From the NCBI GenBank assembly GCA_963843375.1, contig CAWJKT010000014.1, forward strand, positions 64,001 to 128,000: a stretch of 64,000 bases of DNA, given 5' to 3'. The number at the start of each line of letters is the position of its first letter. Position 1 is the first letter of the stretch. Under the pieces are notes generated by a model. The model was not told where the DNA came from and searched no databases. It worked only from the letters and a program-made list of their open reading frames with translations. Shown here one piece after another: positions 1 through 64,000 of this stretch. The DNA comes from an uncultured Pseudomonadota bacterium (GTDB lineage Bacteria; Oederibacteriota; Muellerivitia; Muellerivitales; Muellerivitaceae). Position numbers and translations under genes: made by a program.

Positions 1-2
1 CA

Positions 3-1742
3 GTGTTTGCGGATCGCACCCAAAGGGCGGACTGCTTCGGACAAAGGTTAGAGGGCCCCGAATTGAAACAGCCTCAGGAGGCCGTGGATTTCAGGCGATG
101 GGGAATCCCATTCCTGCTTGTGGTTTACGCTGTTCTATTGGCGATCAATACGCCCACCTACCACGCTTTCGGACGGTTTGACCCCTACCACGAGGGGGAA
201 TCGCTAGGATCAGCCATTTCGTATCTGGCGGGCCGGCAGCCTTATCGGGATTTTGTTTTTTTTCATGGTTTGATCCAGGATCCCTTGCGTTCGGTCTGGG
301 CATTTGAGATTTTCGGAAAGTCCATAGGATCGCAAAGGGCTTTCGAGTCCATGGCTAAAGTGGTTCTTTGGGTCTTGCTGGCGTTTTTCCTCGACCGGCT
401 CTTTCAAAAAAAGACCTGGATTGTTCTTTCCGTTCTTTCCTTTTTGGCGGTGATTCACGTCAGCTTTTTCTTCAACGTTTTTGGAACCTTTCTTATGCCG
501 AGCCTCACTCCGGATTCGATCACGCAGAGTTTTTTGAGCCACCGGCCCTTTTGGGAAGGGTTTAATCTCCTGATTCTCACGGCAAGGGATGGTCTTACCT
601 TCGCATTTCTTTGCGTGTTCCTGGAAGTCCACGGGATTTTGGCGGAAAAACGGAGGTCTGGAAAATGGCGGGAGCGGATTCTTTACTTTTTTTTAGCTTT
701 TATCCCATTCGCCTCATTGGGATATTCGATCGACCGCGGCGTTTACCTGACGGCGACTTATGTCCTTCTTGCCCCCGTTTTGTTCTTTTTTATCACGCGG
801 AGTTCGAATTCGCGAAAGGACTTCGTCCTTTTTTCATTCGGGGGGATTCTAACTGCGTTTTTTCTATTGGAGTGGCTTCTTAAGGGGAAACTTTTAGATT
901 GTCTGCGATTCATTTTTTTTATTTTTCCATCCTATAAGGCTTTGTCGGAAAAAATTCCTTACCCCATCCACGAATGGAAATTTCTATTTGCGCTCCTGCT
1001 TGTTTCGGCGCAGGTTTTCGCGCTGATATGGAATGGATTGAGGGCGCGATCGATATTTGGAAAAGAGTGGATGGAATCTTTCTTGAGTAGGGCCCTTATC
1101 GAGATGACTCTAACCTTGATTTCGGTTTTTAGTTTTTTTAATGTTCTGGTTAGGTCGGATGAGGAACATCTTCTTTACGGATTGGGTGTCCCTTACATCC
1201 TGGCTCTTTTTGTCATTTTTAAAAAAGTAGAACCCTGGATGCAAAAACATATTGGGGTGAGAAGGCTTTTGGGATACGCCTGCTTTGTGGCGGTAGCCTC
1301 CATCCTGGCGGCCGGCGTTATTCGGGACATCCGTTGGAAGGCGTTGCAAAAGAATTTTCCATTGGAAACCGCCGATTCGGCTTTCATCCCGCCCGAGGAT
1401 CGGGCCGCCATTCTTTTCTTGAAAAGCGAAATGAAGCCCGGGGACGAATTCTTTACGATGACCTCCGAAGCCAGTTGGTATTACTACTTGGACAAGCCTT
1501 GTCCAACCCGTTTTCCCTATATCTGGACCGCGGCGCCGGAAGCCTTTCAGCGGGACATCAACCAAGACCTCTTGATTAAGAAGGTGAAATGGGTTCTTTT
1601 CCGGGATGACGACTGGTCCGGGCGGATTGACGATATTTCGAACGAGGAAAAATTTCCCGTCGTTGCCCGGTTTATCCGTGAAAATTATCATCCCTTCCAA
1701 AACATCGCGGGGAGGGAGATCTGGGTTTTGAATGGGCGATAA
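3..1742 (+). CDS. Polytopic membrane protein, 5'-truncated by the window edge; possibly a GT-C-fold glycosyltransferase-like protein
   Basis: Open from the window edge; many hydrophobic segments; acidic loop DPYHEGE after the first TM; soluble C-terminal tail (SWYYYLDKPCPTRF). Confidence 0.55.
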   Translation: MFADRTQRADCFGQRLEGPELKQPQEAVDFRRWGIPFLLVVYAVLLAINTPTYHAFGRFDPYHEGESLGSAISYLAGRQPYRDFVFFHGLIQDPLRSVWAFEIFGKSIGSQRAFESMAKVVLWVLLAFFLDRLFQKKTWIVLSVLSFLAVIHVSFFFNVFGTFLMPSLTPDSITQSFLSHRPFWEGFNLLILTARDGLTFAFLCVFLEVHGILAEKRRSGKWRERILYFFLAFIPFASLGYSIDRGVYLTATYVLLAPVLFFFITRSSNSRKDFVLFSFGGILTAFFLLEWLLKGKLLDCLRFIFFIFPSYKALSEKIPYPIHEWKFLFALLLVSAQVFALIWNGLRARSIFGKEWMESFLSRALIEMTLTLISVFSFFNVLVRSDEEHLLYGLGVPYILALFVIFKKVEPWMQKHIGVRRLLGYACFVAVASILAAGVIRDIRWKALQKNFPLETADSAFIPPEDRAAILFLKSEMKPGDEFFTMTSEASWYYYLDKPCPTRFPYIWTAAPEAFQRDINQDLLIKKVKWVLFRDDDWSGRIDDISNEEKFPVVARFIRENYHPFQNIAGREIWVLNGR

Positions 1743-1790
1743 AGGGGCGCTGAAAAATTATTTTAACCCTGCGTTACTTCCCTGCAACCG

Positions 1791-3446
1791 TTAAATCTCC
1801 ACGACTAAACTTTTTTCCTTTGTCATGGTGACCATGCCGAGGGGGGCTCCTGGTATTTTCTTGACGTTTTTTTTCTCGGTATAACTGACCATCACCTTCG
1901 TACCAGGTTTGGCTTTGCTGTGGGACGCGGCAAGGCGGGCTGCCTGGAGGATCGTTTCGCTGGGCACCACGGCATTTCTCTGCAATTTTCGAAGAACTAC
2001 GTGGGAACCGGGGAGATCCCGAACGTGGAACCAGAGATCTTCAGGCTGGGCCAGTTGAAAAGTCACGTAATCGTTGGCGGCCGCCGAGGTGCCGGCGCAA
2101 ATCTCCAGTTCCTTGTTCAGCTTTTCCCGGATGATGTTGGGCGTGGGAACCTTTTCCTCCTTCGGCTTGCGGGGTTTGGCCTCGGGTTCCTTCTTTTTGG
2201 GGAATAGGTCCAGGAAAGCCTTTCGGATTTCTTCCGGGCTCCTCAGGGCGGGCAGGCTGCGTTGAGCCGATTTCAATTGGTTCAACCGTTCCTGAATTTC
2301 CTTTTCGCGTTTATCCACCAAGGCCAATCCTCTGGAACCCTTTTGGGCTTTTTTGAAAAAACGCTGGGCGTTTTGAAGGGGCGTCATTTCAGGATCGAGC
2401 GGAACCGTGACCCGCCCCGGGGTTCCGCGCACAAGGTCTTCCAGGCTGGCTTCCTTCAAATGAAGTTTGATCTTGTGCAATTGGGCCATCAAGAGCTCGC
2501 CCCACCATTGGTATTGGTCGGATCTTTCCGCCTCGTCCCTGTCTTTCTTGAGTTTTTCCAAAATCCGTTTCTCGTGTTTGATGGCTTTCGCGACTTCGGA
2601 TTCCAATTTTGTTTTTTGAGTCAGGCGGACTTGGTTCTCGAACTCCAGCTTGAAAAGTTTTTCGAGGGCCTCGCTGAGGGTGGAATAAACGATGGATTCC
2701 TTTTCCGAGGCGCCGGAATCAAAAAGCCTCAGGGAGGGTGGTGGACCGGGAAAAAGCCGATAGTGTTCCAGGCCTTTTTCCGGCGTCGAAGTTCTCAGCC
2801 GTTCCCATTCGAAGAAAGCATTTTCACCGAATTTTTCAAGATGGGCGGTCAGTTCGGTATCGGTTCCCCGGAACTTTTCCTTCAGCCAGGCGCCGAGGGA
2901 GGGACGGTTTGCCTGATTCCAGAGTTTTTCAACCTCGTTGCCGGTGAGGTTCCATAAGTTGGGTTTATCCAGGGGCTGGGGAGGTTTTTGATAGAGAGTT
3001 TGCGGCATAACCAACCGTTCTACGTCGTTTTTGTAGCGCAGGGCGCTGATGATCAGGTTGTCTGGACCCAACAAAATGAGATTGGGATATTTGGGAATTC
3101 CCTCGAAAACGAGCCGGAAGATCCCTTCGGTGGTTTTAAAGTGGAAATCCATGAGGCGTTCGCCGGCTTCGGATTGGATTTCAATGAGCTGGGCGTATTC
3201 CAGGTTTTTCCTTAAAGACCGGCAAAAGTTCGGGGGTTTCGCCAAGGCCGGGCTTTTTTCCCTGGTACAAAAAAGGATGGGTTTATGGGGAATGATCGCG
3301 ATAACCAAGGTGCGGGTGGTTCGGTCTGGGTGATAGAAGGTCAAATCCACGACTTCAGGAGCGGATTGGGAAATGTGGGAGAGGCGGGTTGAGAGAAGCA
3401 ACTGCCTCAACTCGCGGACAAAAAGATGCACTAAAAGAGGTGTCAA
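1791..3446 (-). CDS. rqcH: NFACT/RqcH (FbpA-like) ribosome quality control protein
   Basis: N-terminal FCRSLRKNL and ERL...NLILL; LDPEMTPLQNAQRFFKKAQK; NFACT-R motif NDYVT...DLWFHVRDLPGSHVVL...AARLAA...YTEKKNVKK. Confidence 0.9.
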   Translation of the reverse strand: MTPLLVHLFVRELRQLLLSTRLSHISQSAPEVVDLTFYHPDRTTRTLVIAIIPHKPILFCTREKSPALAKPPNFCRSLRKNLEYAQLIEIQSEAGERLMDFHFKTTEGIFRLVFEGIPKYPNLILLGPDNLIISALRYKNDVERLVMPQTLYQKPPQPLDKPNLWNLTGNEVEKLWNQANRPSLGAWLKEKFRGTDTELTAHLEKFGENAFFEWERLRTSTPEKGLEHYRLFPGPPPSLRLFDSGASEKESIVYSTLSEALEKLFKLEFENQVRLTQKTKLESEVAKAIKHEKRILEKLKKDRDEAERSDQYQWWGELLMAQLHKIKLHLKEASLEDLVRGTPGRVTVPLDPEMTPLQNAQRFFKKAQKGSRGLALVDKREKEIQERLNQLKSAQRSLPALRSPEEIRKAFLDLFPKKKEPEAKPRKPKEEKVPTPNIIREKLNKELEICAGTSAAANDYVTFQLAQPEDLWFHVRDLPGSHVVLRKLQRNAVVPSETILQAARLAASHSKAKPGTKVMVSYTEKKNVKKIPGAPLGMVTMTKEKSLVVEI

Positions 3447-3592
3447 TCGGAATTCCTTATTTTAATTTGCGGATGGGTCCATTATCGCACATCCCGCGCT
3501 TTACCCGTAATCGCTCCATCTGTTTTGACGTCGAAGTAAAGTCTAACGGCAGGTTAAATCTTTGCGGTTTCCATTTTTATTTGGGTCTTGGT

Positions 3593-3621
3593 TTGACACC
3601 CATGGAGCGGAAGTCTAAACT
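3593..3621 (+). promoter_or_regulatory. Sigma70-type promoter of the fad operon
   Basis: TTGACA (3593-3598), 17 bp spacer, TAAACT (3616-3621), about 110 bp upstream of fadD. Confidence 0.6.
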
Positions 3622-3731
3622 GATATCCAGAAGCCACTTTTCCAACGCAACGGGGGCGCCCATGGGCCGATTCACTCTTGGAAAAATGAAGGAAATCGGC
3701 GCAATACCGACCTCCTTGAAAAACCCAGTCA

Positions 3732-5420
3732 ATGGCAGTCGGCATGAGTGAGAAGCCTTGGCTTTCCTCTTATGATGAAGGTGTCCCCAAGACCCTCGAA
3801 TATCCCGAAAAATCCTTTTCTGAACTGCTTCAGGATGTTTCCGGCAAATATCCCCAAAATCCGGCCCTCTATTATTTCGGGTCCCGCATGGATTACGCCG
3901 ACCTGAATGAAAAGGCCAGTCGTTTCGCCAATTTATTGATAAAAGAAGGCGTAAAACCCGGTGACCGGGTGGCCCTTTACATGCCTAATTGCCCAGCTTG
4001 CGTGATCGCCTTTTTCGGTATCTTAAGGGCAGGGGCGATTTTGACTCAATTAAACCCCCTCTATTCCGCCGGCGAAACCGCCTACCAATTGAAGGATTCG
4101 GGGGCTAAGTTGGTGGTCTCACTGGACCGGTTCGTCCCAATTCTGCGGCAAGTGGCGGGGGAATGCGGGTTAAAAAAAGTATGGATTACCCGGATCAACG
4201 ATTATTTCCCGATTCCCTTGAAGTGGCTTTATCCCCTGAAAGCGAAAAAGGAAAAGAGCTGGGTGGACTGGCCAACGGAACCGCTCTTTGCCAGCTTTTT
4301 AAAAGAGTTGGATTCCGCTTCTGCCTCGCCCCTTTCGGTTTCAATCCAGATGGATCAGACCGCTTTGCTTCAATATACGGGGGGCACCACGGGAGTGGCC
4401 AAGGGAGTGATTCTGACCCACCGCAACTTGGTGGCCAATGCCTACCAATGTAAAGCCTGGTTTCCCAAGCTGGAAGATGGGAAGGAAGTCTTCATGCTGG
4501 CCATACCCATCTTCCATTGTTACGGCATGACCGCCGGGATGACTTTCGCCCTGGTCATGGCGGCTTCCATGGTTCTGGTTCCTAAATTCGAAGTCACCCA
4601 GGTTTTGAAGGCGGTGGACAAATACAGGGTCGGTATTTTTCCCGGAGTTCAGGCCATTTATGTGGCGATCAATAATTATCCGGAAGTGGGAAAGTATAAC
4701 GTTCACAGTATCAAGGCCTGCATTTCGGGCGCCGGGCCGCTGCATCAGGAAGTGCAGAAGAAATTCGAGGCTCTTACTGGAGGGAAATTGGTGGAGGGTT
4801 ATGGTCTCACCGAGGCTTCCCCGGTCACCCATTGCAATCCGGTTTACGGAACGCGCAAGATGGGTATGATCGGTTTGCCCTTTGTGGGAACCGACTCCCG
4901 GATTATGGACGTGGAGACGGGAAAAATTGAAATGAAGGTTCGGGAAATCGGGGAGTTGACGATCAAGGGACCCCAAGTGATGCAGGGCTATTGGAACCAC
5001 CCGGAAGAAACCGCCATGGTTTTGAAAGATGGCTGGCTCTACACCGGGGACATCGGCTATATGGACGAAGATGGTTTTTTCGCCATCGTGGACCGCAAAA
5101 AGGACATGGTGAAGGTCGGTGGAGAGAATGTCTACCCGCGGGACGTGGAAGAAGTGCTTTTCAAGAATGAGAAAATCCTGGATTGTGTGGTGGCCGGGGT
5201 GCCCGATGAGAAGTTGGTGGATAAAATCAAGGCTTACATCGTCTTGAAGCCGGGTTGCAAGGCTGAACCCGGCGAAATCATCGATTTCTGTAAGGACAAA
5301 ATGGCGAAATACAAGGTGCCAAAGGAAGTGGAATTTAGAGAGTCGTTACCTAAGAATATGGTGGGAAAGATGCTTCGACGGTTGCTGGTGGAAGAGGAAA
5401 AAGCGAAACTGAAAAAATGA
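3732..5420 (+). CDS. fadD: Long-chain fatty acid--CoA ligase (alternative start 3744)
   Basis: AMP-binding motifs LQYTGGTTGVAKG, EGYGLTEASP, GWLYTGDIG, VDRKKDM, LPKNMVGK. Confidence 0.93.
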   Translation: MAVGMSEKPWLSSYDEGVPKTLEYPEKSFSELLQDVSGKYPQNPALYYFGSRMDYADLNEKASRFANLLIKEGVKPGDRVALYMPNCPACVIAFFGILRAGAILTQLNPLYSAGETAYQLKDSGAKLVVSLDRFVPILRQVAGECGLKKVWITRINDYFPIPLKWLYPLKAKKEKSWVDWPTEPLFASFLKELDSASASPLSVSIQMDQTALLQYTGGTTGVAKGVILTHRNLVANAYQCKAWFPKLEDGKEVFMLAIPIFHCYGMTAGMTFALVMAASMVLVPKFEVTQVLKAVDKYRVGIFPGVQAIYVAINNYPEVGKYNVHSIKACISGAGPLHQEVQKKFEALTGGKLVEGYGLTEASPVTHCNPVYGTRKMGMIGLPFVGTDSRIMDVETGKIEMKVREIGELTIKGPQVMQGYWNHPEETAMVLKDGWLYTGDIGYMDEDGFFAIVDRKKDMVKVGGENVYPRDVEEVLFKNEKILDCVVAGVPDEKLVDKIKAYIVLKPGCKAEPGEIIDFCKDKMAKYKVPKEVEFRESLPKNMVGKMLRRLLVEEEKAKLKK

Positions 5421-5439
5421 TTTCACGAAGGGGGCCTTT

Positions 5440-6630
5440 ATGAAGGAAGTGGTCATCGTGGACGGGGCGAGAACACCCATCGGCAACATGGGCGGTGCCT
5501 TAAAAGACGTGACGGCGCAGGATATGGCCGCAACCGTCATCAGGGAAATCGTAAAGCGCAACAACTTGAAGCCCTCGGACGTGGAGGAAGTGATCCTGGG
5601 TTGCGTGGGTCAGTTTTCCGACGCCCCAAATGTCGGAAGGGTTGCCGCCTTATTGGCTGGGCTTCCCAAGGAAGTGACCGGTTATACCGTTCAGCGCAAT
5701 TGCTCTTCGGGAATGCAGGCTTTGGTGAATGCCTATCAGAATATTCAATGCGGGGACGCGGACATCCATTTGGCGGGCGGGACCGAATCCATGAGCCAAG
5801 CCCCTTATGTGAGCCGGGACTTGAGGTTCGGAAAACGCATGCGAGACTCGAGAATGGTTGATAGCTTGATGGAAGGGCTCACCGATCCGGTTTGTCATTT
5901 GGTCATGGGCCAGACGGCTGAGGTTTTGGCCGAGGAATTCAAGATATCCCGAAAGGAACAGGACGAATACGCGGTCCAAAGCCATAAAAAGGCCTTCCGA
6001 GCCCAGCGGGAAAACAAGTTTAAGGACGAAATCGTGCCGGTGATGGTACCCAAAAAGGTCATGGGCAAACCCGTGACACCCGAGCCGGTCTCTCTGGACG
6101 AGGGGATCAATGCGGCTCTCAATGAACAAACCCTTGCCGCCTATCCGACGATTTTTAAGGAGGGTGGGACGGTTACCCCGGGCAACGCATGTGGTATCAA
6201 TGACGGGGCTTGTGTGATGCTGGTCATGTCCAAAGAGAAGGCCGATGCCTTAGGTTACAAACCGCTGGGGACCATCCGCTCCTATGCTTTCACCGGGGTC
6301 GAACCCGAGCGGATGGGAATCGGCCCCGCTTACGCCATCCCCAAAGCTTTAAAGAAGGCGGGTCTGGAACTTTCGAACATGCAGTTGATTGAGATTAATG
6401 AGGCCTTTGCGGCCCAGGTTTTGGCCGATGACCGGGTCCTGAAGATGAACCGGGAGATCCTGAACGTGAACGGCGGGGCCATCGCTCTGGGTCACCCGGT
6501 GGGCATGACCGGCGCAAGGCTTGTCTTGACGGGTTTGAGGGAAATGGCTCGCCGAAATCTCTCTCTGGGGGTCATCTCCATGTGCATCGGCGGGGGCATC
6601 GGCGGGGCGATGGTACTCGAGCGTAAATAA
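5440..6630 (+). CDS. fadA: Acetyl-CoA C-acyltransferase (thiolase)
   Basis: Catalytic motifs RNCSSG, NEAFA, GHPVG, CIGGG. Confidence 0.92.
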   Translation: MKEVVIVDGARTPIGNMGGALKDVTAQDMAATVIREIVKRNNLKPSDVEEVILGCVGQFSDAPNVGRVAALLAGLPKEVTGYTVQRNCSSGMQALVNAYQNIQCGDADIHLAGGTESMSQAPYVSRDLRFGKRMRDSRMVDSLMEGLTDPVCHLVMGQTAEVLAEEFKISRKEQDEYAVQSHKKAFRAQRENKFKDEIVPVMVPKKVMGKPVTPEPVSLDEGINAALNEQTLAAYPTIFKEGGTVTPGNACGINDGACVMLVMSKEKADALGYKPLGTIRSYAFTGVEPERMGIGPAYAIPKALKKAGLELSNMQLIEINEAFAAQVLADDRVLKMNREILNVNGGAIALGHPVGMTGARLVLTGLREMARRNLSLGVISMCIGGGIGGAMVLERK

Positions 6631-6692
6631 TTCGGCCGGATTTTATGGATTCGTTTTTTTGAGTTTTGGATTAAAAATACCCGGAGGGGAAA

Positions 6693-7904
6693 ATGTTCAT
6701 TTACAAAGCGGGTGTGATTGGCGCCGGAGCCATGGGGGCGGGTATCGCTCAAGTCATTTCCTTTTCCGGCCTTCCGGTGGTCTTAAAAGATACCGATGAG
6801 GATAGGGTGAAAAAGGGAATCGAGATGATCCGAAAGGTTTATCAGGGGCGGGTGGACAAGGGCAAGATGTCCTCCTCCGAGATGGACCAGAAGATGAACC
6901 TGGTCACCGGCACGACTTCCTATGATGATTTCAAGGATTGTGACTTGGTAGTGGAGGCTGTTTTTGAGAGCATGAAAGTGAAGCACCAAGTCTTCCAAGA
7001 ACTTGAAAAAGTGCTTCCGCAAACCGCCATCATGGCCACCAACACTTCGGCTCTTTCTATCACCCAGATCGCTTCGGCGGTGAAAAGATCCGAGAAAGTC
7101 ATCGGTCTGCACTTTTTTAATCCGGCTCCCGTCATGAAACTGGTGGAGGTGATTCCAGGGCTTCAAACCTCGCCGGAAACGGTGGACGATACGGCGGCTT
7201 TCGCCGAGTCCTTGCGCAAGATGCCGGTCCGGGTGAAGGAATGCGCGGGATTTCTGGTGAACCGGTTGCTTCTTCCTTATTTAAATGAAGCGGCTTATGC
7301 CTTGCAGGAAAGTTCGGCGCCACCCGAGGAGATGGACAAAGCCTTGCGGGCTTTTGGCATGCCCATGGGGCCTTTTGCTCTTCTGGATATGCTGGGTCTG
7401 GATGTCTGCGCCGAGGTTTCCATGATTCTTTATGATTCCTTTGGGCCCCGCATGAAGGCGGCTGAGATTTTGGGGGAGATGCATAAGGCCAACCGTTTGG
7501 GCACTAAAAACGGCATCGGTTTCTATGTTTATGACGATGCCAAGAAGGCCGATTTGAAGCCCATCGTGGAGGCCATTCAAGCCAAGACGGGGGTGAAAGG
7601 AACACCCTTTTCACCCGAGCGGCTGGTATTCCAGATGATCAACGAGGCGGCCTATTGTCTGGAAGAAAACGTGGCCTCGCCCTCGGACATCGATTTGGCC
7701 ATGTTGGCGGGAACGGGATTTCCCCAAGACAAGGGCGGGCCTTTGCATTTGGCGGATGGAATTGGGGTGGACAAAGTGCTGGAAAAATTAAAGGAATTCT
7801 CTCAAACGTTGGGGCCCCGTTTCTGGCCGGCGCCTATATTGAAACGGATGGTTTCCGCCAATTATTTGGGGCAAAAGACAAAACGCGGGTTCTTTAACTA
7901 TTAA
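6693..7904 (+). CDS. 3-hydroxyacyl-CoA dehydrogenase with two C-terminal helical domains
   Basis: GAGAMGAGIA Rossmann motif, EAVFE, NTSAL, HFFNP, GFLVNR; duplicated 3HCDH C-domain (PMGPF and GGPL). Confidence 0.92.
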   Translation: MFIYKAGVIGAGAMGAGIAQVISFSGLPVVLKDTDEDRVKKGIEMIRKVYQGRVDKGKMSSSEMDQKMNLVTGTTSYDDFKDCDLVVEAVFESMKVKHQVFQELEKVLPQTAIMATNTSALSITQIASAVKRSEKVIGLHFFNPAPVMKLVEVIPGLQTSPETVDDTAAFAESLRKMPVRVKECAGFLVNRLLLPYLNEAAYALQESSAPPEEMDKALRAFGMPMGPFALLDMLGLDVCAEVSMILYDSFGPRMKAAEILGEMHKANRLGTKNGIGFYVYDDAKKADLKPIVEAIQAKTGVKGTPFSPERLVFQMINEAAYCLEENVASPSDIDLAMLAGTGFPQDKGGPLHLADGIGVDKVLEKLKEFSQTLGPRFWPAPILKRMVSANYLGQKTKRGFFNY

Positions 7905-7914
7905 GGAGGATTTT

Positions 7915-8694
7915 ATGGGCCAATACGTTAGTGTTTCAATCGAAAGCAAAGTCGCCACGGTGACCATCAATCATCCCCCGGTCAATGTCCTTTCGCCGGA
8001 GGTCCTGAAGGAACTGGAGGCCCTCTTCGATGAGTTGAAGGGGAATAAGGACGTTAAAGTCATAGTCTTGACGGGAACAGGCCCCCATTTCATCGCGGGG
8101 GCGGACATCAAGCAAATGTCCCAGATTCAGTCGGTCGCCGAGGGCAAGAAAGCCGCCGGGGAAGGGCAGCGAATTTTTCTCAAAATCGAAAGATTTGAAA
8201 AACCCGTGATTGCCGCCATCAACGGTACCTGCTTAGGGGGCGGAATGGAATTGGCCATGGCTTGCCATATCCGCATGTGTTCGGATCATGCCCGGTTGGG
8301 ACAACCCGAAATCAATTTAGGGATCATTCCGGGTTTTGGCGGAACCCAAAGAATGTCCCGCTTGGTGGGACGCGGAAAAGCGACCGAGTGGATTTTAACG
8401 GGGGACAATATCGCGCCCCAGGACGCCAAGGCTTTAGGACTGGTCAATCATGTTTTGCCGGAATCGGAAGTGCTTCGACAGGCCCAGGGGATGGCTAAAA
8501 AAATCGCCATGAAGCCGGCTTCCGCCATTGCCGCCGCCTTGCGGGCCATCAACAACGGATTGGAACAGCCCGCCATGGACGCCGCCATGGCGGCCGAACT
8601 GGAAGGATTCGGCAAGTGCTGCGAATCGCCGGATATGCGCGAAGGCATCAAGGCTTTTGTGGAAAAAAGACAGCCGCAATTCACGGACCAATGA
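7915..8694 (+). CDS. Enoyl-CoA hydratase (crotonase family)
   Basis: AGADI, GGGMELAMAC, GQPEINLGIIPGFGGTQR. Confidence 0.93.
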   Translation: MGQYVSVSIESKVATVTINHPPVNVLSPEVLKELEALFDELKGNKDVKVIVLTGTGPHFIAGADIKQMSQIQSVAEGKKAAGEGQRIFLKIERFEKPVIAAINGTCLGGGMELAMACHIRMCSDHARLGQPEINLGIIPGFGGTQRMSRLVGRGKATEWILTGDNIAPQDAKALGLVNHVLPESEVLRQAQGMAKKIAMKPASAIAAALRAINNGLEQPAMDAAMAAELEGFGKCCESPDMREGIKAFVEKRQPQFTDQ

Positions 8695-8738
8695 AACAAT
8701 TTCAACGGTGATTGGCAAGTCATTGATAAGGAAAAACG

Positions 8739-9605
8739 ATGCCCAAAAAGTCTAGGACCACCAAGGAGTTTCAAACCCTTACCGAACTGCGACAAGCCAG
8801 CGAGGATAGCCGTTATAAGGTTGGATTGGCCCTTTGCGGGGGAGTGGCTTATGGCGTCGCCCAAATCGGCGTGCTCAAGGCTTTGGAAGAGGCGGGCATC
8901 AAGGTGGATTGCCTGGCAGGTACCAGTTCGGGCGCCATTATTGCCGCCGCCTACGCCTCCGGCTTGCCGGTTTCTAGGATCGCGGAAATTGGAATCAATA
9001 CCAATTGGGGGGAGCTTTTTTCCTTTAGGCCTTCCCGCAAAGGGCTGGTTTCTTCCGGTCCCATCGCGGAATACATTCGCAAGTACCTCAAGGTGGATAA
9101 TTTTGAGCAGCTGAAAAAACCGTTGGCGGTTGTTGCCACTGACATATGCTCCGGAGAAGAGGTCATCTTCACCCGTGGAGCTCTGGACAAGGCGGTGCGC
9201 GCCTCCTGTTCCATCCCTGGGATTTATAGTCCGGTGGAACTGGATGGAAGGCAACTGGCGGATGGGGGCATGGCTGAGAACGTACCCGTGAAGGCCTTAA
9301 AAAGCATTGGGGCCGACGTGGTGATTGCGGTGAATCTTTTCGGGCACCACCAAGTGTTCCCTCCCGCTTCTAATGTTTTCCAGATTCTCATGCGGGTCTG
9401 GTATTTCTTCGTGCGGGAGGAATCGGCTTGGCGAGAACAATGCGATGTCATTCTTGAGCCGGATCTGCGCATGTTTGATTTGTTTGATTTCAGCGACGGC
9501 AAAGCCATCATCGCGGCGGGGGAGAAGGAAGCCAAGCGCCAGATGCCCAAGATCAAACAGGTTATCCAACGGCGGTTTTTCTTCCGGCCTGAAATCTATC
9601 GTTGA
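8739..9605 (+). CDS. Patatin-like phospholipase (RssA/NTE family)
   Basis: GGVAYG oxyanion loop, GTSSG nucleophile, ASCSIPG, DGG. Confidence 0.88.
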   Translation: MPKKSRTTKEFQTLTELRQASEDSRYKVGLALCGGVAYGVAQIGVLKALEEAGIKVDCLAGTSSGAIIAAAYASGLPVSRIAEIGINTNWGELFSFRPSRKGLVSSGPIAEYIRKYLKVDNFEQLKKPLAVVATDICSGEEVIFTRGALDKAVRASCSIPGIYSPVELDGRQLADGGMAENVPVKALKSIGADVVIAVNLFGHHQVFPPASNVFQILMRVWYFFVREESAWREQCDVILEPDLRMFDLFDFSDGKAIIAAGEKEAKRQMPKIKQVIQRRFFFRPEIYR

Positions 9606-9728
9606 AATTAACCCAAGTTGAAATGGATTTGCCATCGCCATGTCCTTTGGGCGCTTTTCATTCGAGTAAAATTCCTTAAAACCTTTATTTTTTAATGAAA
9701 AAGGCCTCTTTAAAATGAGGGTTTTTTC

Positions 9729-9757
9729 TTGCTGCTCCCTTCATACAGGGGCATAAT
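9729..9757 (+). promoter_or_regulatory. Probable sigma70 promoter of hup
   Basis: TTGCTG (9729-9734), 17 bp, CATAAT (9752-9757). Confidence 0.4.
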
Positions 9758-9812
9758 TGCTAGCATTCTTATTATTTTTAAAGCTTTTTTTGTCCAGCGG
9801 GAGGTGTTTGGT

Positions 9813-10085
9813 ATGACCAAGGATGAGTTGGTTGCCAAGGTTGCGGAAACCACGGGAGTCAAAAAAGTTGATCTTCAAAAGGCCCTGGATTCCATCATTC
9901 AGACCATCATCGAAACAATTAAAACGGGAGAAAAAGTCAACATTACGGGCCTGGGAATTTTCAAGATAAAAGACAAGAAAGCCAGGTTGGCCCGGAATCC
10001 TAAAACCGGTGAATCCATTCAAGTTCCCGCCAAGAGAGCACCCAAATTTCTACCTTCCAAAAATTTAAAAGAGGCAGTTAAGTAA
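9813..10085 (+). CDS. hup: DNA-binding protein HU
   Basis: MTKDELV...GLGIF...ARLARNPKTGESIQVPAKRAPKF; GGAGG RBS supports ATG 9813. Confidence 0.95.
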   Translation: MTKDELVAKVAETTGVKKVDLQKALDSIIQTIIETIKTGEKVNITGLGIFKIKDKKARLARNPKTGESIQVPAKRAPKFLPSKNLKEAVK

Positions 10086-10114
10086 ACGCCGTTTTTCCCT
10101 TTTGTTAAAGAGTC

Positions 10115-10142
10115 AAAAGCCCCTTTTTTAGGGGCTTTTTTT
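10115..10142 (+). terminator. Intrinsic terminator after hup
   Basis: AAAAGCCCCT / AGGGGCTTTT hairpin followed by a T run. Confidence 0.8.
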
Positions 10143-10155
10143 ATGTCGGTAGACC

Positions 10156-10184
10156 TTGACCCTCCTGGGCTGATTACCTATAGT
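10156..10184 (+). promoter_or_regulatory. Sigma70 promoter of groESL
   Basis: TTGACC (10156-10161), 17 bp, TATAGT (10179-10184), directly upstream of CIRCE. Confidence 0.8.
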
Positions 10185-10193
10185 AACGGCCTC

Positions 10194-10220
10194 TTAGCAC
10201 TCCTGTTGCCAGAGTGCTAA
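10194..10220 (+). promoter_or_regulatory. CIRCE element (HrcA operator)
   Basis: Exact TTAGCACTC-N9-GAGTGCTAA upstream of groES. Confidence 0.98.
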
Positions 10221-10306
10221 TCCCGGCAGCTTCCGCTGCCATTAACATTTAATTTTTAAATTCGGGGGGGCGACAGCCACCACGATAAATTTTCAGGAGG
10301 TTGTTC

Positions 10307-10597
10307 ATGAAATTTCGTCCGTTACATGATCGTATTTTGGTGGAGAGAGTTGGAGAAGAAGAAAAGACAAAGACTGGCATCATTATTCCCGATGCGGCCC
10401 GTGAGAAACAACAAAAAGGCAAGGTTGTGGCCGTGGGTAAGGGCCGCATCAATGAAAAGGGCGAAGTGATCAAGCTGGATGTGAAAGAAGGGGACGTAGT
10501 CCTTTTTGAAAAGTACGGCGGTGAAGACATCACGATCGACAGCAAAGAATACGTGATCTTGAAGGAAGAAGGGGTTGTGGGAGTCATTGAAGGTTAA
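10307..10597 (+). CDS. groES: Co-chaperonin GroES
   Basis: FRPLHDRILV, GIIIPDAAREKQQKG; AGGAGG RBS. Confidence 0.97.
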   Translation: MKFRPLHDRILVERVGEEEKTKTGIIIPDAAREKQQKGKVVAVGKGRINEKGEVIKLDVKEGDVVLFEKYGGEDITIDSKEYVILKEEGVVGVIEG

Positions 10598-10637
10598 TTA
10601 AACCAAAGTTGAAAACCAATTATTAAACATTTGATAA

Positions 10638-12294
<1,657 letters not shown>

Positions 12295-12334
12295 GAAGTG
12301 TTTTAATTCAAAATTCTAAATTTTGAATTCAGGG

Positions 12335-12367
12335 AAGCCTCCGGCGGAAACGCCGGAGGCTTTTTTT
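12335..12367 (+). terminator. Intrinsic terminator after groEL (possibly bidirectional)
   Basis: AAGCCTCCGGCG-GAAA-CGCCGGAGGCTT plus T tract. Confidence 0.9.
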
Positions 12368-12379
12368 ATTTCAGGTTTT

Positions 12380-13564
12380 CTAGGGATGGCAGGTCGGGTC
12401 CGAGTAAAGCGCCCCTGCCGCGAAATAATCCGTTTTGACATCTTCCTGCGGCATAACGTCAATGTAGGTCATTAGTCCTCCCATATTCGCCGGTGTGGTT
12501 TCGTTTCCTTCCCCTTGGGGGCCGGGATTAATCATGTGATCCAGAATGTGGCAATGGAACATCCATATTCCCGGGTTGACGGCTTTGAAGGCGATATCGG
12601 CGGTCTGGGAGGGGCCCAAGTTTACCGTATTGGCTTCGTAAGGTTGATCCAGGGGGTTGCCGTCTAGTGCCACGACCTTGAAGGTATAACCATGTAGATG
12701 CATGACATGATCGTTCTCACCGCTGGCGTTCACTAGGCGCAAAATGACCCTGGCACCGATAGGAACCTTTAAGACCGGGGCTTCGGGGAAGGATTTGCCG
12801 TCCAAGGTAAAGACGTTTTCCTGGTCCGAACCACCGACTTTGAAAGAGGCCATTTCATAGAAGGCCTCCACATCGTAGGGTTGCTTGGCTTTTTCCGCTG
12901 GGTCCACAATCAGAAGACCGTGAAGGCCCATGTCCATCTGGAAGGTATCGTTGAAATGGGTGTGATAGAGGTGGGTCCCCTCCATTTGGGGGGTAACCTT
13001 AAAGGTGTAGATGTGGCTGCCACCCGGTGGTATAGGTTTTTGGGTAATGTTGGGCACCCCGTCCTCGGAGTTGGGAACGGCCAAACCGTGCCAATGGACC
13101 GTTGTTTCCTGGGGGAGTTCATTTTTGACGATGATCTTAATCTTATCTCCGACCCTCACCCGGATCATGGGCCCTGGAACCTGGTGGTTGTAGCCCCAGA
13201 CCGTAACGCGGGCGGTGTTGTAAAGCTGCCAGACGAACGGGGAAGCCGTCAAAAAGAATTCCTTGGTTCCGTCCGGCAAAATCCTGGGCCGCAGTCCCTT
13301 CCCGTGGAGGATGTCGTTGCAGACTGAGTCCTGGCGGTTGATTTCCTTCCTTTGAAGGAAAGGATTATCCAACTGCGAGTAAAGGATGACCTCATCTGCG
13401 TCGGGGCGGCGGGCGGTAGTGGTCGCGGGCACGTTAAGGGGGGCGGCCCCAGGGCCTCGGTGAAATGCCCAACCGAAAATAAACCCCAAAGCCAGCAGAG
13501 CCGCCACAATGGCTGGAAAAGCCCAACCTATCCGCATTAAATCATGCTCTTTAAAGAATTTCAT
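12380..13564 (-). CDS. Two-domain multicopper oxidase with N-terminal membrane anchor
   Basis: Copper motifs VHWHG, YHTH, HVMHLHG, HCHILDH; N-terminal hydrophobic segment. Confidence 0.85.
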   Translation of the reverse strand: MKFFKEHDLMRIGWAFPAIVAALLALGFIFGWAFHRGPGAAPLNVPATTTARRPDADEVILYSQLDNPFLQRKEINRQDSVCNDILHGKGLRPRILPDGTKEFFLTASPFVWQLYNTARVTVWGYNHQVPGPMIRVRVGDKIKIIVKNELPQETTVHWHGLAVPNSEDGVPNITQKPIPPGGSHIYTFKVTPQMEGTHLYHTHFNDTFQMDMGLHGLLIVDPAEKAKQPYDVEAFYEMASFKVGGSDQENVFTLDGKSFPEAPVLKVPIGARVILRLVNASGENDHVMHLHGYTFKVVALDGNPLDQPYEANTVNLGPSQTADIAFKAVNPGIWMFHCHILDHMINPGPQGEGNETTPANMGGLMTYIDVMPQEDVKTDYFAAGALYSDPTCHP

Positions 13565-13732
13565 TCAAGGGCTCCAATGGGGAAAGAATCAAAAAGCGAC
13601 CGCAAATAGATAACACTTATCCGGGGGTTACACCATCGGCGGGAAGTTTCAGGCGTGTAAATTTTTTAAGGATTGATAGGGGTTGAAGGGCCACTCATTC
13701 CTGGATTTTCGAAACCGGAGTCGGACTTTGAT

Positions 13733-13765
13733 AAAAAAACCCGCATAGTGAGGGCGGGTTTTTTT
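13733..13765. terminator. Bidirectional intrinsic terminator downstream of phosphoesterase copy 1
   Basis: AAAAAAACCCGC / GCGGGTTTTTTT inverted repeat. Confidence 0.8.
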
Positions 13766-13795
13766 GTCGTACGTTTTTATTCGTCTTGAAGAAAA

Positions 13796-15277
13796 CTAAA
13801 TCCCCATACCTGCCGGCTGGCCGGTGTCGGGATTGAGGATATAACGGTCGGTACGGGGCGGGTCGGTGAAATCAAATAACGAATTCAACGAACCGGCTAT
13901 GGCGTCGAAAGAGTAGCCTCCGATCCTTCCCAGACTCCAATTGTCTTCCACAAAACGAAGGATAGAAGTCTGGTCGGTGATTCCATGGTCCACGTAATTG
14001 TTCCTCGCATAGGGGGAAATAACCAATAAGGGGAGACGGGGACCGTAACCGGCTCGTCCTTGTATTCCCCCCATGGGGGGAATGCTGGATTCATAGGTGA
14101 AGTGGGGATCGGACATGCTTTGGGAAGTATTGACCACCGGCGGGGCCTGGTGGTCATACCAGCCGTCCGAGTCGTCGTAGGTGATGAAGATGGCCATATT
14201 GGCCCACTCGGGAGATTTTTCCAGACGGTTGATGGTGTTCACCAGGAATTGCTGCTCACAGGCCGGGCTGGAATCGGCGGGGTGCCCGGTTTGGGACGGC
14301 AAGCCCTTCACGTAACAAACCGACGGCAGGTTGTGGGCATCCAAAGCCTGCCACAAACAGTTCAGGTCATAATTGTGATTGGCCTGGTCAGTTTGACCGA
14401 TCATAGCTACGCTGGTTGGCGGAAGATGGGACGGATTGGAAGTGGATTGATAGTACTGGAATGGGTCGTAGTGGGGGTTGTATACCAAGGTGTCGCCGGC
14501 GTTGCAGACAAAGCCTTCCGTGGGATTGGCAAAGCCGCCAACAAAGGCACCCCAGGTTATGTTCTGCGCGTTCAAGAGGTCACCCATGTTCTTCCCGGTC
14601 ATATAGACGAGGTCGCCGCCGGTCCCATAATTATCGTAAAGAGGGTTGATGTTGACAAGCATCGTGCCGTTTACCACCTTGCCGGTGGCAGTCTGGGGCA
14701 TGCACCCGTTGGTCTGGCCCGAGATCAGGTTGATGTGGCCCACGCAAGTGGGACCATATTCGGTCCCGTAGAAATTATCGCTCATGGCGTAATTCTGTGC
14801 GTAGTTCCAAAGAGCGGTGACGAAGGCCCCGTCGTAATAGCCCATGACCTCATAGGGAATGGTGCAGCCGGTGCCTTCGGTATATTCCACGAACTCGTCG
14901 GCCGCCCCCTTGTCATAGGCCTGCTGTTCGGCCAAATAGGCGTTGTCCTCGTCACAGATGTCCTGGGTCGTCAATCGGAAAGGCTGGGCCGAATTCTGAT
15001 TGTTGTTCAGCAAGTCCGCGGTCAAGCCGTTTATCGTCGGGGTGTTGGGTTTCGGCTGGAAAATCACATTCCCGCTCCATCGGTGATGGTCTGGGGATAG
15101 GTTCCGAAATAATGGTCAAAGGAGTTGTTCTCGCTGGTAAATGATGACCACATACTTAATGGGAGTAGTAGGGGAGGGGCCTGCTGCCATGGTGACGGTA
15201 AGGGCTAGAATGAGAAGGGGTAAAAACAAGAACAAAAACCAATGTTTTCGAATTAAGAAATTTTTCTTTTCGCTCAT
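13796..15277 (-). CDS. Secreted phosphoesterase (AcpA acid phosphatase / phospholipase C family), copy 1, with two compensating frameshifts (about 15133 and 15070)
   Basis: Reconstructed N-terminus MSEKKNFLIRKHWFLFLFLPLLILAL...TTPIKYVVIIYQ/ENNSFDHYFGTYP; then VMGYYD, WNYAQNYAMSDNF, ITYDDSDGWYDH, GPRLPLLVISPYA; AAGGAG RBS. Confidence 0.85.
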
Positions 15278-15329
15278 AGACGGCTCCTTTTAGGTTTGAT
15301 GGTTAAGGGAATGCGGGAATAAACCGCCA

Positions 15330-15365
15330 AAAGAATAAAGGGCCCGCTCCTTGAACGGGCCCTTT
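15330..15365 (-). terminator. Intrinsic terminator after the NHL lipoprotein gene
   Basis: AAAGGGCCCG / CGGGCCCTTT hairpin with a T-rich tail on the minus strand. Confidence 0.7.
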
Positions 15366-15395
15366 GCGGTTTGCTTTCAGTTCAAATTCATCAAC

Positions 15396-16523
15396 TTAAA
15401 ATACAGGCCCCCATTGCTCGATGGAGCCGGTGCCGGATGCGTTTTGGTAATCGGTCGTCCAAGCGCTTCCTCCCCCGATGGCCACCCCCGTCAAATATTG
15501 GAATGCCTCGGCTGAGGAAACACCCCCCTGGCCAAAGACGGAAAGCAAAGCGCTGGATGGCGACCAAACCTCAACAACGCTGTCGTTTTGGTCCGCGGCA
15601 TAGACATTTCCGCCGCTATCGAGGGCTATTCCAGTTATAAAAGCTCCCGGTTCTGCGTTATTTATATTGATTTGGTTCAAAAGGGACGATCCCCCGGATG
15701 CGAACTCGTCAATGTACCCATTGCCCGAGTCAGATATGTAAATATGGTTCGACGAATCCACCACCAGGGCCGAAGGCTGATCGAAAGTGTTGGTGCCGTC
15801 GCTTGAGATGGCGGTGACGGGGGTGAATGAGGAGTTGTACTCGTAAACCGCATTATTGCCGGAGTCCGCCACATAAACGTTTCCGGCTGAATCAACAGCG
15901 ATGCCCGCTGGTTCAAGATAAGCGGTGGAGCCATATCCCGACCAAGAGGCCACCGACACGCCGGCCGAGGTCAACTCATAAACCTGTTCATTTGACTCGT
16001 CGGTGATAAAAACATTGCTTCCTGAGATGGCCACCGCACTGGGTTCATTGAATGCGATGGTTCCGCAGGAGGTGAATGTATTCGTCAACGTTCCCGAAAT
16101 AAATTGTCGGACGTCTCCTGTGTCATCCGCCGCATAGATGGTGGTACCTGTACTATCCACTGCCAGCCCATTGGGATCCGAGACATTCGTTATTTGGGCT
16201 GTGAAAGCGATTGTCGCCTGGAAAGTGGCGGTGGGTGTATAGGTGCAAGTGTTGGTGAAGGTGGGGGTGATGGTGGGGGTCGCCGTTAAAGTGGCGGTCG
16301 ATGTCGTGGTTTTGGTGGGGGTCGACGTCGCCGTTGCGGTGGTCGTGCTGGTGGGCAGCCCTGTGCTGGTAGGGGTGCCGGTAATAGTGAACGTGTTGGT
16401 TACCACCACCGTCACGGGTGCAGAGCTTGTGGGGCTGCTTTTGTTGGAACAGGCCAAGTGCAGGGCCATTATGGGAGCCATCGCTAAAACCAAAAACAAG
16501 GTTAACCCGATCCGCGTTTTCAT
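15396..16523 (-). CDS. Lipoprotein with Thr/Pro-rich stalk and NHL beta-propeller
   Basis: MKTRIG...LHLAC lipobox-like signal; TxTxT linker; NHL repeats such as EPAGIAVDSAGNVYVADSGNN; AAGGAG RBS supports start 16523. Confidence 0.8.
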   Translation of the reverse strand: MKTRIGLTLFLVLAMAPIMALHLACSNKSSPTSSAPVTVVVTNTFTITGTPTSTGLPTSTTTATATSTPTKTTTSTATLTATPTITPTFTNTCTYTPTATFQATIAFTAQITNVSDPNGLAVDSTGTTIYAADDTGDVRQFISGTLTNTFTSCGTIAFNEPSAVAISGSNVFITDESNEQVYELTSAGVSVASWSGYGSTAYLEPAGIAVDSAGNVYVADSGNNAVYEYNSSFTPVTAISSDGTNTFDQPSALVVDSSNHIYISDSGNGYIDEFASGGSSLLNQININNAEPGAFITGIALDSGGNVYAADQNDSVVEVWSPSSALLSVFGQGGVSSAEAFQYLTGVAIGGGSAWTTDYQNASGTGSIEQWGPVF

Positions 16524-16643
16524 ACATCTTCTCCTTTTAAAATTTGATTTAAAAAACAACCTTCATTCAAATTACCGGCATAAAAACCAAGTGAGAAATC
16601 CGCCGACCATGGAGCCGGCGGATTCTTTTATTTAATGACCTTC

Positions 16644-18156
16644 TTAAAGGTTGTCTGGAGCGCCTGTGTCCGGATTCAAAATCAGCCGTTGATCATTCGG
16701 CGGGTCGGTGAAATCAAAACACCCTTCAATGGAATTGGCTAGCGAGTCGAAGGAATAGTTGCCGATCCGGCCCAAGCTCCAGTTGTCCTCGACGAAGCGA
16801 AGGACGGAAGTTTGGTCCGTTGTCGTGTGGTCCACATAGTTTTTCTTGGCATAAGGGGAAATCACCATCAAGGGAAGGCGGGGCCCGTGGCCCATACGGC
16901 CCTGTAATCCCCCTAATATGGGAGGTGTATTGGACTCGTAAGTTCCGGGGGTATCCACGCCGGAAATATGGGAGAAATTAACGATGGGCGGGGGCTGGTG
17001 GTCATACCAGCCATCCGAATCGTCGTAGGTAATGATGATGGCCATATTTTTCCATTCAGGAGATTTTTGTAGCCGGTTGATGGTCTCCACAAGGAATTCC
17101 TGCTCGCAGGCGGGCCCGGAGTAACCGGCGTGACCATCCTGGTAGGCGGGAGCCTTTATATAGCAGACGGCGGGCAACGTGCCTGCGTCCAAGGCCTGCC
17201 ACAAACGGGTGATGTCATATTGGTGATTGGCGGGGCCGCTGTGACCGATCTCGCTTACGCTTGCCGGCGGGTTGTGGCTAAGATTTTGAGTGCTGGTGAA
17301 ATACTGGAAGGGTTCATGGTGGGGGATGTAGTCGGTTTCTGCGCCCTCAGGAGCGCCCGAGCAGGTGTGAGAGGTAGAGACGTTGTCGAATCCGCCATTA
17401 AACCAGCCCCAGCTGATATTGGCTGAGTTCAATAAATCCCCGATGTTTTTGCCGTAAAGTAACAGCCGCATTTTTAGTCGTGCTTGCGCCCAGATCACCC
17501 GTTGGATCAGCATCGTTAATTTGTGTACCGTTCACATTGGAACTTCCCAAACCAGTTCCTGTGACATAAGCGGTATTGCCGCAGATCAAGTTCAAGGCCC
17601 CCGGAGTGGAGGGGCCAAAAACGGTGTCGAAGTAATTGTCGCTCATGGCGAAATTCTGGGCATAGTTCCACATGCCTGTCACGACGCTTCCGTCGTAATA
17701 ACCCATGACCTCATAAGGAAACTCACAACCCGATCCCTCGGTGTACTCGACGAATTCATCCTCCGCCCCTTGGTCATTGGCCTGTTGCTCGGGCGTGTAA
17801 TTGTGACCCTGGTCACAAGTTGTCGTTTGCGTCAACTTGAAGGGCTGGGCGGAATTCATGTTGTTGGTTAATAAATCCGAAGTGTAGCCATTCACCGTCG
17901 GAGTGCCGTCCTTCGGCTGGAAAATCACGTTCCCTTTCCCATCGACGATGGTTTGGGGGTAGGTTCCGAAATAGTGGTCGAAGGAAATGTTTTCGTTGAA
18001 GATGATAACTACGTGCTGGATGGGTGTTGTGAGAGTTCCGGGTGATGAAGCGAAAACGCCGCTGACGGCAATCACCCCTAAGGCAACAAACGACAGACCT
18101 AAAATAGGCATTATTGGATTTGACCAAATCGACTTATTTTTCTTCACGGCTTTCAT
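16644..18156 (-). CDS. Secreted phosphoesterase (AcpA / phospholipase C family), copy 2, frameshift near 17455
   Basis: Signal peptide, IIFNENISFDHYFGTYP and FGPSTPGALNL in 17398-18156; GKNIGDLLN, PHHEPFQY, YDDSDGWYDH in 16644-17513. Confidence 0.87.
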
Positions 18157-18376
18157 GGATTGGTTCTCCTTTAAATTTTTTTAAGCTGATGTTTTAGTCG
18201 AGATGTTGAAGTCAAAAATTTATTTTTTTAAGCGCCTCTTTTTTTAAAACCTGTTGGATCGACAGGGAAACCGTGTCGAGGACCGGATAAAAAATTTGAG
18301 CTTTCTTTTCCAAATTCTTGTTTGATGATCTGAATCATATTTGAGAAAATTTATTTTTGAAGGGGCAAATAAGAAA

Positions 18377-18404
18377 TTAACTTTCAATTAACTGGAAGTT
18401 TACT
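18377..18404 (+). promoter_or_regulatory. Pho-box-like triple direct repeat (OmpR/PhoB-family site)
   Basis: TTAACT (18377), TTAACT (18388), TTTACT (18399) at exact 11-bp spacing between the divergent phosphoesterase and T2SS genes. Confidence 0.5.
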
Positions 18405-18809
18405 AATGAAGTGAAAATGAATTTTTGAATGATACGGGGAACAATAATTATTTCTTAACATCGAAACCCGAAGTTGAAATTGAAACTCATGGAGCTTTAA
18501 GAAGTTTTCGTTTTCCGAAAATTGATTGCAGGAATGCTTGATCGTTTTAACGGGTCTAGGGCAGTGGATAAATAACTTACGCGGGAGGTTTTTGGAGGAT
18601 GGAGGACAAAATTCTTTGTTTCGCGAGGGAGGAACATAACCTATCTGTCGCAGAATTACTTTCTGTTTTACAGGAAGGTAAAATTTAGTTTTTGCACATG
18701 AAAAAAAATATTGAAGATGGTAGGGTGAGCCCGGTTAAGGCCGGTTTTTCCACCTGCCGATTCTAGGACCATGTTTGTAACCGTATTTTAATAGGAGCTA
18801 TCTGGATCC

Positions 18810-20009
18810 GTGCCCATCTATACCTATAAAGCCCTGATCTCCAATGGGCAGGAATTGACCCGTGAGGCTGCGTCACCCAGTGAAAGGGAACTTCGCCAGG
18901 AACTGGAAGCACAGGGCGTTTTGGTAAAGGCTATCCGGCCTAAACGGATGATGAGTGGGATTTGGGGGGGACAGGCAGTCAGGCAGGAGGATTTCTTAAG
19001 AACCAATCAAGAAATGGCTACTCTTTTGAGGGCGGGCTTGACCCTGCCTGAAGTCCTTGAACTTGCCGCCGACCGGCCTGAAAGCCCGGTCTTAGCTTCG
19101 ATCCTGCGGCGCATTCTGGTTGAGGTCAAAACCGGGATTCCTTTTTCCACAGCCTGTGTCAAATATCCCCGGGTTTTTGACGGTCTATACCTTTCCTCCC
19201 TCAAGACTGGAGAAAGGACTGGTGACTTGGTAAAACCCCTTTCCCGTTACCAGGATTACCTGCGCCAAAAAGTAATTTTACGCGCCAAGGTATCCCAAGC
19301 ATTGGTTTATCCCGCCTTTCTTCTATTTGTTTTGATCTTGGTTCTGGGTCTGCTTTTTACGTTTGTGATGCCTCGATTCGCCGCCCTTTATACGGATTTC
19401 AATGCGGCTCTCCCGATGCCTACTCGAATCCTGATGGCATTGATTCATTATTTACCCTGGGTGGTGAGTCTTTTGGCCGGGTGCGTAATGATCCTATGGA
19501 TTGTCTTCAAGGCCTGGAATTCGACTAAATCCGGACGAATCTGGATGGACGGTGCCCTTCAAAAACTGCCGATGGTGAAACAATTCATTAATCCTTTCCT
19601 GGCTTCCCAGCTGTCTCGAACGCTTTCGACACTGCTTTCCGGGGGAACCCCCCTGACCGAGGCCCTAAAGGTGGCCAGGGAGTCCCTTTCCAACTGGGCC
19701 TTCGCGCTTCGGTTCGACCGGGTCATTGGCCGGGTGATGGAAGGGGAAGCCCTTTCAATGGCCTTAGAAAAGGAAAAATTGCTTCCCCGAACAGCGGTCA
19801 AACTGGTCAAGGTGGGGGAGGCTTCGGGGCAACTGGAGGCAATGTTCCAGGAAGCGGCCAACGTTTCGGAATGGGAATTGGAAAACCGCATCCAGCGGGC
19901 CATGGCATTGGTAGAGCCCGTTTTCATTCTTTTAACCGGTTTGTTGATCGGAACAGTCATTGTAGTGATGTATCTACCCATCATTCATTTATCCGATGTC
20001 GTTAAATGA
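18810..20009 (+). CDS. gspF: Type II secretion / type IV pilus inner-membrane platform protein (GspF/PilC)
   Basis: MATLLRAGL, GERTGDL, ALVYP, VGEASGQL, LVEP...MYLPI. Confidence 0.92.
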   Translation: MPIYTYKALISNGQELTREAASPSERELRQELEAQGVLVKAIRPKRMMSGIWGGQAVRQEDFLRTNQEMATLLRAGLTLPEVLELAADRPESPVLASILRRILVEVKTGIPFSTACVKYPRVFDGLYLSSLKTGERTGDLVKPLSRYQDYLRQKVILRAKVSQALVYPAFLLFVLILVLGLLFTFVMPRFAALYTDFNAALPMPTRILMALIHYLPWVVSLLAGCVMILWIVFKAWNSTKSGRIWMDGALQKLPMVKQFINPFLASQLSRTLSTLLSGGTPLTEALKVARESLSNWAFALRFDRVIGRVMEGEALSMALEKEKLLPRTAVKLVKVGEASGQLEAMFQEAANVSEWELENRIQRAMALVEPVFILLTGLLIGTVIVVMYLPIIHLSDVVK

Positions 20010-21793
20010 GACTTCTTCGGGGTAAGACGGGAAATCCACCAATGAATTTAGATACCAAGGAACCTGCCGGCAGGGTTTTAGAAATGAAACACCCCTTCGT
20101 TGCAAAACGAATAGGCGAAATTCTGGTGGCCAGGAAATGGCTGACGCAGTCCCAATTGAAAGAGGGTTTGAGCGGGGCCCAGGGGCTGATCGGCCGCTGG
20201 CTGGTGGAAAAGGGATATATCACCGATGCCCAATTGGTTCAGGCCCTGGGGGAACAATTCCATCTTCCCTTTGTGGACTTGAAAGGATTCACCATCCCGT
20301 CCGAATTGTTTGAGCATTTTCTGGCCGCGGAAGCCTACCGCCACAACGCCCTGCCCTACGGGCTGGATAATAAAACCTTAAAGGTTGTGGTTTCCAATCC
20401 TCTGGAAAGCCATAAACTGGCGGACCAGTTGGAAGCACGCACCGGCTTGAAGGTGGAGTTGCTTCTATCCGGCTCCTTGGCCGTACAGGAAGCCCTAGAG
20501 CGAAGCCAAGCCACTTCCGCCCTTTTGAAAGATTTTTCCAACGGGTTCAAGGTGAAAACAGAGGAGGCCGACTCCAAGAGTTCGGTTTCGGCGGCTAATC
20601 TGGATGACCATGACAGCGGCGTGGTTAGGCTCATCAACACCATCCTCCTGGCGGCTCTGCAGAAAAGGGCCAGTGATATTCATTTTGAAACTTACGAGAC
20701 GGGGACCGTTATCAAGTACCGTGTCGACGGCCTTCTTTACCCCGCCACCGAAAAGCTGGATACCCGGCACAACAAGGCTTTCGTTTCCCGCATCAAAGTC
20801 ATGGCCGAACTGGACATTGCCGAAACCCGTGTGCCCCAGGACAGCCGCTTTCAATTGCGCCTGAATGGCAGGGATATTGACTTCCGGGTTTCGGTCATGC
20901 CCAGCGCTCTGGGTGAGGATGTGGTGATTAGAGTTCTCGACAAGGCCTCGCTGAACGAGGAGTTTAGCCAGCTTAAGCTGGAGGCCCTTGGACTCTCGGG
21001 CGATACCCTGAAGAAATTCCGCCGAAGCGTTCGAGAGCCCTACGGCATGGTGCTCATCACGGGCCCCACGGGCAGCGGCAAGACCACCACCCTTTATGCA
21101 GCCCTAAGCGAGATCAATTCGGGGGAAGAAAAAATAATCACGATTGAGGACCCCGTGGAGTACCAGCTCAACGGGGTGGTGCAAGTCCCAGTAAACGAGA
21201 AAAAGGGTTTGACCTTTGCTCGGGGGCTGCGCTCCATCCTCCGGCACGATCCGGACAAGATCATGGTGGGTGAGATTCGGGACACCGAGACCGCACAGAT
21301 CGCGGTTCAGTCGGCCCTCACGGGGCATTTGGTTTTTACTACGGTCCATGCCAACAACGCCTGCGACGTCATTGGCCGGTTCAGCCATATGGGTGTGAAT
21401 CTCTATAGCTTTGTGTCGGCACTGAACTGCGTCATGGCTCAGAGGCTGGTGCGCATGATCTGCCCCAAGTGCCGCCGGAGGCAGAAACCGGACCCGGAAT
21501 TGTTGACCCTCTCGGGTTTGAAGGCTAAAGAAATCGGGGGTCATGCTTTCTATGCTGGGGATGGCTGCGGCTATTGCGCGGGAACAGGGTATCGGGGACG
21601 GCAGGCTGTGGCTGAATACCTGAACTTGACGCCACGCATCCGTAAACTGGTCGTGGACCAGGCTCCTGTGGACGAACTTCAGGCTGCAGCACAGGAAGAG
21701 GGAATGGTGACCCTGCGGCAGGCGGCGCTGCAAAAAGCCCTGGCGGGGGAGACAACCCTTAGGGAAATCAACCGGGTGACATTCGTGGAATAG
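20006..21793 (+). CDS. gspE: Secretion/assembly ATPase (GspE/PilB)
   Basis: RIGEILV N-domain, ASDIHFE, Walker A GPTGSGKTT, TIEDPVE, LRHDPDKIMVGEIRD, CPKC...CGYC zinc motif. Confidence 0.94.
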   Translation: MRLLRGKTGNPPMNLDTKEPAGRVLEMKHPFVAKRIGEILVARKWLTQSQLKEGLSGAQGLIGRWLVEKGYITDAQLVQALGEQFHLPFVDLKGFTIPSELFEHFLAAEAYRHNALPYGLDNKTLKVVVSNPLESHKLADQLEARTGLKVELLLSGSLAVQEALERSQATSALLKDFSNGFKVKTEEADSKSSVSAANLDDHDSGVVRLINTILLAALQKRASDIHFETYETGTVIKYRVDGLLYPATEKLDTRHNKAFVSRIKVMAELDIAETRVPQDSRFQLRLNGRDIDFRVSVMPSALGEDVVIRVLDKASLNEEFSQLKLEALGLSGDTLKKFRRSVREPYGMVLITGPTGSGKTTTLYAALSEINSGEEKIITIEDPVEYQLNGVVQVPVNEKKGLTFARGLRSILRHDPDKIMVGEIRDTETAQIAVQSALTGHLVFTTVHANNACDVIGRFSHMGVNLYSFVSALNCVMAQRLVRMICPKCRRRQKPDPELLTLSGLKAKEIGGHAFYAGDGCGYCAGTGYRGRQAVAEYLNLTPRIRKLVVDQAPVDELQAAAQEEGMVTLRQAALQKALAGETTLREINRVTFVE

Positions 21794-21849
21794 GAAGTTG
21801 GCCCTTCCGCGAGGGGCAAGGTGAAAATTTTGAACGAAAGAACAAACGA

Positions 21850-22812
21850 ATGGGGATTCTGAAAAATCCAACCCTCCAAAAGGCCGTGGACTTCTTTCGC
21901 CCCTTACCCGAAGAAACCTATAGCTTCGGGGTATGTTTAGGTAGGCGGGAAATAAGCGTAATGGAAACCCTGGAGTTAGCGGATAAAGTCCAGGTTCGTT
22001 ATTTGGAAACCTTCCCTTTGCCTGTTCCTTTTTGGGTTGGATCTCCCCCGCCGGAGGCCCTTTCGGCCCTTGTCTCGGTATTGACTCCTCTTTTTCAAGA
22101 AAATGAAAATTACCGGACTCTCCAAGTTTCCCTCCCGGATCCCGTTGCGCATTGGGAAGTTTTTGAATTGGAGAAGATTCCCGTTAACGGAACACCCCTG
22201 GAGAAATTCCTCAACTGGAGGTTGAAATCGGACACTTTGGACAAGGCTTCCCTTGTCTTGGCCAGCCAGTATCTGGGCGAGGAAAAAGGAAAGAAACTGC
22301 TCTTGGGAGTGGCCCTGGACCGCGCTTGGCTTCAACTGGTCAGCAAGGCCTTTGAAGAGGCCAAGGCAAGGGTTTCCGTTCTCGACTTGGCCTCCCGGTT
22401 CAGGTTCAACTTGTTGCGCGATAACTTGCCCCCGAAAGTTCCAGGCGCTCTAGTCAGTCTGGAAAGTGATTATTGGACATTGTTGATTTGGGATGCCCAA
22501 GGCCGTCCACGCTTCCAAAGATCCAAATGGTGGAGGGTGCAAATTCGGGAACCCAAGAACCTCCCTTTATCCGAAATGGTTTTGGAAACGGAAAGAACCA
22601 TCCGTTCCTATGTGCATTCGGGCCCGGATCGTTCGGTGGAAAGTCTCTTGCTGGTTGCCCCGGAAGAATGGAAGGAAAGGGCCGTTCAAGTTTTCCAGAA
22701 ACCCACCGAAGGCAGGATCACCGGTCTATCTTTTAATAAGCTTTTTAAAGTTGAAGGTTCTTTCGAACCGGGTATTTCCCCCTCCCTTTTGGCCACGGCG
22801 GTAAGAAGATGA
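21850..22812 (+). CDS. PilM/GspL-like cytoplasmic alignment protein
   Basis: Position between the ATPase and pilN; size; VSLPDP motif. Confidence 0.55.
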   Translation: MGILKNPTLQKAVDFFRPLPEETYSFGVCLGRREISVMETLELADKVQVRYLETFPLPVPFWVGSPPPEALSALVSVLTPLFQENENYRTLQVSLPDPVAHWEVFELEKIPVNGTPLEKFLNWRLKSDTLDKASLVLASQYLGEEKGKKLLLGVALDRAWLQLVSKAFEEAKARVSVLDLASRFRFNLLRDNLPPKVPGALVSLESDYWTLLIWDAQGRPRFQRSKWWRVQIREPKNLPLSEMVLETERTIRSYVHSGPDRSVESLLLVAPEEWKERAVQVFQKPTEGRITGLSFNKLFKVEGSFEPGISPSLLATAVRR

Positions 22813-23354
22813 GGATTGAAACGAACTTTTCATTTCCCTTCCACCGGTGCCTTCCGGTGCTGGTGGGGCTTGGATGGGGAGGGGCTATTTTGGGACTGAT
22901 TCTGTTGATGGGCTTGATCTTGAATGGACTTCACCTGCGTCAGGATAACCCGCAACTGCAAAAAAAAATGGCCGAACTACAGAAAGAACCCGTGATGACC
23001 GTCTCCCAGGGTGACCTGCCTTCGGCGGAGGATATTTCGAACTTGCGCCGCCACTTGGAGGAATTAAACCGGCTTCAAGCCGGAGCCGGCCCCTCCGTGG
23101 CCGAGTTACTGGCGAAAATGGAAAAAATGACTCCTCCCACCGTGCGTTTGCTTAGCTTCCAAAGCGATCGGGAGAGCGGAGGGGTCCAATTGGTCGCGCA
23201 AGCTCAGAACCTGGACGTCTTGTCACGCTTTTTGGAAACATTGGAAAAGTCTGATATTTATTCCCGCGTGAACTTGGCCAAGCAGACGCAGGCCCAGGAT
23301 AGATCAGGCAATTGGATCCAATTTTCGGTTGATTTGACAGAGAGTCCGCTATGA
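22809..23354 (+). CDS. PilN-domain protein
   Basis: Single TM, coiled coil, TPPTVRLLSF...FLETLEKS; ATGA overlap with the upstream gene. Confidence 0.75.
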   Translation: MRIETNFSFPFHRCLPVLVGLGWGGAILGLILLMGLILNGLHLRQDNPQLQKKMAELQKEPVMTVSQGDLPSAEDISNLRRHLEELNRLQAGAGPSVAELLAKMEKMTPPTVRLLSFQSDRESGGVQLVAQAQNLDVLSRFLETLEKSDIYSRVNLAKQTQAQDRSGNWIQFSVDLTESPL

Positions 23355-23926
23355 TCCCCGTCCGATTATTTGGGGGATACCTCCAGGATGCCTGGAAACA
23401 TCCCAAACTCCAACGAGCTGCCTTGGCCGCTTCGGTCTTCGCTTTTTTGGATTTATTGATCCTGGTTGTGTTTTGGATGCCCGCAGCCTGGGGTCATTAC
23501 CAGTTGGAAAAGGCAATTGAGGAAAATCGCTCTGCCCGGTTGAAAGCCGCTCATTCCCGCGAAGCGGTCGAATCCTATGCCCGGCTTTCCCATTTGGCCG
23601 GAATATTTGAGGATAAATGGAAAACACCCGTAACCCAGGCCGGCTTGGTGGAATCGCTTACCCGATCCGCCACCAGACACCGGCTGAGAGTGCTTTCACA
23701 GAATTTCGACGTGAAAAATCTGCCCGATGGGGGCATGGTCTTTGAGCAAAATTTGTCTTTGTCCGGTAATTATGAATCCCTCCGGGACTTTCTGGGGGGG
23801 GTGGACGACTTGCCAAATTTGACGGTGGTACGTCAGGCGAGGCTGGAACGAGAGGGTGAGGCGGGAGCGAAGGTACGAGCCACGCTTCTGGTTTTGACCT
23901 ATCAGAAAAGTCCGGGAGGAACATGA
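23351..23926 (+). CDS. PilO/GspM-like protein
   Basis: Single TM, LSGNYESLRDFL motif; ATGA overlap. Confidence 0.72.
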   Translation: MIPVRLFGGYLQDAWKHPKLQRAALAASVFAFLDLLILVVFWMPAAWGHYQLEKAIEENRSARLKAAHSREAVESYARLSHLAGIFEDKWKTPVTQAGLVESLTRSATRHRLRVLSQNFDVKNLPDGGMVFEQNLSLSGNYESLRDFLGGVDDLPNLTVVRQARLEREGEAGAKVRATLLVLTYQKSPGGT

Positions 23927-24495
23927 TCATGTTCCGGAAAAAACCGGTTCTTTGGATTTCGGTGATCGGCATCCTGGCTTTATTGAACCTGGCCCGTTGG
24001 GTTCCGGTCCTATGGAAGGAGAACCTTTCAACTGGCCGGGAGGATTCGCAATGGCTGAAACTGGACTTTCCGGAACCGCTGAATACAGAGGACCAAAAGA
24101 TCCGGAGGGATTTGTTCGCCCTGGTGCCTTCGGGAAACACCCCCGTGAAACGGGTGGTTCGGGCGGCTGCGGAACCCACGCCGGCCGAAAGCCCCACCCC
24201 CTCATTTCCGGATGGGTCGGTTATGGAGGCGGCGGGAGGCTATCGGTTGATGGGCGTGGTTTCCCGGGAAGGCTTCAGCCAGGTCTTGATTGAACGGGGG
24301 ACCCAGCTGTTCCAAGCGGGACCGGGGGACAACCTGGAAGACCGTTACCAAATCCAATCCATTACTCAAGATGAAGTTTATTTGACTGAAAAGGCTACGG
24401 GGAACACGCTAAAGCTTCGAATTTGGGATTCAACCACAGCTTCTATTCCAGGCTCTCAAACCAACGGGGGTGTGACCATTCATGAACATGACTGA
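23923..24495 (+). CDS. PilP/GspC-like periplasmic protein
   Basis: N-terminal TM, RDLF, Pro-rich linker, YRLMGVV...GDNLEDRYQIQSI beta domain. Confidence 0.55.
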   Translation: MIMFRKKPVLWISVIGILALLNLARWVPVLWKENLSTGREDSQWLKLDFPEPLNTEDQKIRRDLFALVPSGNTPVKRVVRAAAEPTPAESPTPSFPDGSVMEAAGGYRLMGVVSREGFSQVLIERGTQLFQAGPGDNLEDRYQIQSITQDEVYLTEKATGNTLKLRIWDSTTASIPGSQTNGGVTIHEHD

Positions 24496-26794
24496 ACCAA
24501 GATTGCCTCGAAGCCTGTTTTTCAAGGATTCTGGAATTCCGCTCCCGTTGCGTTTGGGCGGCCTTTTACTGATGGTAACTCTGGCCGGCGGATGCGCATC
24601 CCTGCCCAAGCCCGAAAACCACGTTAGTAAAGCCGAATGGATAAAGGCGGTGCAGGAATATCGCAAGCAATACACCGAAAACCCGACTGACTATGAGATC
24701 AAGATGAAATTGGAAGAGGCCGAATTGAACGCCGCCGAGGCCTTTTATGAAGACGGCATGGCCCTGGAGAAAAAGGGCGGTTTGGACGACGCCATTTACC
24801 AGTTCCGCGAGGGCCTTTCGGCGATGCCCGACAACGAGAAGATCGCTAACGCCCTCAAGAATGCCTTGGAACAGAAAGAAGCCAATACCTTTTACGAACA
24901 GGCTGTGGATTTGGACAAGGCCGGAAAGGAGGAAGATGCCAAGAACCTCTTGACTCAGGCTCTGGAAGCAGACCCGGACCAAGAGGGCGCGAAGGCACTT
25001 TTGGAAAAAATCAAGTCCGAGTTGCCCGAGGCCACGGGAGGCTTGGTCTTCACATCCAGGGAGCCTGTATCCCTGCACTTCAACCATACAGATCTTAAGG
25101 CGGCTTTTGATTTCATCGGAAGAGATTTCGGCATCAACGTTCTTTTTGACGGGGACCTGAAGGAACAAACCGTGACCCTCTCCGCCGAAAACGTGACCTT
25201 CGACCAAGCCTTGGACTTGATCCTCCACACCACCCAGACTTTTTCCAAACCCGTGGGTCCCAATTCCATCCTCGTGGCCGACGACACCCCGGAAAAGCAT
25301 GCCCAATACGACGACCTTCTTATCAAGAATATCCAGCTCAATTCGGTCCGAGCCCCCGATATGGCGAACCTGCTGAAAAGCATCATCGACTTGAAGCACG
25401 TGGTTGTGAACGAGCAGTTGAATACTCTCACGATCCGCGACACGGCGGACAAGCTGAAGCTAGCCCAGGAAATTATCGAGGCCAATGACCGTCCGCCCGC
25501 CGAGGTGCTTTTAGACGTGGAAATTTTGGAGGTCGACCGTACAAAGGCTGAACAACTGGGCATGGATTACGGCCAGTTCGTACAATTCTCCCCGCCTTAC
25601 TATACAACCTTATCCAATGTGACCGGGGGGAACCTGGCTAGCACACTGGGGCAGGTAAGTTTAACTTTGCCCACCCTCACCCTGAATTACTTCAAGCAAG
25701 ACGTGGACGCCAAGACCTTGGCCCATCCCCAAATCCGAACCTTGGACAGCAAGGAGGCCAAGATCCATATTGGCGACCGTGTGCCTTTGGCCTCGGCTAA
25801 TATCCAACCCACCAATGGCGGGGTTTTGCAAACCACCTATACCTACAGCGACATCGGGGTTCTGCTCGATATCCTTCCCGTCATCAACCTGGACCGCACC
25901 GTGCAGGTGAAACTCTCTCTTGAAGTCAGTTCACTGGGCCCCAACATCGGCACGAGCGGAACTCCCGCCTATGAGATCCTCACCCGGGATGCGGACAGCA
26001 CCATGTTGCTTCACGACGGGGAATCGGCCGTACTTGGAGGGCTGATCCAGGATAACGACTCCAAAACCCACAACCATCTTCCCATTATTGGGGATTTCCC
26101 GATCCTGGGGGATTATCTTGCTGGTAACGTCAACAATTCCGACAGCCGAACAGACGTCCTTTTAACCATCACGCCCCATATCGTCCGAGATTGGAATTTT
26201 CCCCACAAGGAACTGCAGGAAGTTTATTCGGGAACACAAAACAGCCTTTCCAGCAAGCCCCTGTTCAGCCTTTTCCAGCAAAAAGCCGCTGGAGGAGGGA
26301 CTCCCAAGATTGCCCTGGGTCCAGGCTCCACCGAGAGCGCTCAACCCCCACCGCAAGGAACACCCGTTCCGATATTCTCGGGGGTAATGGCAAATGGGGG
26401 TGTGGCCTTTTCCTTCGACCAGTCCCAATATGAGGCCGGCCTTGGGCAACCCGTTGAACTGAAGCTATATGGAGAAAACCTGGGCAAACTCAAAAACTTT
26501 CCGCTGGCCGTGGCTTTCAACGCCAGTTACCTGAAATTCGCTTCCGCCAAGCCGGGTTCGGCGGCGGTGGAAAAGGTGGAATCCGATTCGGATGAAAAGC
26601 ACGGTATGGTCCGGATGAACCTTACCCTTAAACCCGACCAGATCGGTACGGGCCCAACTGAGTTGGCCGATCTTGAGCTCAATGGTTATACCCCTGGTAT
26701 TTCCTATTTGATTTTTCTAAATCCAACATTCAAGGACGAGAATGGAAATGATATCCAAGCACAGGCCCATGCCTCCCGCATTGTGGTCAAATAA
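24482..26794 (+). CDS. gspD: Secretin (GspD family) with lipobox, N-terminal TPRs and a C-terminal cohesin-like domain
   Basis: LAGGC lipobox; TPR helices; EVLLDVEILEV, LAHPQIRT...IHIGDRVP, LGGLI, LLTITPHIVR; C-terminal beta-sandwich. Confidence 0.9.
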   Translation: MNMTEPRLPRSLFFKDSGIPLPLRLGGLLLMVTLAGGCASLPKPENHVSKAEWIKAVQEYRKQYTENPTDYEIKMKLEEAELNAAEAFYEDGMALEKKGGLDDAIYQFREGLSAMPDNEKIANALKNALEQKEANTFYEQAVDLDKAGKEEDAKNLLTQALEADPDQEGAKALLEKIKSELPEATGGLVFTSREPVSLHFNHTDLKAAFDFIGRDFGINVLFDGDLKEQTVTLSAENVTFDQALDLILHTTQTFSKPVGPNSILVADDTPEKHAQYDDLLIKNIQLNSVRAPDMANLLKSIIDLKHVVVNEQLNTLTIRDTADKLKLAQEIIEANDRPPAEVLLDVEILEVDRTKAEQLGMDYGQFVQFSPPYYTTLSNVTGGNLASTLGQVSLTLPTLTLNYFKQDVDAKTLAHPQIRTLDSKEAKIHIGDRVPLASANIQPTNGGVLQTTYTYSDIGVLLDILPVINLDRTVQVKLSLEVSSLGPNIGTSGTPAYEILTRDADSTMLLHDGESAVLGGLIQDNDSKTHNHLPIIGDFPILGDYLAGNVNNSDSRTDVLLTITPHIVRDWNFPHKELQEVYSGTQNSLSSKPLFSLFQQKAAGGGTPKIALGPGSTESAQPPPQGTPVPIFSGVMANGGVAFSFDQSQYEAGLGQPVELKLYGENLGKLKNFPLAVAFNASYLKFASAKPGSAAVEKVESDSDEKHGMVRMNLTLKPDQIGTGPTELADLELNGYTPGISYLIFLNPTFKDENGNDIQAQAHASRIVVK

Positions 26795-27284
26795 AAGTTT
26801 CCGCCGCCAGGATGAGCGGGGTTTCAGCCTTGTGGAAATGCTGGTGGTCTTGTCCATCCTCTCCATTCTGGTGGCAGTCACCCTACCCTATGCCGAAACC
26901 ACTGTTCGGCGTGACAAGGAATTGGAATTGCGCCGGGATTTAAGGCAGATGCGCACCGCCATCGACCGGTTCCATGAAGATTGGCAAAACGGGGTCATCC
27001 CGAAATTAGGGTCAGACACCAGTGACGACGGTTTTCCCAAGAACCTGGAGGTCCTGGTGGAAGGGGTGGAAAAAAGCGGCCCCAAGCCGGTTAAACAAAA
27101 ATACCTCCGGCGAATTCCCGAAAACCCCTTCGGCGACAAAGATCTTCCTCCCGACCAGCAGTGGGGGTTGCACAGTTATGACGACCAGCCGGACTTCACA
27201 CAATGGGGGGGAGAGGACGTCTACGATGTATATTGCCTCGGGGATGAGAAAGCCTTGGACGGGAGTTATTACCATGATTGGTAA
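26742..27284 (+). CDS. Pseudopilin (prepilin N-methylation domain); true start uncertain
   Basis: G-FSLVEMLVVL cleavage motif; KELELRRDLRQMRTAID; YLRRIPENP. Confidence 0.85.
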   Translation: MEMISKHRPMPPALWSNKSFRRQDERGFSLVEMLVVLSILSILVAVTLPYAETTVRRDKELELRRDLRQMRTAIDRFHEDWQNGVIPKLGSDTSDDGFPKNLEVLVEGVEKSGPKPVKQKYLRRIPENPFGDKDLPPDQQWGLHSYDDQPDFTQWGGEDVYDVYCLGDEKALDGSYYHDW

Positions 27285-27675
27285 CTGGAAAAGGAATCTT
27301 TTTTCTGACGACGGCTTCACCTTCATCGAATTGTTGATTGTCCTGGCCATCATGGCCCTTTTGTCTAGCCTGGTGGTCTCAGTTTCCATGGGGAAAATCA
27401 GGCAGTCCAAGGAATCGGCCCTGAAAGAAAACCTTTATAATATGAGGAAGGCGATTGATGATTTTTATGCGGATAAGGGTAAGTACCCGGTAAAACTAGA
27501 GGATTTGGTTGAGAATCATTACATTCGCTCGATCCCCGTGGACCCCTTGACCGAAAGCGAAGCCACTTGGCAGACGGTGATTTCCCAAGATCCGACCCAA
27601 AAGGGAGGGATCGTGGACATCCATAGCGGATCCCAGGAGAAAACAAATGATGGAAAGTCCTACAACGAATGGTGA
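27274..27675 (+). CDS. Pseudopilin (GspG-like)
   Basis: ATG 27274; G-FTFIELLIVL; KESALKENL...AIDDFYADKGKYP; YIRSIPVDP. Confidence 0.87.
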   Translation: MIGNWKRNLFSDDGFTFIELLIVLAIMALLSSLVVSVSMGKIRQSKESALKENLYNMRKAIDDFYADKGKYPVKLEDLVENHYIRSIPVDPLTESEATWQTVISQDPTQKGGIVDIHSGSQEKTNDGKSYNEW

Positions 27676-27685
27676 GGGGGGGATT

Positions 27686-28165
27686 TTGAACTTTAAGAAA
27701 TCAGCTTTAAGGCCGAGGAATAAACGGCATGGGGGATTAAAACCTTTGACCCAATCTGGTTTCACCCTGATTGAGCTATTGATTGTCCTGGTCATCCTAT
27801 CCCTTTTGGCCGCCCTAGTGGGCCCTGCCCTGGTTGAAAGGCTCAAACCGGCCAAACGTACGGCTGCCCAAGCCCAGATCGAAGAGTTCATGGCCGCATT
27901 GGATAATTATTATGTGGATGTGGGACGCTACCCCACCATAGAGGAAGGCCTGCAGGCATTACGTGAAAAACCCTCTTCAGCTAAGAAGTGGGATGGACCC
28001 TATCTGAAAAAGGAAATCCCCTTGGACCCTTGGGGAAACCCCTACGTCTACAGGGCACCTGGCCGCAATGGGGGATATGAGATTGTTTCCTATGGTGCCG
28101 ATGGGAAAGAAGGGGGTGAGGGAGATAATACCGATATTAATAGCTGGGAAAGCACGAAAAAATAA
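27686..28165 (+). CDS. gspG: Major pseudopilin GspG
   Basis: G-FTLIELLIVL, DVGRYPT, WDGPYL, DPWGNPYVY, SYGADGKEGGEG; TTG 27686 after a G-rich RBS (ORF is open from 27647). Confidence 0.92.
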   Translation: MNFKKSALRPRNKRHGGLKPLTQSGFTLIELLIVLVILSLLAALVGPALVERLKPAKRTAAQAQIEEFMAALDNYYVDVGRYPTIEEGLQALREKPSSAKKWDGPYLKKEIPLDPWGNPYVYRAPGRNGGYEIVSYGADGKEGGEGDNTDINSWESTKK

Positions 28166-28238
28166 AAAGCTCTTCGAAGGAGCATTGGGAAACCCAAGAA
28201 AATGAATATAAAAACGATCACGAATCCTTTTTGGTGAT

Positions 28239-28757
28239 TTGAATGTGAAAAAATTAAATGAAAATGGCTATGCATATGTGATGGTTCTGGCGGCGGTAGT
28301 GGTTTTGGCTATTCTGGCAGAGACGGCCGCCATTTTTACTTCTTACGAAGTTCGACATGACCGCGAGGAAGAACTGTTGTTCCGCGGTTATGCTTATGAA
28401 AGGGCCATTCAAAGTTATTACCTGTCAAAACAACCCGGAATGACGCCCGCTTTTCCGCGTCAATTGGAAGATCTTCTATTGGATCCGAGATTCGTCCATC
28501 AAAGGCATTTGAGGGCACTGTACCCAGATCCCATGGGGGTGGGGTGGAATCTGGTGAAGGCTTCGGACGGTGGGATAGCGGGTGTGGCCAGCCAATGTGA
28601 TGAAAAGCCAATGAAGCAGGATAATTTTCCTAACATTTTCATCAATTTTACCGGAGCCCAGCATTATTCCGATTGGATTTTCCTTTACCAGCCGGGTTCC
28701 TCGACTTTGCCGGGGCAACCAACCAATACTTCTTCTTGGTCTAACTCCAACCTTTAA
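28239..28757 (+). CDS. Atypical minor pseudopilin lacking Glu5
   Basis: G-YAYVMVL hydrophobic helix; REEELLFRG; LEDLLLDPR; RHLRALYPDPM. Confidence 0.7.
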   Translation: MNVKKLNENGYAYVMVLAAVVVLAILAETAAIFTSYEVRHDREEELLFRGYAYERAIQSYYLSKQPGMTPAFPRQLEDLLLDPRFVHQRHLRALYPDPMGVGWNLVKASDGGIAGVASQCDEKPMKQDNFPNIFINFTGAQHYSDWIFLYQPGSSTLPGQPTNTSSWSNSNL

Positions 28758-28821
28758 TACGCCTTGGTTTGCATTGATAATTAGTAGGCGTTTTTAGGTA
28801 TAATCTTCGAAAGGATTTGGC

Positions 28822-29081
28822 TTGAGCAACAAACGAAAACTATTGACGCAAATCCTTAGTGGCCGTGCCGATGCAAATGTTCATTTTAATGAATTGGTTA
28901 ATTTGTTATTGGCCCTTGGATTCAGGGAACGAATTAAAAGTAGTCACCCATTTTCACGAAGACTGGGGTTGAAGAAATTAACAATCTTAAACCCAGTGGT
29001 GGTAAAGCTAAGCCTTACCAAGTTAAACAGTTAAGGGTTTTGATTGTGAAGTATCAGTTGGGAGGACTGCTCGATGACTAA
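28822..29081 (+). pseudogene. hicA: HicA-family toxin, frameshifted near 28948
   Basis: KLLTQILSG...LGFRERIKSSH, then shifted frame IFTKTGVEEINNLKPSGGKAKPYQVKQLR...; stop at 29081 overlaps the hicB start. Confidence 0.75.
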
Positions 29082-29292
29082 CAGTAAATACGAAGTGATT
29101 ATCTACTGGAGCAAAGAAGATAAGGCTTATTTGGCGGAAGTGCCAGAGCTTCCCGGCTGTATGGCGGATGGGGAGACTTATGAGAAGGCGCTTAAAAACG
29201 TCCAAGTAATCATCAAAGAATGGATCGAAACGGCCCGAAAAGAACACCGTGCGATCCCGGAACCAAAAGGACGGAAGTTGGTATTTGCCTAG
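29074..29292 (+). CDS. hicB: HicB-family antitoxin (short form)
   Basis: YWSKEDKAYLAEVPELPGCMADGETYEKAL...IPEP. Confidence 0.9.
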   Translation: MTNSKYEVIIYWSKEDKAYLAEVPELPGCMADGETYEKALKNVQVIIKEWIETARKEHRAIPEPKGRKLVFA

Positions 29293-29494
29293 GGTTGTTT
29301 TTGCGTCGAGTTAGGGAAAACCAACAAAAAAGATTACCCTAACAGTTTAATAAAATATAAACTTCGCATAGACAAGATAGGGCTTTTGCGGGTTCTTTTT
29401 ATGTCTGATCAAACAGTCGTACTTATACGCGGATTTTATCTTTTTTATTAGCCTTTTCTAACCGGTTATAAGGTTGAATGGAAAGGTGTTGACG

Positions 29495-29523
29495 TTGACA
29501 GTGCTAATCCATATCCCTATCAT
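29495..29523 (+). promoter_or_regulatory. Sigma70 promoter upstream of the FmdB-like gene
   Basis: TTGACA (29495-29500), 17 bp, TATCAT (29518-29523). Confidence 0.65.
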
Positions 29524-29555
29524 TAATTCAAATTACCGATTTGGAGCGATTTTCG

Positions 29556-29855
29556 ATGCCAACTTATGAATATTCCTGTGATAAATGCGGTCCTTTTGAG
29601 ATTTGGCAATCCATCAAGGACAACGCCCTTGGGGTATGTCCCACCTGTGGTTCAAAGGTACAACGCTTGATTTCGGCTAACGTTGGGTTTGTCTTCAAAG
29701 GATCCGGTTTTTACCAAAATGATTATAAGAATACTTCCGCTGCCCCGGTTAAGGCGCCCAGCCCCGTCAAAGTGGAGGAGAAACCTAAGGGTGATATAGC
29801 TTCCGGTTGTGGTACTTGTGGGAGTCCCGACCCTTGTCCTTCGGGAAACAATTAA
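29556..29855 (+). CDS. FmdB-family zinc-ribbon protein
   Basis: MPTYEYSCDKCG...CPTCG...GFVFKGSGFY; extra C-terminal CGTC...C. Confidence 0.88.
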   Translation: MPTYEYSCDKCGPFEIWQSIKDNALGVCPTCGSKVQRLISANVGFVFKGSGFYQNDYKNTSAAPVKAPSPVKVEEKPKGDIASGCGTCGSPDPCPSGNN

Positions 29856-29870
29856 CAAAAGGAGCGGACC

Positions 29871-30053
29871 TTGGCGCCAGGATGGATTGTGGGGATTATC
29901 GTAGGTTATGTGTTGTTTAACCTGGGTCTTTGGAAATCCGACTCCACTCCTAAGCCTCAGGATACCCTTTGGGCCTTGGTTATGCTGGGCGGCACCATTC
30001 TGATGTTTCTCTCGGTTTTACTTTGGGCCGTGCCCGGTTTTTTCGGTTCGTAA
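29871..30053 (+). CDS. Small two-TM hypothetical protein
   Basis: AAGGAG RBS before TTG; two hydrophobic segments; fills the gap between neighbours. Confidence 0.5.
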   Translation: MAPGWIVGIIVGYVLFNLGLWKSDSTPKPQDTLWALVMLGGTILMFLSVLLWAVPGFFGS

Positions 30054-30077
30054 TCCACAACTGGAAGGTTTTTGGAA

Positions 30078-30425
30078 ATGAAAGAGCTTATCACCGAAGA
30101 ACAGGCCAACCTGATCATCCTTCTATTGTCCATCGCGGTGAGCTTGATAAGTGTGGGGTTTGGTTTTTATCAATCCTCGAAAGTGGAAAAGAGTAAAAAG
30201 AAACTTCATTGGATTAATAGTTTATTGTGCGCGCTGGTAGGTCCGGTGATTTGGATTTTTTGGGAAATCTATAATTCCATTGAAAATTATTATGGCTTGG
30301 ATTCTTTAAAAGCTCTTGAAATCAATTTTTTTATTGCGATCGGGATTGGGGCCGCTTTTTTTGTCTTGTTTTACTTCGTTCCAAGTTGGGTTCTGGAAAA
30401 ATCTGCGGCCAAGCGCTTGAAGTGA
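30078..30425 (+). CDS. Three-TM hypothetical membrane protein
   Basis: Three hydrophobic segments; co-directional with neighbours. Confidence 0.65.
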   Translation: MKELITEEQANLIILLLSIAVSLISVGFGFYQSSKVEKSKKKLHWINSLLCALVGPVIWIFWEIYNSIENYYGLDSLKALEINFFIAIGIGAAFFVLFYFVPSWVLEKSAAKRLK

Positions 30426-30495
30426 TACCTGCTGGCAGTCCGCGGATTGCAACTCGGGACCAGCCCAAAAAACAAGTCCAAACGTCTAAAAACTA

Positions 30496-31378
30496 ATGAA
30501 CAAATCAGATCCGTTATCCATTTTAAAAGAAGTTCGCCGCCTGGAAATCGTCACGCGTGGCGCGGTTGATACCCTTTTAAAAGGCTCCTATAAAAGCACC
30601 TTTCGGGGCCGGGGCTTGGAATTCAACCAAGTCCGGGAATATACCCCCGAGGATGATTTCCGCACCATTGATTGGAACGTTACGGCCCGTTTAAACGCTC
30701 CCTTTGTTAAGACCTATATTGAGGAAAGGGAACTCCAGGTTTTCGTGGCTATCGATCTCTCCGCCTCTCTTTGGCATGGGACGGGGCCTCTGAGCAAAAG
30801 AGAAACGGCTTTGCGGCTTTGCGCGGTTCTCGCTTTCGCCGCGGTTCAACACCAGGATCGGGTTGGACTTTTGGTTTTCACCGACCGGGTGGAGTATTTC
30901 GTTCCTCCCAAAAGGGGAAAATCCGCCATCATGGGAGCTCTTCGGGACTTGGTGGCTTTTAAACCTATCGGCAAGAAGACGAACTACAAACCGGCTTTTC
31001 AAATGCTCACCAAGGTTCTCAAGCGCCGAAGCGTTCTTATGGTGATTTCGGATTTTACGGAAGCCCTTCCCATGGAAGCCGCTTCGGTTCTGGCTCGACG
31101 ACATGACCTTATGGCCGCCGTGGTGAGGGATCCGCTGGAAAAGGATTTCAAATTGCCCGCCCGATTGGCGGTCCATGACCCGGAAACGGGAAGAATGGGT
31201 TATCTTTCCCCCGGTTCCAGGATTGCTTTTCAAAAAGCCGACCAGTTCCGAGAAAGCCAATTGAGGGCTTTAATCGCCAAGGGCGCGGATATTCTGGACC
31301 TGACCGCAGGCCAAAACGTAATTCCTCTGCCTGGTCCAATTTTTTCGTAAACGTCAAGAACGGATGGGGCGACGATGA
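30496..31378 (+). CDS. DUF58 protein (MoxR-associated); apparent frameshift near 31330 shortens the C-terminus
   Basis: FRGRGLEFNQVREY, IDWNVTAR, EERE, DLSAS, ISDF; the shifted frame LVQFFRKRQERMGRR ends at TGA 31378, overlapping the next ATG. Confidence 0.88.
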
Positions 31379-32491
31379 CTCCGGAAGGTTTTCATTTTGC
31401 TGATCCCATATGGCTTTATTTTCTTCCCCTCGCTTTTTTGGCCCTCCTGCTCGCGCTTTTTCCATTCCCGGGCCAGACATTCCACGCTATCCGTTGGCAA
31501 CCCCCGTTTGGTGGAATGGGCGCCCAGTTTTTTCTCCGTCCAACTTATTCCCTGGTTTTTTCGCCTTCTGGCCGTTTGCCTTTGCCTGATCGCCGCCGCC
31601 AGGCCCCAATCGGGACAAAAGAAGGTCGAGGAAAAAATGCCCGTCACCGATTTATATGTTGCCCTCGACGTTTCGGGTTCCATGGTGACCAATGACTTGA
31701 AGCCCAACCGGATTACCGCAGCCAAGCATTTTTTATCCGAATTCCTGGATAAAGTGCAAAACGTAAGGATGGGATTGACGATATTCGCCCGGATCAGTTT
31801 TACCCAATGTCCCCTGACCAATGATGTGGGCATCGTCAAACAGCTTTTGGCGAATGTGGAACCGGCTCCCCATTCCATCAAGCTGGACGGGACAGCCATT
31901 GGAGACGCTTTGGTATCCTGCTTAAACCGGCTTCAAAACGGGACCGGGAAAGGCGGGGACCAAACGTCCAGCGAACCTTCCATGATCGCTAAATGGCTTG
32001 GAGAGAAAGAACCCTCCGATGAACCGGTTGATAACAATAACCAGGCCATTATTCTTTTGACTGATGGGGGGAATAATGCGGGTGCGGTAGATCCCTTGAC
32101 TGCCGCTAAAATCGCGGCTAGCCGGGGAGTGAAAATCTATACGATTGGTATGGGAGCCAAGCATAGTGTCCCGGCCCTCTTTGAGTATCCCGATGGCCAT
32201 TTGGCTCCGGCCATTGACCCCAGAACTGGACAAATCGCCATGAGTGATCCCGTCGACATGGCCCTTTTGACAGAAATTGCAAGAATCACCGGGGCAAAGG
32301 CCTATGCCGCTACGGATAACCACGCCTTTCAGGCGATCTTGGATGAAATTGCTCGTTTAGAAAAAAGGGATGTTTCGGTCACAACCCACTGGGAATATAA
32401 CGAACTTGCGTCTTATTTTTTATTAGCGGCTTTTTTGATCCTGTCGCTGGACATCGGGTTGGAAACAACGGTTCTCAGGACATTGCCCTAG
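31375..32491 (+). CDS. batA: BatA-like VWA membrane protein; frameshift near 31453
   Basis: N-terminal FHFADPIWLYFL from 31375, then AARPQ, MIDAS DVSGSM, GTAIGDAL, LLTDG and a C-terminal TM in the next frame. Confidence 0.85.
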
Positions 32492-32583
32492 AAAAACAGT
32501 TATGGGTAAACCGAATGGGATAAGTTTCAAGACAGCGGTCCAAGGTCAGAGCAAACCGTTGAAAGTTGATTTTTGAGGTGAAA

Positions 32584-33574
32584 ATGCATATCGCGAATGA
32601 CGACTGGTTACTGTACCTCGCTCCGCTTTTCCTGGTGTGGGCAGTGGCTACCTTTTATACCTTTTGGCGGGACAAGAGGGATTTAGACCTATTGGGAAAC
32701 CATAACTTGGTTTTGGCCCCGGGGATTGTCTGGGTCCGGCGGATGGTAAAAGGGATTTTAATCCTCGCGGGTTTTTTCCTTATCTTTTTGGGGGCGGTGC
32801 GTTTGCAGGGAAAACCGGTTCCTGGGGATTTGAACTTAAGGGGTATTGACGTCATGGTGGTTTTGGATGTTTCTAAAAGCATGCTCACCCAGGATATGGT
32901 GCCCAATCGCCTGGAAGCCGCCAAAAAAGCAGTTCTCAATTGGCTTCAAAACGAGGACGGGGACAGGGTGGGAGTCGTTATTTTCGCGGGAGAAGCCCTG
33001 GTCCAGGTTCCTTTGACGATGGATTTGGAGGCTGTTTCCCTGGTGCTTTCAAAGGCGGATGTGGATTCTGTCGATCGGGGCGGCACGGATATTGGGGAAG
33101 GCATCAAGACCGCCTTGGCGGCTTTCGATAAGGACGACCAGACTAAACGTGGCAAGGCTATTTTGTTGATTACCGACGGGGAGACGACGGAAGGGGCCTC
33201 GGACGTGACCGAAGCTTGCCGTCATGGCCAAGGATAAAAATATCCCCGTATTAGCCGTGGGTATCGGAACGCCCCAAGGAAAGCCCATACCGGACGGGGT
33301 TTCATTTTGGGGAGAGTCCATTTATAAAAAAGATCATTCTGGAAACATCCATATAAGCCATCTGGATGAGGGCACTTTGAAAAAAATCGCGGGTCTTACC
33401 GATGGGGTTTTTGTCCAGGGTGACAATGATGAGGGTCTCGCGTCCATTAAGGATCATCTGAATCAATTGCAGAAAACGGAAATGAAGGGGAAGGGAACGA
33501 TGAGGCGGGAAGAACTGGCTCCCGCCCTGGCCGCTGGGTCAGCCTTCACTCTTTTGCTTTCGTTTCTTTTATAG
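32584..33574 (+). CDS. batB: BatB-like VWA membrane protein; frameshift near 33223
   Basis: LDVSKSM, PNRLEAAK, GDRVGVVIFAG, PLTMD, LITDGE; continues in 33224-33574 (VGIGTPQG.PIP, SHLDEGTL). Confidence 0.85.
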
Positions 33575-33580
33575 GAGTTA

Positions 33581-34615
33581 ATGGTGTTTTTTCTGAAAAG
33601 GGATCATCAACGGAACCTGCCGCTTGGGATGGTTTTGGGCGCTGGGTTACTTCTAGTTCTTGGCGGACTTTCCCGGGTCCTGGCAGAGTCCCCGGGAGAA
33701 GAGGCCTATGACCAAAAGGATTATGAGGCGGCCGAAAAATACTATGGTGACAAGGCGCAATCCGGATCCGGCACCGCAACGGATGCCTATGACTGGGGAA
33801 ATGTCCTTTACCAGATGAAAAAATATGACGAATCTGAGAAGGCTTTCGGGATGGCCATCCAAAAAAAACCGAATTTGGAACAGGGATGGTACAACCTCGG
33901 AAATTCGGTTTTTCAACAGGAACGGTACCGAGATTCCATTTCGGATTATCAAAAGGCCTTGCAATTAAATCCCGATGATGAGGATGCCAAGTTTAATATG
34001 GCCCTGGCCGAAAAATTACTGAAGAAAAACCCCAAAAAGGACAAAAGCAAAACGCCCCCAAACCAGGATCAACAAAATGACAAAAAGAATCAACAGCAAA
34101 ACCAAAACCAGCAACAGAACCAACAACAAAGCCGGCAACAGAATCAAAAGCAAAACCAGCAACAAAACCAGCAGCCGAATCAGCAGCAAAGCCAACAACA
34201 AAATCAGCAGCAAAATCAGTCGTCCCCAAAAAATGAAACGCCTCAAAACCAACAGGGTCAAAATCCGGGTCAAAAAAGCAATCCTTCCGGCAATCCGAAC
34301 CCCCAACAGCAACCCTCGGACCAGAACCAGCAAAAACAAGCTAACGCCGCTTCACAGGAACGGCAGGAAGACCAAAAACGGCAGGAACAAGCGAAAAAAG
34401 AATTGAAACTCACTGATAAACAAATTAAAGATCTAATGGCCCAACTGCAGAAACAGGAGGAAAGTAGCCAGCAGTATTACTCGGCTAATCCGAAGAAGGA
34501 GCAGCAAGATCAGGATCCGATGTGGAATTTTATGCCAAAAGAACAGCAAGAATTCATGAGGCGTTTTATGGGACAGCCGTCCAAGGGGGATGACAAAGTT
34601 CCGGAGGATTGGTAA
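33581..34615 (+). CDS. BatC-like TPR protein with Gln/Asn-rich linker
   Basis: YNLGN TPRs, ALQLNPDDEDAKFN, QQNQ repeats, C-terminal EDW. Confidence 0.82.
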   Translation: MVFFLKRDHQRNLPLGMVLGAGLLLVLGGLSRVLAESPGEEAYDQKDYEAAEKYYGDKAQSGSGTATDAYDWGNVLYQMKKYDESEKAFGMAIQKKPNLEQGWYNLGNSVFQQERYRDSISDYQKALQLNPDDEDAKFNMALAEKLLKKNPKKDKSKTPPNQDQQNDKKNQQQNQNQQQNQQQSRQQNQKQNQQQNQQPNQQQSQQQNQQQNQSSPKNETPQNQQGQNPGQKSNPSGNPNPQQQPSDQNQQKQANAASQERQEDQKRQEQAKKELKLTDKQIKDLMAQLQKQEESSQQYYSANPKKEQQDQDPMWNFMPKEQQEFMRRFMGQPSKGDDKVPEDW

Positions 34616-34680
34616 TGGCTTTGGTTTTAGGGTCGATTTTGGTATTTTGAGGGCCGTTTAAAACGGCAAAAGGTAAGAAA

Positions 34681-35658
34681 ATGAAAAAGAACTTCAGGAT
34701 GTTCGGCTTTTTCGCGGTGGCCTTTTGGGGGAGCCTCGGGGTGTCACCTGTCATGGCTCAACAACAGGGGGACACCATTGGCTTACGGATGGATGTGGAT
34801 AAACGTCAGGTGGAAGTGGGGGACCATTTGACGGTGAGCGTCGAGTTCAAGCAGGTTGGAATAGGCGGCAACTCCGCGACAGGAGAGCCCTCCATTTCAA
34901 CGCCCGAGCATTTCGAGATTCAGGGCCAATCCTCCTCGACACAAGTCACCATTATCAATCAGCAGGAAGCCATGGTTTCCACCACCCGCTTGAATCTGGT
35001 AGCCACCAAAGCCGGGGATGAAACCTTAGGACCGGCATTGTTGATCTACCAGGATCCGCAGGGTCAAAAACATGAAATAAAATCCAATGTGGTTTCCGTC
35101 ACCGTGGTTGAAAAAACGGGATTTTCCCTCTTTGGCAAGAAAAAGAGTGAACCCACCCCGACGCCCGAATCCACTCCTCAGGTAACGGATGAACCGCGGG
35201 ATTTGAAGCCCCTTTTGAACGATTCCCATTCGGGTCTTCGAGTGGCTTTTTGGATTTTAGTTGCGATTTTGGTGGCCGGATTTTTATGGTGGCATTTCCG
35301 CGACAAGAGTCCGGGGACCAGTTCTCCGATTGTTCCCCTTGGGAAGGCGGCCCAATTGAGGGATAGCTGGAAGAAGCTATCGAATGAGGACCTATCCTCG
35401 AAAGAGTTTTGCTTGGGTCTGTCGAGCTTGATCCGAGAATGTCTTCAATACCGATTCAACTTTTCGGCGATTGATTATACGACCGAGGAAATTCTTAAGG
35501 AATTGTCCAAGGCTAAGATTTCTGATGACGATAAAATTGCTGTGGAAAAGTGTCTTAAGACCTGCGATCGGGTACTTTACGCCGATGGTAACCTTACGGG
35601 CCGGGATAATCTGCGAACGCTGTGTTCGCCGCTTCTGCCAAAGGCGCCCAAATCATAA
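34681..35658 (+). CDS. BatD-like exported beta domain plus TM and cytoplasmic helical domain
   Basis: Signal peptide, VEVGD, QSSSTQVTIIN; TM; YRFNFSAIDYTTEE...CDRVLYA tail. Confidence 0.65.
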   Translation: MKKNFRMFGFFAVAFWGSLGVSPVMAQQQGDTIGLRMDVDKRQVEVGDHLTVSVEFKQVGIGGNSATGEPSISTPEHFEIQGQSSSTQVTIINQQEAMVSTTRLNLVATKAGDETLGPALLIYQDPQGQKHEIKSNVVSVTVVEKTGFSLFGKKKSEPTPTPESTPQVTDEPRDLKPLLNDSHSGLRVAFWILVAILVAGFLWWHFRDKSPGTSSPIVPLGKAAQLRDSWKKLSNEDLSSKEFCLGLSSLIRECLQYRFNFSAIDYTTEEILKELSKAKISDDDKIAVEKCLKTCDRVLYADGNLTGRDNLRTLCSPLLPKAPKS

Positions 35659-35703
35659 GTGGTTGTCTTCAGTCAATGACTAGAGGTTAAAAAGGAGAAA
35701 CAA

Positions 35704-36693
35704 ATGCCTACGCAAAACGAGGAATTGACACAAGAAGGTCAGCGGCTCAGTGAGCAGTTCGCGAAAGTCCGAGAAGAAGTTTCGAAAGTCATTGTTGGGC
35801 AGGATGGCCTTCTTGACCGCTTGCTGCTGGGGCTTTTGGCCCGGGGTCATTTGCTTTTAGAAGGTTTGCCCGGTTTGGCCAAAACCTTGGCCATTCGAAC
35901 GCTTTCCGAAGCCCTGGGCATATCCTTTAGCCGTATTCAATTCACTCCCGATCTTTTGCCGGCCGACCTTTTGGGGACAAGGATCTATATGCCCGCTAAG
36001 GGCGACTTCAAAACCCAAAAGGGGCCTGTTTTTGCTAATTTGGTTCTGGCGGATGAAATTAACCGAGCTCCCGCTAAAGTCCAATCGGCGCTTTTGGAAG
36101 CTATGCAGGAACACCAGGTAACCATTGGCCCTGATACCTTCAAACTGGAAGAGCCCTTTTTCGTGATGGCCACCCAAAATCCAATTGAACATGAAGGGAC
36201 CTATCCTCTTCCCGAAGCCCAAGTCGACCGATTTTTCATGAAAGTCCAGGTAACTTATCCCGAATTTGAGGATGAAAAAGAAATCATCACTCGCATGACC
36301 GGTGGGAGTGATATCAAAACTAAAGAAATTCTTTCCTCTCAAGCCATTCTCAAAGCCCAGAATATCGTGGATGGTATTTTCGTCAGCGAGCATCTGAAGG
36401 ATTACATCGTCCATTTGGTCACCGCCACTCGGAAACCCAAAGACTATCAATTGGATAAATTGACTTCTCTAATTGAGTATGGAGCCAGCCCCAGGGCTTC
36501 CATCGGCTTGACCGTCGCCGCTAAGGCCCACGCCTTTTTAAGTGGCCGGGGTTATGCCACTCCCGAGGATGTGAAAGCCTTGGCGCCGGATGTCATCCGC
36601 CACCGTTTGATTCTGACCTATGAAGCCGAAGCCCAGAACTTGAAGACCGATGATCTGATAGCCCAAATCCTCCAAAAAGTGCCGGTGCCTTGA
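35704..36693 (+). CDS. moxR: MoxR-family AAA+ ATPase
   Basis: GLPGLAKT, RIQFTPDLLPAD, LADEINRAPAKVQSALLEAM, GTYPLPEAQVDRF, GASPRA. Confidence 0.95.
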   Translation: MPTQNEELTQEGQRLSEQFAKVREEVSKVIVGQDGLLDRLLLGLLARGHLLLEGLPGLAKTLAIRTLSEALGISFSRIQFTPDLLPADLLGTRIYMPAKGDFKTQKGPVFANLVLADEINRAPAKVQSALLEAMQEHQVTIGPDTFKLEEPFFVMATQNPIEHEGTYPLPEAQVDRFFMKVQVTYPEFEDEKEIITRMTGGSDIKTKEILSSQAILKAQNIVDGIFVSEHLKDYIVHLVTATRKPKDYQLDKLTSLIEYGASPRASIGLTVAAKAHAFLSGRGYATPEDVKALAPDVIRHRLILTYEAEAQNLKTDDLIAQILQKVPVP

Positions 36694-36758
36694 AAACCGG
36701 CCTGAAGGTAAGGGTTTGCGCTACTCCCTCAAAGGTTTTTGAAAAAAAAACGTCAACC

Positions 36759-37718
36759 ATGGGGCGCCAACTGCGAAATTGTTTTTGGGTTTTGGTTTTG
36801 GTACTTTCGGCTGGCTGCAGGACAAAGTCCCAGTTCGTTGGAAATACCCTGCCGCTTCCACCTGCCGCCGACAGCGGGGTTTATGACGGTCAATTCATTC
36901 AAACGGATTATGGATTCGCATTTCCCCTGCCGCCCAAGTTGAATTGGTTGAAGCTCTCCGCGGAACAGGAAGTGGACGAAGTGGCCCGTTTTTTTGACAG
37001 TACGCAAGATATTCTTGTGCGGGTTACAGTCCAAGTTCTAGGGGATTCCCAATCCCTATCCAAGAAGGGATGGGAGGAGTCCGCCCAGCAGGATTTGAAA
37101 AACCACCTGTATAAAATTCAAAAAATGGATTCTGCCCAAGAGTGGAAAACGGAGGATTCGAATCCTTGGATCGAGGTTCCCTTTCTTCTTGCCGATTCCA
37201 GGGGCGGCTTATGGAGCGATCAAGAGTGGGCTTTGAACAAAGGTGACCTTTTGATCGGCGTGCACGCCATGATGCCTCAAAAGACTGCGGAGTCGGATGC
37301 CGGTAAAAAACTTTTCAAGAATTTGCCCGGAGTTTTATCCCAAATCCATTGGTATATGCCCATCGGATCCCGGGGCATTTCCATTGACCGGTTTGAATTG
37401 GGGAAATTCACTGAAGAATTCCAAAACGCTTTAAAAAGCCGCTCCGCATCAAGGGTTAGCGCCTATTTTGACGATATGTACCCGGACCGGGCCAAATGGG
37501 ATAGTTGGTATCAACAGGCGGTTTCCGGCGATCCCAAAACGTTCGAGCTTAAAGCCGACCTTTCAGGATTGGTGATCAACGGGGATTATGCCACCGCCTC
37601 CTTTATACTGACCCGCAAAGATTCGAATGATGCCCGTTCGGGCAAGTTCGAGAGGAGTTTTAAGCTTTCCAAGAAAGAAGGGGCCTGGAAGATCACGGCT
37701 TCACTGGACAAGAATTAA
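36759..37718 (+). CDS. Hypothetical lipoprotein, possible C-terminal NTF2-like domain
   Basis: VLVLSAGC lipobox after ATG 36759 (ORF open from 36690); ends LSKKEGAWKI. Confidence 0.6.
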   Translation: MGRQLRNCFWVLVLVLSAGCRTKSQFVGNTLPLPPAADSGVYDGQFIQTDYGFAFPLPPKLNWLKLSAEQEVDEVARFFDSTQDILVRVTVQVLGDSQSLSKKGWEESAQQDLKNHLYKIQKMDSAQEWKTEDSNPWIEVPFLLADSRGGLWSDQEWALNKGDLLIGVHAMMPQKTAESDAGKKLFKNLPGVLSQIHWYMPIGSRGISIDRFELGKFTEEFQNALKSRSASRVSAYFDDMYPDRAKWDSWYQQAVSGDPKTFELKADLSGLVINGDYATASFILTRKDSNDARSGKFERSFKLSKKEGAWKITASLDKN

Positions 37719-37733
37719 CACCAAGGGGGAAGT

Positions 37734-38606
37734 ATGCGCAGCATGACCGGTTTCGGACGCGGTGTCGGACAAAATAAATCCGTCCATGTAGTTGCTGAAA
37801 TTAAAACGGTCAATCACAAATATCATGATTTAGCCGTGAAATTGCCTTCCGCCTACCAATCGTTGGAATCGGAAGTCCGGGATCAGATCCTGGCTTCGGT
37901 TACCCGCGGAAAAGTTGATTTTTTCCTGAAGGATCTTTCGCCCGCCCGCCCCAAAACGGTCCAGGTGAACGACCCTCTCATTACGGAATACTTAAAGGCT
38001 GCGAAAAAAACCGCCGGTCATTTCAAGTTGAAGGGTGAACTTTCGATTGAAACCATTCTTAAAATGCCTGATGTGCTTTCCGTGGAAGAGGAAGAGCGTT
38101 CGGAAGCCGACCAGAAGAAAGCGGTGAATGAGGCGCTCCTGGAGGCATTAAAGGCTTTGGAAAAAATGCGACAATCTGAAGGAATGCGTCTGGGCAAGGA
38201 CATGCTGGAGCGTTCCCGGGACATCACTGCGGTTGTCCAACAACTCCGCCAGCGCCATAAAACCATCATGGCTGAAAAATTGAAGGCTTTCCGGGAAAAA
38301 ATCGCCGAATTCCTACCCGAACCTCTCCAGGACCAAATGCGACTTTCCACCGAAGAAAGCGTCATGATCCAGAGGCATGATATCGCGGAAGAATTAACCC
38401 GGCTGGAAAGCCATTTGGAGGCTCTCCAGGAAACCTTAAAAGAAAAGAACAGCGTGGGTCGAAAGCTGGACTTCCTGATCCAGGAAATGAATCGGGAAGC
38501 AAATACGGTCGGTTCCAAGTCCGCCGACTCCAAGATGGCCCAAAACGTGGTCCGGTTGAAGGAGTTGCTTGAGCAGCTCCGTGAACAAATCCAAAATATT
38601 GAATAG
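37734..38606 (+). CDS. yicC: YicC/YloC family endoribonuclease
   Basis: MRSMTGFG, RGKV, DIAEELTRLESHL, GRKLDFLIQEMNREANTVGSK, REQIQNIE. Confidence 0.95.
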   Translation: MRSMTGFGRGVGQNKSVHVVAEIKTVNHKYHDLAVKLPSAYQSLESEVRDQILASVTRGKVDFFLKDLSPARPKTVQVNDPLITEYLKAAKKTAGHFKLKGELSIETILKMPDVLSVEEEERSEADQKKAVNEALLEALKALEKMRQSEGMRLGKDMLERSRDITAVVQQLRQRHKTIMAEKLKAFREKIAEFLPEPLQDQMRLSTEESVMIQRHDIAEELTRLESHLEALQETLKEKNSVGRKLDFLIQEMNREANTVGSKSADSKMAQNVVRLKELLEQLREQIQNIE

Positions 38607-38628
38607 CGACGGACCGGCACAGGTCGAC

Positions 38629-39210
38629 ATGAATAAACACAATCATAAAAAAGGCCTTTTGATCGTCTTGTCTTCGCCCTCGGGCGGAGGAAAAACGACA
38701 ATCGCGGAGCGTCTTTTGAAACGTGACAAGAACATTATCCGGTCCGTCTCCTGCACCACCCGAAAGCCCCGCTCGGGAGAAAAGAGCGGTCGCGATTATT
38801 TTTTCGTCACCCCCGCCCGTTTTAAGGCCATGGCTGGAAAAAACCAATTCCTTGAGTGGGCCCGGGTGCACCAAAACTTTTATGGCACGCCCCGTCACTG
38901 GGTCGAAGGACAACTTGAAAAGGGAATGGATGTTTTGTTCGTCATTGATGTCCAGGGTGGTAAATCCATTAAAAGAGGGGAACCGGGGGCCCTGTTGATT
39001 TTCTTGAAACCACCATCCTTCAGCGTCCTCAAAAAGCGTCTTTTAGAGCGTCAAAGCGAGGATGAAGCCGGGTTGAAGGTCCGTCTTAAAGACGCCAAAT
39101 GGGAATTAGCTCAAAGCCGGTATTATGACTATCAAGTCGTGAATGACCGTTTAGCCACGGCGGTTTCGGATGTTTTGAAAATTATCAGGAAAAGACGGGA
39201 AACCCTGTAA
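38629..39210 (+). CDS. gmk: Guanylate kinase
   Basis: SPSGGGKTT, TTRKPRSGE, GRDYFF, FLEWA, YGT, IDVQG. Confidence 0.95.
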   Translation: MNKHNHKKGLLIVLSSPSGGGKTTIAERLLKRDKNIIRSVSCTTRKPRSGEKSGRDYFFVTPARFKAMAGKNQFLEWARVHQNFYGTPRHWVEGQLEKGMDVLFVIDVQGGKSIKRGEPGALLIFLKPPSFSVLKKRLLERQSEDEAGLKVRLKDAKWELAQSRYYDYQVVNDRLATAVSDVLKIIRKRRETL

Positions 39211-39293
39211 AATATTCCTGTTTTGCCGTTACGCTTTTGGGCGGTTTTGAGTATAATCCAGCCTCTTTGAATCGATCTGAATGAGGAGTTGTC

Positions 39294-39524
39294 ATGACTG
39301 AAGAGAAAAAGCCCCAAACAATGGAATCCATTGATAACAAATATATGTCCGTTTTGGCGGCTTCCAAAAGGGCCCGTCAATTATTGGACCGGGCTGAAAA
39401 GCATAATCTGACCGTGGATACCGAAAAGGTGATTCTCCAGGCTTTGAACGAGTTCATGAGCGGCAAAGTCACTTATACCAATCACCCAGTTCCCCCCAAG
39501 AAGAGAAGAAAAGAAGAAGACTAA
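39294..39524 (+). CDS. rpoZ: RNA polymerase omega subunit
   Basis: NKY...ASKRARQL...ALNE; canonical position between gmk and coaBC; GAGGAG RBS. Confidence 0.88.
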   Translation: MTEEKKPQTMESIDNKYMSVLAASKRARQLLDRAEKHNLTVDTEKVILQALNEFMSGKVTYTNHPVPPKKRRKEED

Positions 39525-39583
39525 TTAGTTAGTCCTCGGCTGTCATTCTTTGGTTGTCGGCTAGGACCAACAGCTGAGGTTCG

Positions 39584-40810
39584 ATGAATTCGTTCCGCCC
39601 CAAACCCCGAGTTCTTTTAGGTGTTACCGGAAGCATTGCCGCTTATAAAGCCGTTTCCTTAATCCGATTCCTTAAAAAGTTTTCCGAGGTCAAGGTAGTT
39701 TTGACTTCCGCAGGCTCCCATCTCGTGGCTGAAAAACCCTTGGCCAAAGCCTCCGGTTCGCCCGTTTGGACCAGCTTGTTTAAGGGCTCAAAGCCGATAC
39801 CTCCAGGAACACCCAGCGGGAGCCACCCCTTGGCGTTCGTCCCCCACATTGAATACGCCAAAGGCGCGGATTTGGTTTTGATCGCGCCGGCCTCGGCCGA
39901 TATCCTTTCCAAACTCGCAATGGGAATTGCGGACGATCTGCTTTCGACTTTGTGTCTTTACGCTATCTGCCCCCTTTGGGTCGCGCCCGCCATGAACGTG
40001 AAGATGTGGAACCACCCGGCAGTTGTCCAAAATCGGAAAATATTGAGCGGCCGTGGAATCCGTTTTCTGGGACCGGAGAGCGGCCATTTGGCTTGCGGGG
40101 AAGTGGGGGACGGCCGCTTCGCCGAACCGGCGGAGATTTCCTTTCAGGTGGAAAGTTATTTCCGGAATTTCGGGGTTTGGCGCGGAAAAACCGTTTTGGT
40201 CACCGCCGGGCCCACCCAAGAACCCATTGACCCAGTTCGGATGATTACCAATCATTCCAGCGGCAAAATGGGTTATGCCTTAGCCCAAGCCGCTTTGAAC
40301 CGGGGCGCGGAGGTCATCCTGATTACTGGGCCCACGAAAATTATTCCCCCGCCCGCCGGAAAAGTCATTGGAGTTGAGACAGCCAAGGAAATGCATCGTC
40401 AGGTTTTAAAATTCATGGGGCGTGCCGATGTGATTGTCATGGCCGCTGCCGTCGCTGATTACCGGGTTAAAACCGTATCTAAAACCAAGATCAAGAAAAA
40501 CAAAAAAGAATTGGCCATTCTGCTTGAAAAAAACCCCGATATATTAAGGGACGTCCTGAAAAGAAAAAAAACCTCTCAGGTTGTTTTGGGTTTCGCGGCC
40601 GAAACGGACCATCTCGAAAAGAACGCATTGGCGAAATGGAAGGAAAAACCATGTGACCTGTTGGTGGCTAATCAGGTAGGAAAAGTCGGTGTCGGATTTG
40701 ATGGTGACCAAAATGAACTGCTGGTTTTTAAAAAAAATCTTAAAAAACCCATCTTCTTTTCGAGAGACTTTAAAAGCCGTTTAGCGGAAAAGTTATTGGA
40801 TTTAGTTTAA
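39584..40810 (+). CDS. coaBC: Phosphopantothenoylcysteine decarboxylase / phosphopantothenate--cysteine ligase
   Basis: GVTGSIAAYK, APAMN, LACGEVG, TAGPTQEPIDPVR, SSGKMG, AAVADY, GFAAET. Confidence 0.96.
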   Translation: MNSFRPKPRVLLGVTGSIAAYKAVSLIRFLKKFSEVKVVLTSAGSHLVAEKPLAKASGSPVWTSLFKGSKPIPPGTPSGSHPLAFVPHIEYAKGADLVLIAPASADILSKLAMGIADDLLSTLCLYAICPLWVAPAMNVKMWNHPAVVQNRKILSGRGIRFLGPESGHLACGEVGDGRFAEPAEISFQVESYFRNFGVWRGKTVLVTAGPTQEPIDPVRMITNHSSGKMGYALAQAALNRGAEVILITGPTKIIPPPAGKVIGVETAKEMHRQVLKFMGRADVIVMAAAVADYRVKTVSKTKIKKNKKELAILLEKNPDILRDVLKRKKTSQVVLGFAAETDHLEKNALAKWKEKPCDLLVANQVGKVGVGFDGDQNELLVFKKNLKKPIFFSRDFKSRLAEKLLDLV

Positions 40811-40848
40811 ACGAATATACCTGGAACTATATTAAGAGGCTTAAACGA

Positions 40849-42627
40849 ATGCGCCTGAAAAAAATGATTCTTCTATTGCTTTTGATCTTTTGTGGGTTTG
40901 TTTTCCCGGCTTCGGCAAAAGTCCCGAGTCTTTCCGGTAAGGAAGTCTTTGTTCCGGGTGAAATCATCGTCCGATTTAAAGAGGGCGTTTCCCCTGATGA
41001 TCGGGGCAAGGCTCTCTCTGCCATGGGAGCTGCCCGCGCCTTAAACCATCCTAATTTTTATAAGATCAAGTTAAAACCGGGCATGGATGTGCGAAACGCA
41101 GTCGATCAAATGGGGAAGGATCCATCGGTTCAATATGCCCAACCCAATTACCGATATTATGCCTTAGGGTCGGTTTGTACATTGCCCGGGGATGTTTATG
41201 ACGAGGGTTATACGACGGTGGCGAGTTGGCCCTTCCTCAAGATCCAGATGGATAAGGCCGTCACGGTTTTTGACGGTTGGACTACTTGCCCGCCAAACGG
41301 GAGCGCTTCTGTGACGGTGGCGGTTCTTGATTCAGGAATTTCGCGCAATCATCCCGATCTGAAACAGGTGCCTTTGATTGGTTATAACGCCATATGTGAT
41401 GTTCAGGAAGAGGATGCTTCGTGCGTTTGCAACGCTCAAGTTACCGATGGAGCCGGTGTAACGGCCAGTATGGATGATTTTGGACACGGGACTTATGTTT
41501 CGGGAATTGTTGGAGCGGTATGGAACGCTACCACGCCCAATACTGAAACGGGTTCCTGTAATTTCAGTATTACTTCAGGTGTTGCAGGCGTGGCGCCTGG
41601 TAGCATCTTGCTGGCCGTAAAGGTTTTGGACTGCACCGGGTCTGGTACCACCGACAGCATTGTCTCCGGCACCGATTATGCCGTTGCCCACGGGGCGAAG
41701 GTTTTGAATTTTTCCCTTGGATCCAGTCCGTCCGGAGGGCTTGATCCTGCCGAACAAGAGGCCTTGGACAACGCTTTGGCCAACGGGTGCGTAATTGTGG
41801 CGGCCGCGGGCAATGAATCCAACCTCCCCCAGACCCTCGCTCCGCTCGATTATCCTGCGGCCTATCCGCCCGTGGTTTCTGTCGGGGCGACCGACCCTAG
41901 TGACCAGGTTGCCTTTTATTCCAATGGCGGGCCTAATTTGGAACTAGTGGCACCTGGAGGCTTTGGCACCGGAGTTTACCAGCCCGCTCTTGACGTATTC
42001 AGTTCGTTTCTTTGTCCGCTTTCCTCTGCGGCGATATCAGAGGGTGGATTTTCGGCTTTGACCAGTGATTCGAATTTTGGCACGGCTGCCGGGACGTCCG
42101 CCGCAACTCCATTTGTCTCCGCAACTGCGGCATTGATCTTTTCCCTCTACCCCAACCTCACTAATACCCAAGTCGTTCAAGCCATCATCAATAACACCGA
42201 CAGTTTGGATGGAAATACCGGGTGGAATTCTAAAACCGGTTATGGGCGGCTTAATGTTTATCAAGCGCTTCTGAACGCCGGGAACGGCGGGGGACAAATT
42301 ACGGATTATATCCAGACCTTCAACAGCCCCAATCCTTTTTATACCGAACTTACAGGGACGACCAATATCACCCTGGCCATTTCTCAGCCCGCGCCTGTGG
42401 AATTGACCATTTATGATTCCTCGGGGGAATTGGTTTTTCATCATAATTACAATGCTTCCGAACTTAATAACAATCCATCCAATCCGCAATTCAAGTCTTA
42501 TTACATACCCTGGGATGGACGTAACGGCTCGGGGCAACAGGTTGTTACCGGAATTTATTTTTACAGTGTGAAGGTGAACGGCCAAGCCGGGAGAAACAAG
42601 ATCGCCCTTATCCAGGGAACGAAATGA
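40849..42627 (+). CDS. Secreted S8 subtilase with C-terminal T9SS/FlgD-Ig-like domain
   Basis: Signal peptide, prodomain, catalytic VLDSG, GHGT, GTSAATP, oxyanion AAAGN; tail SPNPF...IYDSSGELV...WDGRNGSG...TGIYFY. Confidence 0.92.
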   Translation: MRLKKMILLLLLIFCGFVFPASAKVPSLSGKEVFVPGEIIVRFKEGVSPDDRGKALSAMGAARALNHPNFYKIKLKPGMDVRNAVDQMGKDPSVQYAQPNYRYYALGSVCTLPGDVYDEGYTTVASWPFLKIQMDKAVTVFDGWTTCPPNGSASVTVAVLDSGISRNHPDLKQVPLIGYNAICDVQEEDASCVCNAQVTDGAGVTASMDDFGHGTYVSGIVGAVWNATTPNTETGSCNFSITSGVAGVAPGSILLAVKVLDCTGSGTTDSIVSGTDYAVAHGAKVLNFSLGSSPSGGLDPAEQEALDNALANGCVIVAAAGNESNLPQTLAPLDYPAAYPPVVSVGATDPSDQVAFYSNGGPNLELVAPGGFGTGVYQPALDVFSSFLCPLSSAAISEGGFSALTSDSNFGTAAGTSAATPFVSATAALIFSLYPNLTNTQVVQAIINNTDSLDGNTGWNSKTGYGRLNVYQALLNAGNGGGQITDYIQTFNSPNPFYTELTGTTNITLAISQPAPVELTIYDSSGELVFHHNYNASELNNNPSNPQFKSYYIPWDGRNGSGQQVVTGIYFYSVKVNGQAGRNKIALIQGTK

Positions 42628-43649
42628 AATTCCTCCCACTTGGAGGCCGTGGCGGTGAATGGAGAGGCTTTAATAGCCCTTCTGCCCGGAAACTCTTTAA
42701 TCTCCGGATTTTTCTCTGTCTCAGCTTGTCTTTGGGGTTATTAGGAAAGCGGTCTTTTGCCGATCAACAGGGAGGCCAGCGACCGGCGGCTTATTTGGAA
42801 TACGGGGCGGGTGGAGTGGAAAATGCCATGGGCGGGGCGGATACCGCGGGGCGTGGCGACGCGGCGAATGGATTTTGGAACCCGGCGGGACTGAGCGGTT
42901 TAAGAGGTTTTCAATTAGAAAACCAATACACCCTAATGTCCCTGGGACAAGAATTAAATTTTGCCGCTTTCGCTAACGGTTACCGCGATATGTTTTTTTA
43001 CGGTCTTTCATGGTTTCTTTATAGCGCGGGAGGGGACATTGAGGCGAGGACGGGGCCATCCCTGGAGCCGGATAGTATTTTTGGCGACATGGAGATGACT
43101 TTCCTGGCTTCCATAGCCTTTAAGCTGGACCCCCAATGGTCCATCGGGTGGAACATAAAAATATTGACCCAAACCTTCAACAGTTATTCGGGATTTGGAT
43201 TGGGGGAGGATATGGGGATTCAATTGCGCCTCACCCAATTTGAAACCATCGGCTTGATGATCCAGGACCCGTTCACATTTATGAACTTTGACAATTCGAT
43301 CACCGATTATGTCCCTCCCACTTTTAAGGCGGGTTTTGCCGAACGAGATGTGGCTCTTAACGCGAAACTTCATTTTGACCTGGACTGGAGCCCGGATTTG
43401 GGATTGGAACCCCATTTGGGGGTGGAGTGGCGGCCGAATGATGTGCTGGCTTTGAGAGTTGGAGGTTGGATGGAAAACTTGACAGCTGGGACTTCGGGAG
43501 GAGCTGTCTTGATCGATCCGACTGCGGGGTTTGGAATTTATGTTCCAATGGGAGAAAGTCAGCTTGAATTGGATTATGTCATTTTGAATGATCGTGTTGA
43601 TCAAGGGAATTTTCTGCACCAGATTTCCATCACCGGTAAATTTCTTTGA
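42624..43649 (+). CDS. PorV/PorQ-like outer-membrane beta-barrel
   Basis: YLEYGAGG...AMGGA...FWNPAGL N-terminal motif; amphipathic strands; ends HQISITGKFL. Confidence 0.72.
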   Translation: MKFLPLGGRGGEWRGFNSPSARKLFNLRIFLCLSLSLGLLGKRSFADQQGGQRPAAYLEYGAGGVENAMGGADTAGRGDAANGFWNPAGLSGLRGFQLENQYTLMSLGQELNFAAFANGYRDMFFYGLSWFLYSAGGDIEARTGPSLEPDSIFGDMEMTFLASIAFKLDPQWSIGWNIKILTQTFNSYSGFGLGEDMGIQLRLTQFETIGLMIQDPFTFMNFDNSITDYVPPTFKAGFAERDVALNAKLHFDLDWSPDLGLEPHLGVEWRPNDVLALRVGGWMENLTAGTSGGAVLIDPTAGFGIYVPMGESQLELDYVILNDRVDQGNFLHQISITGKFL

Positions 43650-43704
43650 TGATATCCTTTAATCGGTTGTAATGAATTATCGGTTCGGATTAAAACGAGG
43701 TTTT

Positions 43705-44532
43705 ATGCAAAATTCTCAAAAATTGAAATCCCGACTTGAACTTTGCCGTCGTTTGGGAATTCGTTACGTTACTCTAAGTGTTCCGGCTGACGAGGAAATC
43801 CCGGGTTACTCGCCTAAAGTTACTTCAAATCCATCCCCTTCCGTCGAAACGATTTCCGATACAAATGAACGGGAAGAGGCTTCGGCGTCTCCCGTGAAGC
43901 AAGGGATACCTGGCGCCGATCAGATGACGCCCAATTGGTTGACGGCCTTTCCTGAGTCGATCCAAGCGATGGAACTTTTGGCTTTCAATCGGGACATTTG
44001 CGAATGCCAAAATTGCCCCTTGGGAAAAACACGCCAAAAATTTGTTTTTGGAAGCGGCAGTCCCCGCGCTGAGGTCATGTTTGTAGGGGAAGCCCCAGGG
44101 GCGGATGAAGACGCCCAAGGTCTGCCATTCGTGGGTAAAGCCGGCCAACTGTTGACCAAGATCATCGAGTCGACCAAAATCTGGAAAAGATCCGATGTTT
44201 TTATCTGCAATGTCCTCAAGTGCCGTCCCCCTGGAAACCGGACACCCCAACCCGAAGAAGTGGAACAGTGTCGACCTTACTTGGAAGAACAAATCCGCAT
44301 TCTTAAGCCCAAATTCATCATGGCTTTGGGGGCCAGTGCGGCTCAGGCGCTTTTGAAAACTAAGGATTCGGTGGGAAAACTCCGCAATAAATGGCATGAT
44401 TTTAACGGAATTCAACTCCGGGTGACCTATCACCCAGCCGCCCTTTTAAGGTTCGACGGGTATAAGAAGGACGTCTGGGAGGATATGAAAGAATTGACAA
44501 CCAAGTATTTGGAAATAAAGAACGGTCAATAA
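43705..44532 (+). CDS. Family 4 uracil-DNA glycosylase (Fe-S)
   Basis: [40 protein letters not shown] supports 43705. Confidence 0.93.
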
Positions 44533-44625
44533 CTCGCCCTTTCTTGGAATTTAAACAAAAATATAACCTCTTCTAAAATAACGTTTTCAGTGGATTTTTA
44601 GTCAAGCCAAGGATGGGCTGAATCT

Positions 44626-44634
44626 TGGTATACT
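44626..44634 (+). promoter_or_regulatory. Extended -10 promoter, probably giving a leaderless transcript
   Basis: TG-G-TATACT followed by 6 nt and then the ATG at 44641. Confidence 0.5.
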
Positions 44635-44640
44635 TTGCGC

Positions 44641-47600
44641 ATGAAAAAGGCCTCTTTTCTTGGAGTTAAAGTACTTTCCCAACGATTAGGACGACTAGTT
44701 CCACTGTTCGTTTTTCCAATTCTGCTTACTTCCTCATGTTTTTTAACCATAGTGAAACAAGCCAATGCCGCTATTACCTTTGATGCGGCGGATTCCACCA
44801 GGGCCAATACGCAGAGTGTGACGTTTGACCACACGGTTAGTGGCCAAGAAACCTTGTTAATTCTCCAAGCGGATATCAGATATGGTTTCGGCGGGGCAGT
44901 TTCTGTCATCTCGGCGAATTATGGGGGGGTACCACTAACCCTTGTGCTTTCCGATCAGGATACGACATTTAATGACTTGGAGACTTGGTACCTGTTGTCT
45001 CCCGCAAGTGGTCCGAGCAGCGTCGTTGTAAACTTAACTGGAACCCCGACCGCCGGGAATTATGGAATCCTCAGTTACGATGGTGTTGATCAAACAACTC
45101 CGTTGGGAGTTACGTTTTTCGCCGCCAATGCCGCCAATACTTCGCAAACATTTAATGTCACCAGCACAACGGCCAATAGTGTTTTGCTTTCGAATTTTCT
45201 TTGGAATTCAAATTCCGTCAATATAAACGAATTTGGCGCGGGGCAAACCCAGAGATGGTCTGAAAGCAGTTCCCGTAGCTCAGAGGGAGACGATTTTTTT
45301 ACAACCACGGTCGGGTCGAATTCAATGAGTTATACTCTTTCCGGTTCCGTAGCTGCCGATGGTGAAATAGTTGAAATCATACCGGCTCCAACACAGACCC
45401 CGACGAATACCGCAACCAACACCACGACGGATACGGTTACGTCAACCCCGACGGTGACTCTCTCGCCCACAAGTACCCCGACGGATACGGCAAGCTATAC
45501 AACAACGGAAACGACGACGAATACGGCGACTTTGACCCCGACGGCGACACCTCAGCCGCGGCTGATTCTATCGTGGAATAACGAACCGGCGTCCCAGGCC
45601 TATTTATATAACCAGGCGAATGTGACAGGAATTCAGGTGGTACTGAAGGCGTTTGGACAGGAGCCGGTATCGGTAAGCCAACTGGCTTTTGGATTGGGTG
45701 GAACCCTGGGGTATACGGAAGTGTTAACAGGAACTGTGGCATTGTACCCGGATGCAGGGACGAATGAGACGTTGGGGGTTTATAACGGGGCACCCAGCCC
45801 GACACCGATTGCGACTGGAAGCTTTTCGGTCAACGGGTCAGTTACCTTTGGCGGATTGGCAAATTTAGCAGTGAATCCAGCAACGGGGCCCCAAACTCTG
45901 CTTTTGGTTTTTAGCCTCCAAGCCAATGGTGGAGAGACCTTTAACAATACGATTAGCCCTTCATCGATTGTGGCTGCGGGTGTAACGACGGGGACGCCTG
46001 CTTTGGTTTTGGGATCATTGATCAACGGAAATACGTTTACGGTCACGGGTCCCACGGCAACGCCAACCGCAACGCCAACGAATACGGCGACCAACACGGC
46101 AACCTTGACTGCGACGGTAACAGCGACGAACAGCCCGACTTTCACCACAACCCCGACCCCAACCAACACGCCGGTCAATCCCCCGGTAACGGTAGCTCTG
46201 TCGGTACCAACAGTAAGCCTGACAGTGATCCCGGGGACTGCCGGGGTGACGGTGATACAGTTGCAAGTGACCAACAATAGCGCAACTGAGGGAGTATCAC
46301 TGTTATCAATTGTTTTAGATGGTACCAGTTTTAACGACTCAGCCGGAATAGCTCAGGTAAATCTTTATGATTCAACGGGCTTGGTAACGAGCGGGACATT
46401 TAAGGCTTCGGGAGCGCCCTTGACTTTGGTTTTGGCCCCACTCGAAACCTTGGGGGCCTCGGGGTCGGCCACTGCGACACAATCCTTTGTGGTTACCTAT
46501 GATTTCTCTAACGACCAGGTAGCGACCAACTACAGTTTGGGGTTAGGCATCGGTAGTTTGACTGGTACCGGGGTTTTGAGTGGAAAGCCGATTACTGTTA
46601 CGGGATTGCCGCTGGGTGGAAACACAATCACTGTGGTTTTGCCGACCTCAACCCTCACCAATACAGCCACGAACAGCGCGACGAGTACGGCAACCCCTAC
46701 GGCGACCTTCACGACAACGGACACTCCCACGGATACGGCAAGCTATACAGCGACGGAAACAGCGACGAACACGACGACCTTAACGCCCACAGTGACGCCC
46801 CAATCCCGGTTGGTACTATCGTGGAATAACGAACCGGCGTCCCAGGCCTATTTTTACAATCAGGCCAATGTGACGGGAATCCAGGTGGTATTGAAGGCGC
46901 TTGGACAGGAGCCGGTTTCAGTGACCCAAATTTCCTTTGGATTGGGCGGAACGCTTTTGAGCGGGGAGGTAGTGACAGGAAGCGTGGCATTGTTCCCAGA
47001 TACAGGTACGGGCGGAGATGATGGAGGAGGAAACGGGCTCTATACAGGTGGTGGGAGCGCATTGGCAACCGGGAGTTTTACGGGTGGAGCGGTAACTTTT
47101 GGGGGAATGACGAATTTGGTGGTGAATCCGACGGGAGCGCCCCAAACTCTGCTGTTGGTGTTTACCCTTCAAGCCAACGGCGGGGAGACTTTTAACAATA
47201 CGATTAGCGGCAATTCGATTACGGCGGTGAGTGCGGATTCGGGGCTCCCGGTTTCGGTTTTTGGGACATTAATCAACGGGAATACTTTTACGGTAACGGG
47301 TCCAACGGCGACGCCTTCATTCACTCCGACCAATACGGCGACGAATACGGCGACGAATAGCGCAACGAATACCGCGACGAATACGGCGACATCAACCCCT
47401 ACAGAAACATTCACGACGACGAACACCCCGACGGATACGGCGACCAATACGGTGACGAATACGGCTACCGCTACGACCACAAATACGCCCACAGATAGCG
47501 CGACGAATACCGCAACCAATACGGCGACCTTCACGACAACGAACACCCCGACAGATACGGCGACCAATACGGCGACGAATACGACTTCCGCTACGACTAC

Positions 47601-50600
47601 TGATACAGCCACGAACAGCGCGACGAGTACGGCAACCCCTACGGCGACCTTCACGACAACGGACACTCCCACGGATACGGCAAGCTATACAGCGACGGAA
47701 ACAGCGACGAACACGACGACCTTAACGCCCACAGTGACGCCCCAATCCCGGTTGGTACTATCGTGGAATAACGAACCGGCGTCCCAGGCCTATTTTTACA
47801 ATCAGGCCAATGTGACGGGAATCCAGGTGGTATTGAAGGCGCTTGGACAGGAGCCGGTTTCAGTGACCCAAATTTCCTTTGGATTGGGCGGAACGCTTTT
47901 GAGCGGGGAGGTAGTGACAGGAAGCGTGGCATTGTTCCCAGATACAGGTACGGGCGGAGATGATGGAGGAGGAAACGGGCTCTATACAGGTGGTGGGAGC
48001 GCATTGGCAACCGGGAGTTTTACGGGTGGAGCGGTAACTTTTGGGGGAATGACGAATTTGGTGGTGAATCCGACGGGAGCGCCCCAAACTCTGCTGTTGG
48101 TGTTTACCCTTCAAGCCAACGGCGGGGAGACTTTTAACAATACGATTAGCGGCAATTCGATTACGGCGGTGAGTGCGGATTCGGGGCTCCCGGTTTCGGT
48201 TTTTGGGACATTAATCAACGGGAATACTTTTACGGTAACGGGTCCAACGGCGACGCCTTCATTCACTCCGACCAATACGGCGACGAATACGGCGACGAAT
48301 ACGGCTACCTCTACAACCACAAATACAGCTACGTCAACCCCGACTCAAACAGCTACATTCACCACCACCAGCACCCCCACGAACACCGCGAGCAGTACTC
48401 CCTCTGCCACCCCGACGGCTACCTTTTCAACACCTGATGTAAGTGTTGCCCTGTTTGGCGGTTTGGGGCCATCCACTCAAATTCCGGGAGCATCCAACAT
48501 TCCGGACTTAGAAGTGGTGGTTAGTAACAATAGTGCCGAAGGAATTAGTTTGGTCGATATAGTGTTTTCGTCAAATGGCCCGGGAAATGCGGGGATAACA
48601 CTTGTAAGTTTATATAGAGGTAGTGGCGATGCTCCGGCAAGTCTTGTGCAAAGCGGTCCTTATAGCGCCAGCAATACGGTTACATTGGGTTTGCCGCTCC
48701 TGGACAATATTCCATCCGGCCAGGCACAAACCTATACCGTCGCATTTGATTTCTCGAATACAGCCCCGCCAGGGGCCTATGCGGCGATATTGACAAGTTT
48801 GCAAGGGGTCGGACAGACATCGGGTTTTCCGCTCCAAGTTACGGGAGAGCCCGTGACAGGAGTGACGATTACTATTGCCGATTCAACTTTTACTCCAACA
48901 TCTACGGCTACCAACACAACCTCTAACACTCCGACCAACACTGCCACGAATACCGCAACCAATACGGCGACTAACACGGCTACAAATACCCCCACGTACA
49001 CAACCACCAATACTGCGACTAATACAGGTACATCTACCGCTACGAATACGACGACATCGACGACTACCCCTACTCCCACTAACACAACCACTAACACACC
49101 CACGAATACAGCGACGAATACGGCTACACCTACACCTGTTGATCCCCCTGTAGAAGTGGTGCAGTTGCTGACTCCAGTGACTATTGGAGTAATCCCCGGC
49201 ACAGCCGGGGTAACAGTGATGCAGTTTGCGGTGACGAATACCAGCACAACGGAAGGGGTATCTCTATTGTCTCTGACGCTCACGGGGACAACCACGGGAA
49301 CAGCAAGCGATATTAACGGGATAACGCAAGTAAAGCTTTACGACCCTTCAGGTCAGATAACAGGAGATACCTATGAATCGAGCTTTTTGACCCTGGGGTT
49401 GGCACCGGAGATAATGCTGGGAATAGCGGGATCGCCTTCTGCGGCGCAGACTTTCTACGTGACCTATGACTTTTCAGTGTCCCAATTAAGTGGGAACTAC
49501 GCGGTGACGGTCTTGGCCGGAGGATTGACGGGGACAGGAACTTCGACCGGAAAACCAATAATGGTTACAGGATTGCCGGTAGGAGGGAATCTGGTCACGG
49601 AGTCCCTGCCGACGGCTACGCCAACAAACACAGCAACGAATACGGACACGAGCACCGCCACCAATACCCCGACCAATACCGCGACCAATACGACTACCTA
49701 TACCTCCACGAGCACTCCTACTCTAACTCCTACGGAAACCACCACCAACACGCCCACTAACACAGCCACTAGTACATCCACGAACACGACCACGGCCACG
49801 ACTACCAATACCGCGACCAATACGGTTACGAATACCACAACCAATACAGCTTCAAATACCGCAACCTACACAACCACCCTCACCGCAACGATGACTCCCA
49901 CTTCAACGGCGACACCTTATCCCCCATACACTTTGGCTTTCCAGACGCCTTTCCCATCATTTATAGCCGGCGCATCGACTGGTCCCCTGACGATCCAGGT
50001 TCAAAATTCACTGGGTGGTCCAGCGACTTTCCCGACGGCGATAACTTTGGATCTTTCGGCTACGACCACCGGCGATTACAATTTCTCGCTCACTCAGGGA
50101 GGGGGGGCGGTTACCTCCTGTACTCTCCCCTCTGGAACCTCAAGCCAAGTTGTCTATTACACGGGCTTTAAGGCGGAGGTTCAGTCCTTGAATGTGACCG
50201 CCCTTGCCGCCATCCCAACTCCCTCAGTTTCCCAGGCTGCGACTGTTTTCCCGGCTGCTTACAGCAAGTTGCAAGTGCTGTTTCCAAATCAAAGTTCGGA
50301 CCCTGGAAAACCTAACACCAATAATACGGGACGAATCGGCCTTCCCAATTCGGTCGCGTCTGGCAACCCCGTGACCGCCACCGTAAACGCTGTCGATACT
50401 TTCTTCAATCCCGTCACGGTCAATATCAGCGGTCATCCGGTGACATTTAAGACTACGGATGGAACTCCGCAGAACTCCGCGGTCTTTACATCCGACACGG
50501 TCAATGCCCCTATCATATTTATCAACCCTGGTCCCCAAACTTTGACTGCTGGTGATTCGGAGACCACTTTTACCGGAAATAGCGATCAAATTACGATCTT

Positions 50601-51402
50601 GCAAGGGACGAACAGCGACGAATTAAACGTCGTCCACGGCATGCCGAACCTGTCCACGGTCATCTTGGGCCAAACGGGCGTGGAGGTACTCACTTTCAAT
50701 TTGAATGTCGAGAACGGAACCCATAACATCAAAATCAACAACTTGACCATAAATGCCCTGGATCAGGCGGGACCCTCGGGGTCGGGGGTGACCCTTGATA
50801 CCGCTTTCGAATCCTTGATCCTGGAAGGGCCATCCACGGTTCTCTCCCAACCGATCACCTTGGACGTTTCAGGATCCGGTTCGACCTCCGCCGTATTCCC
50901 GGGTCCCATCACCCTAGTGAACGGTTCCTCTCTGCCCTTGACTCTGCTTGCTGATATCCTGCCCAACGCCACGGTCAATACAGTCCTTTTATCTCTAGGA
51001 CAAAATGGGATTTCCGCCAATGACTCAACCAGCGGTGTGACGGTTGTATCCACCTGCTTCGGTGATTCCACCTGTTTCCCAATGGATTCAAATCTGATGC
51101 TGTTTAGGACTGGTGACATCGCGAGCACCTATGGCAACTATCCCAACCCTTTCCACCCCGAAATGGGCGATACAACGATTGAGTTTAATCTGTCGACTCC
51201 CCTGTCCTATACCTTGGGAATTTATGACATCCTTGGGAGGAAAGTGAAAATTTTCCAGAGCAACGGTCCACAATCCGGACTTCAACAATTGTCATGGGAT
51301 GGAAAAAACGACGCCGGTGTTTATGTCTTGAGTGGGATTTACTATGCCCAATTGAACGTGAGCGGCAATAAATATCTTCTGAAAATAGCGGTGGTGAAAT
51401 AA
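44641..51402 (+). CDS. Giant Thr-rich secreted/surface protein with repeated beta-sandwich domains and a T9SS/FlgD-Ig-like C-terminal domain
   Basis: Signal peptide ending ANA-A; TNTAT/TPT linkers; repeated domains; tail NYPNPF...IYDILGRKV...WDGKNDAG...SGIYY...KIAVVK. Confidence 0.88.
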   Translation: MKKASFLGVKVLSQRLGRLVPLFVFPILLTSSCFLTIVKQANAAITFDAADSTRANTQSVTFDHTVSGQETLLILQADIRYGFGGAVSVISANYGGVPLTLVLSDQDTTFNDLETWYLLSPASGPSSVVVNLTGTPTAGNYGILSYDGVDQTTPLGVTFFAANAANTSQTFNVTSTTANSVLLSNFLWNSNSVNINEFGAGQTQRWSESSSRSSEGDDFFTTTVGSNSMSYTLSGSVAADGEIVEIIPAPTQTPTNTATNTTTDTVTSTPTVTLSPTSTPTDTASYTTTETTTNTATLTPTATPQPRLILSWNNEPASQAYLYNQANVTGIQVVLKAFGQEPVSVSQLAFGLGGTLGYTEVLTGTVALYPDAGTNETLGVYNGAPSPTPIATGSFSVNGSVTFGGLANLAVNPATGPQTLLLVFSLQANGGETFNNTISPSSIVAAGVTTGTPALVLGSLINGNTFTVTGPTATPTATPTNTATNTATLTATVTATNSPTFTTTPTPTNTPVNPPVTVALSVPTVSLTVIPGTAGVTVIQLQVTNNSATEGVSLLSIVLDGTSFNDSAGIAQVNLYDSTGLVTSGTFKASGAPLTLVLAPLETLGASGSATATQSFVVTYDFSNDQVATNYSLGLGIGSLTGTGVLSGKPITVTGLPLGGNTITVVLPTSTLTNTATNSATSTATPTATFTTTDTPTDTASYTATETATNTTTLTPTVTPQSRLVLSWNNEPASQAYFYNQANVTGIQVVLKALGQEPVSVTQISFGLGGTLLSGEVVTGSVALFPDTGTGGDDGGGNGLYTGGGSALATGSFTGGAVTFGGMTNLVVNPTGAPQTLLLVFTLQANGGETFNNTISGNSITAVSADSGLPVSVFGTLINGNTFTVTGPTATPSFTPTNTATNTATNSATNTATNTATSTPTETFTTTNTPTDTATNTVTNTATATTTNTPTDSATNTATNTATFTTTNTPTDTATNTATNTTSATTTDTATNSATSTATPTATFTTTDTPTDTASYTATETATNTTTLTPTVTPQSRLVLSWNNEPASQAYFYNQANVTGIQVVLKALGQEPVSVTQISFGLGGTLLSGEVVTGSVALFPDTGTGGDDGGGNGLYTGGGSALATGSFTGGAVTFGGMTNLVVNPTGAPQTLLLVFTLQANGGETFNNTISGNSITAVSADSGLPVSVFGTLINGNTFTVTGPTATPSFTPTNTATNTATNTATSTTTNTATSTPTQTATFTTTSTPTNTASSTPSATPTATFSTPDVSVALFGGLGPSTQIPGASNIPDLEVVVSNNSAEGISLVDIVFSSNGPGNAGITLVSLYRGSGDAPASLVQSGPYSASNTVTLGLPLLDNIPSGQAQTYTVAFDFSNTAPPGAYAAILTSLQGVGQTSGFPLQVTGEPVTGVTITIADSTFTPTSTATNTTSNTPTNTATNTATNTATNTATNTPTYTTTNTATNTGTSTATNTTTSTTTPTPTNTTTNTPTNTATNTATPTPVDPPVEVVQLLTPVTIGVIPGTAGVTVMQFAVTNTSTTEGVSLLSLTLTGTTTGTASDINGITQVKLYDPSGQITGDTYESSFLTLGLAPEIMLGIAGSPSAAQTFYVTYDFSVSQLSGNYAVTVLAGGLTGTGTSTGKPIMVTGLPVGGNLVTESLPTATPTNTATNTDTSTATNTPTNTATNTTTYTSTSTPTLTPTETTTNTPTNTATSTSTNTTTATTTNTATNTVTNTTTNTASNTATYTTTLTATMTPTSTATPYPPYTLAFQTPFPSFIAGASTGPLTIQVQNSLGGPATFPTAITLDLSATTTGDYNFSLTQGGGAVTSCTLPSGTSSQVVYYTGFKAEVQSLNVTALAAIPTPSVSQAATVFPAAYSKLQVLFPNQSSDPGKPNTNNTGRIGLPNSVASGNPVTATVNAVDTFFNPVTVNISGHPVTFKTTDGTPQNSAVFTSDTVNAPIIFINPGPQTLTAGDSETTFTGNSDQITILQGTNSDELNVVHGMPNLSTVILGQTGVEVLTFNLNVENGTHNIKINNLTINALDQAGPSGSGVTLDTAFESLILEGPSTVLSQPITLDVSGSGSTSAVFPGPITLVNGSSLPLTLLADILPNATVNTVLLSLGQNGISANDSTSGVTVVSTCFGDSTCFPMDSNLMLFRTGDIASTYGNYPNPFHPEMGDTTIEFNLSTPLSYTLGIYDILGRKVKIFQSNGPQSGLQQLSWDGKNDAGVYVLSGIYYAQLNVSGNKYLLKIAVVK
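46661..47359 (+). repeat. 699-bp direct repeat, copy 1 (intragenic)
   Basis: Matches 47603-48301 at offset 942; the overlapping minus-strand ORFs translate identically in both copies. Confidence 0.92.
47603..48301 (+). repeat. 699-bp direct repeat, copy 2 (intragenic)
   Basis: Matches 46661-47359; a diverged third copy lies at about 45477-46095. Confidence 0.92.
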
Positions 51403-53089
51403 TGATCAAGGAACGCCGCGCGACTTTAGCTGGAATTCCGCTAAAGGCCCACTGTGGACATATCGCAGCTCTTTTCCTAGGTATGTTCACGTTTGCTGCC
51501 CTTTCCGCAACCATGGCACAGACTTTGAGTACGGGCGGGGTGGAATCTCCTTTTGAACTGGGAGGATCCGCTTGGGCCCAGGGAATGGGTGGGGCTGTCG
51601 CTGCGGTCTCGGGTTATGGGGATAGTTTTTTCGAGAATCCCGCGTCCCTCGCGACGGTCCAGGATCACGAAATCCTGACGTTCCACGCGCCCTTGTTCCT
51701 CGACACCCTTTATGATTCGGTTGGTTATGTCCAGCCAGTCGGCCGTAATACCAGTTTCGGTTTAGCTTTGAATCGATTGGGGGTTTCAAACATTTTGGAA
51801 ACCACCACCAACATCCAGGCCCTCTCCAACTTTTCTTTTGCGGAGTATGAGGGGCTTTTGGGTTATGGATTCCGCCCGTTACCGAATTTGGATTTTGGAG
51901 GCAACGTAAAATTCGTCTTTGAACAATTGGGAAGTTACCAGGGAAGCGGCGGAGGCTTGGATCTGGGCCTTTTGTATCACTTTTCCACTACCCGGGCGGA
52001 TTTTAATCTGGTCGGGGTGCGGAATATCACTCTGGGGTTCTCAGTTTCCAACGTTCTTCAACCGCAAACCAAGCTATTCCAACTGGCGGATAATCCGGCC
52101 CGTGTTTATCGTCCGGCCTTCGCTTACTATTATGAATTTCCTGGATCCCAAAGCGATTTGTGGGCAACGGTTGAGGGTGAAATTCCGGACAGCGGTGAAA
52201 AGCTCGTCCGCGGGGGGGTGCAATACGGATGGAAGAAAATGATTTTCGTCCGTGCGGGTTTTGATGGGGTGGGCCCAACTGCGGGTGCGGGATTACGTTA
52301 TTATGATTTTGAGTTTGATTACGCTTATGATCAGCAGGATTTGGGAGCCTTGAACCAGTTTTCTCTGACTTACCGTTTTGGACATTATGTGGACCCGCTG
52401 GAAGCTCAAAAAATTGACCTGTTAAAATGGGTGGCCCAAAGTTACACCAAAGACAATGATTTTGACCCGGCCATCAAAGCCTGGCAAAACGTACAGCGTG
52501 AATTTCCAGACGACACGGAAGCTTCCCGGGCCATCCGGGAAATCCAACAACAACGAAAAGACCTGGTTCAGGATCAACTCAAGATGGCGCGATCTGCCAT
52601 GAACCGGGGCGATTTTGAGAAGGCGGTTCCGCTGATTGCCAAGGTGTTAAGTTTGGACCCGGGAATTCCGAGGCCAAAGCGCTCTTAAGCCAAGTCGATA
52701 AAAAAACGTTGATTTCGACCAATTATACCCGCGGGGTTGAGGCTTATAGCCGTGAAGATTATGGCTTGGCGATTCAATACTTGGAAATGGTCTACGAAGT
52801 GGATACCCATTACCGGGATGTCAATTTCCTTTATCACGACGCCCAAAGCCATTATCTTCCCCTGGAGTCCATGCCAAAGGATTTAACCGAGCTTTATGCC
52901 CAGGGAGTGAATTACTATATAAGCGGTGATTACCAGAAAGCCATTGAGTCTTGGGAGAAAGTGTTGGACAAGAGCCCCAAAAATTTTCTTGTTCGTCGTA
53001 ACATCGAGGAAGCGCGAAGCCGCTTAAAGGACAAGGCGATTCCGGGATCTTCCCCCGCCGGAGATCAGGAGCCTATTAACAAACCATGA
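51402..53089 (+). CDS. PorV-like beta-barrel fused to C-terminal TPRs; frameshift near 52662
   Basis: FELGGSA...GMGGA...FENPASL; barrel ends FSLTYRFG; adding one G to GGG 52661-52663 gives LSLDPGNSEAKALL and joins the 52709-53089 TPR ORF. Confidence 0.78.
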
Positions 53090-55479
53090 ACTTAAACCCT
53101 TTTATTTATCGAATTCTTTCGCGCCTTCCTTTCGAACCCAAACGGCGACTTTTTCGCCTGGAAGTGGAAGCTAAAGACATTGAGCTCCTGACGGTCAAAG
53201 ATTTTGTCCAAAGGGTTTGTGATTCGGCGGGTTGTACCCCTAAGGAAACCTCCAATATCAAGCTTGCAATTGATGAGGCCTGCAGCAATATCATCCGTCA
53301 CGCCTACAAGGATAAAGCTGACGGGAAAATCGTCTTGGAGATGGGAATCGGTTTTGCCGACTTGATGATCAAAGTCATTGATTACGGCAAGCCGTTCGAT
53401 TTCCGGGGGGTCAAAGATCCGGACCTGAATCATTACGTTGACATCGGAAAAAAAGGCGGGCTTGGAATATGGCTCATCAAGAAAGTCATGACCGATGTTC
53501 GTTATACGGCTTTTCCGGATCACAATGAGCTGATACTTTATCGCCTTCTTTCAAAAGCCCCGCCCAAGGAATTGGGCCTCAAAAAGGGAAGTTACTCGAT
53601 TTCGACGAAGTTCTCCTTGGGATCGATTGTTTTGATATTTTTCATCATCGCCTCGGCTTTCTTTTATCTCAATAAACAACAGCAAGCGCGGGTTTTTCAA
53701 CAACAAAGGGAAAACGTGGTGGCGACTCTTCAGACCATGTCTTCTGAAGCTGGCATTTTTATGGCACGCAAAAGCGACCTTGAGTTGGACCGTTTGATTC
53801 GGGAGGTGCTCCGGGGGGACAAAGACAGGGTTTTAAGTTATGCCTTTTTCGTCAGTCCTGAGGGCAGGTATCTGGCGCATTCCGATTTAAACCAACTTTT
53901 TAAGGTTTATTCGCCGCCACCTGATGTTCAAATGACCCGGAATCCGGGCATTCAAATCTTCCGAATAAAGAAAACCGAGGGTGTCCTGACGGATTATGCC
54001 ACAGCCGTTTATTATCACGGACAATGGATGGGTGAGGTCCACTTGGGTGAAAGCGACGCCGCCATCCAGCAAATAGCCTCCAGGGTGAAAATCGATTTGG
54101 CGAAACTGATGGGATTAATCGTTCTTGTCAGCGTTATCGGCCTTTATTTCCTTTCTCGCATTTTCATTAAGCCTTTCCATAAAATTTTGGAAGGGGTCCA
54201 TGCCATGAGCATGGGCAATTTAAACGCAAAAATCGACGTGGAAAGCCAGGACGAATTCGGCCAATTGGCCAATATATTCAACGACATGACTACTAAAATC
54301 CAGGATTCCCAGAAGGGAATGGTGGAAAACGAGAGAATGCAAAAGGAAATGCAGGTGGCCCAGGAAATCCAGCATACCCTTTTGCCTGGTGAGTTTCCTC
54401 AAATCGAAGGCTACGAGATTGGGGCCACCTATCGGGCTGCCAAGGAAGTCGGGGGGGACTATTATGACTTTTTTTGGGTCGACCCGACCACGCTTGGAAT
54501 CGTAGTAGCGGACGTTTCGGGCAAGGGCGTGCCCGGCTCGCTGGTCATGACCATGATCCGGACGGCCATGCGTCTGGAATCGCGGGGAAACCGGTCATCG
54601 TCAAGTGTTTTGGCCAAAGTTAACCAGCATGTCACTGCGGACATGAAGCGGGGGATGTTCGTGACGATGTTTTATATCATTTTGGATTCCCGAAACCGCT
54701 CGATCAATTTTTCCAGCGCCGGGCACAATCCCATGATCCTATACCGGGGAAAAACGAAGGAAGTTTACTTTCTGAAGCCCAAGGGTTTTCCGGTGGGGAT
54801 TGATCTTCCGGAAGAGGATATGTTTGTGAAAAACATGGCGCTTCAAAAGGTCAGCCTCGAGAAAAACGACATGCTTGTGATTTATACCGACGGAATTACG
54901 GAAGCCATGAATCCCGAAAGCGAGCAGTTCGGCGAGGACAGGCTCATTAAGGTCATAAAGGAAAATTCTCATCTCACTCCGGCGGAGTTCGTGGATAAAC
55001 TTAATGAGGCCATCGCCCAATTCACCCGTGGAGCGGAGCAGAACGATGACATTACGATTGTGGCCATTAAAGAAAAAATGAAGGCCGAGAACGTGGAGTT
55101 CAAGTTCCGGAAAAAACTCTTGGATTTGGTCGAAAAGAAAGGTTTGTCCGTGGCGGAGGCCTGCCGACAAATGAACACATCCACTAATACCTATTACCGG
55201 TTCAAGAAAATATTTGTGGAGAAGGGAAAAGATGGATTGAAGCCGGTAAAAAATAAAAAGCGAGGGGAAATTGGGGAACTTCCTCTTCCCCAGCAGCAAG
55301 CGGTGATGGCGATGGTTCGGGAGCACCCGGAATACGGGGCAAAGCTGATCATGGAAGCGATCGAGAAAAGTTCTAATCCTCCCATGAAGGTCGATCAAAA
55401 GTTGGTTTCGGAGTTCTTGAAGCGAAAAGGGCTAATGGATGTGAAGGCTCGCGAAGCGCTTCGGCACCAACGAGGTTGA
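53086..55479 (+). CDS. Membrane protein fusing RsbW-type HATPase kinase, TM-sensor-TM-HAMP, SpoIIE/PP2C phosphatase and C-terminal HTH
   Basis: LAIDEACSNIIRHAY, DYGKPFD, GGLGIWLI; two TMs; HAMP DEFGQLA..FN.M; EVGGDYYD, VADVSGKG, SAGH, YTDGITE, DDIT; SVAEACR...TYYRFKK HTH. Confidence 0.9.
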   Translation: MNLNPFIYRILSRLPFEPKRRLFRLEVEAKDIELLTVKDFVQRVCDSAGCTPKETSNIKLAIDEACSNIIRHAYKDKADGKIVLEMGIGFADLMIKVIDYGKPFDFRGVKDPDLNHYVDIGKKGGLGIWLIKKVMTDVRYTAFPDHNELILYRLLSKAPPKELGLKKGSYSISTKFSLGSIVLIFFIIASAFFYLNKQQQARVFQQQRENVVATLQTMSSEAGIFMARKSDLELDRLIREVLRGDKDRVLSYAFFVSPEGRYLAHSDLNQLFKVYSPPPDVQMTRNPGIQIFRIKKTEGVLTDYATAVYYHGQWMGEVHLGESDAAIQQIASRVKIDLAKLMGLIVLVSVIGLYFLSRIFIKPFHKILEGVHAMSMGNLNAKIDVESQDEFGQLANIFNDMTTKIQDSQKGMVENERMQKEMQVAQEIQHTLLPGEFPQIEGYEIGATYRAAKEVGGDYYDFFWVDPTTLGIVVADVSGKGVPGSLVMTMIRTAMRLESRGNRSSSSVLAKVNQHVTADMKRGMFVTMFYIILDSRNRSINFSSAGHNPMILYRGKTKEVYFLKPKGFPVGIDLPEEDMFVKNMALQKVSLEKNDMLVIYTDGITEAMNPESEQFGEDRLIKVIKENSHLTPAEFVDKLNEAIAQFTRGAEQNDDITIVAIKEKMKAENVEFKFRKKLLDLVEKKGLSVAEACRQMNTSTNTYYRFKKIFVEKGKDGLKPVKNKKRGEIGELPLPQQQAVMAMVREHPEYGAKLIMEAIEKSSNPPMKVDQKLVSEFLKRKGLMDVKAREALRHQRG

Positions 55480-55504
55480 CAGGGTTTAAGGCTAAAGTGA
55501 TAAT
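55476..55504 (+). promoter_or_regulatory. Internal sigma70 promoter for the STAS gene
   Basis: TTGACA (55476-55481), 17 bp, GATAAT (55499-55504). Confidence 0.6.
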
Positions 55505-55537
55505 AAGCCCGCGGAGGGCCCAATATTCGGAGGAAGT

Positions 55538-55900
55538 ATGGAAAATATTTCGGTAAGTGTATCAGAACATCCCCAAAATAAAGAAATCACCCTCCTGGCC
55601 GTTAAAGGTTTTATCGATACGACCACGGCTCCGGAGTTTGAGAAGAAGTTTCTTACGGTATTGGGCGAAAAGAAATTCAAGTTCGTTGTTGATTTAAAGG
55701 ATGTCAATTACATCAGCAGCGCGGGTTGGGGCATTTTTATCAGTGAGATTAAACGAATTCGGAACCAAAAAGGGGATTTGGTGCTGGTCGGCATGAATCC
55801 CGAGGTCTCGGAGGTTTTCGAGCTTTTGGAATTTAACACCATTTTAAAGTCTTTTCCAAATGTCGAAACCGCCATTAAGAAAGGTTTTGAAAAACCGTAA
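55538..55900 (+). CDS. STAS-domain anti-anti-sigma factor (RsbV/SpoIIAA family)
   Basis: GFIDTTTAPEF, VDLKDVNYISSAG phosphoacceptor motif; GGAGG RBS. Confidence 0.92.
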   Translation: MENISVSVSEHPQNKEITLLAVKGFIDTTTAPEFEKKFLTVLGEKKFKFVVDLKDVNYISSAGWGIFISEIKRIRNQKGDLVLVGMNPEVSEVFELLEFNTILKSFPNVETAIKKGFEKP

Positions 55901-55939
55901 TCCAAAGGATTTGAAGATCCGAAAGTCGGAAAAAAAGAT

Positions 55940-57079
55940 ATGGAATCGGCTGCATTAACCTCCCTCATTGAAATTGAGGGAAAAAACTTCACCATTGAAA
56001 CCTCTCCTATAACGGGTAAGAATCGTCTATCCTCCCTGATTCAATTGGGTGGACGGACTCTTTCTCAGCGTGATTTTGAATTACCTGAGGGGCTGGATGA
56101 AGATGGATTCAAGCATTATCTGCAGGAAACCCATCGCGTTCGTTCGGTCGAATTGGAATCCCTATTTCGTTTGAGCCGAAAAATCGAGGAAAAACCTACG
56201 GCCGATGCTTGTTGGAAAATCGGGGTGATTTTCCTTTCAAACGGTTTTTACGAGGATTCACGCCAGAAATTTCAAAAAGCCCTCGAGATGGAACCCAGGC
56301 ATTTACAAGCCATTAAAAGCTACGGAATCACACTGACCCTTCTGGAAGATTTTGACGGCGCCTTGGCTTCCCTGAATCAAGCGAGGGAATTGGGGCCTTC
56401 GTTTGCGGATATTTATTACCATCTGGGCAATGTTCACTTGTACAAACGCGAACTGGATGAATCGGTTCAATGCTATCTGCAAGCCCTTCAAATCAACCCC
56501 CGTTATGCGGACGCTCGTTTAAGATTGGCCACGGCTTGTGTGGGTTATTTGGCCCAATCTTCCAATCAATTAACGGAGCCTAAAGTAATAGAGTTGTCCG
56601 AAAGGACCAGGACAGAAGCGGAAACGGCGGCCACACTCAACCCAAAAGTTCGAAACCGGGCCTATATGATGGCTATGGATTTTTTGAGAAGTAAAAAATA
56701 TTCACAAGCTTTTCAATCTTTTATTGAAGTTCGTCCGCGTTATGTACCCCGAATAGGCGATGAGATTATTTTTTTCTTTACCTTAACCCTGTTATACGGA
56801 AGCGAAGGTATAGATCAACAGATGACGGATCAATATGTCGATAAATTGTGCAGGGTGATCGAAGAATTTCCTCATTACGCTGATCTGCATCACCATTTGG
56901 GTACCGCTTATTTGATTAAATGCCGCTTTGACGTGAACCGGTCACTGAAGGAGTTCAAAAAAGCCCTGGAAATTAATCCACAATTTCAAAAAGCTATGAC
57001 TAATTCGGCCGACACGGAGGATTTGCATAAGAAAGTATTGACCGTTTTGAAAAAAGCTATTATGCCGCAGGGAAATTAA
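55940..57079 (+). CDS. Cytoplasmic TPR protein with an unknown N-terminal domain
   Basis: PSFADIYYHLG, ALQINPRYADA, PHYADLHHHLG, ALEINPQF TPR motifs; no signal peptide. Confidence 0.82.
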   Translation: MESAALTSLIEIEGKNFTIETSPITGKNRLSSLIQLGGRTLSQRDFELPEGLDEDGFKHYLQETHRVRSVELESLFRLSRKIEEKPTADACWKIGVIFLSNGFYEDSRQKFQKALEMEPRHLQAIKSYGITLTLLEDFDGALASLNQARELGPSFADIYYHLGNVHLYKRELDESVQCYLQALQINPRYADARLRLATACVGYLAQSSNQLTEPKVIELSERTRTEAETAATLNPKVRNRAYMMAMDFLRSKKYSQAFQSFIEVRPRYVPRIGDEIIFFFTLTLLYGSEGIDQQMTDQYVDKLCRVIEEFPHYADLHHHLGTAYLIKCRFDVNRSLKEFKKALEINPQFQKAMTNSADTEDLHKKVLTVLKKAIMPQGN

Positions 57080-57232
57080 ACACATCCAGCCGAAAAAATT
57101 AGAACCACTGAAATTATCAAGGAAGTTAAAAGTATTTTGTCTTAAAACCTATAGAAGTTTTCGTTTTCAGCTTTTGGGGTGGCCCGGGTAAAGGGTTAAG
57201 GAAACCGTGGTTAAACTTTGGTTTAAGACGGT

Positions 57233-57616
57233 TTAGGTTTCGGATGGAGGAGTCAGCGAGTAGTTAGTTTCCAAAAACTTAATATGTTCGGAAGTGACCT
57301 TTTCGAAATTCACGCCATAAGCGTATCTGCCCATGGTTTTCATGGGGTTCTTACGGGCCCAAACGACCTTACCCATATAAACGACGCTATGACTTCCGTC
57401 CAATGAGTCCAATTCAAGGATAATGTCGTTATTATTGTCGAGGGTCTTATTGGAATAGATTTGGGCCCCTGTGGAACTGACGTTGACAAGTTGGGCGCGA
57501 AAGACAGCCCCGTCCCTGGAGGGATCTGCAAGACGTCCTTTGATTGTTTTCACCATGACGACTCGGCGGTTGGTCCTCAAATTGCCTTTGGATTGAGGAC
57601 GAACTGTTTTTTTCAT
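57233..57616 (-). CDS. PilZ-domain protein (candidate c-di-GMP receptor)
   Basis: RTNRR (RxxxR), NVSSTG (D/NxSxxG), GKVVW, YGVNF. Confidence 0.85.
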   Translation of the reverse strand: MKKTVRPQSKGNLRTNRRVVMVKTIKGRLADPSRDGAVFRAQLVNVSSTGAQIYSNKTLDNNNDIILELDSLDGSHSVVYMGKVVWARKNPMKTMGRYAYGVNFEKVTSEHIKFLETNYSLTPPSET

Positions 57617-57644
57617 GGGATATCCCCTTAAGGTGGGTTAAACG

Positions 57645-57653
57645 ACTATAGCA
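57645..57653 (-). promoter_or_regulatory. Extended -10 element upstream of the PilZ gene
   Basis: TG-C-TATAGT on the minus strand, about 29 bp before the ATG. Confidence 0.4.
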
Positions 57654-57753
57654 TAACACCATCTTCCGCGAGGCGGAAGAAAAACATCCCGCTTTTTGCG
57701 GGTTCAAATGAAATGGGCGAGCACAAACATCTGGAAAAAGAGGTTCTAAAGCA

Positions 57754-59229
57754 ATGACTTCGGTTCGAGTTCGATTTGCCCCGAGTCCGACAGGTTTCCT
57801 CCACGTGGGAGGGGCCCGGACGGCGCTTTTTAATTGGCTCTTTGCCCGCCATTCAGGCGGGAAATTTATTCTTCGAATTGAGGATACCGATCGGGAGAGA
57901 TCCAAGCCCGAATACGAAGAAGCCATCATCCGAGATTTACAATGGCTGGGATTAGATTGGGACGAAGGGCCCGCAATCGGTGGTTCCGATGGGCCTTATC
58001 GTCAGACAGAACGGGCGGCTTTATACCGAGTGCAATTGAAAAAGTTGATTTCTTTGGGGAATGCTTATTATTGTTTTTGCAGTCACAAAGAATTGGAAGC
58101 GGAACGGGCAGCTGTTCAACTTTTGGGTAAAAGTTTTCGATATTCCGGCAAGTGCCGGGATTTGACCCAAGAGGAAGCGGACGCCAGACGAAAAGCCGGG
58201 CAACCCTTTTCCGTGAGACTCAAAGTTCCCGAGGGGACGACCACTGTCAACGATTTGATTAGAGGTCAGGTTATGGTTGACCATTCGGAAATCGACGATT
58301 TTATCCTGGTGCGAAGCGGGGGAGAACCGACCTACAATTTTGTGGCTGCAGTGGACGACGCTCTGATGAGGATATCCCACGTTATCCGAGGCGACGACCA
58401 CCTTTCCAATACGCCTAAACAAATTCTGATTTACCAGGCTCTTGGGTTTGCCCTGCCTCAATTTGCTCACATTCCCTTGATCCTTGGAGCCGATCGAACC
58501 CCACTTTCCAAGCGTCATGGGGCAAATTCGGTTGGAGAATTTAAGCGCCATGGCTATCTTCCGGAAGCCATGATGAACTACCTGGCCTTGTTAGGTTGGT
58601 CTTTTGACGGAAAAACCGAGATTTTCTCCAAAGATGACCTGATTAAGCATTTTGGCCTTGAACGGGTGATTAAAAGCCCGGCTTGTTTTGACTATGACAA
58701 ACTCCAATGGTTAAACGGTCATTATATTCGCGAAGCGGACGAGGAGCGGATATACCAACTTTGCCTGGAATATCTTTGGGATGCGGACGCGATTAATGCC
58801 GATTTTATGCGGGAAGGCGGGCCAGCCCTTAAAAGAATGGTGGGAACGGTCAAGAATAGTCTTAAAACAATTTCGGATGTTGGCGAACAATTAACCTACT
58901 TTTTAGGAGAAGTTCACTCTTACGATCCCCGAGCCTTGGAAAAATACCTGATCCCCCAAACGGTTCCTGTTTTAGAAGAAGCGGTTTGGGTTTTAGAAGA
59001 TTCGGTTGATTTCACCGCGATGACTTTAGAAGAGCGGTTCCGTCAAAATGCGGTAAAAAAAGGAAGAAAATTCGCGGAATATGTCCATCCCATGCGCCTT
59101 GCAATCACGGGAAAATCGGCAAGCCCGAATTTATTTGAGTTAATCGAAATTTTGGGCAAAGGACGTTGTATCGTGCGTTTGATGCGGTTTGTACAAATGA
59201 TCAAACATTCAAAAACGCAAATGGTTTGA
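57754..59229 (+). CDS. gltX: Glutamate--tRNA ligase
   Basis: RFAPSPTGFLHVGG, LRIEDTD, YYCFC, HVIRGDDHLSNT, LSKRHG, RLAITG. Confidence 0.96.
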   Translation: MTSVRVRFAPSPTGFLHVGGARTALFNWLFARHSGGKFILRIEDTDRERSKPEYEEAIIRDLQWLGLDWDEGPAIGGSDGPYRQTERAALYRVQLKKLISLGNAYYCFCSHKELEAERAAVQLLGKSFRYSGKCRDLTQEEADARRKAGQPFSVRLKVPEGTTTVNDLIRGQVMVDHSEIDDFILVRSGGEPTYNFVAAVDDALMRISHVIRGDDHLSNTPKQILIYQALGFALPQFAHIPLILGADRTPLSKRHGANSVGEFKRHGYLPEAMMNYLALLGWSFDGKTEIFSKDDLIKHFGLERVIKSPACFDYDKLQWLNGHYIREADEERIYQLCLEYLWDADAINADFMREGGPALKRMVGTVKNSLKTISDVGEQLTYFLGEVHSYDPRALEKYLIPQTVPVLEEAVWVLEDSVDFTAMTLEERFRQNAVKKGRKFAEYVHPMRLAITGKSASPNLFELIEILGKGRCIVRLMRFVQMIKHSKTQMV

Positions 59230-59353
59230 GGGCGATACGGCTATGATTTTCAAAATATTTGAAAATGAAAATAAAGCTTGGGACAATTCTTTGGCCCACT
59301 TAAAATAATGTAGAGAGAACATAAGAGCGAAAAATGTTTGAAAGGAATAGTCC

Positions 59354-59921
59354 ATGGCAACCCATATTATTGATTTTGTGTTTCAACCGAGGTGAGAAAA
59401 AGGGGCGCTTAAGACCAGTCAGTCGCAAGGATTGGGGACAAATCGTGGGTTGGTGGAATGACCCGGATGTTCGACGTCTTTTCGACGTCCATTTCGTGGA
59501 CCAAACCTTCTCCGATGCCGAAAAATGGTTTGCCAAAAATGGCTCGGGTGAGGACGAGAAACTTCCGCGGTCTTTTGTCATTGAAGTGGATGACGATGGA
59601 AAGTGGCTGCCTGTTGGCACTGCTGAATTTTATAGTGAAAGGCCTTCCCATAAGACGGCCGAATTCGGATTCCTTATCGGGGATAAGCAATGGTGGGGCA
59701 AAGGTATCGGCACCGAAACTGCCAAACGGATGGTGATATATGGCCTGGAGGAGTTGGGATATAAGCGAATTGGGGCCGTTTCGGCCGCTTATAACGTACG
59801 TTCCCTCAATGCCCTTCAAAAAGCGGGTTTTCAAATCGAAGGCATCCGAAAAAGTTATGTATTCCGCGATGGTCAGCATCATGACCAAACCGTCATGTCA
59901 ATCATTCGGCCTGAAAAATAA
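59354..59921 (+). CDS. GNAT N-acetyltransferase (RimJ/RimL-like); start uncertain, probable frameshift near 59383
   Basis: AEFGFLIG, WGKGIGTE, NVRS...KAGFQIEG; AAAGGA RBS precedes ATG 59354, which is out of frame with the body; ORF-track start is 59334. Confidence 0.8.
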
Positions 59922-60008
59922 AGCTCCAAAAGTCCCTTTTGAAATTACCAAAAATAAGGGGCCTGTGTTAAAATTCGACCCCTTATCCGATACCTTTCCT
60001 CTTTTCAT

Positions 60009-60082
60009 TGGGAGATCGTCTAATGGTAGGACAGCAGACTCTGACTCTGCTTATCTTGGTTCGAATCCAAGTCTCCCAGCCA
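60009..60082 (+). tRNA. tRNA-Gln (anticodon CTG)
   Basis: Acceptor TGGGAGA/TCTCCCA, anticodon arm GCAGA-CTCTGAC-TCTGC, GGTTCGAATCC T-loop, encoded CCA. Confidence 0.97.
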
Positions 60083-60403
60083 TTTTCAAAAAATCTGTTC
60101 CCAGCACATTTTTAAAAGCTTTTGTTTGCAAGAGTTTCACAACCTGAGCGAACAAGGGCCTTTTTTTTGAAATACCGGTCAATGCCGGTTAGAGACGGTT
60201 AAAATCGGTAAAAAACGGATTCAAATGACACGAATGTGACGCGAGTTTTACCGAACAACTTTCTGAATTTCCAATGTGAATTTAAAAACGGAAGTGGAAG
60301 TGGGGCGCGAAGATGGGGGGATAGGTGTTTTCGGGGAATGATCCCTGGGCTATAATGAATAAAATTCTGGTAGCCTGTTCGTTGAAAATCTTGAGGTAAT
60401 CTC

Positions 60404-60727
60404 GTGGGAATCAGCGAAGACGTCTTAAAAAAAATAGTCCGGCGTATTCTCAAGGTTTACAAAGCCGACAAGATAATTTTGTTTGGTTCCGCCGCAACGG
60501 ACCGCATGACCTCAGACAGTGACATTGATCTATTGATCGTCAAGAAGGGCGTTAAGGACAGGCACGCTGAAAGCGTCAAAATCCACTCCGCTTTGGATGG
60601 TTTGGGATACCCTTTTGATGTCATCGTAATGCCCCTTGAACGGTTCGAGGAAACCAAGAACTATATCGGTGGCCTTGCTTACCCTGCCAACAAGTACGGC
60701 AAAGTTATTTATGCCAAAACAGCCTGA
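60404..60727 (+). CDS. Minimal nucleotidyltransferase (MNT antitoxin)
   Basis: KIILFGS...DSDIDLLIV...FDVIV; overlaps the HEPN gene. Confidence 0.88.
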   Translation: MGISEDVLKKIVRRILKVYKADKIILFGSAATDRMTSDSDIDLLIVKKGVKDRHAESVKIHSALDGLGYPFDVIVMPLERFEETKNYIGGLAYPANKYGKVIYAKTA

Positions 60728-61129
60728 TCGGATCACCCAAAAGCTTGTCAAAGAATGGCTTCAAAAAGCTGATCCCGATATTCGGCTAGCGGAATTCCTC
60801 TTGACCGAAAACACCCCCTTTTTGGATGCCGCAGCCTTCCATTGCCAACAAGCTGTTGAAAAGTATTTAAAAGCCTTTCTTATAGCCATCAAATAGAATT
60901 TCCGAAGACACATAATATCCGTGAATTACTTGGTTTCGTTGCGAGTGTTTATAAAAAACTCGCCGAATACCTGAAGCCATCTACGATTTTGTCACCATAT
61001 GGGGTGCTGGTTCGTTATCCAGATGACGCCCAGTGCGTCGATCCCAAGAAGGCGACTATAGCTGTAGGATTGGCCCAAAAAGTCGAGAAAAGCATAAAAA
61101 AGAAATTAAAACAGTTTTCAAAAGAATAG
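60711..61129 (+). pseudogene. HEPN-domain protein, frameshifted near 60887
   Basis: EWLQKA...FHCQQAVEKYLKA, then shifted frame HQIEFPKTHNIRELL...RYPD... to TAG 61129. Confidence 0.78.
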
Positions 61130-61200
61130 AAAGCTTAGAATGAATCTCCCTGCTGTAATACCCCGCCCGTTTGTAGATTTCAGCTTTTATAATCTTTTGC

Positions 61201-63621
61201 CTATCGGATCAAAAGTAACCTTTTCAATTTTTGACTGAAAGGTTCTACGAGATAGAGGATGTAAACCCCGCTGGCGCATTTATCCCCATATTTGTTGGTG
61301 CCGTCCCAATGATAGGACTGGCTGAAGGGGGCGCTTAAAACCTGGTTATCCAGGGTCTTGATATGTTCTCCCGCGCTGTTATAAATCCACAGACTGTAAT
61401 TCCCTGGAAATTGAGAGTATTGAACAAATATGGAAACCGGACTGTCATTCGTGGCGTTATAGACGTTTTGCGCCACATAGAAGGTGTCGATATTAGGGAT
61501 CGGTGTAGGTGTTAGGGTGGGGGTAAATGTAATGGTGGCGGTAGCTGTATTCGTTGGTGTTTGGGTTGGAGTGCTGGTGATTTTCGGCGTAGGTGATGGG
61601 GTGGCGGTAGGAGTTTGGGTGGGTGTGCTGGTTATACATCCACTGTTGACCGTAAGGTTGACCGAGTTGGATTGAACCGTTGAAACCCCGCCGTCACCCG
61701 TCACGTCAGCAACATTAACGGATGTACCGCAGGTGACGACCGCCGACAAGGTAATGGCCCCGGTTAGATTGTAAGTGGTCACCGGATGAGTTCCGCCCAA
61801 GTCCCATTCCAGGTAATTGCCAGTTTCCTGGGTGGGGGACTGTGGGGTAGAGGAAACAAAGGTTTCGGCTGTGGGGAGAGTATCCCAAAGGCGGGGATTT
61901 ACAACTGGCGAGGGTCCATAAAGTTTCAGGTTCGAATAATAGTCCGTTGAAGCTGTTCCATCCGCCTGCCAGCCCATTTGGTAAGTTCCACCGTCAATCG
62001 GGGTGCAGGGAAGAGGACTCGAGTCGTTGACGTTGATGCTCCAGGTAGTCGGTTCGGGAGCGCTTTGAGGCCACACCTTTGCCTGGAAGTTCAGGACGCC
62101 GGCGTTGTAGGTAACCAAAACTTTTACCGTATACCAAACTCCGTACGTGATTGTGGTGCCGATCGATGAATCACATGGTGTGGCAGGGAAAGTAACGGTT
62201 CCCGTCTCGGAACTGTTTTTTTGAATGAATAAATTCCCTGGACCGCAATCTATGGAAATCCCAACCATATATGCGTCGTTGACTCCAGGGGCCTTCAAAT
62301 TATCGGCGATGACCATGGTGGCGTCGGCGCCTGGGGCGGCACCGGTAGGGATATACATACTGCCTTCCACCATGAAATTGTTGCAAAGATTGACGACGGG
62401 GAGATTCCGAAGCAGTGTTGGAAAATTATTCACAGTGGTGCCTGAGTTACAGGTGCTATAAGCGCAAGCCTGGATAGCGTTGTTTCCGGAACCAGCTGGG
62501 TCAGGTTCGACCGTAAAACCGCCCATCCCTCCGGTGTTGGTGTAGGTGTACCCAGTTCCGTCATATCCTTGTATGGACCCGTTGGAAGTTCCTGTTGTCT
62601 GGTTGTCATAGTTGTCGTCAACCTGGAGACTTTCCCCGCTGACCTGGTAACTAAGGGTATAAGTCACGGTTTGGCCGCTGCTCAAAGAGGTTTCGGATTC
62701 ACTTTTTAATAATGTAAAACCCCCAACCCCGATGTTGACCTGGGCTTCATTTGAGGTTACTGTTCCGGCCGTCGAGGAAGTAGCGGTGGCGGTGTTCGTG
62801 ATAATTGTACCGGAGGCAACGCCGCTATTTACTTTGGTTAAAAACCAGACCGCGCCCGATTGCGGCGACAAAGTCGCCGGCAGGACCCAGGTAATAGTGC
62901 TCCCGTTTAAGGTGCCACCGGGACTGATAGAACCTGAGGTGGCCGCCAAAGCGGTTCCTCCAGGGATGGTTTCGGTAATGGTCACCGGTCCTGTGTTGAC
63001 ATAAGTGTAATTAACATTGAAAAGCACCAGGTCCCCGGGATTGGCCGAACTCCCGTCCGCTACATCTACCAATGTGATATTAGCCGGAGGATAGGGAAGA
63101 GTCACGGTAGTGGTGGCGGTGGAAAGGACCCCGCCAGCGCATTGGACATAATAGGCTCCAGCGGAAATATCCAGGTTGTAAGTTCCCCCGCTTAGATTGG
63201 TGGGGATGGTGACGTTAAAAACTTGGGTATAGGGGCAAGGTGGTGGGGTATTGGGAACCGGCACGCCTGCCCAACCATTCCCCCCCGGATCCGAAGCGTC
63301 ATCCTGACTGGATGAAACACTACTGACACCGGTTGGCGTCGTACCGCCATCTACTAAAAGAACCTGGTTAGCCGCCGGACAGGATTGAATGGTGGTGGAA
63401 CTTGAGTTTAAAGCTACAAGCCAGTAAGGCGTCACGTTTGCGTTGGCGCAATAAACCACCGTAACGGCGACCACCGAACCTGGAGCGGGGTTGTTATTGG
63501 AAATGGAAATACTATTAATAGTTACTTGGGCTAGGGCAAAATGGGCCATTAAGTAGAATGGAAAGAAGTAAAGAAAACTTTTTTTGAAACGTTTTAAATT
63601 AAACAAAGGGCCTTGGATCAA
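61201..63621 (-). CDS. Secreted multidomain protein (DUF11-like domains, lectin-like insert, Thr/Pro linker, T9SS/FlgD-Ig-like tail)
   Basis: Signal ...HFALA-Q; PGDLV...ETIPGG and GQTVTYTL...DTLP motifs; TPT linker; IYNSAGEHIKTL...WDGTNKYG...ASGVY. Confidence 0.8.
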   Translation of the reverse strand: MIQGPLFNLKRFKKSFLYFFPFYLMAHFALAQVTINSISISNNNPAPGSVVAVTVVYCANANVTPYWLVALNSSSTTIQSCPAANQVLLVDGGTTPTGVSSVSSSQDDASDPGGNGWAGVPVPNTPPPCPYTQVFNVTIPTNLSGGTYNLDISAGAYYVQCAGGVLSTATTTVTLPYPPANITLVDVADGSSANPGDLVLFNVNYTYVNTGPVTITETIPGGTALAATSGSISPGGTLNGSTITWVLPATLSPQSGAVWFLTKVNSGVASGTIITNTATATSSTAGTVTSNEAQVNIGVGGFTLLKSESETSLSSGQTVTYTLSYQVSGESLQVDDNYDNQTTGTSNGSIQGYDGTGYTYTNTGGMGGFTVEPDPAGSGNNAIQACAYSTCNSGTTVNNFPTLLRNLPVVNLCNNFMVEGSMYIPTGAAPGADATMVIADNLKAPGVNDAYMVGISIDCGPGNLFIQKNSSETGTVTFPATPCDSSIGTTITYGVWYTVKVLVTYNAGVLNFQAKVWPQSAPEPTTWSINVNDSSPLPCTPIDGGTYQMGWQADGTASTDYYSNLKLYGPSPVVNPRLWDTLPTAETFVSSTPQSPTQETGNYLEWDLGGTHPVTTYNLTGAITLSAVVTCGTSVNVADVTGDGGVSTVQSNSVNLTVNSGCITSTPTQTPTATPSPTPKITSTPTQTPTNTATATITFTPTLTPTPIPNIDTFYVAQNVYNATNDSPVSIFVQYSQFPGNYSLWIYNSAGEHIKTLDNQVLSAPFSQSYHWDGTNKYGDKCASGVYILYLVEPFSQKLKRLLLIR

Positions 63622-63672
63622 CAGGGAACCTCCAGAAACTGGTGAAGAGGGCGCCGGTAAAGCAAAAGTTGC

Positions 63673-64000
63673 TTAGCGAATCAGCATTATTCTCTTAAGT
63701 TTAACGCCAAACGGCTCGACGAGGTAAAAAATATATATTCCACTGGCACATCTTTCATTGTACTTGTTGGTCCCGTCCCATAAGTACGATTTAACAATGG
63801 GATTACCGAGATTTTGAGAATCCAGGGTTTTAATATGTTCTCCCGCCGAATTGTAGACCATTAAAGAATAGTTACCGGGATAAAGCGCATAAGCTACAAA
63901 AATGGAAACGGGGCCATTAGCAGGGTTGAAAGCGTTTTCCGAAACATAAAAGGTATCGGCCGGAGTGGGGGTTGGGGTGCAAGTATTACCGGGATATCCG
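63673..64000 (-). CDS. 3' end of another protein with the same C-terminal domain (truncated by the window edge)
   Basis: Open frame ...TPTPTPADTFYVSENAFNP...VYNSAGEHIKTLD...WDGTNKY...ASGIYIFYLVEPF...LIR. Confidence 0.8.
   Translation of the reverse strand, partial: GYPGNTCTPTPTPADTFYVSENAFNPANGPVSIFVAYALYPGNYSLMVYNSAGEHIKTLDSQNLGNPIVKSYLWDGTNKYNERCASGIYIFYLVEPFGVKLKRIMLIR

Follow-up and report, generated by a model that had tools for sequence, protein, structure and literature searches.

The question raised by this locus, five co-directional genes in a window of 64,000 nucleotides (positions 64,001 to 128,000 of contig CAWJKT010000014.1), is whether the state of a giant surface protein can be relayed through an outer-membrane barrel to a kinase/phosphatase sensor in the inner membrane and on to STAS proteins, as an earlier note on this DNA had proposed. 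Re-reading of the plus strand reproduced the five gene boundaries (Table 1) and the two gene overlaps, TAATG at 51400-51404 and ATGA at 53086-53089. The domain calls (CTD, PorV/PorQ barrel with TPR, HATPase_c_2, sCache, HAMP, SpoIIE, HTH, STAS and TPR) were borne out, and neither the ORF list nor the domain search gave a sigma factor ORF in the cluster. The cluster is real; its core is the barrel-TPR protein with the Cache sensor and not a fixed five-gene system, since cargo and STAS genes are absent beside 17 loci, the gene for the cytoplasmic TPR protein tracks the kinase/phosphatase and not the barrel, and the STAS and TPR genes have a predicted promoter of their own. The reading favoured here, at a probability of about 0.57, is a modular relay for signalling across the envelope, built on a reduced type IX-like secretion system (T9SS).

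Table 1. Features of the cluster, with positions in the window and the basis of each assignment.
Feature	Position	Strand	Basis or detail
Giant secreted cargo, 2253 aa	44641..51402	+	ORF, CTD profile match, internal duplication
Cargo T9SS type A-like CTD	51118-51399	+	TIGR04183 37.5 bits (cut-off 23); FlgD_ig
PorV/PorQ-family 14-strand outer-membrane barrel with C-terminal helical TPR tail (about 230 aa)	51402..53089	+	Profile, fold, model
Barrel terminal TPR repeat, predicted Cache-binding groove	52870..53030	+	Modelled contacts Y499, V503, Y506, N534 (P0126 numbering)
Inner-membrane sensor, kinase-TM-Cache-TM-HAMP-PP2C-HTH	53086..55479	+	Domain, profile and fold searches
Sensor domains, N-terminal part			aa 32-151 RsbW-type kinase; 196-337 single Cache; 355-407 HAMP
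Sensor domains, C-terminal part			aa 467-662 SpoIIE/PP2C phosphatase; 674-790 IS481-transposase-like double HTH
Periplasmic Cache domain	53671..54096	+	D231-L232 docked in TPR groove in model
Predicted sigma-70-type promoter of STAS-TPR genes	55476..55504	+	11/12 consensus; -35 hexamer overlaps sensor gene end
STAS-only protein, 120 aa	55538..55900	+	Domain and profile searches
Cytoplasmic TPR protein (379 aa; first domain, about 90 aa, unassigned)	55940..57079	+	Domain search

As assembled, the barrel gene falls into two ORFs, one at 51402-52688 (428 aa) and one that runs to 53089 in a shifted frame. Contigs of three of four sequencing runs (X1, X3 and X6, from three studies) carry one extra base behind 52657, a site outside the coverage of the contigs of the fourth run (X2), and the gene is unbroken in relatives, so that the split is most likely a one-base assembly indel; a true pseudogene was rejected on the same run contigs. 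The intact ortholog P0126 scored 91.3 bits against NF033709 (cut-off 90), as compared with 106-113 bits for three of four distant orthologs or paralogs and 85.7 bits for the other. Its structure model showed 14 strands (pLDDT 86.7), and the best fold matches of the barrel, 8gl6_F (E 5e-12) and 6h3i_F (E 1e-11), are both T9SS translocon structures. Assignment of the barrel as a PorV equivalog was rejected (NF033710, 21.9 bits against a cut-off of 250). The convergent PilZ gene and gltX were likewise rejected as parts of the cluster because PilZ is missing at three loci (L047, L048 and L049).

The synteny analysis covered 65 orthologous fused-sensor loci in 99 genomes of the phylum, 58 of which were assessable after setting aside three Cache-less sensors and four loci cut by contig ends; the counts include related genomes, so that kin are not independent. 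A barrel-TPR gene lay directly upstream of all 58 Cache-bearing fused sensors, across changed flanks, and barrel-TPR and sensor were adjacent at each of the seven distant loci from metagenomes that had upstream sequence (of 80 metagenome loci, 71 encoded other SpoIIE proteins and were excluded). At the five distant loci with room upstream, a giant CTD gene preceded the barrel in every case. Co-conservation of all five genes did not hold: in one branch, an RNase R-like gene occupied the place of the cargo at 17 of 17 loci and no STAS gene was a neighbour, which counts against the relay. The three Cache-less sensors form one clade (support 100/99), counted as a single event, and no match to the cargo, the barrel or the cognate STAS ortholog was obtained in the genomes of this clade, one of which (G013) is 99% complete. 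To judge from these genomes, cargo, barrel, Cache domain and cognate STAS were lost together in one clade; that both catalytic sites were kept there despite the absent cognate STAS counts against the relay. The cytoplasmic TPR gene stays beside the sensor even after loss of barrel, Cache domain and STAS.

The same input recurs with other partners. About 40 of 80 listed paralogous modules were examined, 11 of which had been preselected for barrel adjacency and were counted apart. Among the 29 unselected kinase-less Cache-HAMP-PP2C paralogs, eight stood behind cargo and barrel-TPR genes and 12 behind an all-TPR protein with the same last repeat; seven had no upstream TPR gene and yet kept the docking leucine, which counts against the relay. 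The last repeat of the barrel was also found on a probable lipoprotein preceding a Cache sensor. A cargo-barrel-TPR-histidine kinase module lies 3 kb beyond the window and occurs at all 18 of the 18 loci that have downstream sequence; the periplasmic domain of its kinase matches the Cache profile of the sensor (88%, E 2.9e-6) and its output consists of HisKA and an OmpR-type regulator. The Cache input is thus found with three output types, namely a fused kinase/phosphatase, a kinase-less phosphatase and a histidine kinase.

Modelling of the TPR tail with the periplasmic domain of the sensor gave a score of 0.62 against 0.33 for the best control. In calibration, 116 of the 157 solved pairs attained this mark, as did 2 of the 215 mismatched ones, counts that are rough because the alignments were user-supplied, and TPR-domain pairs may pass through likeness to solved complexes. 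The model runs shared at least 72% of contacts with partner pLDDT of at least 84; one of three runs scored just 0.42. Conservation of the predicted interface residues was no higher than that of the rest (p 0.18). Inter-chain covariation at the modelled contacts (mean z 0.61, p 0.0013) is given little weight since it derives from 37 effective sequences, related kin and an alignment shared with the model. The predicted contact between barrel TPR tail and sensor Cache domain passed every computational test run (adjacency, co-loss, reuse with other outputs and the complex model) and is the part of the earlier relay claim that found support, whereas the fixed five-gene set did not.

The sensor retains the motifs of both of its enzymes. 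The kinase part matched PF13581 (E 4e-23), with N, D and G motifs in 50, 50 and 51 of 51 fused sensors, the exception being a truncated ORF, and the phosphatase part matched PF07228 (E 2e-49), with its four motifs (metal-binding aspartates) in 51 of 51 and SiaA as best NCBIfam and fold match. Of the HTH segments, 29 of 32 matched NF033577 at positions 2-114 (best E 6e-19); the match stops at position 114 of 284 and no IS481 integrase core was found in the sensor. In four genomes (G000, G001, G003 and G012) the fused sensor alone gave a SpoIIE match, and 14 STAS matches were found in G000. A further genome of the set (G018, 99% complete, 110 contigs) has 13 STAS matches and is without the sensor, the barrel and any SpoIIE match.

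S61 of the STAS protein aligned with the conserved loop serine of an anti-sigma-B antagonist (6m36_B), a residue with a partner-switching role in the available text of PMC8256260. The N-terminal domain of the cytoplasmic TPR protein gave no usable match in the ESM Atlas. A promoter with at least 9 of 12 consensus positions preceded the STAS-TPR genes at 16 of 23 fused-sensor loci, against 0.85 expected from shuffles, and because this conserved sigma-70 site precedes the STAS gene the cluster is unlikely to be transcribed as a single simple unit. No target sigma factor was found beside the sensors, either in the cluster or at the compared loci.

The giant protein shows both features used to recognise T9SS type A cargo, a signal-peptide-like N-terminus (read by eye) and a C-terminal TIGR04183 match, and its body consists of repeated beta-rich domains with Thr-rich linkers between them. 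Queried whole against Pfam and NCBIfam it gave no match, and upstream of its gene no conserved operator was seen, only a TATAAT-like hexamer in relatives. A candidate SprA-like protein measures about 2000-2200 aa, and collinear pieces of the SprA/Sov profile TIGR04189 (best E 1e-21 to 1e-34, below cut-off) were found in five of five genomes. The SprA profile PF14349 and the GldM/PorM profile TIGR03517 were each silent in all five genomes, as they were in the controls; PorU sortase exceeded its cut-off in none of the five, and PorU-profile matches were confined to the CTD part except for one piece of 190 positions in G036. In the accessible portions of published accounts, PorV is paired with type A CTDs and PorP/SprF with type B (PMC12618676, PMC9143113, PMC10994853).

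Taken together as a mechanism, the exported cargo would stay attached through its CTD to the outward-facing loops of the PorV-family barrel encoded next to it, as suggested by PorV biology, the pairing of cargo and barrel genes and the lack of a full-length PorU match. From the barrel topology, the TPR tail would hang in the periplasm, where, according to the model and with genomic support, its last repeat would bind the tip of the Cache domain; the tail of 160-230 aa and the Cache domain would have to span a periplasm roughly 15-25 nm wide. A change in the cargo-barrel pair (loading, surface or ligand binding, or pull) would then alter the TPR-Cache contact and, via TM and HAMP, shift the phosphatase/kinase balance of the sensor. 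This balance would set the phosphorylation of STAS S61, as the catalytic motifs suggest, and perhaps that of other STAS proteins, since the sensor is the genome's sole SpoIIE phosphatase. The most likely output would be a change in adhesion or in the expression of surface proteins, brought about with no dedicated sigma factor through partner switching of STAS with either the cytoplasmic TPR protein or the HTH. The signal would be the state of the surface protein, information would flow inwards and the HTH would bind DNA. We know of no signal path across a PorV barrel.

Three other explanations draw on the same loci. The contact could serve as a secretion or assembly checkpoint, reporting a barrel that is assembled, empty or docked on the translocon, or the Cache domain could bind an unsecreted CTD in the manner of PorA-PorY. 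This would agree with the activation of the periplasmic side of a sensor kinase by a T9SS cargo CTD (available text of PMC12152298) and with the docking of PorV in the lateral opening of SprA (PMC10994853, in the part accessible), as well as with the freely varying cargo passengers and the 17 loci keeping barrel and sensor without an adjoining cargo gene. We nevertheless regard it as unlikely, as the same last TPR repeat stands before Cache sensors on all-TPR proteins and a probable lipoprotein, and as one related module encodes a cargo with malectin and CBM9 domains followed by a LacI-like gene (LacI read from sequence), which suits sensing of outside sugars. Co-regulation alone is more doubtful still. 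In that case the Cache domain would respond to a small molecule, as it does in ordinary Cache phosphatases, the TPR tail would bind something else, and cargo and barrel would be regulated targets encoded in the operon of the sensor. Cargo-barrel pairs are common in the source genome, with a CTD gene directly upstream of 9 of its 20 PorV-like ORFs; the terminal TPR closes 14 of the 19 barrel matches for which no sensor was listed, and of these 14 two lead to a Cache sensor, two are cut off and 10 have no adjoining sensor, which also counts against the relay. Housekeeping flanks are also conserved in one family of loci (f1), and the PDB relatives of the Cache domain include DcuS and CitA. Against this stand an adjacency that outlasts complete flank change and loss of the cargo gene, the disappearance of the Cache domain along with the barrel, the recurrence of the pairing with all three outputs and the complex model, which passed with its controls.

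The direction could also be reversed, with the inner-membrane protein holding or freeing the barrel-cargo pair according to cytoplasmic state, for which LapD, acting on LapG and LapA, offers a model. The modelled contact carries no direction, the Cache profile weakly matches PDB chain 4u64_A (E 0.18), presumably a LapD-type output domain, and the cargo resembles a length-variable adhesin. Such inside-out tethering is the most improbable of the three, given that classical outputs (PP2C behind HAMP, or HisKA with an OmpR-type regulator) are swapped behind one input and that no ligand-binding input domain was seen.

In FecA-FecR-FecI, NlpE-CpxA and RcsF-IgaA, the periplasmic part of an outer-membrane protein contacts an inner-membrane regulator, and the modelled contact would work alike, whereas barrel family, connector and outputs all differ; domain and profile searches of the cluster gave no TonB-dependent receptor, anti-sigma or ECF sigma domain. 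As in T9SS shuttles, a CTD-cargo gene is linked to a gene for a 14-strand PorV/PorQ-family barrel in a genome with a candidate SprA-like protein, but here type A-like CTDs go with private PorV-like barrels, the barrel bears a TPR tail, and the full-length PorU and GldM of canonical systems had no match (the GldM controls being silent too). In the literature searched, no shuttle barrel is assigned a role in signalling. In PorA-PorY-PorX-SigP of Porphyromonas gingivalis, too, a T9SS-linked protein is the ligand of an inner-membrane sensor; in the available part of PMC12152298, which also mentions NlpE-CpxA and RcsF-IgaA, the cargo CTD is a periplasmic ligand of PorY and needs no PorV, whereas the predicted ligand here is the TPR tail of the barrel and the sensor is a Cache-HAMP phosphatase/kinase. 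Unlike SypE of the SypE-SypA pair of Vibrio fischeri, which has a central REC domain in the text at hand (PMC3610818), the present sensor carries TM-Cache-TM-HAMP in that place and an added transposase-like HTH. Pseudomonas aeruginosa SiaABC (PMC7647112) and chlamydial RsbU/RsbV/RsbW similarly balance a STAS-like protein with PP2C and kinase, although in the portions available of these accounts their kinase is a separate protein and no outer-membrane partner is named.

A literature search, mostly of open journals and main texts, found no description of the barrel-TPR/Cache-sensor module, which looks like an undescribed route by which information at the cell surface could reach cytoplasmic switches of several kinds. 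The roles known for PorV-type barrels are those of shuttle or anchor, and Cache domains are known mainly for sensing small molecules; a barrel tail acting as protein ligand of a Cache domain would be a new envelope-crossing route and would give T9SS components a new function outside Bacteroidota. Tentatively, and with somewhat less confidence than in the relay itself, the loci may represent a class of cell-surface signalling not described before and shared by many uncultured phyla of diderms. In it, a reduced T9SS would place interchangeable sensor proteins (adhesins, carbohydrate-binding proteins) on private PorV barrels, the secretion shuttle would act as transducer and the TPR tail as the Cache ligand, with the receptor feeding a partner switch, a two-component system or a transposase-derived DNA-binding domain at the membrane. 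This could explain surface or polysaccharide sensing by uncultured soil and sediment bacteria, and a connector between outer and inner membrane that is portable and accepts different outputs would suit synthetic biology. As the key claim comes down to a pair of small soluble domains whose interface residues are named, it is testable in E. coli although the organism is uncultured.

Two minor observations concern individual genes. The cargo gene contains an internal duplication (spacing 942 bp, with 300-nt blocks 100% identical), and in one run only (X2) a base is missing at 55462, which gives the sensor an end resembling that of its relatives, at about 800 aa.

The pair formed by the barrel-TPR protein and the Cache sensor is a real, widely conserved and modular unit. 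Sensor orthologs were counted at 65 loci among 99 phylum genomes, three of them lacking the Cache and HAMP domains and four being cut by a contig end; at all 58 remaining loci, 39 of which were first found from coordinates and the others from gene calls, a barrel-TPR gene lay directly upstream of the sensor (in G058 only its TPR end was on the contig). A CTD cargo gene preceded the barrel in 24/24 loci read from families f1, f2, f7 and f10, and STAS and TPR genes followed the sensor in 24/25 loci of these families. Since the f1 flanks are unlike those of f7 and f10, this conservation is not merely regional inertia. In a second branch (17/17 loci), an RNase R-like gene, which we take to be such from its motif, was followed by a shorter barrel-TPR gene, with no STAS behind the sensor. 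In metagenomes, the fused sensor (kinase-Cache-HAMP-PP2C-HTH) was present in 9 of the 80 loci kept; one was a duplicate of a genome locus, one came without upstream DNA, and the other seven all had a barrel-TPR gene or its TPR end upstream, with a giant CTD gene in 5/5 loci with enough room. Among full-length database relatives (42-43% identity), the names given were Firestonebacteria, Krumholzibacteria and Zixibacteria; in some of these relatives, two or three STAS domains are fused on. The pattern across branches and metagenomes identifies the barrel-TPR plus Cache sensor as the core. Of the five-gene signalling system proposed in the earlier note, the adjacency of these two genes thus stood up to synteny in genomes and metagenomes alike, while the cargo and STAS neighbours were absent in the 17 second-branch loci.

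The positions and translational coupling of the genes were as previously described. Genome G000, which holds the window (4.05 Mb, rated 80% complete), carries the barrel gene in two frames as assembled; contigs of three of four public runs, from three studies, had one additional base there, the fourth run having no coverage, and the gene is intact in relatives, so we read the break as an assembly indel. A second indel, seen in one run, is probable and changes the last residues of the sensor. The cargo (2253 aa), taken whole, gave no family match; its final 94 residues form a type A sorting domain scoring over the cut-off, and it contains an internal duplication with 942-bp spacing. The intact barrel ortholog passed NF033709 in a profile search. 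Its model (pLDDT 86.7) has 14 strands with helices behind them and came closest to chain F in two structures of the T9SS translocon; from general barrel topology, the helices presumably face the periplasm. The sensor consists of a kinase, a TM segment, a single Cache domain, a second TM segment, HAMP, PP2C and a double HTH. Of the 51 fused sensors, 50-51 retained the kinase motifs and all 51 the phosphatase motifs, and 29/32 HTH segments matched the N-terminus of IS481 transposases, with the IS481 catalytic core absent from these matches. In the anti-sigma-B antagonist, the residue that aligned with STAS S61 is the loop serine. In G000, the sensor was the sole strong HATPase_c_2 match and there were 14 STAS matches; SpoIIE matches in G000, G001, G003 and G012 were to the sensor only. 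Genome G018, rated 99% complete, had 13 STAS matches, and a SpoIIE phosphatase was not found in it.

Coordinates of the cluster and of related features (plain numbers, window positions; G000:C, contigs of the window's genome; L, loci read)
Position	Strand	Feature	Remark
44641-57079	+	Five-gene cluster	
51400-51404	+	TAATG	Coupling, genes 1 and 2
near 52660	+	Frame break, barrel gene	Additional base behind 52657
53086-53089	+	ATGA	Coupling, genes 2 and 3
55462	+	Probable second indel	
40849-43649		CTD-bearing S8 protease; its gene overlaps that of a PorV-like barrel lacking the TPR tail	Another cargo-barrel pair; conserved in f1 and f2
57233-57616	-	PilZ gene, convergent on cluster	Conserved in f1 only; PilZ-like genes also adjoin two other STAS genes of G000
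61201-63621, 63673-64000	-	Two more CTD-bearing secreted proteins	Thr-Pro linkers
G000:C14:130873-136108		Second module (L208:3374-8606)	3 kb past window's end
G000:C15:110900-114600		SprA-like gene (L196)	Split in this assembly; ~2000-2200 aa in four other genomes
G000:C6:104442-105590		Paralog of cytoplasmic TPR protein	
G000:C6:242101-243798		Cache protein	Cyclase-like end
G000:C3:121555-123501		All-TPR protein with terminal repeat	No neighbouring sensor
L057:5316-6092		ParA-like ATPase	Between TPR gene and a sensor that has three STAS domains fused on
L048:14420-15352		Distant-locus STAS protein, C-terminal HTH homologous to sensor's second HTH	Also L049, L059, L060, L063, L203, L204, L207; HTH absent from window's STAS

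The complex prediction put forward in the earlier note, between the barrel TPR and the periplasmic domain of the sensor, came out in favour of a contact. When the last TPR repeats were modelled together with the Cache domain, taking the same-genus ortholog and paired alignments of 67 rows, the complex scored 0.62 (runs 0.69, 0.42 and 0.62) against 0.33 for the best control. This mark was reached by 116/157 solved complexes and 2/215 mismatched pairs, counts that are approximate because the alignments here were supplied by the author. The runs shared at least 72% of contacts, with a partner pLDDT of at least 84, and the Cache tip (D231-L232) was docked into a groove of Y499, V503, Y506 and N534 (numbered as in the intact ortholog P0126). 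Y499 was conserved in 66/67 rows and L232 in 57/67, but conservation over the modelled interface as a whole was not above that of the rest, and the docking leucine persists in Cache domains without a TPR neighbour as well. Searches by sequence turned up neither a PorV-TPR nor a TPR-Cache homolog of solved structure, but the model may possibly have passed through likeness to TPR-peptide complexes. The model supports TPR-Cache binding, and we consider a physical link between the two likely. The full reading, in which the cargo-barrel unit relays a signal inwards, is given a probability of 0.57.

A natural experiment is provided by three genomes (G013, G071 and G015; 99, 66 and 82% complete) in which the sensor, at an unchanged site, lacks Cache and HAMP. 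The cargo, barrel and STAS genes are missing there, and whole-genome searches found no orthologs of them. These sensors form a single clade (support 100/99) and were therefore counted as one loss event. Their loci retain the cytoplasmic TPR gene and the sensors both catalytic sites, which suggests that there may be outputs besides the cognate STAS. A sigma-70 site with 11/12 matches lies upstream of the STAS gene, and sites with at least 9/12 were found at 16/23 fused-sensor loci (0.85 expected from shuffles) versus 3/40 kinase-less loci (3.2 expected). The STAS and TPR genes are thus probably under their own promoter, as judged from sequence, so that a single five-gene transcript should not be assumed.

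The cytoplasmic half is a variant of SypE-SypA and SiaABC (PMC3610818 and PMC7647112), and for a private barrel linked to a cargo, type B CTDs offer a precedent (PMC12618676). The nearest T9SS-signalling link is PorA-PorY, in which the CTD of the cargo acts as ligand and PorV is not required (PMC12152298). The proposed relay works like cell-surface signalling but has no parts in common with it. The literature searches brought up no description of a Cache sensor coupled to a PorV-TPR barrel, in keeping with the earlier note, whose author knew of no characterised system of this layout; the proposed input relay, assembled from known parts, would be new in kind.

By gene order and domain content, the same input is modular and shared among different outputs. 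The second module of G000 comprises a CTD cargo, a barrel-TPR protein, a TM-periplasmic-HAMP histidine kinase and an OmpR-type regulator; the kinase lay downstream of the barrel in 18/18 loci whose DNA continued beyond the barrel, out of a total of 20, nearly all from f1, and its periplasmic domain matched the Cache profile of the sensor (88%, E 2.9e-6). Among kinase-less paralogs (Cache-HAMP-PP2C), 40 modules were read out of 80 matches listed. The 11 preselected for barrel adjacency had a cargo gene in 9 cases. In the 29 others, cargo and barrel-TPR preceded the sensor in 8, the upstream gene encoded a secreted-looking all-TPR protein ending in the last repeat of the barrel in 12, a TPR gene stood one step further upstream in 2, and no TPR gene lay upstream in 7. 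One paralog-module cargo (L188) carries malectin and CBM9 domains. Paralog modules close with a LacI-like gene at L188, L156, L158, L163, L165 and L195, and with a gene of ~409 aa that carries an MCP signalling domain (domain scan of L159) at L159, L161, L162, L180, L181 and L183; both are candidate outputs for polysaccharide sensing. Loci L168-L174, L176, L177, L179, L185 and L186 have, in this order, a purA-like gene, an all-TPR protein (~650 aa, secreted-looking, its C-terminal repeat being the terminal TPR of the barrel), Cache-PP2C, STAS and a kinase.

The reverse test, from barrel to sensor, was less clean than that from sensor to barrel: 19 barrel matches had no listed sensor; 14 of them carried the terminal TPR at their end, and for 10 of these 14 there was no adjacent sensor. 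A conserved pair of cargo (~790 aa) and barrel-TPR (~576 aa) at L212, L217, L218, L219, L222, L226 and L227 has no adjacent sensor, and its partner may be encoded elsewhere. At L191, L194, L210 and L211, a TPR-ended barrel is followed by a beta-propeller-OmpA protein reminiscent of PorE, with Cache-PP2C coming next in L191 and L194.

Regarding secretion, G000 has 79 ORFs with a terminal CTD and 20 PorV-like ORFs, nine of them immediately behind a CTD gene. A divergent SprA-like protein was found in 5/5 genomes tested, with scores below the cut-off; in the genomes searched, full-length PorU was not found and neither was a GldM match, although for GldM the controls were silent too. The SprA-like gene suggests a reduced T9SS in candidate division FCPU426. 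As no full-length sortase was found, the cargo would plausibly remain on its barrel, by analogy with type B cargo, which stays on PorP-like proteins (PMC9143113). At L220 and L223, ExbD/TolR-like genes lie behind the genes for a giant CTD cargo and a barrel that lacks the TPR tail, with a TonB_C gene at L220.
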